Shown piece by piece: positions 1 through 64,000 of a stretch of DNA of 64,000 bases. This stretch comes from Lingula anatina (taxonomy: Eukaryota > Animalia > Brachiopoda), in contig CM120640.1 of the NCBI GenBank assembly GCA_051362555.1, forward strand, positions 65,326,788 to 65,390,787, in the 5' to 3' direction. Position numbers and translations under genes: made by a program. Position 1 is the stretch's first letter. Every line of letters begins with the position of its first letter. The notes beneath the pieces are model-generated. The model was not told the origin of the DNA, made no database searches, and was given only the letters and a program-made list of their open reading frames with translations.

Positions 1-602
1 TACCTCTATATTTAAATGTTGAGTTAAAGACGAAAAATAAAACAAACTGTAAAATGCACAGCAGGAAAAACAGTTACGTGCTGTCTGTCCTTATATAATG
101 TCCTTACATCAACTTAGCTATAACTTTCATCACAGTCAATTGCTTCATTTCTCCCATTTCAATCAAGTTAATAACAGCAAAATACAATATAAAGCAATTT
201 TTAGTTACAGAATCACAACAAAAATAGCAAAAATTACACAAATAAAGCCCCACTGTGTTAACAAGATACTTTGCACCTCTACAACAACCGAATAATGTTA
301 ATTAAAAACAAAAAAATATTGTTTCGAGACATCTTCATATCTTGTTTTATCGCCAACCTTAACTCTCAGAGCAAAACTATGCTGCTAGAACCTTACAATA
401 CAAAATCTACATTATAAATCACAATCACCTGTTGCCATTACTCATCACCTGGAACATATAACACATTTGTATATTAAATAAGAAAATAAATCATAACAAT
501 ATATATATATATGACAACTCTGATTAACTGATATCCTGTTTTATGAGCTCTTAAAGACTGACACCAAAGTCTCACAAACCTCTAATTTCCACAGAGTATA
601 TA

Positions 603-2215
603 TTTATTTACGAGTTGCAACCCTCTGAAGTTTGATTAATATGTAAATGTATTTTACAAGTTACAAATAGTTTGAGCAAACCAGACACTGACCTACAAAT
701 TATTGATGCAAATATTAGCAATCTAACTTTCAATGACGCCAACAATTCACTATAAAGGACTCTTAAGATGAAAAAGGTCAATTCTCAAGGCACTGAAAGC
801 AAGTGTTACAAGCTTCATTCAGATACAACTTACAGTAACAAAAAGTTTACATGCAATGAGCATAAATTACCAACAATATTACAAGTTCCTGAACTGGACT
901 GGCAATGGGTACCTGGTAGCACATGATGACTGACAAAGAAAGTTTGTTACATCATTTTCTTACATCAAGTGCACTCTGAGGGAGAGCAACGTGAAAACAC
1001 ATATTGCTACTACTGGCCACAGGGAAATAAAAAACAACATATAAACTTTGTTTGATGAAAACATAGGTTGACTTGGTATATATGGTTCATTGCAATATAC
1101 TGGCTCTTCCATCAAATTAGTAAAACCATGACTTAGAGGTAAAGCTTGAATTCGAGCTTGATATGAAAAATAATATCAAGTTAAGAGAATTGCTAGTAGA
1201 TCCATTGCAGTTATAGCAAAAAATAATAGAAGACTACAGATAAAGTTACCCAATTAGAAAAATATTAAAATCAATTTTACTGGCCTTATCTATACATCAA
1301 AATAGATTTTTGAATTTTCAACAAAGTATCCAAGACTTGAAATAGCACCAAGCCTTTGTTACAAGCAAAAAAAATAAATAAATAAATAAAAAATAAAAAA
1401 AGCTCTTTACTACATAAACAATATATAACATAAAATCAACAACATCAAATCTAACAGTAAGTGGCATATCTTAGCTGACAACATACTGGCCACTGTCTCC
1501 TTGTTCATCTGCTGTACAAATTACAACTAATTTTTTTGTGAAAAAATACATTAATCACAATAATATTCAGTCACTGAAATACCCCCCAAAACGATAACAA
1601 TATGAGACAATTTTAAAGTGAAATGCTACTGAATGCACATGAAAAAAAAAAAAAAAGAAGATATTAAATACATAAACATGCACAACCTGATTAGCCAGTC
1701 ATAATGGTGGCTTAATAATATAAGCATAATTATTTACAGTTAATTACTGCCTAGTTATGGGAATGGCAATATATGAATAGAAGAAAACATTTCTTTCATG
1801 GACTGGGAGCTAGGGGAATTAGCGACCTAAAAGTAGGTTTAATCATCACAATCTTTTTGATAAATGGCACATACAATACCTATGTGCTGGAATACAGAAC
1901 CATGAATAAATTAGACTCAAAGGTCAGTAATATGACTGGGCTCTATGAATGAATATTTCAAATTAATTCTGATTTGCTTAACCTAAAAGCAATAATGCAC
2001 AAAGAATGCTCAATACTAGATCAAAAACTATATCCAATGGGTTGCCCAGATGGAAACATAATATCCCGTTAGTCTCTGTACAAATGCATCAGAAAACAAC
2101 ATTTACAAAGGAACACAGAGAAATTTATATTTGTGTATATTCTATGGCAACAATATGGGCACTGGCACATTATACAAAATCGAGTAAAAATTTCATTTTT
2201 TTTAAACATTCCCTG
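603..2215 (-). other. Putative 3' UTR with candidate AATAAA at 603-608
   Basis: U-rich on the minus strand after the stop; the true end is not determined. Confidence 0.45.
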
Positions 2216-3451
2216 TTAGCAGTTGGCTACATATCCACTGGGGCAAGTGATTCCATTGGTGATGATATCCTCCTGTGTGACATAACCAGATCCCAGGGTT
2301 GTTGAGAAAAGCGGAGGAGGCTGATCTGTTACTTGACAGCCATCTTGGAAGTTACCACCACTGCAGCATGTGGAGTTAGAAGAGTTGTCTAGCAATGGAG
2401 ATGCTGCCTCGCAGTCTTCACTTTCACTGAGATCCTGGAGAGGTGGAGGGCTTGGGGAGGGGTGCTGGGACAAAAGGGGAATGTTAGCATGGGCACACTC
2501 TTCCTCCTCATCTTCTTCTGCCACCTTTTCATCTTCCTTACTGTTCTCTCTGTACCATCCACTCTGCTGGCTATCACTTTGCCAAGACTCCTGGTCACCC
2601 TCTGAACCCAAATCACCATCTCGGATACCCTTACCCTGGCCATTCTCTGACTGAGTGTCTTTACCTTCACCAACGCCCACATCTGGGTCAGCATCAGTTC
2701 CTTTCATAGCCTCACCAAGGCCAAACTGAGAGTATCCCATCCCTGATGAACTGCTTTCTGAAATTGTGCTTTTTTGTGCTGACTTCTTGGCACTCTCTTC
2801 CTTACACTCAATCTCGGGGCGATTTGTAGATGGGGTTTTGGCCATACCCACATTGGCAAGGTTCTTTGATTTGGAATGTAATTCAAGCCTGTTATCTTCT
2901 CCCTGGCCTCCTCTTGCTGTGAGGGGTATGCCGTTGGCTAACACTAACTGGGCATGTGCCACTATTACTTCAGGCTGATGGACAGGGATGACACTAGTGC
3001 AAAGCTTCCGTTTCTCTTTTTCATTTTGAGGTCGTTGTTTCTCCATCTGACCATCTTCCATGCCTCTATCCTTGTGCTGCTGGCCAGTCAGGCTGTTCAC
3101 GGCCATCTTGGAATAGTAGTAATCTGAGCTGCTGCCATTCCCACTGTCGCTGGAGATACTACGTACTGGAGACAGCTGCTTGCCTGGGTTGGTCAATTTC
3201 TTTAGCTCTGCAGCATCCTTCATTTTATCTTCTTCATCTAAATAATCCAAGTAATCCTGGTCACCTAAAGGTGTCACCACTTCCTCCTGACCTTCTCCCG
3301 TCTCTTGTATGGTGTCCAGGGAGCTAGATTCACTGCCATGGGCACTATTACCAGAGCTATTGAAACTGAATCGGCGCTCTTGCTCACTCACTGGGCTTGG
3401 AGTGAATATGCCACTGTCAATACTGTTTTGCTTCATGAACTTGACAAGGTC
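2216..3451 (-). CDS. Coding exon 19 (terminal): 411-aa acidic, Ser-rich cytoplasmic tail
   Basis: ttttacttccag|GAC phase 0; open to TAA at 2216; contains DSGIFT, DSGNGS, GYVTQ. Confidence 0.92.
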   Translation of the reverse strand, partial: DLVKFMKQNSIDSGIFTPSPVSEQERRFSFNSSGNSAHGSESSSLDTIQETGEGQEEVVTPLGDQDYLDYLDEEDKMKDAAELKKLTNPGKQLSPVRSISSDSGNGSSSDYYYSKMAVNSLTGQQHKDRGMEDGQMEKQRPQNEKEKRKLCTSVIPVHQPEVIVAHAQLVLANGIPLTARGGQGEDNRLELHSKSKNLANVGMAKTPSTNRPEIECKEESAKKSAQKSTISESSSSGMGYSQFGLGEAMKGTDADPDVGVGEGKDTQSENGQGKGIRDGDLGSEGDQESWQSDSQQSGWYRENSKEDEKVAEEDEEEECAHANIPLLSQHPSPSPPPLQDLSESEDCEAASPLLDNSSNSTCCSGGNFQDGCQVTDQPPPLFSTTLGSGYVTQEDIITNGITCPSGYVANC

Positions 3452-6400
3452 CTGGAAGTAAAACTGGATTGTCACATTCCAGATCACTGACAGAATTAAA
3501 ATCTGTCAGTGAGTTCAATTGCTAATGTTGTTCATCAATAAATAAATCATTTCTCTAAAATGTGAAAAATTATTTATCCAAGTAATGATTTATAACAGCT
3601 GGTGTCCTGTCTCTACCCAGACAGCCTCAGTGATCTGGCCCACGTCTGGCCCAGATCTGGCAACGTCTGGCAATGTCTGGCAAAAGGTATGGCCCACGTA
3701 TGGCTTGCCACATGTGGGCCAGATGTGGCAATGTTTGGGCCAGATCTGGCCCAGACATTGCCACATCTGGCCCAGTCCACATTTGCTCATATGGCCAGAT
3801 GTCGGCCCAGATCTGGCAATATCTGGCAAATGTATGGCATGCCAGATGTGGGCCAGATGTGGGCCAGATCATATTCAAATGGGCCAGATTAGGGCCAGAC
3901 ATGGACCACATATGGCCCAGAATGTTTTTTTTTTCTTTTTTTTAATTATTTTTAATTATTCAATAAGATTACTATAAAAAAGACATACAAGATTCAAGAT
4001 TCAAGTATTTATTCTGTGCTAAAACCCTAAACAAAATTATTACACATTATATAACCTTGCTGGCAACTAACATGTAACAAATTAAGGGTCACTCCTTGTC
4101 TTTTTGTACAAAACAATGTATATTTGAAAAAAAAAAAAAAAAAAACTACACTGCAAAAAGGTAAATATACAGACACTTAACAGGAGGAAATGTCACTTAC
4201 ATACATGTAAAGAAAACAGTTATAACAATTTTTTTTTCAACACAAAGCTGCTCATCGAATCCGAATTAACACAAATTACAAAAATTGTAATTAATTATGC
4301 ATGTACATGGGGGAGGGGTTTGAGGGGGAAATATTTTTGCACACATTGTCATTTTTAAACTAATTCAAACATATCATTAATAATAATAATCACTAATGAA
4401 TATAGTTTTATAATGAATAAATCTTGAATAATGAATGAAAAAACATTGTTTTTTTAGATGATGGTGAGTTATAACAAAATTATAAATAACCATGCAGTAA
4501 CTGTTTCAATTCAACTTGCATGCTGGCTACAGTACTGTATGTACATGTAAATTCTGAAAAAAAAAATATGTATACTCCAGCACAGATATAGATGTACAAT
4601 TAAAAGAGAATTACATGTGCACAAAAACAAACCCCAGTATCAATGCTTTTGAATTAAATCACATCATGAATCAAATCACTCAATGAATTGAACCAGTTTG
4701 CAATGTTTGCGCTTTTTTCAAATCCATAACACTAAGAAATGATACATCCGGCTCCTTGACAAGCTTATAATTATTAATGGAATCAACAATATGGAACAAG
4801 TAACTCTACCAAGTTAACAACAGTTCATTCAAATGTCAAGTCAAAACACAACATCCCTTCCTTTCTTGGACAGAAACGGTCCTTTCAAAACATGTTTATT
4901 GACAGTTCAGTCTTTAAAATGTCCTTTCAAACATTTGCAGAATAGCATATGAACTCCAACTTTTATTCCTTAAACCACACTGAAAATTCTCAAAACTTAT
5001 CAACTCATATCAAATCCCATGTCCTTTCACTACTACTGGTCTCTTCCTTTACGTCACATTCAAATGTTCCCTTCACTTTTAAAGGTTTCTCAGACGTGTA
5101 TGAATAATACTGTTTGTTTTCTAGTCCTCCACAAGAGCCACATTTATTTTTCTTGGATTTCAGCATTCTCCATGTATTTTCATCAATGATATTACAATAT
5201 GCACCTGAATCTGGTAATACACTGAGATTAACACCGCCTCTATTTCCTCCATGTCTTCTGTGTATATTGCATTGGTTCCCACACCAAATGTATATGCACT
5301 CCTGGATTATCATGTTCAAAGCTGTCATTTACATGAATAATAGTTTCAGTTTTGCAGACTTTTGCAAAGTGATCCAACGTTCCATGTTTTCTCAGTCAGG
5401 GAGTTTCTACTTCGTTTTTCATGTCTAAACTCGTAATGTTTAGACTGGCTTGGTTTGTCAAATGACTTCGGTTTCATCATACTCACAGTTTCTGGTGTTC
5501 CAATTTCATTCAAAGCGTTAACTGTCTAATGTATATTCATGTTTCTAACCTGTGTTTGGGAGAGTCCTGAAAATATCTTGTACACCTGTCCCTGCTGAAT
5601 ACAACATAAGCGCGCGTCTCCTCTGTCATGTATTTTTAATTTTCTATCTTTGTTCATTATTCATGCCGTCCGTTGGTTTTGAAAAGATCAATCTTTTCCG
5701 TCAGCGAAGAGGTTAAAACTGTCTAGCCATCGCGTCGAGCGTGACCCTAATGTCTCCGGACTTCTGTACGGTTCGAATTCCGTAATTTCACATTTTTCCT
5801 CCATTTTTTCAAAGAAAGTTGGCTCACAGTTTTGCACTAGTGTTAATCCTCGTCGCCAGTGTTGATGCCTTCGAAATAAATCGCATCACGAATCAAATCA
5901 CTCAACGAATTGTATCAGTTTGATACGTGCTTTTTTCACATCCATAACTCTAAGAAACGCTACATCCGGGTCCTTGACCGGCTTAGCATAAAAAGCGGAA
6001 TCTTACAACAGCGGAACGAGTAGTTCAAAAAAGTTTTAGAACAGTGAATTCATTCAAATGTCAAGTCAAATTAAACAAATAGCACACTTATGAGGGGACT
6101 TTGAAGAAAAGAGAGAGAGATAAATTAAATCAAAATTTATCAAATGACGTCAGTTCAATGCATTCAGCTCACTGGTCAATAAAAAATAAATAAATAGAAA
6201 ATAAAAATTGAAAATGAAAGTACCATATCTGGCCCAAGTCTGGGCAGCATCTGGCAAAATGTGGCATAAATGCCAGACTTTGCCAGACTTGGCCCAGATC
6301 TGGCAAGTGTCTGGCAAAATGTGGCATAAATGCCAGACTTTGCCAGACTTGGCCCAGATCTGGCAAGTGTCTGGCAAAATCTGGCCCAGATATTGCCAGA

Positions 6401-9400
6401 CGTTGCCAGATCTGGGCCAGACGTGGGCCAGATTACTGAGGCTGTCTGGGTATATAGCACCAACAGTTATTGCATGTACTACAACAAGATTGATTATTAT
6501 ACAATAAGATGATTATTTTACAAAAACATACCAAATCACTGAAGCCAAGTTTGCCTTCATCTATTTCTGACATCAAGAACTTTGAATTGTTGTTATAGTT
6601 TCCACTGTCATAATCAAAGTGATCATCAATCTGTAAACAGAGAGTTAAAAACTGCACAAAAATGTAAATATTGTGTTCTATACCACAAGTTGTCTACAAT
6701 GACATGCACAACAAGGTGTTTGTAGAAAGGCTTATGACTAAGAAGGTAATTTCACAGAAACAATAAGAATATTGTAAAATTAACTTTTGATACTTATACA
6801 ACAAAAGAAGATTCCCATTTACTCAGTTAATTTAAATGTATGGTCAGGGTAATGATGTAGTTTAAGCACCAAACCGAAGATAAAAGGCTAGGAGTAAAAC
6901 TATAGACTACTTTGACCAAAGATATAGTCAATAGTAATTCACATAAATTAAATATTGCACCCTTTTTATAACAATAAATAAATGGTTTCTGTTTTAGACT
7001 ATAATAGATCACTCTACTTTGGAGAACTATTGCACATGTATTCTGAATTGAAGCAGACTAAAACTGTGGTCATAGAGTTATTTTGTTAAGCTGGCCCAGT
7101 ACATTCATACTCTTGTCTACTTACACTGATAGGGGGTGGGAGCTCAGGTATCTCTTCTGGTGGGATGGTCAGCTTCTTCTTACAAAATGCACTTGTTCTG
7201 ATGAAGCGGCAAATATAAAAATTATTTATATGTTGAAATTTAATTTCAAAGGAAAGCCACAATTATGACCATGCACCCAGTTCAGCATATAAAGTCATAC
7301 CAGTACATGCAATAAAGGCGGATATCTTTACAGACTTGGTGACACCTGCTGACTTCATGTGATCTGTACAATGTAAGCTGGATGGAAAACTGGACATACA
7401 TGTAGAGCATGTGTATATTTTTTTAATAAGTCCACATCATTAACTGATCATAATCAAACTAATAAATTGACAGCAAAAGCTGCCAGATGCCTAAACTTCC
7501 ATGCTTCAACTTTAACATTACTATTCAATTACCAAAAGATTTAAAACTAAGACTTAGCACAAGTAAAATGCAATTAGTTCTAAAAATATCTTAATTAGTA
7601 CCATTTCAGATATAGTGATTCAGATGTGGAAAATTTCAGACACTAGTTATGGTTATATCCAGTTAATATATTTACAACACTTTGTGCCTTAAAAACAATT
7701 ATAAAAAATTTATCTGTAAAAATGCTTACCTGTAAACCATGAAGATGAGGAAGGCGATGCAAACGCCCCCTATGATACATCCAGCTACAATTCCACCCAC
7801 TACGCCATCTGGCAGTCCTGGAAAAAGTACACAAACATTACAATTTTTCCTTATATAATTCAATTAAAAATAAATATAACAGTATCAATTTTTGCTGATA
7901 GGACACAGAAACATGAAAACGCTCATGTGTGCAAACATACAGGGTAGAGACTCAATATTTGACTACTGTGCATGGCCGTCTTCTAAACTAGTATATAACA
8001 GTATACAATACCTCTATCTGGAGCATAAGCATCCCTATGGAGGCATTCTTGTAAACCAACTCAAATTCATGTTGGTTAACCAACATAATTACTTTTAACA
8101 AATGTACCTGGTTAGAGGGGAATTTTATAAAATTGTGGTTTCAATTAAAAACCATAAAAGGCCACATTCTTATGCAAAATGACAGAAAGTTATGTTCTCT
8201 TTGTTTTTGGTTTTTTAATGAGACCACAAATATTTCTCTCTACCCCTCAAGGATCTTTCGAATATATATAGTTTGGTTATTCACAGTTGACCTAATTCCT
8301 GAGCTCATACAGGCATGACAAAGTTTTCTATGAAACACAAAAGTGAAAGCTTCAAAGCAGTTATTGCAGAATATACAAGTCACCCAAACAAATTTGGGTC
8401 ATATACTCCTGGAATGTCTTGAAACTATGGCATTTTTTTTTACCACAGTATACTATGTGGTAAATATATTATACAGATCAAATTTTACTTGACATATATG
8501 TAATAATTGCATGGACACTCAGAAATTAGCAAAGTAAACCTTACATAAATCACCCTTGCATAAATGCAACACCTCTATGCTTTATCTTCTAAAGAAGCAT
8601 ATTCCATCCACACTATCAGTATCAGACCACTTTATCACATTAAGTAGAGACTCAGTGCAGTCCTAAATGCTTGCTGCTAGGGTCAGTTTCTAAGTATTGA
8701 TTTCTTTAGCTTCCCACAATTGCATCTTGTCCAAGGTTAGGATATTAACAAGGAACAATGTTCTGCTTGCAGCCTGTGTAATGGAACGTGCACTTTGCTA
8801 ACATTTAAAAAGATGTTGCAGCTGGTTTTCCTGGTACTGAGCTTGTGCAAAATTCTCAGAATTTCCAAGTTTAGGGAATTGTGGGTAGACACCAGGCGAT
8901 ACACGAGCATCCTGCGGGGATAAAACCTACATGACAAAATTTTGGTTATTGCTATTGGCAGTGGCAGACCAATTTATGTCAAAAAAAAAAAAACCACAGT
9001 AATGTTTGCTTTCTAGGAAAATGTCAAAAGGTCAAGCATTTAAATAAAAAAAATAAATAAATCACAAAAGAAAATAGAAATTCTGAGAAAAGCCTGCTTT
9101 AACCTGCCCATAAATGAAACAATTACTCAATAGTTCAAGGAAATAAAAGTTAGGAAATCAAGATCATTTTATGCTACTGCTCAGTACTTGAAATGGACTT
9201 TTTGGATGAGGTTTTCCAAGAAATTTATATGCCAGCGTTAAGTGGCATGTACTCCTTGACACTACTAATATATTCCCCTGGCCAATTCAGGCTGTTTTCA
9301 ATGCTGTTTGTGACAGGGAAATCTTGACAACAAAACACTTCTCAATTTAATATTACTACCATTTTATTATAACAAACTACACGTAAACACACTGGAGAGA

Positions 9401-11067
9401 AAGGGAAGAACCTGGCATCAGTAAACTGCTTGTACATGTAGAAGGGATTATTTTCACAACACTTCACTACTATGACCTCTGACTGCATTAAAAAAATCAA
9501 ATGATACTTTTTATCAAAATTTAGATTGGGATGTTTGTAATGGTGTCTATGAAAATGAAATCATTCATCAGAGAAAAGGCAATAACAGACCATGTTTAAC
9601 ATACATTTGTTTCATATCAGCCACAGTGACTTATTTTCCATAAGTAAAGGGACACAGAAATTGAAATTTATTCAGCAATACTAAAATGGTAGCACTAGAA
9701 GTAGCTCATCCTTCGAAAGTTGAAAAAAATCTACTTAATAACCTCTCTCAAACCCACCAAACTTCCTTCTCAAATCTAATTGAAATGAATTCAAGCCCCC
9801 AGAGTAAGCAGAGCTGGCATACAAAGGAGACAATTATCTTGCTCAGTAACAAAGGAACCTACAAAGGCATAATTCAAAGTGACATAGACTAACATGAGCC
9901 AATTTCAAAGGGAAATAACCTTCTCTGTGTGACAGCGTTTTTGTGGAACTCTATGCGGAAAACCTATTTCAATTTTATTTAAATATGGATAGCACATCTA
10001 CATACAATATGAGCTTAATTTGTCTTCTACTTTTACCTAGTTAAATCATTCTCTTACATCCTTAGCTTATACTGGTATGTACCCTAGCAGTGCAGTTATT
10101 TCTTTTAAATAACTGAATGGATTATAGTGTAGGTCTAAGGTTTCACATGGGGAACATTTTGGTTTTAAAAAAATTAATGCCATAACTGGGAAGGAAAAGT
10201 ATGTATTAGAAAATGCATTATTTTTTGTCACTTTATCCCAATGAAACTATCGTTCTACAAAGATCGACCCAAATTTGTAGGGTCTCTCACTGAATGTAAT
10301 CAGATAACATCCCTTCTTTTGTCTGCAACAAGCTTGTATAATCACCAACTTTTCTGTATTCTACTCAAAGCCAGGAGGAGGGGCATTAATCTGTTTATCT
10401 GACTGCATTCAGCATGAATCCCCATGGAGTTGGATCGATCTATGTAGAATGACCATTTCACTCCGAATAAGCCCATGACAGTTCCTGGAGGAAAACCATA
10501 TTTTTCCAAGGTGGATCCAAAGATATTTTCTGACAGTTTTCCAAATTATCTTCATTGTTCCATCCTCCATTTTTGACTGTCTTCCGACAGAAAAAATTAG
10601 ATATCCGTCAATGAAAACTTGGAAATCTGACCATCTTCTGGAAGATCCAGAAGACGGCCTAAATCCGCCCCTGATTTCCTGGAACCCAGACCATGACTTC
10701 ATACTGCTCATGTGACAGTAACTCTAGTCTCATCCTATATCTTAAGTGCCATTCTGCCACTTGCGTTATCATATTGCATGGAAAGGAACTACACAAACAA
10801 GTGACAGGAATAAGCCACATGTCACTGAATGTGCAGTAAGGTTTAAATGCACAAGCAGGAAAAACTGATTCCTACATATTTCGCGGACTTATCCAGAAGA
10901 GATCTGGATGCATATTAAAACTTGTTTTGCAAATTTTTACCTTACCTAAACTTATGTTTCTTTGAACAAATGAGCCTCATACAGGCCATGCAGATTCAAA
11001 TTTTAGCTTACCCACAGTGTTCTTAATTGCTCCCCATCACTCCCCCCCCCCCCCCAAAAAAAAAAAT

Positions 11068-11105
<38 letters not shown>

Positions 11106-14100
11106 TAATCTCACATAGGAAGGCAGAAATCATGTTTAAATAAGTCAGTCAAATATCTGGTGTTTTTCAGTCACTAAAAACCATCGATATGAGAATAGTG
11201 ATTCTTAGCCATGTGAACATTTTACAGTTGAAGGTAGTTTTTTTTCTGCTGTAGAGACAATTATTTTGTTCACATTGTCACAACATATGTGCTGGAGACT
11301 ATAATCCAGATAGATGAAAGATAGATTGACATTGCCATGGTGCACTTGCAGTGAAATAATAGTAAAAGTGAGAGGTTGAAAGAGGGCTAGTTTTTCTCCA
11401 CTTGATAAAATTGTCAGAGAATTTAAGGCTCAGGATGGTCTAGCAAGCTATATTATAAACTAATAATCCTACCAATGCTTTGCATCATACAGGTGCCATT
11501 TTTTATGACAACTCAAATAAATGACTGTCCTTCCCTCTCCTTCTTATCTATGCAGTTATAGATATTTATAATATAAGGGAATAAATCATTCATATAATAA
11601 TAAAAATGTGTACTTTTATGTGCATATTATACTTGGCTTGGTGGAAGAACTTAAACAATGCAGATGAAAGCAAGGAAAAATAGTCTTTTGATTATGCATT
11701 TAATCCTGAGAAATAAGAGCTTAGATTGTCGAGCTTTAGAAACTACGTAGAGAAAGCTTTGAGCAAGCATATAGGAAATCTGATTATTCTAAAGAGATGG
11801 CTGTATATAGCTTACGTCTGGATATGATTTAGAGATGATCTAGACATCTGCAAATGGTGACTTGATTTTTCTCGCTACACAGATATATTCTCCATTGCTG
11901 AAGATGAGATTCTCATTTTGTGAAACTTGCGTAAATACTTGTCATCTTCATGTTTGTCATTTACCATATGTTTGACTTAAAGTTACAAAAGAAGTCAAAT
12001 CTTTGCAACTTGACCCCATCAAATGGCACCATTTAGTTTCAAATTGCATAACTTTAAGAAATACCAAAGTGTAGCGTCTCATTATTCCTGAAAAGATATT
12101 TGATATTTGAACAGATATTTTCTTTCTTTCTTTCTGTGCTTTATACAACATTTTTCCAGCCCTTATGCTATTGTGCAAGAAGCAGTGTTATGTGTCACAC
12201 ATTAGTAAGTCATTTGGTAGACTTAAACGAACTTGAGAGACAGAAAAACAGTTTAAGTTTACAACCAGAAATTTGAAGAAGGCGCAGAATTAAAACTATT
12301 TTTGGTTGACCGTATGATTGGTTTATTCTTTGTCATGTTAATGGTTTAGCATAAAAAAAAAAAAAAAAACTAGCAGAAGTGGAGAATCTACGCTCCCTTA
12401 ACATGTTACTTCAAATGTTGTACAAGTGAACGTAATGAAGAGAGCAATATAGATGTTTATATGTCAAAATAGCCAATCACCTTTATGTTTCAGGATCTAA
12501 CTTAACATTCCTAGATATAGAAAGAGGGTCAAAGTCAAATATACACAGTGTTTGAGTAGACAGTTGTGTGCAAAGGTATATGCCCATGTCATATGGTCAG
12601 TTTAGTAGAATTCTTCATGGTTATCAGCTGCCCATGGAAATTAATTGAACCAAAATGCAAAACAGAAGTGCAAAACCATATAAAGAAAAAAATGAAACAA
12701 CTATACAGAAAAAGATGTTACAAGTAAACTGTCACAAATAAATTGGGTCGGTCTCTGGCTCTGAATAAACCAAAATAAGATGGTAAGGCATTCACCAAGT
12801 TAAGTAAAATATGGGCAGACCTGTTAGCTGACACATGTATGTCTCTTCCACATGGCTGAGTGGTCCACGCTGCTCCAGGCTGTTGATGGCTTGGATGCTA
12901 AAGTTAATGGCCATGTGCATCGTCTCCTCCGTACAGGGCATCACTTGAGAGTGTAACTTCCCGTCATGTGTCTGATACTTCTCCATGTCTGTCAGGGTGT
13001 CTATGTACTGTTCCTGGTAGCCGGCAGACGAGTTGATGTGCAAGACATAGCCTGTGATTGGTCCATTCCTTATAGGCGGTGGGTCCCAGGTGACGGAGGC
13101 TATCTGACCTGTGGAGCCTGTCACCTGGACCTTGAAATTATCTATCACACCTGGAGCTGAAAAACACAAAAACAGCATTCAATACACTCACTTTTATCTA
13201 TTGCACAGCAAAAATGCTTATATACCCCATACATAGTAAGCTAAGAAAATTTTTTGCTGTACCTAAGAATGACAAAAATAATACTTTCAAAAAGCAAAAA
13301 TAACCAAGAAACTTCCAACAAGTATGAAAACTTGATCTAATACTCGTTTGGCATACCATCAATACATTTTTTATCCCAGCATAATTATCTAGCTTCACAA
13401 TAATATGTTCCCCTTACCTCCAATGGTGGTATTCACTTCCAGGGGTGGAGACAGCTCAGAGCACTTGGTGCCATTATCTGTGCAAGCTGTCACCATGAAT
13501 TGGTAGCGTTTCCAACCCTCCAAGTTGTCAACAACAGCGGTCAACACGTCCCCCCTTGTGGTCATCACTGGACTGGACCGTCCTAACTGAAATACAGATA
13601 ATAACTGCCGTGACATCTCAGATCTGTATATGGAGTGATATAATGGTAATTAAATAATACTTAAACATGTACTATACTTGCCTTTTACAATAAGTGATTC
13701 ATATGAAGTATGGTATATGTACGATGCATGTATTAATCTTGACAAATAAGTCAGTGATTTTGCTTTTGTAATGATCTAGCTGAAATTTGTCTTTATTAAT
13801 TGATGTAAACTAAAGGTATGTTTGCAATTAATTCCGTGCACCTACAATGCTAATGCTACCATATCAAAATATTGTCAGAGTGATCAACACCCAAAACTTG
13901 CTAAAATAAATGAAACATTTATTATATCTTTTTAGTACTGAATATACCCATAGTGACTGCTACCTACCTCATATAACTGGTATTTGCTAACATTTCCATT
14001 GGGTTCAGGACTAGGTTCCCAGGCCAATGTCACAGAGTTGGAGGTAACTGCCTTCTGTCTCAATCCTGCAGGGGGCAGGCTTGGAGCTGGAACATAAAGA

Positions 14101-17100
14101 ATGTATTACTTCATTATGCTCTACATACTTAGGTGACCAGTGCCACTTTGAGTCTACCACTGAACCTCACCAAACTCTACCTCATGTCATTGTGGATTAT
14201 ACTAGATGTTGCATCACAGCAAACTACCTTTAAAACAAATCATTCATGTTTAAAATTGGAAAGATACAGTTCATCTACTACTCTGTGAAAGATTTTTCCA
14301 TAATGAGACCTGTGCACATGAGTGTGACCTGCAAACCTGGGTTTGACCTGCAAATCCAAGTGTGACCTGCGCATCAGGTTGACTTGCATACCCAAGTGTG
14401 ACCTGCAGACCTGGATGTGACTTGTATATACAGGTGCCCTATTATTGGTACAAGTCTTCAAAACTGTATGACAAGATGGTCAAACAGAATTGCATTTCAC
14501 AAAACTAAACATAAGTACCAACTGAATCTTTCAAAAAGAAAAGAAAAGAAACAGCAAAAGTAGTCAAAACTAAAGATCTACCTCTATAGAAATTATAAAA
14601 ATCATCCCTGAGCCATGACAGAAATGAAACTAATTTAAAGACTGGGTTCCCATACCTAGATCAATCTAACAGGATCAATCCATCTCCAAGGGGTTTCTCA
14701 CTAAATTGCTTTCAGCTTAAGCGGCTTAGATGTCTGGTATGCCTAATGAAGCTGCTAAACGATATTTAATTACCTACCAGCAGCTTCAGTAGGTGACATA
14801 CATCTAAGCAGCTTAAGCTGATTGCAATTTAGAGAGAATCCCCTTGGAGATAGATTGATCCACAGATAGGGTCTGGGAATGGTTCCTTAGGTTTACAAGG
14901 ACAGCATATGGCAAAACTTAACTACAATAAATTTCTCTCTTGATATCAAACTAAAAATCCAAACTGAAACAAAATCAGAGTGTCAGAGTGTACAGATATA
15001 TATAAGGCGCAGTAAACCTAACACAGCATAGCTATATAATCTCTCTTTCTTTGCAAGTGCATAATGTATAGGGAATTATATTCACTTATTCCTCCTCCAC
15101 TGCAGCTTATGCCTGGATAACAATTATCATATTGGTCACAGTTTGGTACAGGACTGACTTATGAATCCTTACTAGTGTGTTTTAGATGGCTATCTACCCT
15201 CTCCATCCCACTTCAGTAAATGATTAGGTACACTTGAAAGAATATTATGTCACAGGGCACATACCTGATTGCTGAGTCCATGCCAAAGTGTCATTAAATG
15301 ATGTAAAACGACCTCCACCTGCTGTAGTGACAGCCTGAATAGCTAGACCATAACGGGTGGCTGGCTTCAACCCTTCTATGATATAGTCGACATAGTCCTT
15401 GTCTTGATGTGGCACTGATACCGTGGAATACTTGCCTGTTTTTATGGCAAAAGAATATATTACAACGTTTCACTGAATTTTTTTAAGAAAAGTAATTTTC
15501 TTGCTACATGTATATTTCTCTTCAACATAAACAATGAAGAAAAAGGCAGAACGAATAATCTTCATGCTAGGAATACAAGTCAACTATCTCCTCACCTGTT
15601 TTACATTCTTCAGGATATTCGCAAATCCTTATGGTATAGTTCAAGATTTTGCTAAAAGCCCCCCTGGTGCAATCCAGTGCTAACCATTTTACATCTAGAC
15701 TTCTCTCTTTCTGCAGTGCATTCTCTTTTAGAGAGAATCCAACTGGGTGTATATCAGGAACTGAAATATATGCCAAACACCATTAGCAAAACACTTCAGA
15801 TCCTTAAATCTTATTATGGCTCTCTGAGCGAAAATTATTTTTAGCTAAGACATACAACAACAAAAGATGTAAGTTTGTGATAAACACAAAACCTGTAAAA
15901 ATGCAACAACTGGGTTAAAAATGGTGTGTTCACAATGGATCTATTGTACTAGCTAGTGTGTACTATCTCCACAGGGACTCTCATTGAATGCAATCAGATT
16001 AACACTCCTCTGGTTTCCAATTTACTCGTATAATCACCAGCTTTTCTGACTATAAAACTCAACACTGGGAATACTAGTTAAGGAGCACGTACAACAGTTT
16101 CCTTATTAACGCACTTTAAGTGTGACTATATAAAGTGTATATAGTTTGTTTACAAAGGTCTTTATCATTTATGAGGAGTACTGTAACTGTAACATAACAG
16201 TAACATTATGATAACAGTTGAGGGGCAAAGTCAAGGTATCTATTATCTCTAGTCTAACACTGGTGGTAAAGTTAGCTTCTCCAGTTCATCTTCATCTAAA
16301 AGAAATCTATCTCTGCACAATATCAGGCCTACCCAACTACCAGACTCGGCACCGAATGATCCAGAATTCACCGGTAAATCGGACCACACTACCCGTTTTC
16401 AAGGTGTGTATCAGATCGCATTACACAGTATCAGACGCGACACCGCTCTTGCCTAGTACGCGATGTGATAGTGACGATTCTTAGCGGGGTTGAAAAGCAT
16501 TGCATCACCACTCAAAATTTGTTCAGGGTATGAAACTGTGTAATGCGATCTGATACATACCTTGAAAACGGGTAGTGTGGTCTGATCTACCGGTGAATTC
16601 TGGATCATTCGGTGCCGAGTCTGGTAGTTGGGTAGGCCTGAATATATTTTTCTCGTACCTTCACAAAAATTTTAGTTACATTTTACATTTCATGGTATAC
16701 ATGACTGAAATAATTGGATCCCGCTGTACCTTTATCATAGAGATAGTTGCACTTGACGTGTGGCCAGACCATTCCACTGCTATAGAGGTCACTGTCTGCA
16801 GACACTGCAAACCTGTAGTTTCTCCTTACATCCTCACTGGCGGCCACATGGAGCTCGTAGGAAGTCACATTTCTAGGTACTTTCTGCCACAACAGATTGC
16901 CCTGGTCACAGATATCAAATTTATGATCTAATCGAATAAGGCTTCATTCACATGCAATGTCTATTTTCTAAATTCTATTTTCTATTCGCGGTATGTCTTA
17001 TGATCACGGTCTGTGCCCTGAATATCCCGCGGCGTAATTACTGGCAGCGCGAGCCAGTTACTATAAGTTACTATAAGTAACTGGCTAGCGCTGCCAGTAA

Positions 17101-18911
17101 TTACGCGGCGGGATATTCAGGGCACAGACCGTGATCATAAGATAGCGCGAATAGAAAATAGAATTTAGAAAATAGACATTGCATGTGAACGAAGCCTAAG
17201 ACTGTTTTATTGAGTCCTATCTGCCAGTCAAGTTTGATCAATATACTTTAATTCAAATCAATGCACAGCTTTACAAGAAAAAACAAAATGCAGTATATTG
17301 CTTTTCCATGAGATTATATCAATCGGTTCACTATGTACTTTTATAAAATATATCAGGCCAAGCACCACAAAAAGGACAATGCAATTTTGAGATATTTAGA
17401 GAACATATTCCCTTTAGAAGCACCTGTGTTTTATGTAGGTACCAAAGGATTATATACTTTTCTAGGTAATTGATTATTTTATGCATTTCCATGTATTTTC
17501 AGACTGAATACTGAATCAAGCACTTATTAGCAGTCTGCTTTCCCAGACGTACTTTATAAGATACAAGGTGACTGCAAGTGCATTTTAAAAGTTCATTTGG
17601 TACCTAGAGTCCATATGTTTCCTGCATCTGAGTGTAACTTGATTTTGAAGAACTAAAAGATTGCATCCTTTTCCAGTTTTTTTCTCTATCCAGAGCTATT
17701 TGCAATATGGGAGAAATGCACTCTTGACAATATCTGGTACATATGGAAGATACTGAACAGGTAGGTTAGTGGATTCACGGTCCATGATTTGTACTAAGGT
17801 GCTTGCAACATACAATTTTTATGTTCACGCCATAATATCGTAGTTTGAGTTGTTAATATTGGGCATTCACCATCACAAACCAGAGGCTCAATTTTGTGAA
17901 ATGCTAAATCGTTCATAAGACCTTAGACTAGAAAAGGAACTCAAAACCCATTGGACCTTCAGTGTTGCTATGAAAAATGACAGGAAGAAATAAGACCAGA
18001 TTTACAACATTTCAGACACGGTCACCAGAATAATAATTAAATCATACCTGACATCCAAACTCTGTATATTTTCCCAAGCACCAGTATATAGTGTACCCTA
18101 CCACCAATTCTTCTCTCTCTACAGGGGGTTTCCAGTACAAGTAGGCCACATTATCAGAAGACACTTCTATGTACAGGTCTCTCGGAGGTCCAGGACCTAT
18201 AATACACAGCATTTTAACATTTTAATGTTTAATGCAGATGAATTCGTTGTCTTTAACCTCTCCTCTCATTTGAAGTCAATTCATAAATACACTTTTCTCT
18301 TAATTTCTTCAAAGAGAAGCAATACTATTTCAGCATAGTATAATTAGTATTAATACATAAAACTGCTTACGTGTCTGCAGTGGGGCTATAGTGAGCACTG
18401 CATCACGTGTGGCTCTGCCAATGCGCGTCTCTGCGTTAACCTTAATGATCCATAGTGACCTTGGACTGGCATTATCAATCAGCGTCCAGGTGCCAACATC
18501 CCCCTCTGGGACGGAGCGAGCTCGGGATGGGTACTGGGCCAGGTAACTGTTGCTGACTGCAGTCACGGATGTCTCATTCCAAGAGATCTTGTAATTCAGT
18601 ATCATGCCATTCTGCTGCTGCCTAGGGATTTCCTGCATTCATAGAGAAATTTACATTAGAAAGGACATGGCGCGATGCTGTTAAAAAGAAGAGGTTTCAA
18701 ATGCTAATCTCATTTCCTGCACTCTCAAAAGATTCATTTCTCTCAAATAACCAATAAAATCCTCAGTGCTAAAGAGGGGTCAATCTTCCACAGACTAGGG
18801 CATATCAGATAGGACAACACAGGTAATACTCCTCTCTTTAATTGCTTTAATCCAACAGGTAAAAAATTATTTATCTTGTAAAAGAGCTTAAACCTATGAA
18901 ATAAGTGCACC

Positions 18912-18977
<66 letters not shown>

Positions 18978-21900
18978 ATTACCTGCCAGTAGACAAAAAG
19001 GTTTTGCTTTTTTATGTCATGTTGAAAGCAGCCGCTAGTGACCCCTGGAGGAGCAGCAGGAACTAAGAAAAAAGATTGCAACCGTATTAAGACAAACAAT
19101 AATATGAACACTTGTTCACTTCACTGTATATTTCAATATGTCAATTATTCTCAAATATTTCATTTCACTAACACATAATTGAGAGACAAAAAAAAAATGA
19201 GTTCTTAACAACACTTATTATTTAATTGTGATACACAACATTCTCAATCATGATATAATCATAGGAATCTCTCTCAAAATAAATAAACAAATAATATTTT
19301 ATCCTATATAAATGTTAAGCTTTGAAAATGACACAATGCATGGTCACCAGAAAGCAATAAAGGGGAGATACCAGTGAACAGATGGGGTTTCTATGACAGT
19401 GGACAGGTGTGAACCAACAGAGATAGAAAAACCGCAGTCAAGTAGGCAATATGGCACAGTCAAGACAGCGATTATTCTCTCTACTGATGACACTCAAAAG
19501 TTACATAAAAATAAGGGCATCCTTGGTCAGCAAACAAGTCCATTAGCTTTTGGTAGAATTCAAATCAAGATTTCCATAGAAAATCTCTTCATCACCACCA
19601 GTAATATATGCCTGATGTACATGTAGTGTCTATCAGTCATTAAAATAAGTGAACTTCTGGTGTAGCACAGCAAAAGAAAATCTTTCGAGACATCATAAAT
19701 TTGAAAAACAGATGAAAAGAATGGCCTGGTCTTACGATAGGAATCCCTACATCTAGTGAACATGATCTAAATGATATATATATATTTGCTGTTCAAACAT
19801 CTTAACTGAACTTCAGACAGCTACGGAAATAAGATATGTTTTTGAGTATTAATTCACAATTTGCTAGAAAGATTTGGAAAGATTTGGAATAAAGATGTGC
19901 TAGATGCAATATACTTACTGGACTCAGCTGTAAGTGCTGTAGTGTCCATCACATCACTCCAGTATTTCCCACCAAATGGCTGCACTGCCACTGAGATGTT
20001 GTAGTCAGTGTAGGGAGTTAACCCTCCAATCTCTACGGAGAAACTTTCGTTGTATCTGAATTCTGTCAAAATACGGACCTGTCATCAAGAAAAAAAAAAA
20101 AAAAAAAAACTGCAGAAGATCTCAGACTTTGGAAAATAAATAGCCTAAGTTATGATGAAACTTGATATTAATAATCAAAATAAATCCAGTTTGATAGAAA
20201 ACAGGAAAATAACAGTTTCAAATCCTGTTTCTTTATTTTCAAATTTCCGCATATGGGGGTTTATTTATGGAGATTTAAAAAAAAATAGGCACACATCAAA
20301 TCCAAAGCTCGATCTGGGCACAATATACTGAACTTAATCAAAAACAGTAGCATGTACAATTCTCATTATTTTTCAATGTGATGTACTGCAAATTTCTTGA
20401 ACAGAAAAAGTACTGTAGAATCTTTCCTTGAAGTTCTCTAAATATTTTAAAATTATTATTATTATTTTTTTAGAAATTATATTCCATATCCATTCATAAT
20501 CAACCACACCTATATTTCCGCTTGGCATCATCGTTGGTATATTTTCTACTAAGACAAAATTTCTTATTTGTGCCTTCTATCATAAAGTTCTATCAGTTTG
20601 TGTCATAATACTTCTAAGACATACCAAAATAAATTTCACACAATCTGCCCTTTTTTTTCCAAACCAAACCCAAGATATGAAAGGGAACCTGGATGATACA
20701 GGCAATTTGAGATAATCCCTAAGATTCCATCAGAAGCATTAATCAAAACTAATGAATGTTCTTCAGACAATGTCTTTGAAGCTAGCTATGATTCTGTGCA
20801 ATAACAGCCAAATGCTATTATGATGACTCTCCCTGCACCTGCTTCACCAGCCTAAATGGCTGCTGAACACTGGAAGTGAAATACAGCTTTTCTTTCCATC
20901 AACATCATTGTATTCAGGTTATCGGGACTTCAGTAAGCTACGAAATGTTTGTTGCTAAAGAGATGATATGCCTGGAATAACAGCAGAATTGTGGATTCAG
21001 ATTTTATTAAAAACAGCCAAGAAAATAAACAGAATAAAGAACATATAACAAATAAAAAGGATAAATGGAAGTGAGAAGTGACAACTCCCAAATAACCTAG
21101 CTTCATTATCATCACCTCTACTCATTTTGGCCAAACGGGTGATATATATATATATATATTCAATAATATGATAAAAATTTGTCTTCTCTTTTGAGTACAG
21201 TGTATACTAAACTGTTGGCCACCATAATGTGAAACTACAGTATTCTTCTATTCATGTATATGATCAACAATTCTAAGAAAACAACTGTCTGGTAGCAGAT
21301 AATTCTGCAAAATGTATTGCTATTGGACTAGGTTCATTTTCACACTTAGAAGCAGCTCATGTCAGTAAGTACAAAAAAGACACTGACATTTATTTTAAAA
21401 TAAAATTATAAGGTAATGTGAATGTAATACCTTGTGAATTTCTTCAACACTCAAAGTGCAAAGGGCAAGGTCTTTTTTGATTTTCTTTTTTTGCTAGATT
21501 CTCAAAAACTATTGTTTTGATTTAAAACAAAAACTCTCCCTTTTTTGAATCTGTAACATTTATTTTTGGCCATGTGAAAAAACAATAGGCATTATCCAAT
21601 CAATAAATGGCTTATTTCAATTTGTCTGTAAGAAAACCATTGTCTTCCTTTGTTGCCTATTTTATCTTAATCTACTGACTGGATAACTAGCCTGGGAGCT
21701 AAAAAAAAAAATAAAGGTTTAAAAAACATTTTATTGGACACTTTTGCAAATGAACATACACTACTGGTTCATAAACCCTAGACGTTATGCTCTACACTAA
21801 TGTATTTAAATTTCATTACATTCTTTTAAAAAAAATCCTGTTTTTTTTTTATCCTTTAAACTCGACTTCCAGACAACACTGTGTAAGAATTGAGATCAGG

Positions 21901-24900
21901 GTGTTTAACGGAATCAGGTAACGGAATGCTCATATTTCACTGGAATTTTAAGTCTGTTGTGGATTTTGATGTCAACTATTGCCAGTCATCCATTTTATCG
22001 ATCTCTCACTTTCACACAATCAACCTGTTTTTCTTCAGTCATCATTCAAAAGAGAAAGAAAACAATATAGAAAAACCTATTGTTTGGTTCAGTTCTATGC
22101 ACCATCTTTCTTGTAAAATGATATGAGCATATTTATGACATGCATCCTCTCTAAGATCCAACATAGATGCTGGATAATACATCCACCGATCATTGTTAGA
22201 TTCTTTTATTATTCATTTATTATTATAATTTTTTTTAATTTATCATTTCTTATCCATATTATGTGTTTATATCATGCATCCCCATATACAGCATATGATA
22301 GATACCAATACTGCCAAATTGTTTTTACTGGTAACTGAGATATGGCTATGGAATGAAGATTGAATAAGGAAAATTCAGGCAGGATAAAAAACAGAAAGAT
22401 ATTATACACAACCTGTATAAAATTCGACAAAATAAAGCTAGACATATTTCTTCCAAAGACAACAACCCTAGAAATCCACAAGTGATTAGGAGCTGTGTCT
22501 GCAGCCAGATCTCTCTTTCTGATGACTTCTGACATTTCACAAGAGGAACGTGGGATTGAATAAAGGGAATCTGTGATGTGATCAGACTGAAAAATCAATG
22601 CCTTCCAATGTTTATCTGTCTACAGGGAAAGCAAGGGGAATCCTGATATGCTGATTTGTAGGTTATACCTAGGCTACAGAAAATAATTCCTGCACATTAA
22701 GTGAGACTAGAGAGATCTGCTCTTCTCAAGGGAGAGGGGGCAACCTCTCATGCATGTAAAAACTGTCCACTCAAGAGTCATCCCAGCATCAAAATGCTCA
22801 ACCAACTACATATATAAAAAATATTTTTAAAAAGTATAACAAAAATTTTATGGCTAGTAACTCATCAGCAAAAATGAGAGTACCAGATTCAGACACCTAT
22901 AACCAGCAGTTTCAATGGGGGCCCTCTTTATGAAAAAGTGGACCTCTATTACCATGAAACCTTTTTGTACCTATGTTTACTCAGAGTAGACCTTTTCCCA
23001 GCAAAAAGGCCAATTAAGATCACAAAAAATGGAGCAATTGCAATTATCTCACATCTATGCACAACTGAAAATTGATATATATATTTTAATCATCCGCACA
23101 AGTATTAAAAATTCATTTGAATAACAGAAGTTGATATCTGCTCAAGAAATTAATAACAAGCAGAGAGCTAAATGCACAGTCAAAAAAAAAAAAAAAAAAA
23201 AAAATAATAATAATAATAATAATAAAAATAATAATAATAAAAATAACATACAACCGTTAAATTCAAAAGAAGTCTAAACTTTGAGAAGTTTGGTCAAATA
23301 ACTTCCACTCGTGACAACATATTCAATCATAATACTAACAGCATCTTGCAGATATAAACAATCTAGACTACCTGAACCGGATGCAATTTTTGGAAATCCC
23401 CGATGCAAACACATTTAACATTAAAGTAAATTAGTGAAAGTTCTCACCCATGTGTGGTTCCACTGAGATGTCCCAGTCAATCTGTAAACAAGGCCTGGGG
23501 CAATCTCTGGAGGTCCTAGCAAGATGGCCAGTTTGGGGGCAAGCCACTGCACTGTTAAAGCACTGCTCTTACCAATGACCGGAAATGCAGTCAGATTACG
23601 CACAGGGTTGGGCTTCACTGTGAAATCGGAAAATTGTTGTGATAAAACTGTTGCACAATGATTTTTCTGAGTTAAAATCAAAACCATGCAGAAAAAGTGT
23701 TTGAAATCAAATAATAATGTGCTGCATTAAAATAATTAAAAATTTTTGTGAACAAGGCATTTAAACAAATGATTGAAAGGTTCTTTTTAAACATACACTC
23801 TCTTGTAAAGTCTGTAAGTATATAAATAATTAATAAAAGGACAGTTAAGTCAGAGCAGTGAAGAAATGACATTTTATTTCCTTATCCAAATCATGCTGAA
23901 GCCATATACAAAATCATCACATGTCTACTTGATAGTCTTCTGCCTCCAGAATTGACATTGGTAAAGATGACAGACAAGAGCTCAAACAGCATATAGATAT
24001 AAAAATCAATGGAAAAATTGCACAAAAAATTAATCCCTGTGCACACATTGTGTTTAAATTTCCTTTTATCTAAAAACCATGGGTTGAAAGTAAAGGCAAG
24101 AAGACAGATGATGTTTAATGTATATTTTCTCAAATCACCCATGCTTATACAGTACATGCAAACACATAAAACAACAAAAGCATTGACAAACACTCTTCAA
24201 AAGCTCAAAACCTGTAAAGAAGCCTCATAGCAAGTTCCATTCAGTTTCCACTCTTGTGCATGAACATTTTCACACAGTGGCGTAGTTGTCAAGCATTTTT
24301 AGTCTATGCAGTTCTGCTACAGGAAAACTTGCTTCCTGCCTACATACATGCTATAGCACTTCAGTAAGCTAATTAGCACTTGTCATCTAGTGCTTTTCCA
24401 TGAAGAGATAATTAGACTCCTTTCAGCTTTGGTATTTAAAGAAAATTATCATTCCTTGTGTGGGCCATTATGAAACAATGTATATATACTACCTAAACAT
24501 GAATTATGCAAAAAAATATAGAATTAAATGCAAGTTGCATAAATGGTCACTTTCCTAAACATAAACCAGGCCAAAAGCACTTTGAAAAAATACAAACATT
24601 TCTATATTCTGGATACCTAGAAAACATGCAAGTTTAAAGGGAAACATCCAAAATAAATGTTTTTGAATTAAGTAGGTTTTTTTTCTGAGAAGGTTAAAAG
24701 CTGGCAAATCCATACATGCAAATATGTTTTAGGAAAAAAATAAATAAATAAAATAAACATCTCATCATTTTAAGGAATCTTACACAACATGCCTTTTTAA
24801 GAAAACTTCTATGTTAAATGACATGCCTTTGTAAAAAATTTAAAAAAAAACACCAAATGTAACTATGTAATGCTTAAAAAGGTCATTTAAGCCTGCTTCG

Positions 24901-27900
24901 CGGGGTTTTAAGAAGTAGTATATGTATCTATGCATACGCTTTGGCACATACAGGGTTGGCCATGCATAGAAGGGAAGTGTATACCTATGGAGGCATTGGT
25001 TAGAACTGTGGCGTTCAACCAACCTCTGCCCAGGGCATTATATGAGTTCAAGTTTATGTAGTAGATATCTGGCCGAAAGAATTCTCCTTTGGGGAATATA
25101 CACTCTGTGTAAGCACTGTACCTGGGGCACTCACATACAGTGGAATTCCCACTATAAAAAGGATTGAAAAAAAAAAAAAAACATCTTGATGATAATAACA
25201 AGTTACACAACTTTATTAAAAACCATGCTGGCATTCATAAAGTGGAAATCAGTAAAATGAAGGATGGTTCTTTTCTTCTGCATTATTAGACCAAAAAGCA
25301 ATTGGCATTTTTCACCATCAACCAAACACAGGGATAAAAGTATTGTATAATTTGAAAAGCTGCTTAAATATTTAGACAGATAGTTGTATATATAAGGTAT
25401 GGCAGTTGTTACAAATGATATTCATAGACAGTGCAAAAAATTCTCCAGGTAAATAATGAGAAGAAATGCCCATCACTGTTCAACCACCCACGCTGTGAAG
25501 AGGTGCGACTAAGAGAGAGCTCCAACACCCTGTGTGCAGTGATGTGTCTGACTGGCATACAAACACAGGGTTCAAGTGTTCAGCAATGAAATTACCCCAA
25601 GTGAGAAGAAAGGGAAAAAAAGCATAATTAATGAATAGATTAAAAATAAAATCATGCTCTCGCTTGGTTAACTTCCAAAGAGAAAAACCAATGCCACCAA
25701 GATTTGCCTTTGGAAAAATCCATAAATATGATCACTGAGACTCAAGACAAAAAATAACCTAGCTCAGTTATACATTAAATGAAAATTTATTACTCTCCAA
25801 ATGGCACTGAATTTAGCCTTTGGATGAGAATATAACCAAGCAAGAGCAACGCCTGAGAGTAAGACTGTGCAGCAGATCGGTGCTCAAGCCAGGACTGGCA
25901 GAAAATAAAGCATAAATAAGTGTTTAATTGTTGAAAAGAATTCATTAACTTTCATTCCTGTGGTAATTGTGTTTTGTTTTTTCTTTTCTTTTTCCTTTTT
26001 AACTTATACACTGGTGCCATAAACACTGATGAAACTGTGAGCACTGACAACCAGTACAACATGAAGTTGCCAAGAAAATAGTTCTGATACACAGTCAACA
26101 AATAAGTTCAATTGATTAAAAAATAAAAAAGTCATTAGTGTGTTAAATGTGTCCCACCACCAGTCTCCAACAGGTTTGAGCTGGCTAATTCTTACACTAT
26201 GAAAGATGTCAAAAGATGAAAGTTCTATATTGGTGTCTCGCAATCTTAACACTTAATTTGTTGCCGATTCATTTTGACTGGCATCTAATAAGCACAGCAA
26301 AAACCTTTGGAGAAAAAAGTGCTGCTACTGCAAACCCCACCATTTACCTATAGTTGCATTTGCCTTCTGTACATCAAGCAAAGTCCTCGAACCGAGAACA
26401 TTTGAGGCATTTACAATAAAAAAATATTCTGCGTTTGGCCAGAATGTATCCTGTTTATCATTCTCGACCCATGTACAGCTTGAAGAGCTCATGGATGGCC
26501 GTGGGCAAGGAGAAAAGGTTTTTTTTTTCCTTGAGCTGAAATGTGGAGGGTTAAAATGGACGTCAATTATCCAATATGACTGACGCATCATAAGCTTAGC
26601 ACAGGTTTAAGACAGGCTTACCTTGTTTAAGGAACAAAATGAAGTTAACATAACTGGCACCATACACAACTGCAATAAAACTGGCTATAGCATGCACACG
26701 TCAAAATTTATTCAGGGAATTATTTTCACTAACAAAGAATACTGAGATATCTGTATTTATTCAAATCATGGGTGTATCTATCATGTTAAAAGTCATGCAA
26801 AAATACATTATGTGAAAGTCAGTGTTTTCACACCAATTAGCTCCATAAGAAACTTTTATTTCACTCTAATGCTGTATATAGAACCAAAAAAAAGTTTAAT
26901 CAGCAAGTTAATACAGATAAGGACAAGAAGAGTGTAGACATTTTAGCTATTGATGACAGAGTAATAACTTACTCTCTACTCCAGAGTAGTTCATAGGTTG
27001 TCTTGAGGTAGGTTGTTCTCCCTGTGTTCCATGTACATGTCATGTTTTCCTGATTGTATGAAATGCACGTCAAGTTAGACGGGGAGTCAGGTGGGTCTGG
27101 AATACAATATTGTACAGTTAATGGGGGGCTCTGTGCTGGAGGCATCATATCAAATGGGAGAATGGAATCAAAGCCTGTAAAATAAGGTTCAGGTGGTCTA
27201 AATACCATTCAATGGTAGGGAAGGGAGTTCAGGGGGCAATAAATACAATGATTAAAAAAAATGGAGGGCATTTGTTTAGTTGCAAATATGTTACACAAAT
27301 ATTTCATGTATGCTTGCATGCAATTATACCCAAGTCCTAATGTCTGGCTTTTATCCTACATGTTCAGTAAGATCACAATACGCCTTGAAGACAATAAAAA
27401 ACCCTTATCTTCAAGTGAACAACTTACATCCAACTTGCACATACTGGCTGTTTATCCAAACCCCTGGCCCATCCCTAGCAGCCACATAACAATGGTAAGT
27501 TCCTGTGTCCTCCGGCTGCATGTCTTCCCTGGATAACCGGGCCACATGTTCGGAGAGAACTGTCACACTCGCATTAGAGAATCGCCTTGTTCCCTTGGTA
27601 AAGTAAATGTCACTAGCATTGTGCTGCTGCCCCAGGGAGCAGGTGAGGTTCAGGGTTGCCCCTACCATAACCACGGGGTCCTTAGGTGTCACATCTGTAA
27701 ATGATACATTAAAGTAAAATACATATCTACTATAAAGCACATAATATCCCACAGATAAAACAGGATCATAACTAAGCTCCTTCCCCCCCCCCCCAAGTAA
27801 TGCAGGGGCGGATCCAGAGATATTTTCTGACAGTCCTCCACATTATCTTTGTTGATCCATCTTCCATTTTTTGACTGTCTTCCGACAGAAAAAAATTAGG

Positions 27901-28445
27901 TACTCATCAATGTAAACTTAGAAATTTGACCGTCTTCTAGAAGACCCAGAAGACAACCTCAATCCGCCCCTGTAATGTAATATAAGCATAAAAATGATGG
28001 ACTGTTCACTGGCCAATTACAAAATAAACCTAGATCAGTCTTGGCTCATATAAATGTTACAGATTATATATATATATTTATGTTATAAATTTTAGTAGAT
28101 TTCTCTTGTGAAATAACTTCCGGGGCTCACATTGACAAGTCAGTCATGTGATCAAAGCCCTTTAAAATTCACGGTCTCTTCAGAAACATTTGGATGTTTT
28201 TTCTGCTGTGACTGCAAGAGAGTATATATCCTTATATTTCAAATGAGTCATCCATGAATCTTTAATTACTTTTAAATAATTAAAGATTCATGGATTCCTA
28301 AGAATAAAAATATTGGGAAAAGAAGTGACATACCAACACTATATAATACAAAAAAGCTAGAGCTCTCACCTCCCTCAAATCCACTAACAAAAGAATCCAC
28401 AGAGAACTGCAGTAGTAGAAAAAGGCTCAGTACATATATCATCAT
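2216..28445 (-). CDS. Class I cytokine receptor, gp130/IL6ST-/Domeless-like (whole spliced CDS span; about 1367 aa with exon 4a, 1360 aa with exon 4b)
   Basis: 19 GT-AG exons chain with matching phases to 4104 nt (4a) or 4083 nt (4b), both multiples of 3. Architecture SP-Ig-CBM (YPPDSPSNLTC...CTW; GKYWSD)-5xFN3-TM-Box1-like-tail with YVTQ. Confidence 0.93.
3616..6450. mobile_element. Non-autonomous TA-flanked DNA transposon with long, internally repetitive TIRs
   Basis: TA|CCCAGACAGCCTCAGTGATCTGGCCC... and ...GGGCCAGATTACTGAGGCTGTCTGGG|TA; arrays of about 11-bp GGCCCAGATCT-type units at 3630-3920 and 6225-6430. Confidence 0.85.
4638..6086 (-). mobile_element. Internally deleted Gypsy/Ty3 LTR retrotransposon nested in the TIR element
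   Basis: About 220-bp direct LTRs (4638-4853 and 5860 to about 6086). PBS TGGCGACGAGGAT at 5846-5858; PPT AGAAAGGAAGGGA at 4854-4866. Gag remnants RWLDSFNLFADGK and RRRALMLYSAG; protease LPDSGAYCNII; no RT or IN seen. Confidence 0.9.
6532..6630 (-). CDS. Coding exon 18: juxtamembrane cytoplasmic segment
   Basis: IDDHFDYDSGNY...GFSDL; tttacag| and TTG|gtatg; phase 0-0. Confidence 0.82.
7125..7197 (-). CDS. Coding exon 17: stop-transfer and Pro-rich Box1-like segment
   Basis: TSAFCKKKLTIPPEEIPELPPPIS|gtaagt; phase 2-0. Confidence 0.88.
7730..7817 (-). CDS. Coding exon 16: transmembrane helix
   Basis: GLPDGVVGGIVAGCIIGGVCIAFLIFMVYR; tttttccag| and AG|gtaag; phase 1-2. Confidence 0.93.
10225..10470. 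mobile_element. Degenerate inverted-repeat MITE; related fragments at about 15940-16070 and 36020-36090
   Basis: Shared core (ctctcactgaatgcaatcaga / gaaactatcgttcta) in both orientations. Confidence 0.55.
10507..10673 (+). mobile_element. hAT-like MITE family A, copy 1
   Basis: Homologous to 27803-27972; ends aatccgcccctg; flanks ttttc/atttc. Confidence 0.8.
12821..13156 (-). CDS. Coding exon 15: membrane-proximal FN3
   Basis: APGVIDNF...VTWDPPPIRNGPITGYVL...FSIQAIN; phase 1-1; weak donor G|gtctgc. Confidence 0.9.
13418..13586 (-). CDS. Coding exon 14: FN3
   Basis: VDNLEGWKRYQFMVTACT; phase 0-1. Confidence 0.92.
13968..14086 (-). CDS. Coding exon 13: FN3 (not in ORF track)
   Basis: APSLPPAGLRQKAVTSNSVTLAWEPSPEPNGNVSKYQLYE; phase 1-0. 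Confidence 0.92.
14305..14432. repeat. Degenerate minisatellite with a unit of about 18-19 bp
   Basis: Recurrent gtgtgacctgca core, 6-7 copies. Confidence 0.7.
14647..14880. mobile_element. Degenerate palindromic MITE
   Basis: Arms ggatcaatccatctccaagggg...cagcttaagc and gcttaagctg...ccccttggagatagattgatcc. Confidence 0.75.
15265..15435 (-). CDS. Coding exon 12: FN3 (not in ORF track)
   Basis: GKYSTVSV...YIIEGLKPATRYGLAIQAVTTAGGG; phase 1-1. Confidence 0.93.
15596..15760 (-). CDS. Coding exon 11: FN3
   Basis: VPDIHP...LDVKWLALDC...ILNYTIRIC; phase 1-1. Confidence 0.9.
16324..16640. mobile_element. Foldback MITE with CAGG...CCTG ends (hAT-like)
   Basis: Near-perfect arms of about 105 bp, CAGGCCTACCCAACTACCAG...; AATAT on both flanks. 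Confidence 0.9.
16730..16901 (-). CDS. Coding exon 10: FN3
   Basis: GNLLWQKVPRNVTSY...YRFAVSA...SSGMVW..C; phase 0-1. Confidence 0.9.
16940..17196. mobile_element. PIF/Harbinger-type palindromic MITE
   Basis: TAA|GGCTTCATTCACATGC...GCATGTGAACGAAGCC|TAA; almost the whole 257 bp is one palindrome. Confidence 0.9.
18048..18196 (-). CDS. Coding exon 9: FN3 (not in ORF track)
   Basis: RPGPPRDLYIEVSSDNVAYLYWKPPVEREELVVGYTIYWCLGKYTEFGCQ; phase 1-0. Confidence 0.92.
18371..18632 (-). CDS. Coding exon 8: FN3
   Basis: EIPRQQQNGMILNYKISW...VNAETRIG; phase 0-1. Confidence 0.92.
18916..18977. repeat. (GA)n microsatellite beside the exon 7 donor
   Basis: Direct reading. Confidence 0.95.
18983..19062 (-). 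CDS. Coding exon 7: FN3
   Basis: IPAAPPGV...LFVYWQ; phase 1-0. Confidence 0.9.
19919..20078 (-). CDS. Coding exon 6: second half of D3 with degenerate WSxWS
   Basis: GLTPYTDYNISVAVQPFGGKYWSDVM...TAES; phase 0-1. Confidence 0.93.
23448..23617 (-). CDS. Coding exon 5: first half of CBM domain D3
   Basis: VKPNPVRNLTAFP...LTVQWLAP...LVYRL; phase 1-0. Confidence 0.93.
24985..25151 (-). CDS. Alternative exon 4b: second half of D2 (paralogous to 4a)
   Basis: DGNSTVCECPRYSAYTECIF...YYINLNSYNALGR...ASI; long poly-T tract plus tatag| and ATAG|gtatac; 167 nt; phase 2-1. Confidence 0.87.
26348..26535 (-). CDS. Alternative exon 4a: second half of D2
   Basis: DSRKKKTFSPCPRPSMSSSSCTW...YFFIVNASNVLGS...ATI; ttcag| and ATAG|gtaaat; 188 nt; phase 2-1. 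Confidence 0.9.
26973..27096 (-). CDS. Coding exon 3: first half of cytokine-binding domain D2
   Basis: YPPDSPSNLTCISYNQENMTCTWNTGRTTYLKTTYEL, the C...CxW motif of gp130-family receptors; phase 1-2. Confidence 0.95.
27428..27694 (-). CDS. Coding exon 2: Ig-like domain
   Basis: VTPKDPVVMVGATLNLTC...EDTGTYHC (DxGxYxC Ig motif); acag| and T|gtaag; phase 1-1. Confidence 0.95.
27803..27972 (+). mobile_element. hAT-like MITE family A, copy 2
   Basis: TIR CAGGGGCGGAT...ATCCGCCCCTG; 5-bp TSD TAATG. Confidence 0.88.
28370..28445 (-). CDS. Coding exon 1: signal peptide MMIYVLSLFLLLQFSVDSFVSGFEG
   Basis: GCTGCCATG Kozak context, hydrophobic core, donor G|gtgag in phase 1. The exon starts at acceptor ttcag|28483, so further 5' UTR exon(s) lie upstream. 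Confidence 0.88.
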
Positions 28446-28458
28446 GGCAGCTCTGGAG

Positions 28459-28476
28459 TCACATGGACGTTGTCAT
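28459..28476 (-). promoter_or_regulatory. uORF MTTSM* just upstream of the main ATG
   Basis: AAG ATG ACA ACG TCC ATG TGA, ending 13 nt before the start codon in the same exon. Confidence 0.7.
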
Positions 28477-31400
28477 CTTGGATCTGAAATATAAGAGAAA
28501 TATCAAGTGCTGTTGTGTTAAGTTAAATAAAACTGGTTTTGACAAAATTTTAATATCAAATCTGTATGTGTACATTCTTCAGCTACAATGTACCAGCAAA
28601 TAAAAAATACTAATAGTATACTGTTACAAGGAACAAAGCAAATTACAGATAACTCTAGCATAATTATTAGTTTCAATCTAAAGCTCAGTCACTTGATCAG
28701 TGAAAAGGCACTCTGTCATCACATTATCTGTCAGAAAATAGGTGTCGATCTCCTTTTCCTGACAATGAAGTTCTGTCTGATACATAAATGTGTCTCTGAT
28801 GTCTGTGGGGAACCAGCAGTATATTCTGTTACACTAGTCTCAAATCTGAAAGCCTATCTTAAATTAATTGTAAAATGTGCTGTGGTTCACCACAATCTTT
28901 AACGAAACAATCGCCTTGTTTGACTGAAATTATGTGGACTCTATATGGGCACCCTTAGCAGTGTATGTTGTAATTGGCTTTTTGTCCATCAATAAGAAAA
29001 CTAATCTGCTTAAGTTTACCAACTTAATCATACCCCCAGCAACAAGTAATAAAACAATTAAACCTCAACAAAAAGTCAGCAATGAGATGCTCTTTTTCAA
29101 AATCAATATTTTGCCAGAGATCTTTCTTCAATTTTCATGACAATTTCTGTTATTGATGTTTCTTTCAGTAGAAAGTTTCACATCATAGAAGGAAGCCATA
29201 CAGCTCTCTTGGAGGTAGATTAAGCACAGTGATAGAATAGATAAGATTTGGGTTGCTGTAGCAACTCACTGGGTTGCCTTGGTGACAAGCGTAACAAAAG
29301 AAAGTGATCCTGTTACTGAGGCATCTTTTGTCAGTACCAACCTATAAGCTGTCACATCAACAGTGGTCACTTTTTTTTACTTTTCCTGAACAAGAACAAA
29401 AATATATAAAGGTCATTTGCATTTTGCAATGAAAGAATATGTGGCAATTTTTACTAAATATATAGAACAACTTCATTCCAAAATTTGATAACCCTGTCTA
29501 GAGCACCTGTGACATTTTAATTTGCCAAATTGAAACTTTGCTATGTGCACCCATTTTTAACAGACTAAAAATAATTTTATTACATACAGAATGACTAAGG
29601 AATTTGTATTATCTTATATTTAAGTGATTTTACCACTCATTTCTTTATTGCTTCATGGTAAAGAATATTTGAGTACAACTTCTGCACAAATACCTCAATT
29701 ATACATTAGAACCCAAATCAGGGATTAAAGTAGGGAAACATGATGTGGTATTGTAACAATCAAGAATCTTTATGCGTGACTTAAACCCTGTTGTTGACAC
29801 CATCAAGAACATGGTTTACAGCATAACAAACTATAGGATTCCAGGTTTGAAGCTTCCGAAGTTGTGCTCTAGACAATATCAGACCTCTTAAACAAAATTA
29901 GTTGTGGATTTGTGGTTGCAATTGTCAAATTAATGACTTAAACCGCAATTTCATGACCTGATTGCAAAATTACCTATAGCTGCAACCAAGCTACATATTT
30001 ATAGATGGCCTGGATACTAAATGGGTCACAACTCTGGTGACTGCTTTATCAAAAGCACCACTAACCAAAAATGACCTATTCTTTCATAGTCCTTATAATC
30101 TCATTTCTTCCCATTCAAACCCAACTTGGCTTTGTACTCTGGGGATATGAATATTCCAGTCACATACCTAACTTTCTCTAATAGACTTTCTCTCAAAACA
30201 CACATTGCTTTTAATCACATCTGTTCAAGAATTTTCTAAATGAAGATGTTATAGGTATAGCAACCAGAATGGCAACAACTGGACCAACACAACATGACTT
30301 AACTCTATCATCTAAAAGGTAAATTGAAGACCCTATCAAAGCACATTGCGCTAGCAACTCTGTCACATACCTGACTGACCTGAACAAAAATTATTTGCAT
30401 TCTTTTATAAGAAAAAAAGCACTATTTTAATACAATCGAAATCTAAATCCTTTGCGAATTGCTATAATGTATCATTTTAATAAATCTTTAAAACGTGATA
30501 ATTTTTTTCGCCTCTCTAAAGATCTAAGGCAGCTTACTCCAAAACTTTGGAGCATAAATTTATGGTTCCACCATATCTATCTACATACTTTTCCAAAGCT
30601 GACAACATAAAAACAAAATTGTTTTTTAGTTGTATAGTTATCTCGGCTTTCACTTTTTTATTTCTTGTCAGAACTGTAAAAAAAAAAAAAAAGACCCAAT
30701 AATATCTGAAAAATACATACATTTCCAAGTAAAGCCCCCAACAAAACTGGGATTCAGTGTTTTTCAACAGGTGTCATGTTCTCAGTCTCTGAAGCTCTCA
30801 GTCATAATGATGCTTTTTACCATGGATGACAACCATAGCAACAAGGTACACATTCCCAACCTATCTCACAAGTAATACTGTCTGTCACCTTTTAAATCAC
30901 ACATATCACAACTTACCAGACATGATTTGGTGCTTGTCACTTGAGAGTGAAGTATGAAGCACTGGGCCACTGCTGCACCACTTCAGATGTGATAAATATT
31001 TCCAAGAAATGAGCAAATAAAAAAAGGTATATAACTGCAAACAGCAAATGGCTTCTGTGCTCTTGCCTTACATGTTCAGAGATCAAACAATCGCAAGCTA
31101 TTTTTCTTCATCAAAACAATGGTAATTCAGCACAAATACAGTAAAATCTGATAGTTCCTCCATATACTGAATCTATTAGGTTAAAGTAAATGTGTACTTG
31201 ATAAAAAGAAAAAAAGGCCAGAAAAAAAGAGAAAAGATAAGTTGGCTCACAATTACCTGGGATGCTATTTATTGGAAAGAAGTAATTAAGGTTGAATAGG
31301 TCTGATTCTTTATGGAGTCTTTAATGATTTTGTAACATTTCTGCAGTAATAATACACTGAAGTGTTCCTACATAAATGTACACTGTGACATGTAGGCCAA

Positions 31401-32109
31401 ATGTTGCTCTGGAGAAGGATTATAAAAATAAATAATTCATAGAAAATATTCCATTTGATAGAAATAAATCATAGTTAAAGTTGGTAATGTATAATTAAAA
31501 CGTTAACTGAAAATTGGTAGTTAATACTTCAAAGAAAAAAATGGCTGCAATTTTTTATTGATAAATGTACTTCTTATGAAAGGAATACAGATCCTAGAAA
31601 AATGCTTATAATTGGTCTAATATTTTCCATGTGATAGCCGATCCTAGTGCATAAAAGAGTCTAACCTGGCCCTAGACAGGGTAGGGGGATTTCTAGTGCC
31701 CTTTTGGCTCGGAAAAGATTGCTTTGAATCAAATTTAACGTCTGCAGACACCGTTGTCTTTTTTTGTTACATTGAAAGAAATAAAGCAGAAAATAAATAT
31801 GGCAATGCAAAAAAATTTTTTTTTTGTCAATTTTGATGCACCATTAAATTGCGTGGCATTATCACAACCAATTTCAATAATGTACTACAAGTAAGATGGA
31901 CATTTAAAGAATGAAATTAAACATTGGGCTTCAGGCCCATGGGAGTTAAAAGTCACATAAGGAAAATACCAACATGTAAACAAGGCAGCAAAGCTGTCAA
32001 ATGTACAGACAAAAAACAGGAAATAACTATGCACAAAATAGGCTACTGTCAATTCTGATGCAAAAGTACATTATGTTAAACTGCAAATTCAACATCAAAT
32101 TTTAATTAT

Positions 32110-34607
32110 GCTCAAGCAGCACCCAAAATTGTGTTTTCTTCTATTCTGATGCAATATTACATAATGGTTAACAGCATAATGACCGTCAATTTTTAATAAT
32201 AAAATATACATGGATTTTCAGAAAATGTGACTAGCATGGGTCTTCAAGCCCGTGGAACTTCAAAGTTACACCTTGAAAATGCCAATATGTGAAAAATTAA
32301 ATTTTCACAAAAAAACTGTTTAACTGGCAGTAAGAATTACCAAACAGACTGCATTGCCTACTGAAGCTGTATTTTAGTCCCATGTTTCTTTCCTGTAAGT
32401 TTGAGAACAGTAAGTGACATGGTTTTTCTTAAATGGTCATCATGGGGGCAGTGCCCAAAATAGTTTTTTTTTTTTCAAATTTTGATGCAATATTACATAA
32501 TGTTTAACAGCATAATGATGAGTATTATGGATATTCAGAAAATGTTACTAGCAAAGGTCTTCAGGCCCATGGAACTTCAAAGTCACAACTTGAAAATGCC
32601 AAAATGTAAACAAGACAGCACTGTTCTGAATTTTTTTTTTCCATTTTTAACAATTTTTAACATAAAACAAAATTAACAGTTTACTGCCGTTTTTATATGA
32701 TCAACTAAAAAAATTGATGAGATGGGAAAAATATCAATAGAGCAGTGTTAAATGTCCAATTTCTTCCATTCTGAGATTCTGAACATAGTGAATGTCAATG
32801 ATTGAATCTGACAAACTGCAATGATATGAGTTTATTTCCATTTTTTGAAACTTTATTACACAATACAAGATAACAAGTTTACCATCATTTTTACATATGT
32901 TGTAAAGATGCAGGAAATGCCAAACAAACACTTTTACTTATCTTACTAATTAAATAATGAAACATGCATGTTAACATGCCTAAGAATTAAATCTGAGGAA
33001 ATGTGAAAAAACAGCATTTCTTCAAAATAATGGCCCAATTAAGCTGATTTTTAAACTCAACCTGCGTTTTAGCAGGAATGACCACTCCTGTGAGTTTACT
33101 GACAATTGGCCTATCTGTTTTTCTTATTTTGTGTTTACAGTGTTGCATATATGCTGAAAAGTGAAAAAAAAAAGCATAACTAAAATAGTGGCCCGATCAT
33201 GCCTATTTTCTAACTTGACCTGCGTTATAGTAAGATTGATTACTCCTATGAGTTTCATGACAACAGGCCTAACGGTTTTCCTTGAAATGTGTTTACAGTG
33301 TTGCATATATGCTGAAAAGTGAAAAAACAGCATAAGTTCTACAATAATGGCCCGATCATGCTGATTTTCGGACTTGACCTGCGTTTTATGGATATTCATC
33401 AGCTCTGTAAATATACAGCCAAAAAGTAAAACTGCCTTCCACTTATCGCGTTTACAATGAAAGTGCACGGCGACAGTGACAGTGACAGTGACGGCAACGC
33501 CAGCCACGACAGACGCAGGTGATGGCAATATGTACAGACACATCTGTACATATTTACTGTACTGTTTGAGAACAGTAAGTGACATGGTTTTTCTTAAATG
33601 GTCATCATGGGAGCAGTGCCCAAAATAAGTTTTTTTCAAATTTTGATGCAATATTACATAATGTTAAACAGCTTAATGACCATCAATTTTTAATAATAAA
33701 ATATTAGTATCATGGATATTCAGAAAATGTGACTAGCAAAGGTCTTCAGGCCCATGGAACTTCAAAGTCACAACTTGAAAATGCCAAAATGTAAACAAGA
33801 CAGCACTGTTCTGAAATGTTTTTTTTCCATTTTTAACAATTTTTTTAACATAAACAAAATTAACAGGTTACTGCCATTTTTATACGATCAACTAAGAAAA
33901 TTGATGAGATGGGAAAAATATCAATACAACAGTGTTAAATGTCCAATTTCCTCCATCCTGAGATTCTGAACATAGTGAATGATTGCATCTGACAAACTGC
34001 AATGATATGAGTTTATTTCCATTTTTGACACTTTATTACACAATACACGATAACAAGTTTACCATCATTTTTACATAATCAACTAACAATTTTGTAAAGA
34101 TTCAGGAAATGTCAAACAAACACTTTTATGTATCTTATTAGTAAAATAATAAGACTGTTAACATGCCTAAGAATTGAATCTGAGGAAATGTGAAAAAACA
34201 GCATAACTTCTAAAGTAATGGCCCGATCATGCCGATTTTCGAACTTGACCTGCGTTTTAGTAAGATTGATTACTCCTGTGAGTTTCATGACAACAGGCCT
34301 AACGGTGTTCCTTAAAATGTGTTTACAGGGTTGCATATATGCTGAAAAGTGAAAAAACAGCATAAGTTCTACAATAATGGCCCGATCATGCTGATTTTCG
34401 AACTTGACCTGCGTTTTATGAATATTCATCAGCTCTGTAAATATAAAGCCAAAAAGTAAAACTGTCCTCCACTTATCGTGTTTACAAGGAAAGTGCACGG
34501 CATCGGCGACGGCATCGGCATCGGCATCGGCATCGGCGACGGCATCGGCGACGACAGACGCAGGTGATGGCAATATGTACAGACACATCTGTGTCTGTAC
34601 ATAAAAA
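32110..34607 (-). repeat. Tandem duplication (period about 1.16 kb) containing Helentron/HINE-like elements
   Basis: 32401.. and 33566.. are homologous. Internal subrepeats aacttgacctgcgtt, hexamer microsatellites (GACAGT, GGCATC), terminal hairpin TATGTACAGACAC-atct-GTGTCTGTACATA followed by an A-run. Degenerate relative at about 42020-42460. Confidence 0.7.
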
Positions 34608-35237
34608 TGAAAAATAGTCAAACTGCATTTTTTCAAGAAAAAAAAAAAACAAAACAATCAGTGATTCTTCAAAACACGATTAAGTTCAATTATAATTCAT
34701 GCTTCGAAATAAGCCAATATGGTGGATTCTATGAAAATCTCTATGAGGTCCACTGACCCTTTTCAATTTTAAATTACAGCTCAGAGGTATGCATGCTTGT
34801 CATAAAACTGTGTATTTGACAGATTCCATGATCAGGAGAAATATTTTCTAATTGTAATGATATAGTGGGTAGCACTGAATCCTCACCTTAATCTTAGACA
34901 TGCGAATGATCAGCAAAATCACCAAATGTGTCTGTTTCAGAAATGAGATTATATCTGACAAATATAACCCACATCATGTCACCAAGACAACCAGAAAAAA
35001 CTCTTCACCAGTGATTCAAGTTTCAATATTACGCGTTTTTTAATATAATAATGTATTAATTATATGTGCATTTTTCATGAATACCATCACAACTGTATAA
35101 TGTTATAGTTGGATAATGTGAATAAATACATACATACTGCTGTAAAGATGCAGGTTCAATATAGCTGCGGCTGGAATAATTATAAGTTTCACACAAGATG
35201 GCCGACACGTACCACAGGATTCACTCTAGCTGAATGA

Positions 35238-35240
<3 letters not shown>

Positions 35241-35294
<54 letters not shown>
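35241..35294. repeat. (TA)n microsatellite
   Basis: Direct reading. Confidence 0.95.
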
Positions 35295-35297
<3 letters not shown>

Positions 35298-36714
35298 TCC
35301 TAACGTCAATCAGATCTCAAATCATCCATTTTACTTCTTAAGATTTTTCTAGAAAAGGTTTGTTAATATGATAACTTCTTCAATTAACAGATAAAATCAG
35401 ATTTACTGTTCCTTTATTTACTGCATTATATCTGAAATACTAGCTAGCCAATCTTAATCTGAGTGTTCTAAAACCCAGAACTAGATAAGGCTCCCTGTCA
35501 ATAACAGTCAGTATCTCAGTCACAGTGATCTACAATTCTGGAGAATGAATTTGAGAGAACTGATGATTTTGATAATAACAGATGAAATGAAAGCAGTTTG
35601 TGTCAAAATAAAACCAGATATGCTGTCCTTCACTACATCTTGTTTAAAACAATCCCTTCGAAATAGTCTTATTACTATATGCATGTATGCTTCATTCCAA
35701 GCTTTAATATGGGGAGAACTATGTAAATTTCCAAATTTCATCTGGACAATGCTTTTGTATAAAGTATCAAAATAAGACCAAAAAGTATACTTCAAACAAT
35801 AATGTCTATATTGGTAAATTTTGACATAAAAGATTTCAATGCTTTATCTACTCATTTTATCTTTTGTACTTAAAATGACACATCTCCTTGAGCAGGTAAG
35901 GGGTTATTAACTTTTGTGTCCATTCAGCTTCTGGATGCCTTTTCACTTAGTTTTGAGTGTTACCAAATGCACACCAAAGTTAATCACCCCTTGCTGCAGG
36001 AAGAAGTGTGTCATTCAGTTAATCTGATTGCATTCAGCGAGAGTCCCCACCGAGTTGGATTGATCTACATAGAACGATAGTTTCATTAGGAACATGCCTT
36101 TAAACAGATGCATTCACATTTTCTGCAACATCATACTGGGGGGTGTTCTCAAATCTAGATTGAAGGTACTGAAAAAAAAAAACAAGAAAAGGAAAAACAT
36201 GAAAACATATCATTAAATCATTTCTCCGATTCTTCAGTTAAATCCTTGACATGATATCTGCAGATCTTTCTGGGAATCAGCTGCCAGCCAAGCTGAACAG
36301 CAAAGATTTTTTAGAACATTTCACAAATAAAATATACTAACTAATAGTATATAATACATACTTCAGGGTAATCAGGAAATATCACTCTTGTCCTTGCATA
36401 TCATCCTGGGTTTAATTGCTATATTTCCACAGCTATTTTATGCTCAGACTAAGTCATAGACTGTGTTGTGGCATTTTCTGCAATTTCAAATCTCATCACA
36501 ACAAGCAGTGCTTACGGTTTCATAGAGTTGCAACTTAAAAAGAAAATGTATATAGTGTTTTACATGTATATAAATATCATGATCCTTAATCTTATGAACA
36601 GGATATCTTTAGATAGTATGGCTACAGTAAACACTGAAACTGATTATGAAGTGTTTTATAAGATTTCAACTTTGACCTTGTTTTATTTTTAAGGTTGTTG
36701 TGTTTTAAAGAATG

Positions 36715-36717
<3 letters not shown>

Positions 36718-36787
<70 letters not shown>
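36718..36787. repeat. (TA)n microsatellite
   Basis: Direct reading. Confidence 0.95.
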
Positions 36788-36789
<2 letters not shown>

Positions 36790-38415
36790 TAACCTCACAA
36801 ATCATCAGATATATGAATATTCAACAAAATTTCAACTTTTACTGCACCATATGGAATTGCCTCTTATACAAAAGCGTGAGTCACGTTTTCAAGCACTGAT
36901 ATGGCACAATATCAGTACAAAAATTGTAGCCTTGCCGTATATTGACAGCACCGCTGCTAATTAACACGACATGCACTCCGGGTTTACATGTTCTTGTCAT
37001 GACACTTAAAATCTTCACTTGCTATGTAGCTAGATAATTCCACATGTTGAAAACAGATACTGTCTTGGTAAGATTAACTGTATATAGTACAAATGAATAT
37101 TAAATGATGAAAGAAAAAAAATGGTTATCACTCAATCTTTTCAATGGGGGAATTGTAAATTTTACAAAAACTGTAATTTTGAAGTAAATTTCTTAAAATT
37201 AGACATTTCTACTGAGTGGTAGTTACACAAAATCAAAAAGCGGGCTATTCTATAGTCCTATATTCTATGCATTAAAAGCACCACAAATACTATATCGCAA
37301 TGTAACCTTTGTGATTATAAAATTATGTACCTAAAAGTTGATAATTTTGCCCATTGAAAAGATCAAGTCATTAATGAACATTATCTTCAGCTTTTTCTGT
37401 CCTTTGGCATATCAGGCCTGCCGCAAATTCTAAAGGAATTTTATGTTCTTGCAAACTCCTGCAAACTTGCTGCAAATTTTTCATCTGGCTAAGGGGCATG
37501 TTATCCAGCTTTCATCTGGGGAACTTCAAACTACTTAAAGCATTACTCACAACTTAATTCTTTCACCTGAAAACCCAAATGGTGAAAATGTTTGTAAACT
37601 AAATGTACTAAACAAAAATTGTAATTTGCTATATCTTTATCAATATGAGTCTCAGCCAAAGTCTCAGTCTTTCTTGAAACAAAATATATCTGACTTGGCC
37701 CAGTCCCAAATGAATGTATATCAAATGCACTGTTAACACCTTAAATAAGTAGATTAAGTAATTTGCAGGTAAGATGCCAATTTGACAAAGGGTGTCATAA
37801 TTTTATAATTAAGCTGGGAGTGCCATACCTCTTGATTAAAGAAAGGAAGTAGATACAACGTAGCAGTGTTTTATGTTTAAATAAAATGCTAAATTGATTG
37901 CCATTAAAACATGCAACTATGCTATATATTTGCTTTTTTTGTCTCTTTAAAAAATGTATGGTGGTTTAAACAAGCCAGCATTTTACCTGTAAATTTGGTC
38001 ACCTATTATGCTGTTATTTGCATTCTCCCCAATTGGAATTGGGCATAGGCAGAATTAGACTTGAATCTACCTTAATTAGGATGGAAATAATTTTAATGCT
38101 CTGAGACATAGGCAATTTAAAATGGCATGGGTGTCTGTATATCAAAAAGGAATGTCTTACATAGGACACATTTTAAATCAATCAAGTAGAGCTTGCACTC
38201 CCCCTCCACGCTTTCCGAATACATGCATCAAAACAATGGCACATTTGACTATCAGTAATATCATTTTTTTTCTTTTTTCAGCTGTTGCTTTGTTTATGAG
38301 TCTTCATGCTCATGTGCAATGTTCTGCTTTGCAAGATACCAGACAGATTAGGATGGCATATGCTTTGCCATTTCTACCCACAGGGAATTTTGTCATTTCA
38401 TGGTGCTAATATATG

Positions 38416-38420
<5 letters not shown>

Positions 38421-38450
<30 letters not shown>
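38421..38450. repeat. (TC)n microsatellite
   Basis: Direct reading. Confidence 0.9.
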
Positions 38451-38453
<3 letters not shown>

Positions 38454-38936
38454 AGATACAGTTTAGGACTCCGTTTTTGGACACAAGTGTTCCCACACAA
38501 ATACATTAGTCTACATTAAACTGGGAAAGAAATAAACTTATATGTCCTTTCTTTCTAGCGTTTGCTGCTCTTGCTGTTCTTCTCTAACTGAAATCAAAGT
38601 GAAACTTGAAACCATTATTTCATTTCTTTTATTTCAATCATCCCCTAGTAATTTTATGTTCATGTATGGTAAAAATCTAAACAGTTCTTTATATAGCACA
38701 CATCAAAGAGAAGGAGGCCCCTGGAATTGTGTCCTTGTAGAGAGGGTAATGGACTGTGTAAATGTTTCTCTGAGAAATTGGTAATGTGGAATTCTGATTA
38801 ACAAAACATATGGAAACGCCTTCATACTTCTGACTGGTGTAGGTTTGTGACAGATCTAACTAGCGTGACTGGACAAACCACACAGACACAATTATGTTCC
38901 CTAGTTTCGACCTTACCTCATAAGGTGAATTCAATT

Positions 38937-39039
38937 TAATGCTTTGTTGTCTATATATAAACATTATCTCGTAAATTAAAAAATACTTAATGCTTTGTTG
39001 TCTATATATAAACATTATCTCGTAAATTAAAAAATACTT
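38937..39039. repeat. Perfect 51-bp tandem duplication
   Basis: taatgctttgttgtctatatataaacattatctcgtaaattaaaaaatact x2. Confidence 0.9.
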
Positions 39040-42000
39040 TTTTGTTTTCCTGGTGGTTTGGCGGGAAGGGCATTATTAATTTGTTAGCACAAGTGCTGAA
39101 AAGGTTTCTAGAAAAATTAATGAAAAAGATCTCTTAAGATACTTGCATTTGAATAAAATGGACAAAACTCTGACAAAAGGGTTTGATAACAATGCTTGAC
39201 ATTACACAAGACTAGAAAATGTGAAAGAATTCATGTAAATTGACATTAACTTTTAAGCATATCAGCGTGAAACTTAATATGTCACTTATATATATAGAAG
39301 TGACACATAAAAAATGGCAAATTTGTGCTGCTGTACAATAGACTGCAATGAAGACAGACTTCAGAAAAAAAAATAAAATAAAATAACCAGAAAATATTTG
39401 TAGATAAATTTTTTATGATTGCCAAACTACACTCATTAGTCTGCCATTATTTCTGACCCCAATATTTTTCTCCAAATCCCATAAAATTTTCTTGGTTTCT
39501 ATTCTTATTTGCAAGACTTTGGGCTTTCTTGGATCATAGATCCCCACTGGGTGAGTAAATCACTTTTTGGAGATTCTCTTACATACAGCTGTCAATTTCC
39601 CAAAACAGAAGGTTTTGGATGGAATCCAAAAAGCCTTTTAAAATATGTTTTTAAAAAAATGAAAAATCTGAAATTGACTCGGATGGGTAATTATATGATT
39701 TAATTTGAGTGCAATATGAGGTCTTTTCCTAAATATCTCTAAAGCAAGATTTTACTACTGAGCCACATTATCTTCTTAACCAAGTCTCCATCCCCCACCA
39801 CATACTCACTACAGACTGTGCAATTCTACAACACCTTAATTCTAAGTACAATATGACACCCTACCTAACAGCACTGAAGGTGTAATGGAAACATAGCCTG
39901 AGTACTCTCTAAGAGACAGAGGAGGCAATCAGCAATGACGTGACCATCTGGTGACAAGGATGGCATGGATCCCTTCAGGTGTGTGATTCCCTCTGGTAGT
40001 GGTGGTGACCCAGTCAGGAGATGGTGACAGCAGAAAGACATACTGTGACCTGGTTGAAAGCCCATAGGATCATGCTTAGACAGTTGTCCCTGGTAGCAGT
40101 TATTTATTACCCGCATATATCATCCATTCCCATCACGTCCCCGTTAGTGTCTCTCACCTGGTCAGGTCATCCAGAAAATATTGCGGGGGAAAAAATTTTT
40201 GATTTGGTCCTGAACCCTGACACTGCATATGCTGTCTAAACTGTCTACATACTTACCATATCTTTATATCAGCATTGTCCCCAGCTGATTGTCCCCACAA
40301 TTTCGTAAGTCCAAGACTTTCCATTATTTGTGTAACCTCATCAGGTGTAGTGAACATTAATGTGACAGCAAGTAAAATATTGAAAGACATCCACAATAAG
40401 AGAATCATTCTCATGCTACAATTAACATGAAAACAATAAGCCAAAGCTTTGAAATAATGTGACTGATACATTTAAACTCTCAATTTGTCCAATCTAGCTT
40501 ACAAACTAAAATTTTAACTTCATTAGGTACTTTCCTTTTTCATCGGTAAAAAAAACAAAATGTATAAAGAAACCCGATGCAGTCTAGTCTAGTCTAGTCC
40601 CTTCTTTAAGTTTAAGTGATGATGTTACAAAATATGACACAGACAAATGACTACAATTTCAGAAGGTGCTCATTGTCCATTTTTAAGAACCTTATTCAAC
40701 AATGCACAAACAATCACAGTGCATAAACATAATAAATGCAGTAAGTACAGGATCAACAATAATATGAGGTGCATGCTGGCATACATGCCCATGCCTTTGT
40801 CTAGTTTCGATTTCCCGCATTATTTTATTTAATGATCACACCACCTGCAGGATATACTGGTCGAAAATGAATGAAAGCAATGCATCTATTTATTTTTTAT
40901 TTTTATCTCTTTGTTTCCAAGAAGGCCACGTTTCTGAGGGTTTAGATTGGTTGTCTGTTTCAGGTTACCAATTCACTTAACCTCTTTTCCCCAAATTAAC
41001 AATTGTAAAAATGATAATTCTACACAGATTATCAGTCATAAATTACAGTATACAATGTACTAAGGGTTTATTTGCAACTTGGATAAATAATACTGATGTT
41101 TGGTGTCCTCCTCGCCAAGACCACTACTAGTCACTAACGTTTCAATTGACCAATCAGTGGCCATCTTACATGTGTGTCCTCGCACATCATAGCTTTTGAC
41201 ATCTTAAGTCTAGTGATTAGTTTCAAATGTTAAAACACCATAATGGTTTAAAACTGATGTTATGCAGTTTAATTGTGACTAGAAGCTGTACATTTTTTAA
41301 TGGCCAAATTAACGACTTAATACTGCCTGAAAGCATTATACAGTGTGAACAATTTGACCTGTTTTCATCTGGGTCTCACACTGTATATAATATTGCTGTT
41401 CTTTTTCTCAAACAAAAATTAAAACATGTACAAAGTGCATACAAAAAGTGTCAAATAAGCAGATGGAGTTCCCAGTTTATAATGCAGTGATTGCAGCAAA
41501 TATTTTTACCGTTGTACCACAAAATCAGGGTTATCGCTAGCAGTAAATACTTGTAAAGCAGATTGCAAACAATCGATAGAATTTCAAGTTAAAATTTAAC
41601 AGTTCTAGTGAAATGTATTATGCGTAGCAGTTGAAGTGGTTATCTTTGCAGGTATAGAAATTGCATGTCAGACATCTCAATAATCAGCTTGGTGCTCTTT
41701 TGAAGTTCTACTCTGTAAAACCACAAATCACCAAACATGCACAAAACAGCTACCTGAATAAGGTCAGTCATTTCTCCCAAGCTATTCATATGCTCAAATA
41801 TACCAGTACTAGTAGTGCACCTCATGTACCACTAGAAGGGGAATCATTCAAGCAGTTTGGGTATATTTCCTGAGATAACTTCAAAATTCTGAAAATTATG
41901 ATAAGCAAAACCCTACTGCATTGTGTATTGACAATAACAATTTCTTAAGACATAAGCACAATGTTATAATAATATTCAGCATAGATATTAACTTACTAGT

Positions 42001-43554
42001 AAAGCATAACTAAACAGCAAAGCTGACAAATGTACAGACACCATACAGGAAACAAGGCAGCACAGCTGTAAAATGTACAGACATTACGCAGAAAAAAGTG
42101 CACAAAATAATGCTTTCAAATAGCATATCCACTCTTATCCTCTTACATTATGTACTACAGGTAACATGGACATTGAAAAACTGGCAAGTGATTCAGTTCC
42201 ATTTGATAGAAAACGCTAATGTATGCAAAATGAAAATTTCACACCTAAAAAAAAAAAATAATAATAATAATAATTACCGTAAATGTAAACTGATAATGTT
42301 CTGCCTTTTTACTAAGCAAAGCAACTGGGTAAATTTAAAGTAAAACAAAAATATGGTTTGGAAGTTATGGGGTGAACATCATGTGTCAGACAGTGACAGC
42401 ACAGACAGACAGAACAATCAGAATGTATACAGACACTTACAGTATCTGTACATAAAAAAACAATCATCTCTGCACTCTTTCTGATACAAATGCTTCTAAA
42501 TAAGGTAGGTAAACATAGTATATATCAAAATAATCTGTTCTACAGATTAATTTTCACATATCTAATATCATGTTATATTATATTAGCCCTCATTAGATCC
42601 TGATTGCAATAAACAGTGTTAACTGCAATCTCAATGGAGTAGGTGGAAAAATCTGGTGAGGTGGCAGCAGCTTTGGGAACACCTGCTACCGCGAGATATG
42701 ACATAAAACATCATTCAGGTACATTTCTACACTGAAAGGTAAAGTTTCCTTGATATTGTAACACATAGATGCTTAGTTAAATCTGACAGCATTATATACA
42801 CGCTATATATTTATTATCTAGAAAATTGAGCCAAAGAGGAAAAGATATTATTCAGATACAAGTATGGTTCTTCTTTAACATTCATCACAAAAACATGCAT
42901 AACATTACATTCATCACAAAAACAAAGCCTAGCATAGAAAAAAATGTTTAAATCTTGCATATGAAATAACAGTTAGTGGCATTCATGGTAAACACAGATT
43001 TCAATCATGTTTATCGCTCTTTCAATACTTTCAGCAATTTCAAGATTTGTGAATGTACTATTTAAATAAATACATTTGACTTGGAATTCAACTAGCTGTT
43101 CTGAATATTCTTATCAGCTTTTTTCAGGTAAGTATTATGTTTAAAATATTGTGACGGGCAATAATAATTCAATTTTGATCAAATAAACTGTGCAATAACC
43201 TTAGCTTTACTTTTGGATAAATAATGCAACTGCAGAATAGGAGATTTTTAATTTTGCTTTTCAAAAAATCGGTTTTATGCAACAGTATTTCACTTCATCT
43301 TCCACTGGGGCCTAATGCATACTTTAAAATTACTTTGATTATTATAGGTTTAACATACAGAGCTCATTGTGACCAATTTCTGTGGAATTCTCCAAGTTTT
43401 GAAAAAAAGACCAAACTAATACTTCCTTATCTAATAGTCAGTACGTGAAAAATTATAACAAAAGATATTTATTGAAAATGCATACCAGAGAACTAAAATA
43501 ATAAACACATTCTCTTTCAGGCCTACAAAATATCTTCCAAAATGATGACTTGTA

Positions 43555-43640
43555 TTTTTTTATTATTTTTATTTATTTATTTATTTATTTATTATTATTA
43601 TTGTTGTTGTTGTTGTTGTTGTTGCTGCTGCTGCTGCTGT
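43555..43640. repeat. Compound microsatellite (TTTA)/(TTA)/(TTG)/(CTG)
   Basis: Direct reading. Confidence 0.9.
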
Positions 43641-45671
43641 AGTTTCCTGTTTAGATTGATTTTCTGCCACATAAATGCCTACATATACAATGTCTGGAAT
43701 CTGTCTTCAAATTGAAGAATTGAGACAGTCTGAACAGAATGTAACTAAATGTTAGACTAAATGGAGATTGAAGGAAAGATTCAGTCTCCACAGAATAAAA
43801 AAATCAATTTCAAAATTTTATCTGCAAATGGTAGCATATAAAGGTGTAAAGGTGTCCCTCACAGCTTAATTTTTTTTTTTTTTTTTGGTAATCCGTATGA
43901 AAAATAATATATGCTATTCAGAAACAAATTTGACTGATATAAACACTGACTGTGTATAGCTTGAATTTTTCTCTTTGCTCACAAGCTGCTTTGTTGCAAG
44001 GTCAAGAGAATCTCCTTCCATCAGTCAGCTCACTTTATATTAATTGTCATCTAATCTAGACAAGGGTCATTTCATCTAGATGGCTGCAGAATCTCTGGCA
44101 AAAGGGATGCCCATTTCCAACCTCTGCATTTCATACAGCTTTCTACTTCACATCAGATCAATAGTGCAAATGAACAGTCCTATTAACTTCTAAAAATGCA
44201 GACATTTGCTTGATGAAATGAAGCTGATGGGAGTTTTATAGCAAAATGGTAGTGGAATCTTGAAGTGTTGGCTTGGCTTTCATTACAGTGACTGCATCTA
44301 AAAAATGGAACTGCAACACAAACATCCCACTATGCAACAAATTTTCTTCTTAAATGAAAAGATTTCTTAGCATATGTAATTTGTTTTTCAGTTTTCTGAG
44401 AGTCAACATCAACCTTTTTATGTCTATATAAAAGTACTGAAACTAATACAGGACAACTCCAACTCACAGAAACTAGTTCTGATGTCATTATATAGAAGAT
44501 AACTAAAACATCATGTTTAGTTTAGTTTACTAAATTACACATTACTTAGTCCATAAATTTCAAATGCCAATGTCATCTTATCTATATAGAACAATCTTAA
44601 TTTTGCGTCAAACTGACATAATGGTGTACTATGTAATATCAGTTTGATCTATGTACCTCAAACACATGATCAACAAAAGAAAAAAATGTTATGGCTATAC
44701 AATAACAAAATGACCTATAAACTGCACATCATTTTTTCCTGTCCCATACTCACCACTTATTATGGAGAAGTAATCAAAGCTATCGCTGCCGTAGTTAATT
44801 AACATAGGTTGACAGCAGCCTGTATTTGGGCATAGAAAACAGACTCCAGGGAAATTCATATTAAATAATGCATTCTGATTATGTGATTTGTCTCAAAAAA
44901 TTAAAAATGCTATCAATCTGAATCCCAATTTGAAGCATTTAAAAAGATCAGAGACATGGCGAAGAATCAGCTGAATTTTGTTGCAGGCAAAAAACTTAGC
45001 ATCAACAGATGATGAGAGGCTTGTATATAATGTTTCTTACTCAGTCAGGTCAAAACTGGTGATCAGCTTGGGGGGAAAACTTGTTTCTGGCCAGGGCTCT
45101 GCTCAAACACCTTTCATAAACCCCAGGAATACCTCCACACAGGAGAAGGATGCACTGCTATTTGACACACCTCTAGGCGCTGCCTAGCAGTGCAGAGATA
45201 TTTGTACCCTGGCTGTATTGAGGCACTCCCTTGTGGAACCAACTAGATCAGGCTTACGCACATTTCTCTAATCACCCCCAAGGCTCAGAAATCTGCGACA
45301 TGGGAACTGTGAGCCTTATTGCTTTTCCAATAAAATGGAGCTTTGAAAAATGACTCTGGCAGAACATTAGTAAAAGCCTAAATACAGCCAAATAAAAGAG
45401 CTCCCTGGAGCAAGGGAACAAAGCACAAACATATTTATCACCACTTGCCCACATGGTAACATGATTGCATTGTTTCAGGCCTTGACATTCACAGTAAGGC
45501 AGCAAAAATTTAACTGGAAAGAATATAATAAAGATTGTTTAGATTAAGTCCAATACATCAAAACCAAAGCAAGCCCATTTATTTTCCCCTGAACAATGTA
45601 GCAAAACTAAACGAATCATTAATTAAACAATTACTTTTTTCCTTCACTTTATTGCTATAGGCAACAAAAAG

Positions 45672-45676
<5 letters not shown>

Positions 45677-45724
<48 letters not shown>

Positions 45725-45811
45725 TTTGATACAGATAATCTGTTACCAAGGCTGTCACAGAGAATGTCATAAGATGACACTTTACAGGACTTTATAATAT
45801 TATACAAGTAC

Positions 45812-45849
<38 letters not shown>
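45677..45849. repeat. (TA)n at 45677-45722 and (GT)n at 45814-45849
   Basis: Direct reading. Confidence 0.9.
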
Positions 45850-45852
<3 letters not shown>

Positions 45853-48000
45853 CTAATTTTTTTTTTTTTTTTTTGTAGTCATCTAGCTGTCAATATTACA
45901 TCTACATAAAAGAAAAACAAATTTGCTATATTCAGAACAGGAAAAATAATATATATTCTTTCCCAGCTGACTGGGGACATTTAGTCCAGGGTCCAAATCT
46001 GGCTAAAATCTGTTCAAGCTGCTAAATGAGAAATTCAGCCAGTTTTGTAGGATTAATTGGACATTTTTCTTGTCACATAAAAAGCTAGTTTAAATACTAA
46101 TACTTCACTCCCTTGATTTTGATTTTGAAATTCTGCCAAATCACCATATGCATGCACCCTCTTTGTTAATCATCACTTTATGATATGACAAAATCAAACT
46201 TGATTTTCAAGTGAAAAATGACACCTAAATACTAGATATATCAAATAATAATATACCATGATAGGTGATATATAATCACAATTCAGCATTTTTCAAATGC
46301 CTTAAATTTGTTTATTGAAAATGTTTAATTTCCTGTTGCATGTGTACATGAATGGACCTAATTAGATATCAGAGTTTGTAATAAATAATGTTTTTCAGGA
46401 TGTTTCTGCATCTTTATTAGCTAAAAAAAACAATACCATAATTATATGTTAATAAGAAAGGCAGCTGAACAGTCAACATACTACTTCCAGGAATGGAAAT
46501 GGCCGTGTTTACTTCACTACCACTTCTCTTCACTTTATCTTAAGTATTCAGGTGAATACAGCAAACAACAATCTATTCATAATTGTAAGCAAATGTTGGT
46601 TTCATGAAAGCATCATCTAGTCTCCAGAATGGATGAAAATGATACAAAATAAGAGCAAACATTTTAATTTTGCAGCATATAAACCTGTGTTTTAGTATAA
46701 ACCACAACTTCTTGGCAATGTAATTAAAGGGATACACCGGATAAACACATCCAAGTTCATTACACACACAAGTACTTTCTACTCTTGTGAATCAATAAAA
46801 AAAATTACATGGTTGTACATCTTTCAATTTCTTAAACTCCTCCTTCCACGTATGCTGCCATTTTAAGCCCAAATGAATCCCAGAATGCAGTGTACCTCTG
46901 CAGTATGTGACGTTGATATAACCACACCATCATGCCAAAGCGTCAAGTATAGGCCTACTAGTAGACTCACCCTTTAAGACATCAACAAAAAAGGGCTTAT
47001 TTTCAAAACTGAACGGGCATTGTAGAAAAACTATATGCTTTCTACTGGTATATAGATCTTTTTTTTTAATGATAATACATGGATGAAGATCTGTACACCT
47101 GGATGATTGGGGCTTACATTGTTATAATAATTTCTGCTGTAACTCTTAAACTCAAACTGGAGCATATCATCAATCACTAATTACTATGAGTTGGTGTTTC
47201 CTTTCAAGCCATGGTAAAAAAACTCCAAAAGAATCAACATTTTCTGGTTGCTTATTAGCATTGGAGACAGTGTTAGATAACATGCTTTCTTTCAGCACAT
47301 AGATGTCCATTTTCTGACCTCTCATATTACTCATACCTTACCTGGTGCGTAATCAACTTGAACACTGCAAAATTTAATTTTTAGATATTAGTATTTTAAA
47401 ACTTGATCAGTGCTAAGTACGACAGATATTAATTTCTTTTAGGCAATGTTCAGTCACTCACAGATATTAGTACTGTGAACAAAAGCTTTCATTGTGATAA
47501 CCTGCAGTCTTCATTTCTACTTACTTGTCTTTTATCTTTGGAACAGCATGTTTTAATTGCAGGTTGTAAAAAGAATTTTTATTTTCTTGCATCACGTATT
47601 TTAATATATATAAATACAACTGGACAGTAAAATTATTGAGCCCCATAAGAAGGGGTCATTCAGAATAGAAAATTCGAGTATCAACTGATCCAAGGATCAA
47701 ATATGGCAGACCCTACATGAAAGGAAGACTGCTTAATCCTGTAATGGTCTCTCTGCCTCTCACACGCCTCTCCACGCGTTGTCCCTGCAATTAAATCTCG
47801 GCTCCATTCTACCGGATGCGTGGGGAAAATCATAAAATCTGCCAATCTCAAAATCTGTGGGTGACTGGGAAAGTGATGTCATCTATTGTTACATCACTTC
47901 TATCCCGCTGACAACTGCTTTTAAGCCTGCCCGTGTGTTATTTTAATATATATCTGCGTATCCACGATACTGGCTAACAACAATTGGTTATCATCTTTTA

Positions 48001-48549
48001 CCCCATTCACACTACAGTTGCAAAAATACACATTTCCATAATTCGTTTCTATTTTCGTGAGGAATCCGATTCGGTATTGCGTTCACACTCGCGAAGCGAA
48101 ACCAAATCCCACGTTGAAAATTTCAGGTTTAACTTCCAGTTTTGAACACTCGCGCATGCGCCGCACAGGAAAACTCAAAATACCAACAAAAAAGTGTGAC
48201 AGCAAATGTATCTCAAAAAGACATTCCAGCATTCTTGGGAAGCATAAGATGGCAAAATAAGTTTGTTGCCTCATGTTGTAGTGAGTGGTGACCTCCAAAT
48301 ACATTTGGTGCAATCGCTAAAGTAATAAACAAGTTCATAGATACCCGCACTCATCTGCACACATGCGCAGTAAGATCTGTACAGGTGTCGATTCTGGTAA
48401 GTTATTCGGATCGCGCTTAGAAATCCACCTCGCTTGCAGGATTGAAAATTCGCATTACAGAAATCCTCTTGCGTTCACACTACTGCATTTATTTGAATTG
48501 TGACCTAATTCGCAACTTATCCGGATAACTGAGCGTCGTGTGAATGGGG
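48001..48549. mobile_element. Non-autonomous DNA transposon with TTCACAC-type TIRs
   Basis: TA|CCCCATTCACAC...GTGTGAATGGGG|TA; internal gcgttcacac repeats; CpG-rich. Confidence 0.82.
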
Positions 48550-48979
48550 TATTTGAAAGTCTGTCCAAATATTCATATGTGTTGGATTACAATTGGGGTA
48601 CTTTCATGTAAAAAGGGATGGATTTTTCTTATTATAACAAACAATTTTGTGCTTCCAAACATTGCTGTGTATTTTAAACTTTTAAATTCTTACCTGAAAA
48701 TGACACTAAAACAACACTTAAACCTGGGACACAGACATACCAGTCTGTTTTGCAGCTGTATATTGTGAAAAAGAAAGCTCTCAGAATAGTATTGTCATGT
48801 TTTTTGGTCATCTCAGGGATCGGCAAACACACTAGAGAAAAACAAAAACTGCTCTTTGTCGCAAATTTTGCTGAGTGAAAATAGAAAAAAACGAGTTGTT
48901 GTGCATTACTATCGTTTTTGTTTTCAACTTCAGTACAAACTGTTATCTCCTATACACATGAACTATACAAATCATTTAA

Positions 48980-51104
48980 GGTCGGTGATAGGGTTAAATA
49001 CGCTTAAAATCGTGTTTTTGAGTTTTTTGTGTGTTTATATTAATCAAAAAAGTATCTAACGTTGGATGTAATAATTTTTATGAATTTGCATCGCAAAATG
49101 CATCTTTTGATGAGTTTTTCAACCGGCACGCGCCCCAGTCAGGCTGACAACTAAGCCACGCCTCTGTTACTAAGGGCCGTTGCCATGAGGGGGTCGGAGC
49201 ACAGTTAATGAGTTATAAGCCGATTACGTGTGCGGTAATAGGTCATAAGTCTTACATCAGCTTAGCAGCGAAGAAGTCTAGCTAGTACACTATGGGGAAG
49301 AGAAAAGTTCGTGTTAAAAGTCCCTTTCCAGAGGAAAGAAGGAAAATTTTGAGAGTAAGGCCTATGCGTGGCGGTTGGGGAAAACCGGCCCTATTTGTTC
49401 AGTCGGATGACTGATTTCTGTATACCTAATAAATGGGTGAAAGAGTTAATCGAAACGTCTAAATTAATTGACAAATGAAAGAAAAATCGATAAAAACATA
49501 AATAAAAAAAAGCTAAAAAAGGATACTTTTAGCCTAGCCTTTAATTTTTGCGATATATATCGTCGAGCGTATCTGCGACACGTTACGAAACCGGAAATGA
49601 TTGTTGGTCGCCGTTTGCAAAAGGTAAATCTAATGTTGACGAAATAAAATTTTATTCTCCAAGATATGATATCATGGAGCTTGAGAGACATGCGAAAAAT
49701 TGTGATTTGAATGGCCAAACAAGAGAAATCCAAGCAAAGGTTGACAGCATGATTAAAACAATAAAAATAAAAACGCATGTTAGCGGCTTTGCATTTTGCG
49801 ATATTTGGAGAAAAACAATTTCAAAATCACTGATCAAGCGGGAAGAAAGAGTTCAAGTGTCCAAAAATGAAAATCACAAAAAGACCCCGAGAATAGTCAA
49901 GGCTAGCAGGTAAAAAGCAAATAGGGTCTAAGTGTCATGTGTGTAAAAATAAAATATTTATTCAAAAGCCTTCTCTCAGCCACTTTTACCGCTGAATCTT
50001 GTGCAGCTGAGCGTCTCCCCTTTATCTTAGCTGGCATTTTGAGCGAGACCGCTCTGAAGTAATCACTGGATTTTTCCGTTGATCTGACGACTACCAAGTG
50101 CCGTGCAAAATAATCCTGCAGCGTTACCCGTCAAAAAACTCGTATCAACACAAGTGACGGACACTTGCTCTCGACACAGTTTTATCTGATCACTTTGCCG
50201 ATAACAAAGAAGGAATCTCTCAGGTAAAATTACTCGATTGCCGAGGAAGAGCCATTGAAACGTTCAAATGCAACTTCACACCTCTTAATTGCGGTTAAAC
50301 GTAATCGCCTTTGTTAGCGCTTCCTTCTACATATCCTTGACACCCTACTGGGCATCACAAGGCTAGGGCCCTCTCCAGAGCTGTCAATGGCGGCACGCTT
50401 ACATGCCTAACGAGTGGTCGGAAAATGTAACAAAAGCACGATTTTCTGCCCCTTCAAAGCACCCAAACAAAATATTTTTAGATGACAATAAGCAATGGTT
50501 CCAGCTGATCGTATAACCGATAACAGGTAAATTTGCCAGCTAAGCATTTGACTAATAAGCCCTGTTAACCAACCTGTGAACGTTTTTGGCTGTTTTAACA
50601 GCTTTCTATATTGACGAGATAAGTGAATCGCTGCCAAGTATATCTCACTATCTGAGCAACCGATCGTTACAAAAGTTGCACCTATTGTTGTTAGGAATGT
50701 GGACTACAGCATGATATCAGGGGTTTAAGAGAAAATTGTTTGTTTGAAAGATATCGCCTTTTGAAGTGAATAAGCCATTGAAATATGGGGTAATTTAACG
50801 TAAAAGATGATAAAATCAAAAGTAAATAGTTTAAGACAATTCCCTGGTACCGCGCTGAAGTGCTTTCACCCAGCTTTATGAGGCCTTTTGAATCACTTGA
50901 ATAGCTGTCTTGGTTATAGAGAAAATCCCAATACCGAAAACGGCATTTTTCCCCTCAAATTGGCGCCAGAGCGTCATCCGTTGGACACTGTACTTAATCC
51001 CCGTCTTTAATTGGCCTTTTGGGAAGTTTGTTTTAATTTTTTATAAAAACTAATAAGCCCAGGGCTTTGTTTCTATGACTTTGGTCCTTTTACTATCACC
51101 GGCC
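48980..51104. mobile_element. Kolobok-like non-autonomous DNA transposon (2.1 kb)
   Basis: TTAA|GGTCGGTGATAG...CTATCACCGGCC|TTAA (11/12 TIR match, purine start, TTAA TSD); CpG-rich interior. Confidence 0.82.
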
Positions 51105-53072
51105 TTAATTTCAGGATTTAAATTCCTGAAATACACTCTGCTTTTCATAAAACAACGTGTAAGGAAACCCTGTCATCTGAGCATGTTTTCACAGATGTTA
51201 TGAACCAATCCTGTTTTGTTTCCTTCAGACTTGCATGACAGCAAAACTAAAGCTAGGGTGTAGTTTTGTTTCCCCATACAGATTCGGCCCAAGGACGTAA
51301 ATAGTGGATATTTCCATTGATGACTTTATGACCAGGCCACATGAATATTAAATGAGACTAATTAAATTAGCTATAGCCAGTCCCCACTTTTTGGCGTGTA
51401 ATTAAAAAAAAAAAATTTCATGTCATCACTGCTTAACCGCCGATTCAGGATCGCAGCATGCTTTTCCAACTCTGTGAAGTTAATTGTACTTTTCCCTGAG
51501 CATTTTTATGTGTTTAATATTACATTTTCCAAACGTTATGAATATAAAACAAAATACGTTGCATATTCTTAATAGATATGTTAAAAATCAGTTTCTCAAA
51601 AAAAAAAAAAAAAAAAATTCACCTTTCTGTAACTATGTTCATTTTAATTCAACAATTAATGAGAAGGAAACATACCTTTCTGGTCCATATCTCAATGAAT
51701 AAACTCGGATTTTGAAATGAAATGTCAGCAAAATAAGAGTCTAAGTTTACATAAACACTCTCTGATAAAGGAGCTACTCACTGTCAAACAAAACAAAAAA
51801 AGCATATTTACCAGTTACGATGGACACCAATGTTCCGTTGTCACTTGATGTATTATTTCTTTACTTCAAATCCTGAAAACGAACAAATTACACCATTACT
51901 GGAACTTCAATCTGAGGGTCACTGAAATTTCCAAATCAATTATATCTAGTGTGTAAACAATGTAGGAAACTTTTTCTAAAAATAAAATTAAATATTACTC
52001 ATTTGTCAAGTAACAGAGTATTAACATAAACTTTTCTGTATATCTCTTGTAATTTGTCTATATCTACTACCCTATATGTATATTAACTATCAGCACGCTT
52101 AATGTAGGTGGTGGTAACCACAAAAATCCAAAAAATAATGTATCTTTACCTACTTTATAATCACACATCACATCCCTGTCCTCAACTCCTGTACAAACAT
52201 TACAGAAAAAAAAACCTTACAGTAACAAGCACCATACCTTAACATATGACTTGTTGATTCCAATGAAATCAATTTCATTAAAAAATATAAATTACATTAA
52301 TTCCAGTATAGTTTTTCACCAATACTTAACCAATCATCCAAAATACGAACCAATAACCACATGGAATCAACACGTTATTCTATTGTCAGTCACATGCAAT
52401 GGAATACCTACAGATAACTGGTTCTAAGAAAACCGTCTTTCGTCTGCTGAACGCAAGCTTGTATAATGAATGACCTTTGCAGAACACTGTTTATGCCGTC
52501 ATTTAGCTGCTTTAATGATGGCCTCAAATCAATCCAAAACCCTCCAATAAGGTTTCTGAAATGACGTCAATTTTCACTGCCTCTGCTTTACAGCTTGTCA
52601 TTATCATAATGCCAAACAAGTTTCCTCTGTCCTATAATGTTTCTTAATGTGATAGCAACACACATGCTATGGGCATCAGTGGATGCTTTCCTCTGAATGC
52701 CAGATATTGATACAGTAAAAGCTATCAACTGATGCCTATCTCACAACCTATGGAATGTCTCCAAATATCAATAGCTCAATACAACTTAAAAAAAAAAAAA
52801 CAAACAATGGAGAACAGTAACACATTAACATGAAAGATCTTATAGAATATCATATATATAACCTATTTATCTTACTATCATGATCAGAAAATTGGATACA
52901 TCTGTTTACCTACTGTTAATCTTGGTGAAAAAATAAAATTACTATGAAGATGGGAGGAGGGATTCCAAAAGTAATTTTTTTCAATTTGATAAGTTTACTC
53001 ACCAGCAATATTAAAAACACTTTGAAAAGCCCAAAACAGATAAGGTAGGGCAAAATCTGTTCTAGATATAGC

Positions 53073-53075
53073 AAA

Positions 53076-53118
<43 letters not shown>

Positions 53119-53132
53119 AATAAAATAAAAAA
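53073..53132. repeat. (AAAT)n microsatellite
   Basis: Direct reading. Confidence 0.9.
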
Positions 53133-53807
53133 TCCAGTAAAATTTAACAATTTTCCAATAATCAGCAAGGCATAACCTATCTTAAACCATTGAAAAAAAT
53201 ACAGACCTATAAAACCATTTTTTGAGCCTTATATCAAACGTTGTCCAAAATGCCTTCTAAATTTTTGTAAAGTCTCAAAAGCTACTCATGAATGAAGTAT
53301 TGTTGTGGCATAGATGCTGCTTTCAGTTCCAAGATTCAGATGAAGTATTGTTGGTAGTGTGGTGCTAATATAGGTAGAAATTAAGAATATGGTAACCACT
53401 CCAGTGAGAAGAAGAATGCAGAAAATAGCAAGATGGCAAGAGCACTGGCAACCTGCATTTTACCATGTACATAAAGTCATTCACCTAAGTTTATAGGAAA
53501 AATGTAGTTTGGCAGTCATATTGTAAACAACAGATGTGTCATGACAGTAACAGCAACAACATATACAGATACAGTACTCAGAACACACACACAGACACAA
53601 TACATGTGGCATTTGCATGTTTTCTGGCCACCAAACTACAAATTGGGACACTATATGTGCAAACCAAAGTACTATTGGTTCTTCAGAGATATCTCAATAA
53701 CAGGAAGACTGTGTCAGCTACTAGACCAACTACACCACATGTGAATCTTGAAGAAGAAGAGTTTTCCAACAATTTTGAAAGATAAAAATTACTAACACCT
53801 TGCCTTT

Positions 53808-53838
<31 letters not shown>

Positions 53839-56800
53839 CTGCAGAATGATCAAATCAGAAGTTCAAGCCAAAACAATGTTAAATTATTTTAAAAATTATT
53901 TTGCTTAATCACATGTTTAGGTTTGGTGAAAATGTAAGTAATAATAAGAGCTTAAAATGAGTTCAGATATACTAATTAATGTTTTTTTAATATGGAAAAA
54001 AAACAAGGCTAGTGAATTAGTTCCCTTTTTTAAAGAAATTGGACAAAATAGGCATATGTCTTCAGAATTCTTATACAAAATTGCTAAAGATCTGTCCTAA
54101 AACAAATAGTAGAATAATCTCATCTGTGGGTTTCTTGACCAATGCAAATATCATGATGAATAGTCCCTGTCAAGATCATGTCCATAGCTCTTCCTGTCTA
54201 ATAACATAATCTGTTAATGTCTTAGCTGCTTTCTGGCTCATGTGTCTTCCTTGTCTATGGAGACATCTTCCCCTCCAAATATTGGATTTTTTTTTAACAT
54301 AGTATAACATAATCATGTTAGGCTCTTGAGTGCACAAAATGTTGCTAGATAAATTTGTATCAAACAAAATTTTATCATATTGCTATCTTAAAATTTCCAA
54401 ATCAAAAACAGCAGTTCGTTATCGCCTTACTTAATTTTAAAATCTACATATCGTAATACCCTAACCAATGAAACCATTGTCAATCACCTTAACTAACCTT
54501 ATGACAGCCTATCACTCAAACAACTGTTAATCCAATAACAGCACAGAATGCCAAGACCTATCACTTGGAATAACATCTGGGAATTATTCAATATGTATCA
54601 CCTTCTTGATGGGATCTTTTTTTACTCAAAGACTGGCTAAATGGTGAAAACAGAATACAAAACACTAACTAAATTCTACAAACCACAAACTAAATAAATG
54701 AAAATATACGAATTAAAGAAAAATATCACAATAATACACAAAAATAACTATAACTATAATAAGGGAACCAGTGATGCTCCATTTTAATCTGATATACATG
54801 TATATGAACTATGACAAACTGCAGTAGTAGTGAGCACACTCAGCAATAAAAGGTTGAGCTTTGCTCTTGTACTACAGCAACTACAATTTGATAATGTATC
54901 GTATCTATTTGCACAATATAGCAAAATAACAGTTAATTTTTTTCTGTTAAAATCAACCTAAAACCTGAGAGACTGAATTACTTTTATTTGCTGCACTGCA
55001 TTTACAGGGTTGTCTTCAGAGAAGGGATAAATTTTTATCTCCACTGACGCAATGTCCTCAAAAATAGGAGTAAAAATTTGGCTCAATCTACAACACATTA
55101 AAAACACTAAACAGTAAATTACTTTGACAAAGAAAAATATAATATTTTCATTAATTCAAAATGAGCATTTTTATTTTCTGGCAGGCAATTTGCATGATCC
55201 CTGTAAATAGCAACTGGGTTAATTAACAGTGAAAAACAGCTTTTTTCATAGTCTGTGATCTGTGGTAATTACTGCAGTCATTTACAGAAGACTTTGCTCT
55301 CTAAGACCTATTAAATCATTACCTGTACTTGAACAGCTTTAGATGGTTTACTTTAGAGAAGCAGTCTGTTTGAAAGAAAAAAAAAACTTAATAGCTTGAT
55401 TACTATGTAAGAGAGTCATCAAAACAGAACCTCTGCACTTGACATGGCCAATTAAGTAACTGAAAAAGGAACAATCACTTTATAACACTTATAAATGCAT
55501 GATATGATACTTCTAGTCATTTGTAGTTGTTTTCTGCACATTTTGATCACTTAGGACCTTAACTGCTACACAGAAAAGAAATGGTCACCTAAAACAAGTT
55601 GAATTTCCAAGTTCTAGTTTTGTTTACTTTTTAAGACCTCTAATTTGGCAAGGCATCATCATCATCAAGTACATTTTGTTTACTGTATGAGAAACCCTCA
55701 AGAAGAAGCACCAGAGAAGCAAACTGAAGTGTTTGGAAATATCATTGCTTTCACAGCAGTATTGCAAATTTCATCTTAAGTACTAGTATGCTGTAAGGTT
55801 CTAAGTTACAATGTCCTCTCTGTCCCATCCTTCGCCACCCTATACCTCCTTCATTCACATTCCCATTACTTTCAACTAAATATAGCTTTCTTTTATGCAG
55901 TTTCATTTTTGAATTTCGAAAGTAAAAAAAAATGCTAAAAGCTGGTACCAAGAAAGTCATGGTTTATACTTCACCACATAGTGATGTTGTGCTAATGAAA
56001 AAAAAAATTCACATTATGTAACATTGCCAGGATATTAGCAGACCACTTCAAGAGGCATGATCTTCTAGGATTTTTATGAGACCTTTCCTATTGTTATAAA
56101 CTCCAGTAAGCAGAAAACCATTGAAAGAAAATGTTATTTGACATTTTTGTTGATAAAATATGACCTTATTATGTGGTTACACAATCAGTTGCTGCTCTGG
56201 CAACCCAAAAACCTTAAAACCAGTGACAATTTTACTCAGGAATTCAAGTTTTGAAAAATAACACCTACGAATAATGCGCTCTACCAATCTATAATCATTT
56301 GTACCTGCTAAAATGTTACAATGCTTTTGTGATTATTTGTTGAGGTACATGTATATGTTAGCATAATAATCATAAATGCAAGAAGAAACAAACTGTCACT
56401 CTCTTTCTAGAGGAGCATAATTGATTCAGCATCTCTATATCTAAAAAGATAAAAAAAGAAAGAAAGAAAATGCTGCTTTGAAGTGACATATGCTTCTCAT
56501 CACAGGTTAATCAATGATCTATGATACCCATATCTATATAGATCATTATATTACACTATACATGCTCTTCTCCCTCAAGAACTGAAGGTTCATGTTATCT
56601 GACATACCTCAAGGGCATTTCTCCTCAAATAACAGTCTGACTATAAGTATCAGTTTTTCAACACACACACACGTTTGTGGACCATGCTTTTACCTTTTAT
56701 ATTTTTTATATATTCTTTAAAAATACTTTCGTTACCAAACCAATGTAAAATTTGGAAAAATTAATCATACATTTTTCGTTATCTTTAGCTAAAGGAAATA

Positions 56801-59015
56801 ATCTTTATAATTACATCATACATAAATATGCTGGCTTTAATCTGGCATCTACCCATACTATAGTATCATGTCACTCTAGTTTTTTTTTTCCTATTCAATC
56901 ATTAATGAGCTGTAGGATAAAACTTCATCCAGCAGCATGAAACATATTGCACAGCATTGTGAGAATATTCTTGAAGATATACTCAAACCTTGTGGATTAT
57001 GATGCATCATTTCAACCAATTATCAAGCTAATTAATCCACTGGTCCCAACTTTAAATTTAAATGATTCACCCATTTCTATTATATCTCTCTATCATCAAT
57101 AAAAATAAAAATAATAAATAAATAAATAAAATGTACAGATTCCTAAGATGTCAAAATGTACAGTAAACTACCTTCACAACTCCTACCTGTACCTGACATC
57201 TACATGTACTTTGTGAATTGCATGTACAAGCACAAATACTGTTAGCATCATGCATACAAACATCAGATATAGGTCATAATGATTTTCAAATAAGCGTAAC
57301 TATGTATCAACTCAAATTGCAAGGAAACACGAAGTGATTTAGCAATCTGATCAGCAAAACTATGACTTCTTTCTGTTCAATAAATGACAAAATCTAATAA
57401 TGCAAACAAACACACATCTAAAATAACAGCAAGAAACCTACGTTCAACCTGCTCATCTGGAGAACTGACCCCTAACAAACACTTCCCCCATACACACACA
57501 CGCCAACCATTAATCAGGTTAACGTCATGTTACCACGGGTTGCAAGTACATTCACAATATATATGTTCTGACTAATAGCATCAACATTCAAATAAGAAAA
57601 AAATGTAAATGACAAAATTGCAAAAAAATGGCATTTATATTACCATTATATAAGTATGTGCCTGCATGTCTGCCTGCATTTGTTTAAATAACACATTCTG
57701 AACAGTTCCCTAAGCTGAAAACAAAAATATTATTTCCCTCCTGTATGGCAAAACATTGTGGCAATTATAAAAACAGATAACTAAGATAACTACAAATCAG
57801 TTTCTGTTAGGCCGAGGATACTACAGTCATATCCAGAGGGCAATTTAGATTTGTAAAACACCCACAGAATTATAAAACCTAATAAGTGTTTAACCCAATA
57901 CGTGTTTTCAGAGTGCTGCTGTGATGTACTCTTTACCTTTCAATTTAAATAATGCCAGTTGTTACATCACAAAGTATAATATATATATATATCCAGGAAG
58001 TTCTTGTTTTGGAAGTTCTTGAGTGTACATCAGTTATAACAGATCTGTACCTGTTGACCTCTCACCTGGCTTTACTTTTACACCTGTAAACAAAAACATA
58101 CTGACAGGTAGGTAGTCATTTTTAGTACAAAGGCATAATATAAAAGTACTAGTACATTTCATATTCTTTTCTTATATACCATTACCATCCCAATGTACCC
58201 TGAATGTACGAACATGAAAAATATATATATATTTGACATGAGAAATATCCCATTATGGTCAGCTGATTAAGTTCAATGTTCCTAGCAAATTCTGTCTAGT
58301 AGGCATAAAATTCTGTATTCACACAGATGTATGAAGTACATAACTGTGATGAGGTTTTCAGTCATGGCAATCTCCCCTAACACAATATATTCTTAACTAC
58401 CAATGGAAATCATCCAAGACAGGGGTACAGCATGACAAAATACAAAACTGGAAAAAGAACAAGAATACACATGTAGTGAACTTTTAAGTGAAAAGGTTGA
58501 AAGTTCTATGCTCTGGAAATGCTGACTTAGCAATACAAATGTGACACAAAGCATGTGCTGTTTTACTATAAACAGCAATGAAGACAGAACTTTAAAAATA
58601 TTACCAGGGAAATATCTCTGAATAAATTCTTTCAGCTTTCATTCTTTGCTGCATCAACTTTCTAGTCTGCCATTATCTCTGACCCCTTCTTCAAATCCTA
58701 CTAAATCATGTTTGATTTTATTAGTCTTTAAGGTGTCCCTTTAAATCATTTTAAACCATTTCCATAACTGCGAGTGCAATATTTGTTAATAGATTTTGTT
58801 AAAAAAATTTTTTTAATAATAAATATTAAAGGTCATTATAAGACCTCACTAAATGTGCCAATTTTTCATAAGTTGTCAGTAAAAACCATAAGGCCAATAT
58901 TGCTGGTATAATGAGTCTAATTTGATCCTGGCTTTTTTTTTTTTTTTTGGAGGGATTGGCTCAATTGGTTGCTGAGCAGTACCCACTCACATTCTCTTAG
59001 CTTTCCTATGATAAT

Positions 59016-59182
59016 CATGGGCAAATTTAGGCCGTCTTCTGGGTCTTCAGGAAGACCGTCAGATTTTAAAGTTTACATCGACGGGTTTCTAATTTTTCTG
59101 TCGGAAGACGGTTCAAAATGGTGGATGGAACAATGAAGATAACTTGGAAGCCTGTCAGAAAATATCTCTGGATCCGCTTATG
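59016..59182 (-). mobile_element. hAT-like MITE family A, copy 3 (inverted)
   Basis: Reverse complement of copies 1 and 2; 5-bp TSD ATAAT. Confidence 0.85.
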
Positions 59183-61601
59183 ATAATAACGGTCAAGGTC
59201 ACAAGAGAGTAGGCATCAATTTGACTACTCTCATTGGCTGGCCAACTCATCACACTGTTAGGAAAAAAGTTCCTGTCTAAATGTTCAAATCATGGAATAT
59301 TGGCAAAGAATATGAAGTCATAAGTGAACCATTAAGTATTCATGGACATTTGGAGTTCATACCACTCCCAATATTTTACATTCACAAAAATGGAACAGCA
59401 TGCTCATTTCTAAACATATTTTCCTGACAGACCTCCTACTACATTGTACACTAGTAGTAGTTAAGAGCAATATTGACACCTGGTATGCATACAATAAATG
59501 TATATATAAATGAACAGATTGGTGATTGCGTATTTCCTAGAAAAGGTCTGAAGAGATGCTATTATAAAGATATAAAATTGCTATGCCATTAATAATTATT
59601 TCCACATACCAACTTCACAAAAATTATGAATGCGTTATGCTTCCATCTATATTGTACCCTTAGGTGTCAGTCAAACCACATTTCATGGTTAACTTTTTCA
59701 TTTCAAATATACTCAGATATCCATAAGTATCATTACCACATGTTGATAGCTCTAACACAAAGCATCAAACTTATATGTTGTCAAAACGAAAAGTAGGGGC
59801 AAATCACTCTCAATATGCTTTCTGTGAAAATAAATTTGGCCACATTTTCTAAACTATTTCACATAATGCCTAATTATGTGAAAAAACACTTCCACATTCA
59901 TTCATGAATTCTTTCATTCATCCATCCATCTGTCAATCCATTTATTCATTCAGAATAATATATCCAAACATATTTTACAAACTTTTTTTTCCTTTTTTTA
60001 TTCTTATAACATTCATTCTTATCTCTTCATGTTATGACCCTGGAATTTCATTTACTTTTAATTTTATCTAATATCATAAAACATGCCCAAATAAGCATAA
60101 TAATAAGCAATTTCAATACTCACTTTTTTCATTTTTGAGACAGATATCATATTCTGTGTCTTCAAATCGAACAAGATCTGGAAGAAAGCCAGACAAATAT
60201 TTTCAATAAGATCTCGATAAAGGAATCAAATAAACCCCTCCTCCCTACTTTCTCCTCACTATCTCACCTGTAGCTATTCATTTTCAAACAAGCTAAATTG
60301 ACATGCCCCCATTTTTCACCTTTTGCAGCGCTAGAAGCAGGTAACAACATGTGATCAACTATATATGACACCCAATCTCCTAACCCCAGACAGTGATAAG
60401 ATATCACAACTTCAAAAAGGTAACAGTGCACCATGACTTCCCCATACCTTCAGTAGCTAAATGACTTAACAAAACAAAGGAAGCAAAAGCTGTTTTACAT
60501 TCATACCTGAGTTTTAATCAAGACAATTTTTCAATAAGTAAGTTCTGGTACGTTATAAAAGAATATGACTATTTCAGTTACAAAATTAATGAAATAACCA
60601 TATAATATTAAGTGCATAACTATCATTTTAATTACACGGGGGTGGCTCGTGATGTCATGAGCAGCCACTTGACTTGAACTGGTCAGCAAATAGGGACCAG
60701 GTTTTCAGAAATAACACACAACCCTATGGGAAACAATGAGTTTGAATTATTATATTTCATGGCACAACCAATGACGATTCATTTTTATGACACAAAGGAT
60801 CCTTTATGCATATACAAGTACCCTACCAAATCTATTCAACAATTATGAATTAAGACACTAAAAAAAAGAAAAAAAAACACTTGAATGTCTCCACTGCTTT
60901 GCATCAGAGCAACATTTGACTGCACATCTTGCTGTCTGATAAAGAGTCCAGTCCAATCTACTTATTTTACATTTCAATCTTTTGTTGATACAGTGTTTCT
61001 TTTTATCATGCCATCTTGCCCGCACTGGCTTTTGGGCGACTTGCAAATAATCATGTAAATATACACTGCACTCTTTCTCTTCAAGCAATCAAAGCCATGG
61101 GGTCACATTCTAAGCACCCATTCATTACCAAGTTTTCACAAGGCCCCACTGCGCATTCAGAATGTTTTTTGTTGTTGTTATTTTCATGAGCTGTTCAAAA
61201 GGAATTACTGTCACTGCAAATAATGTTTAGAATTAATGTTAGTTGTATAGAAGTATCATTATAGTTTGAAATTCCGGTCTACAAATCTAAACGCGATATA
61301 AACTTTTTTACTATGATACTAGAATCTATATTATCTCTTCATACATAATAAATGACACAACAGACACAAAAGCACATTCTCCTATGGCATATCTGTGTGG
61401 CAATGCATGTCATGCATGCTGGCAGTGCGTGTTAAGCACTGCGACAGAAATCCATACAAACACACAATCAAGTCACTTTTCTATATCGACTGTGCACAGC
61501 GATAGCTAGACCTCTTTAAGAATGTTTATAACCTCAAGTAGCCTCTTATTCCCTCACGTTAACAGAGACATTGTATTGAGGCATCAAGACATAAGTCATA
61601 C

Positions 61602-61845
61602 CTTTTAAATGCCGCTCCACGCAAAATGAGGGAACTGGGTCATCCCAGGTTGCCCCGATAATGTCGCTGCAATCGGGTCGAGAAATCAGGTCAGTGCGCA
61701 CGAACCCGCGAAGTTGTGAGTGCAGTTAGGCCAACGCGACAGATAAAACCCTCGAAGGCAGCAGCTGTCTGGTCCTTAGCACCTCTCATTCAACCAGGGA
61801 TGTAGGTATTCTCCTCAGCCTCTTGAATGCTACCATGAGTTTTAA
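61602..61845 (-). other. Putative non-coding 5' exon in a CpG-rich island, probably of the receptor gene
   Basis: ttcattttag| acceptor, AAG|gtatga donor, GC/CpG-rich; a further donor ATG|gtaagc at 62131. Confidence 0.45.
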
Positions 61846-62473
61846 CTAAAATGAATTTAATTAAAACTATTTGGCATCAAGCTCGGCTGTCACTATGAGC
61901 TGTTTTAATGAATATGAGGCACATAAAAACCGATCACCAGTAAAATATATGTCACTAGACTACCGGTTCCATAGGCCCAATGCGACAAAAGTATTTAAAA
62001 TAAACTAATTTAAAAGGATAGCAACCGACTGTTACAATTCGTCTGACATTCAAAATTCCACAACAAAAACATTGTTAACGACAATTTTTGTTGACACAAA
62101 GAAACCACCAAAACGGAAACCTTTGCTTACCATAGACATAAATGTATCGGGCTAAAAGAATTATGGTAACGTTATAACATGGAAATATATATTTCCATGG
62201 TTATAATAACAAGCACAACATTATCTGATGTTTAATATCAAAACGTTCTGTGTAAGCTGGGGTTAGATCTACATGTAGGCCTAGGCCTACGTAACGACGT
62301 AACAGTATTGTTACTTTTTTTTAGAACCGTTTTTGAAACTTTTTTACATCGTTACTATAACGAAACCGTAACGCATTTGTTAATTATAAAAACATATGTT
62401 AAGATACTTCATAGTATTTTACCGCTTCATGGGATAAGCATTCCTAATTCATGATAGAGAGCGACTTCACTTA

Positions 62474-63469
62474 GGGGAGACCGGGGCTTGTTGGCCCAGT
62501 TAAACACCTTTGGTCTTGTACAATATAGAGCCAACTAGGAATGAGTTAGAGTAACAAAACCGGTTTCAAAGTAAGCCCCATGAACTAAGCTACGTATGCA
62601 ACGTCATTATTTTTCAGATATAATGCCAGATGGCTCACAATTTGACAAAAAACGCAGTTGATGTCAGGGGGGCCCAACTTGCCCCTCCACCGGGCAAGTT
62701 GGCCCCCTATACAAAAATGAAGTAAATATCCCATGTAAACGCATTGAATTACATTTTTATACATTTTTAATTTATTAAATTGATTTTTGAGAGTCTTTGA
62801 TTAATAAATAGTTCAAATGAGGCAGATTTATTGAGGTTTCCGGACGTCACGTTGTAGGCGGGGGGGCTATGTGTTGCAAGAACCAAAATATCTATTAATA
62901 AAATTTGTTTTGTTTTAATAAAGAATAAATTAATAATGGTATAAAGCAGGTTTGTAATGAATGAAAACGAATAATAAATATTCGTTTTAAAAGAAAGTAA
63001 CAAATTCCGTTTTAAACCATTGAGTTTGTTTCAACAATGGCCTCTAGCTCTGTTGCGCACAAAGGTCCAACTTGCCTCGAGTCAAGGGGGGCAACTAGCC
63101 CCGGGTGCACACTTTTTATTTTAAAAGATGGCAGCCATTTATGGTGCTAGAATGAGCAACGATGATACATCTCTGTGAAATTTGAAACAATGAGCTTCAG
63201 TTTGATGCCCTATACATTTATTATATTTGATCAAAAGCCTATGAAAATAGATTTTTAAACCTCTTAAACAAATTTACTTTTAGGTGCAAAAATCGTTTAT
63301 TTCGACTCACCGCTTAAGTAAAACTTTTTAACGTCCGACAGTTCCTTAGCATTGTAGGCTACGGTCACTTTACAAGAGTATGTGGCCCGTTTTTTTTACC
63401 TCGTAGTTACTTTTTCATAAATTGACGGGGGTCAACTTACCCCGGGGTCCAACTAGCCCTGGTCTCCCC
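62474..63469. mobile_element. TA-flanked non-autonomous DNA transposon (Tc1/mariner/pogo-type ends)
   Basis: TA|GGGGAGACCGGGGC...GCCCTGGTCTCCCC|TA; internal caacttgcccc repeats. Confidence 0.85.
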
Positions 63470-64000
63470 TATAATGTTGTTCCAGAACGTTGTAAAAATG
63501 TTTTAAAAGATCCAAAAGATAACGGTATTATTCTGTGTTAGCTGGGGTTACGTAACTGTATTGTAACTTTTTATAGAATCGTTTTTGAAACTTTTGTACA
63601 TAGTTATTATACGTTTTTGTTACTTATAAAAAACGCATTCAAGATTTCAGTAGTGAAATAAATGAGACCATAACCTATCACTGACGATGCATAATCGCAA
63701 GAACATGTCTTCCACTTCCTTGACAATCGTGATAGCGGTTGAGCGTCTCGTTGCGATTGGTGAGATTCACACCAAAAGCAATTATGGACCCGCGTTTCCT
63801 TTGTGAGAGATGACAGGATATTTCAGGGTGTTTGTGAATAAAAACACTGCTTCCCATCGAAAGTTTTCCATCAAAACTAATGTCGAATCCACACTGCCCT
63901 AATTTCAAACAATTTTATTTTTCCATGTTTAAAACACTGCCGCAAAGTCAAACACTTTTTAATTCTTTAAAAATTTCCTTCGTCACTGACAGTGTGAACG

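Follow-up and report, generated by a model that had tools for sequence, protein, structure and literature searches.

The question raised by this locus is whether a single brachiopod receptor gene, through the choice between two neighbouring exons, makes two receptors that meet their ligands differently. The window (the whole stretch of Lingula anatina DNA that was analysed, 64,000 nucleotides long) carries a receptor gene that resembles gp130 and Domeless, and an initial annotation had singled out two exons lying between exons 3 and 5 of this gene, here called 4a and 4b, as mutually exclusive duplicates that swap part of the cytokine-binding module.

Re-reading of the sequence bears out the coordinates, lengths, AG/GT ends, phases, open frames and D2 motifs that had been given for the two exons (Table 1). 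Exon 4a is 188 nt long and exon 4b is 167 nt long; each is flanked by AG and GT, is entered in phase 2, is left in phase 1 and has an open frame. The joined sequence of exons 3, 4a and 5 is open, as is that of exons 3, 4b and 5, and together with exons 1-3, 5 and 6 either copy alone keeps the frame. The claim that including both copies or skipping both breaks the frame also holds: when both are included a stop is reached at 25056 within 4b, and when both are skipped a stop is reached at 23598 in exon 5. The two are adjacent homologous exons of equal phase, and the frame stays intact with only one of them.

The peptides of 4a and 4b are identical at 18 of 57 aligned residues, and their alignment score was reached by 5 of 10,000 shuffles. 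A profile built from 137 homologous segments, with 4a and 4b left out (the homologues themselves had been gathered with a query that contained 4b), gives two significant places in the six-frame translation of the window, and these are 4a (E 7e-10) and 4b (E 3.5e-6), with family-profile scores of 35.7 and 23.8 bits, respectively; no third copy of the exon was found with this profile across the six frames of the 64 kb. (When searched alone, neither 4a nor 4b is recognised by Pfam, and a protein search with 4a alone matched none of 15 candidates.) At the level of sequence, these comparisons confirm that 4a and 4b are homologous, each encoding a version of D2's second half. The loops between the conserved motifs had been described as completely different, which goes too far, since an aromatic-x-Pro patch is common to both (TFWPN in 4a, FFRPD in 4b).

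Table 1. Exons of the receptor gene, in order of transcription, with positions in the window
Feature	Position	Strand	Support
Exon 1, first coding, ATG at 28445, predicted signal peptide	28370..28483	-	
Exon 2, Ig-like domain D1	27428..27694	-	Pfam Ig_3 E 1.4e-7; RNA joints
Exon 3, first half of D2, C-x9-C-x-W pair, ends phase 2	26973..27096	-	Pfam IL6Ra-bind E 1.6e-6
Exon 4a, alternative: second half of D2, long-loop version, 62 residues	26348..26535	-	RefSeq X1
Exon 4b, alternative: second half of D2, short-loop version, 55 residues	24985..25151	-	RefSeq X2
Exon 5, first half of D3, starts phase 1	23448..23617	-	Reads and RefSeq mapping
Exon 6, second half of D3, degenerate WSxWS (YWSDVM)	19919..20078	-	
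Nine further exons, membrane-proximal fibronectin type III domains	12813..19060	-	RefSeq protein mapping, Pfam fn3
Transmembrane exon and next exon with proline-rich Box1-like stretch IPPEEIPELPPP	7125..7817	-	
Last coding exon: cytoplasmic tail, YVTQ (YxxQ) near end	2216..3451	-	

The gene as a whole is a class I cytokine receptor of the gp130/Domeless type, as judged from its cysteine pattern, architecture and fold, although its WSxWS motif is degenerate. Its Ig exon matches one cluster of 133 candidates, a Lingula anatina 'cytokine receptor', and the three members of this cluster are isoforms of RefSeq LOC106181055, namely X1 (four accessions), X2 (one) and X3. These are products of the same gene and come from automatic annotation that is silent on exon homology and structural position. 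When the RefSeq proteins are mapped on the window, isoform X1 uses 4a and isoform X2 uses 4b, with no other difference between them. Isoform X3 joins exon 3 (26994-26973) to 23617, skipping both copies; its ATG lies within exon 3 but in a different reading frame, which gives a receptor that lacks the signal peptide, D1 and D2, and this form was not seen in the four RNA runs that were mapped.

The class I motif is described as two D2 cysteine pairs, CX(9-10)-CXW-X(26-32)-CX(10-15)-C (PMC1963337). Here the D2 cysteines read C125-X9-C135-T-W137, followed by X28-C166-X9-C176 with 4a or X26-C164-X8-C173 with 4b; both pairs are present, and the last spacing is 1-2 residues shorter than in that motif, being 9 in human gp130 as well. 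YWSDVM sits where gp130 has YWSDWS, with the second W and the S replaced, and loose ends of 31 exon-5 reads (run X4) map to exon 6, which encodes it. Like gp130 (IL6ST) and Domeless, the gene has an Ig domain, a cytokine-binding module, FN3 repeats and one transmembrane helix, together with a gp130-like predicted fold, a YxxQ and a putative Box1-like stretch; unlike gp130, which has three membrane-proximal FN3 domains, it has about five. (The Pfam fn3 matches lie mostly under the cut-off because the exons hold half domains.) The YVTQ is at residue 1339 of isoform X2, and the only alignment to place the proline-rich juxtamembrane stretch opposite gp130 IWPNVPDP is not significant. Among PDB sequences the gene matches gp130 best (E 8e-25), and a word-based search with residues 25-330 of isoform X1 returned nothing beyond the gene itself and two receptors of flies. 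In a quickly built tree of 26 ectodomains, from which the swapped columns had been removed and in which three vertebrate labels were inferred from sequence, the gene falls in a protostome group with mollusc and arthropod (including insect) receptors (SH-aLRT 99), as sister to Lingula LOC106177096 (96).

AlphaFold2 models of both isoforms, which the initial annotation had proposed, were made from the N-terminal 329 residues (4b form) or 336 residues (4a form) with 76 homologues each. With a mean pLDDT of 91.2 and 89.3, respectively, the two forms are predicted to fold as gp130 D1-D3: both models match gp130 D1-D3 from cytokine complexes, and where gp130 D1-D3 chains occur in the top seven matches their target TM is 0.77-0.83. 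Exon 4 supplies the second disulphide pair, the last D2 strands and the linker to D3. The loops by which site IIA of gp130 is reported to touch IL-11 are 142-147 and 164-172, and W142 and F169 matter for this contact (PMC10662374), and Phe169 is also reported to contact IL-6, vIL-6 and LIF (PMC7378365). When the sequences are aligned to gp130, loop 142-147 corresponds to the junction of exons 3 and 4 with the first part of exon 4, and loop 164-172 lies in mid exon 4. So aligned, exon 4 covers nearly all of both loops by which gp130 is reported to grip IL-11, and the placement of the swap on ligand-contact loops is backed by this alignment and the gp130 contacts. The first loop has a basic RKKK run in 4a only; the second has about 12 residues in 4a (ENDKQDTFWPNA) and 9 in 4b (PKGEFFRPD). 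By this correspondence the Lingula receptor would use a gp130-like surface for its ligand. (The register around gp130 Phe169 shifts between alignments of 4a and 4b, and a single residue equivalent to it was dropped because of this instability.)

Evidence for the use of the two exons comes from RNA. Nine raw-read runs are filed under the species label, and four were mapped (runs X1, X2, X4 and X7), with 6 to 25 in 100 of each run used; a joint was listed when at least 3 reads from 2 starts crossed it. The joint between exons 2 and 3 (27428>27096) is present in all four runs. In run X4, exon 3 is joined to 4b (26973>25151) by 8 reads with 7 starts, and 4b is joined to exon 5 (24985>23617) by 21 reads with 13 starts; 0 reads enter 4a in this run, and the depth is 20.1 in the 4b bin and 4.1 in the 4a bin, the latter near the 2.3-2.7 of neighbouring intron bins. 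The opposite choice is seen in runs X1, X7 and X2, in which 4, 2 and 1 reads, respectively, join exon 3 to 4a (26973>26535) and 0 reads enter 4b. Support for 4a thus consists of 7 entry reads, and the full 4b path comes from one run. The joint from 4a to exon 5 (26348>23617) is not listed in the four runs, in which the depth of 4a is low relative to the listing threshold. The joints from 4a to 4b and from exon 3 to exon 5 are not listed in the four runs either, which, given the listing threshold, carries little weight for the low-depth runs. Three of the four junctions that had been put forward for the two paths are therefore seen in the reads, while the fourth, the exit from 4a, is absent from the reads but present in RefSeq isoform X1. 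The proposed alternative use of both exons is likewise backed by the reads and by RefSeq isoforms X1 and X2, except for this exit joint, which the reads do not contain. Taken together, it is very probable that both full-length isoforms are made.

By run, the exon choice is 8:0 for 4b against 0:7 for 4a, a comparison in which study, library type and genotype are confounded. The switch between runs need not be tissue regulation, and run X7 has a diverged haplotype. (A Fisher test on the joint counts, p 1.6e-4, was set aside because the reads of one run are not independent.) Among the 40 rows shown of 124 read differences, 18 lie in coding exons. Those in exon 5 (9 of 9), 4a (1 of 1) and exon 3 (1 of 1) are synonymous, 6 of the 7 in exons 1-2 change a residue, and 4b has none among the rows shown; the lone synonymous difference in 4a is only a hint of constraint on that exon. 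Run X7 differs from the window at many sites (23466-23565 and 28391-28468), including the 9 synonymous ones in exon 5, which suggests a diverged population or a cryptic species under the same label. Within the intron between 4a and 4b, at 25655-26004, run X4 has a depth of 6-7 on the gene's strand with no listed joint, as might be given by a retained intron, a cryptic exon or a repeat. A non-coding upstream exon ending at 51812 (minus strand) joins exon 1 over a 23 kb intron, with 17 loose-end reads in run X4.

The same segment was compared among related receptors, using protein models rather than genomic DNA. A HMMER search gave 472 relatives, and clusters were checked for 20 of the best 150 of these. 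Eleven of the 20 clusters have a single member, two (scallops, octopuses) have no within-species pair over the region, and seven contain isoforms of the same species. Among these seven, two vary in the D2 segment and one in D3; the other four (Mytilus, a Branchiostoma lanceolatum paralogue, Lingula LOC106155932 and Argiope) have no swap in the cytokine-binding module. The first of the D2 cases is an amphioxus receptor, from Branchiostoma belcheri and a hybrid, for which six members present four versions of the second-half segment; its isoforms include XP_078684363/366/368 and XP_019647412/416. Isoforms from one assembly differ at 25-46 columns inside the segment and at none outside it, and two of the versions recur unchanged in a second assembly; isoform numbers reach at least X10, and this receptor may have versions beyond the four. 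The amphioxus segment has the same boundaries as that of Lingula, with N or K as its first residue and its end before V-K-P. N and K share two bases, which fits a phase-2 intron at the amphioxus boundary. These database gene models suggest that the exon switch also arose in amphioxus.

The second D2 case is the sister gene, Lingula LOC106177096, in which isoforms X1 and X3 have two versions of the segment and no downstream difference. Isoform X3 is a 5'-incomplete model that starts just upstream of the segment in an apparent intron end, and this gene probably has two copies of the exon. In the hemichordate Glandiceps talaboti, isoforms X1 and X2 of LOC144436643 exchange one version of the second half of D3 for a homologous one; the swapped part takes in the WSxWS stretch, and 33 columns differ at 267-318. 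On the other side of the membrane, Domeless isoforms of three Mytilus species swap a homologous juxtamembrane Box1-like segment (KPYDIILPN or KPYDIDLPN), and one Mytilus Domeless model holds both segments, which suggests a duplicated exon on the JAK-binding side in the Mytilus models.

The initial annotation had proposed that the Lingula duplication is old, and the distances support a duplication that is either old or fast-diverging: 4a and 4b are as distant from each other as from the exons of other animals, with a sibling rank of 42 and 15 of 139. In a tree of 42 rows and 55 columns the two are sisters (95/72, a node that is not starred), with 2.1 changes per column along the path between them; the support for a group of the four amphioxus copies is weak (39/77), and the AU test does not reject a tree in which 4b pairs with the short one of these (p-AU 0.15). 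The trees weakly favour separate duplications of the exon, and an ancient duplication with later losses is an alternative origin that they leave in play. That the three D2-swapping genes share one origin as a gene clade was rejected (p-AU 1.4e-9).

The best explanation of the locus, to which we assign a probability of about 60%, is that transcripts enter either 4a or 4b and so likely yield two full-length receptors that have different predicted ligand-contact loops and likely differ in ligand affinity or choice. The exons are two tandem copies, since diverged, of the exon that encodes D2's second half, and the spliceosome would pick one of the two acceptors, most likely in a manner that depends on cell or stage. 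An early stop that lies many introns ahead of the last exon makes a transcript prone to nonsense-mediated decay. The stops in the both-in and both-out transcripts lie in such a position, so their decay is expected, and this would clear the faulty products. D1, D3, the stalk and the JAK/STAT-type tail would be common to the two receptors, which would be set apart by their predicted ligand-contact loops; presumably each would respond to ligands of its own, or to shared ligands with a different preference, and signal through one and the same JAK/STAT tail. Exclusivity would come from competing splice-site choice. Steric exclusion is ruled out by the 1,196-nt length of the 4a-4b intron, and U2/U12 incompatibility by the finding that all introns here are GT-AG. 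A search for pairing of a docking site with selectors at 23600-27000 gave 48 inverted pairs, mostly short or A/T-rich and none persuasive, in a comparison made with no chance control.

Other readings accept the exon pair and differ on what it is for. One isoform might bind ligand poorly or not at all and serve as a full-length damper or dominant-negative, so that the switch would set sensitivity, much as Drosophila Eye transformer/Latran does, here via splicing. The short Et/Lat receptor is reported to be unable to bind ligand and to dampen Dome signalling (PMC4751595), and the 4b loop is shorter and its family-profile score lower. However, neither copy has lost the core cysteines or N-x-L-G, the predicted folds are equally good, short and long loops are both found among ordinary single-copy homologues, and the four amphioxus versions exceed what an on/off device would need; this makes a damper unlikely. 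The copies might instead be functionally equivalent and be kept by a split of expression over tissues or stages, the divergence of the loops being drift. This would agree with the finding that 4a and 4b resemble the exons of other animals at least as much as they resemble each other, and with the variability of the loop columns across the family, but the exon has also been multiplied in the amphioxus receptor and probably in the Lingula paralogue, and the two most similar, and youngest, amphioxus copies differ mainly in the ligand-contact loop. Drift between equivalent copies is accordingly rather improbable.

A further reading would deny 4a a place in the receptor: transcripts would end in it and yield a short, secreted Ig-D2 fragment, or it would lead to decay, and only 4b would make the receptor. 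The missing 4a-exon 5 joint fits this, as does the zero depth on exon 5 in run X1, the run with the most 4a entries, and read-through from 4a is short, adding GKWWGLQ and then a stop. Against this, the listing of a joint needs 3 reads from 2 starts and the entry reads per run number only 4, 2 and 1; runs X2 and X7 cover exon 5 without any 4b joint; the depth drops to 0 just beyond 4a in runs X1 and X2; and the GT donor of 4a is in phase 1, at the position homologous to that of 4b. In addition, the 4a form has four RefSeq accessions against one for the 4b form, and the sole listed read difference in 4a is silent, all of which leaves a terminal 4a quite improbable. Least probable, and very much so, is diversity driven by parasites, in which alternative loops would help the receptor to evade mimics made by microbes or to sense variable activators other than cytokines, for example lectins. 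Shrimp Domeless is said to be activated by a C-type lectin (PMC13203501, citing earlier work), and deep divergence with repeated duplication would fit an arms race; the gene, however, has only two copies.

A choice between two receptors of different ligand contact has a precedent in the IIIb/IIIc exon switch of the FGFRs (PMC5703972, PMC8373072), with the difference that in FGFR1-3 the switch is in Ig III of a tyrosine kinase and in Lingula it is in a fibronectin type III domain of a class I cytokine receptor. gp130 itself is reported to bind many cytokines through one rigid surface (PMC7378365). In a supplementary catalogue of human tandem exon substitutions, FGFR2 is present and the names IL6ST, LIFR, OSMR, IL12RB2, CSF3R, LEPR, PRLR, IL31RA, IL23R, IL6R and CRLF are absent. 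The exon arrays of Dscam1 consist of mutually exclusive half-domain exons that vary the recognition surface of an invertebrate receptor. The Lingula gene is alike in switching a half-domain exon, whereas Dscam1 has dozens of copies, Ig domains, homophilic binding and docking-site RNA pairing.

The initial annotation knew of no such arrangement in gp130 or Domeless. A literature search, of sources available in part, turned up no report of exons that are duplicated or used exclusively of each other in gp130, in Domeless or in a cytokine receptor of an invertebrate (supplements of genome and splicing papers may list them), and a 2026 survey, which places canonical IL-6-family cytokines only in vertebrates, does not mention isoforms in the text available (PMC13203501). 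In this respect the claim stands, but the isoforms were already present as RefSeq X1 and X2, and this gene is not alone in having the pattern. The splice forms are thus in the automatic annotation and apparently otherwise undescribed. What would be new, on the sequence models compared, is that an amphioxus receptor has four versions of the segment and the sister Lingula gene probably two, and that the swap in a hemichordate is in D3.

This recurrence is more interesting than the one gene. Tentatively, the second half of D2 could be a recurrent hotspot for splice switching, brachiopods and amphioxus (with four or more versions) each having duplicated the exon, so that one gene gives a small panel of receptors for different cytokine-like ligands. 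If so, splicing does in these animals what vertebrates did by duplication of whole receptor genes. If the recurrence holds at the genome level, class I cytokine receptors join the FGFRs in repeatedly duplicating a half-domain exon for ligand recognition. Few ligands of gp130/Domeless-type receptors have been identified outside vertebrates and arthropods, and the isoform pairs offer matched baits and controls for finding them; pairs that differ only in predicted contact loops predict more than one such ligand in these animals.

The window also contains several repeats. Between exons 1 and 2, a short intronic repeat at 27800-27970 attracts hundreds of reads that match it in part, in all four runs, and a similar stretch seemingly lies near 10600 and 59150. 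The six-frame listing shows a non-coding, intronic repeat of tandem units in two places (3593-3941 and 6153-6512), an inverted pair of non-coding intronic elements at 16215-16671, and a direct duplication, also non-coding and intronic, at 33402-34679.
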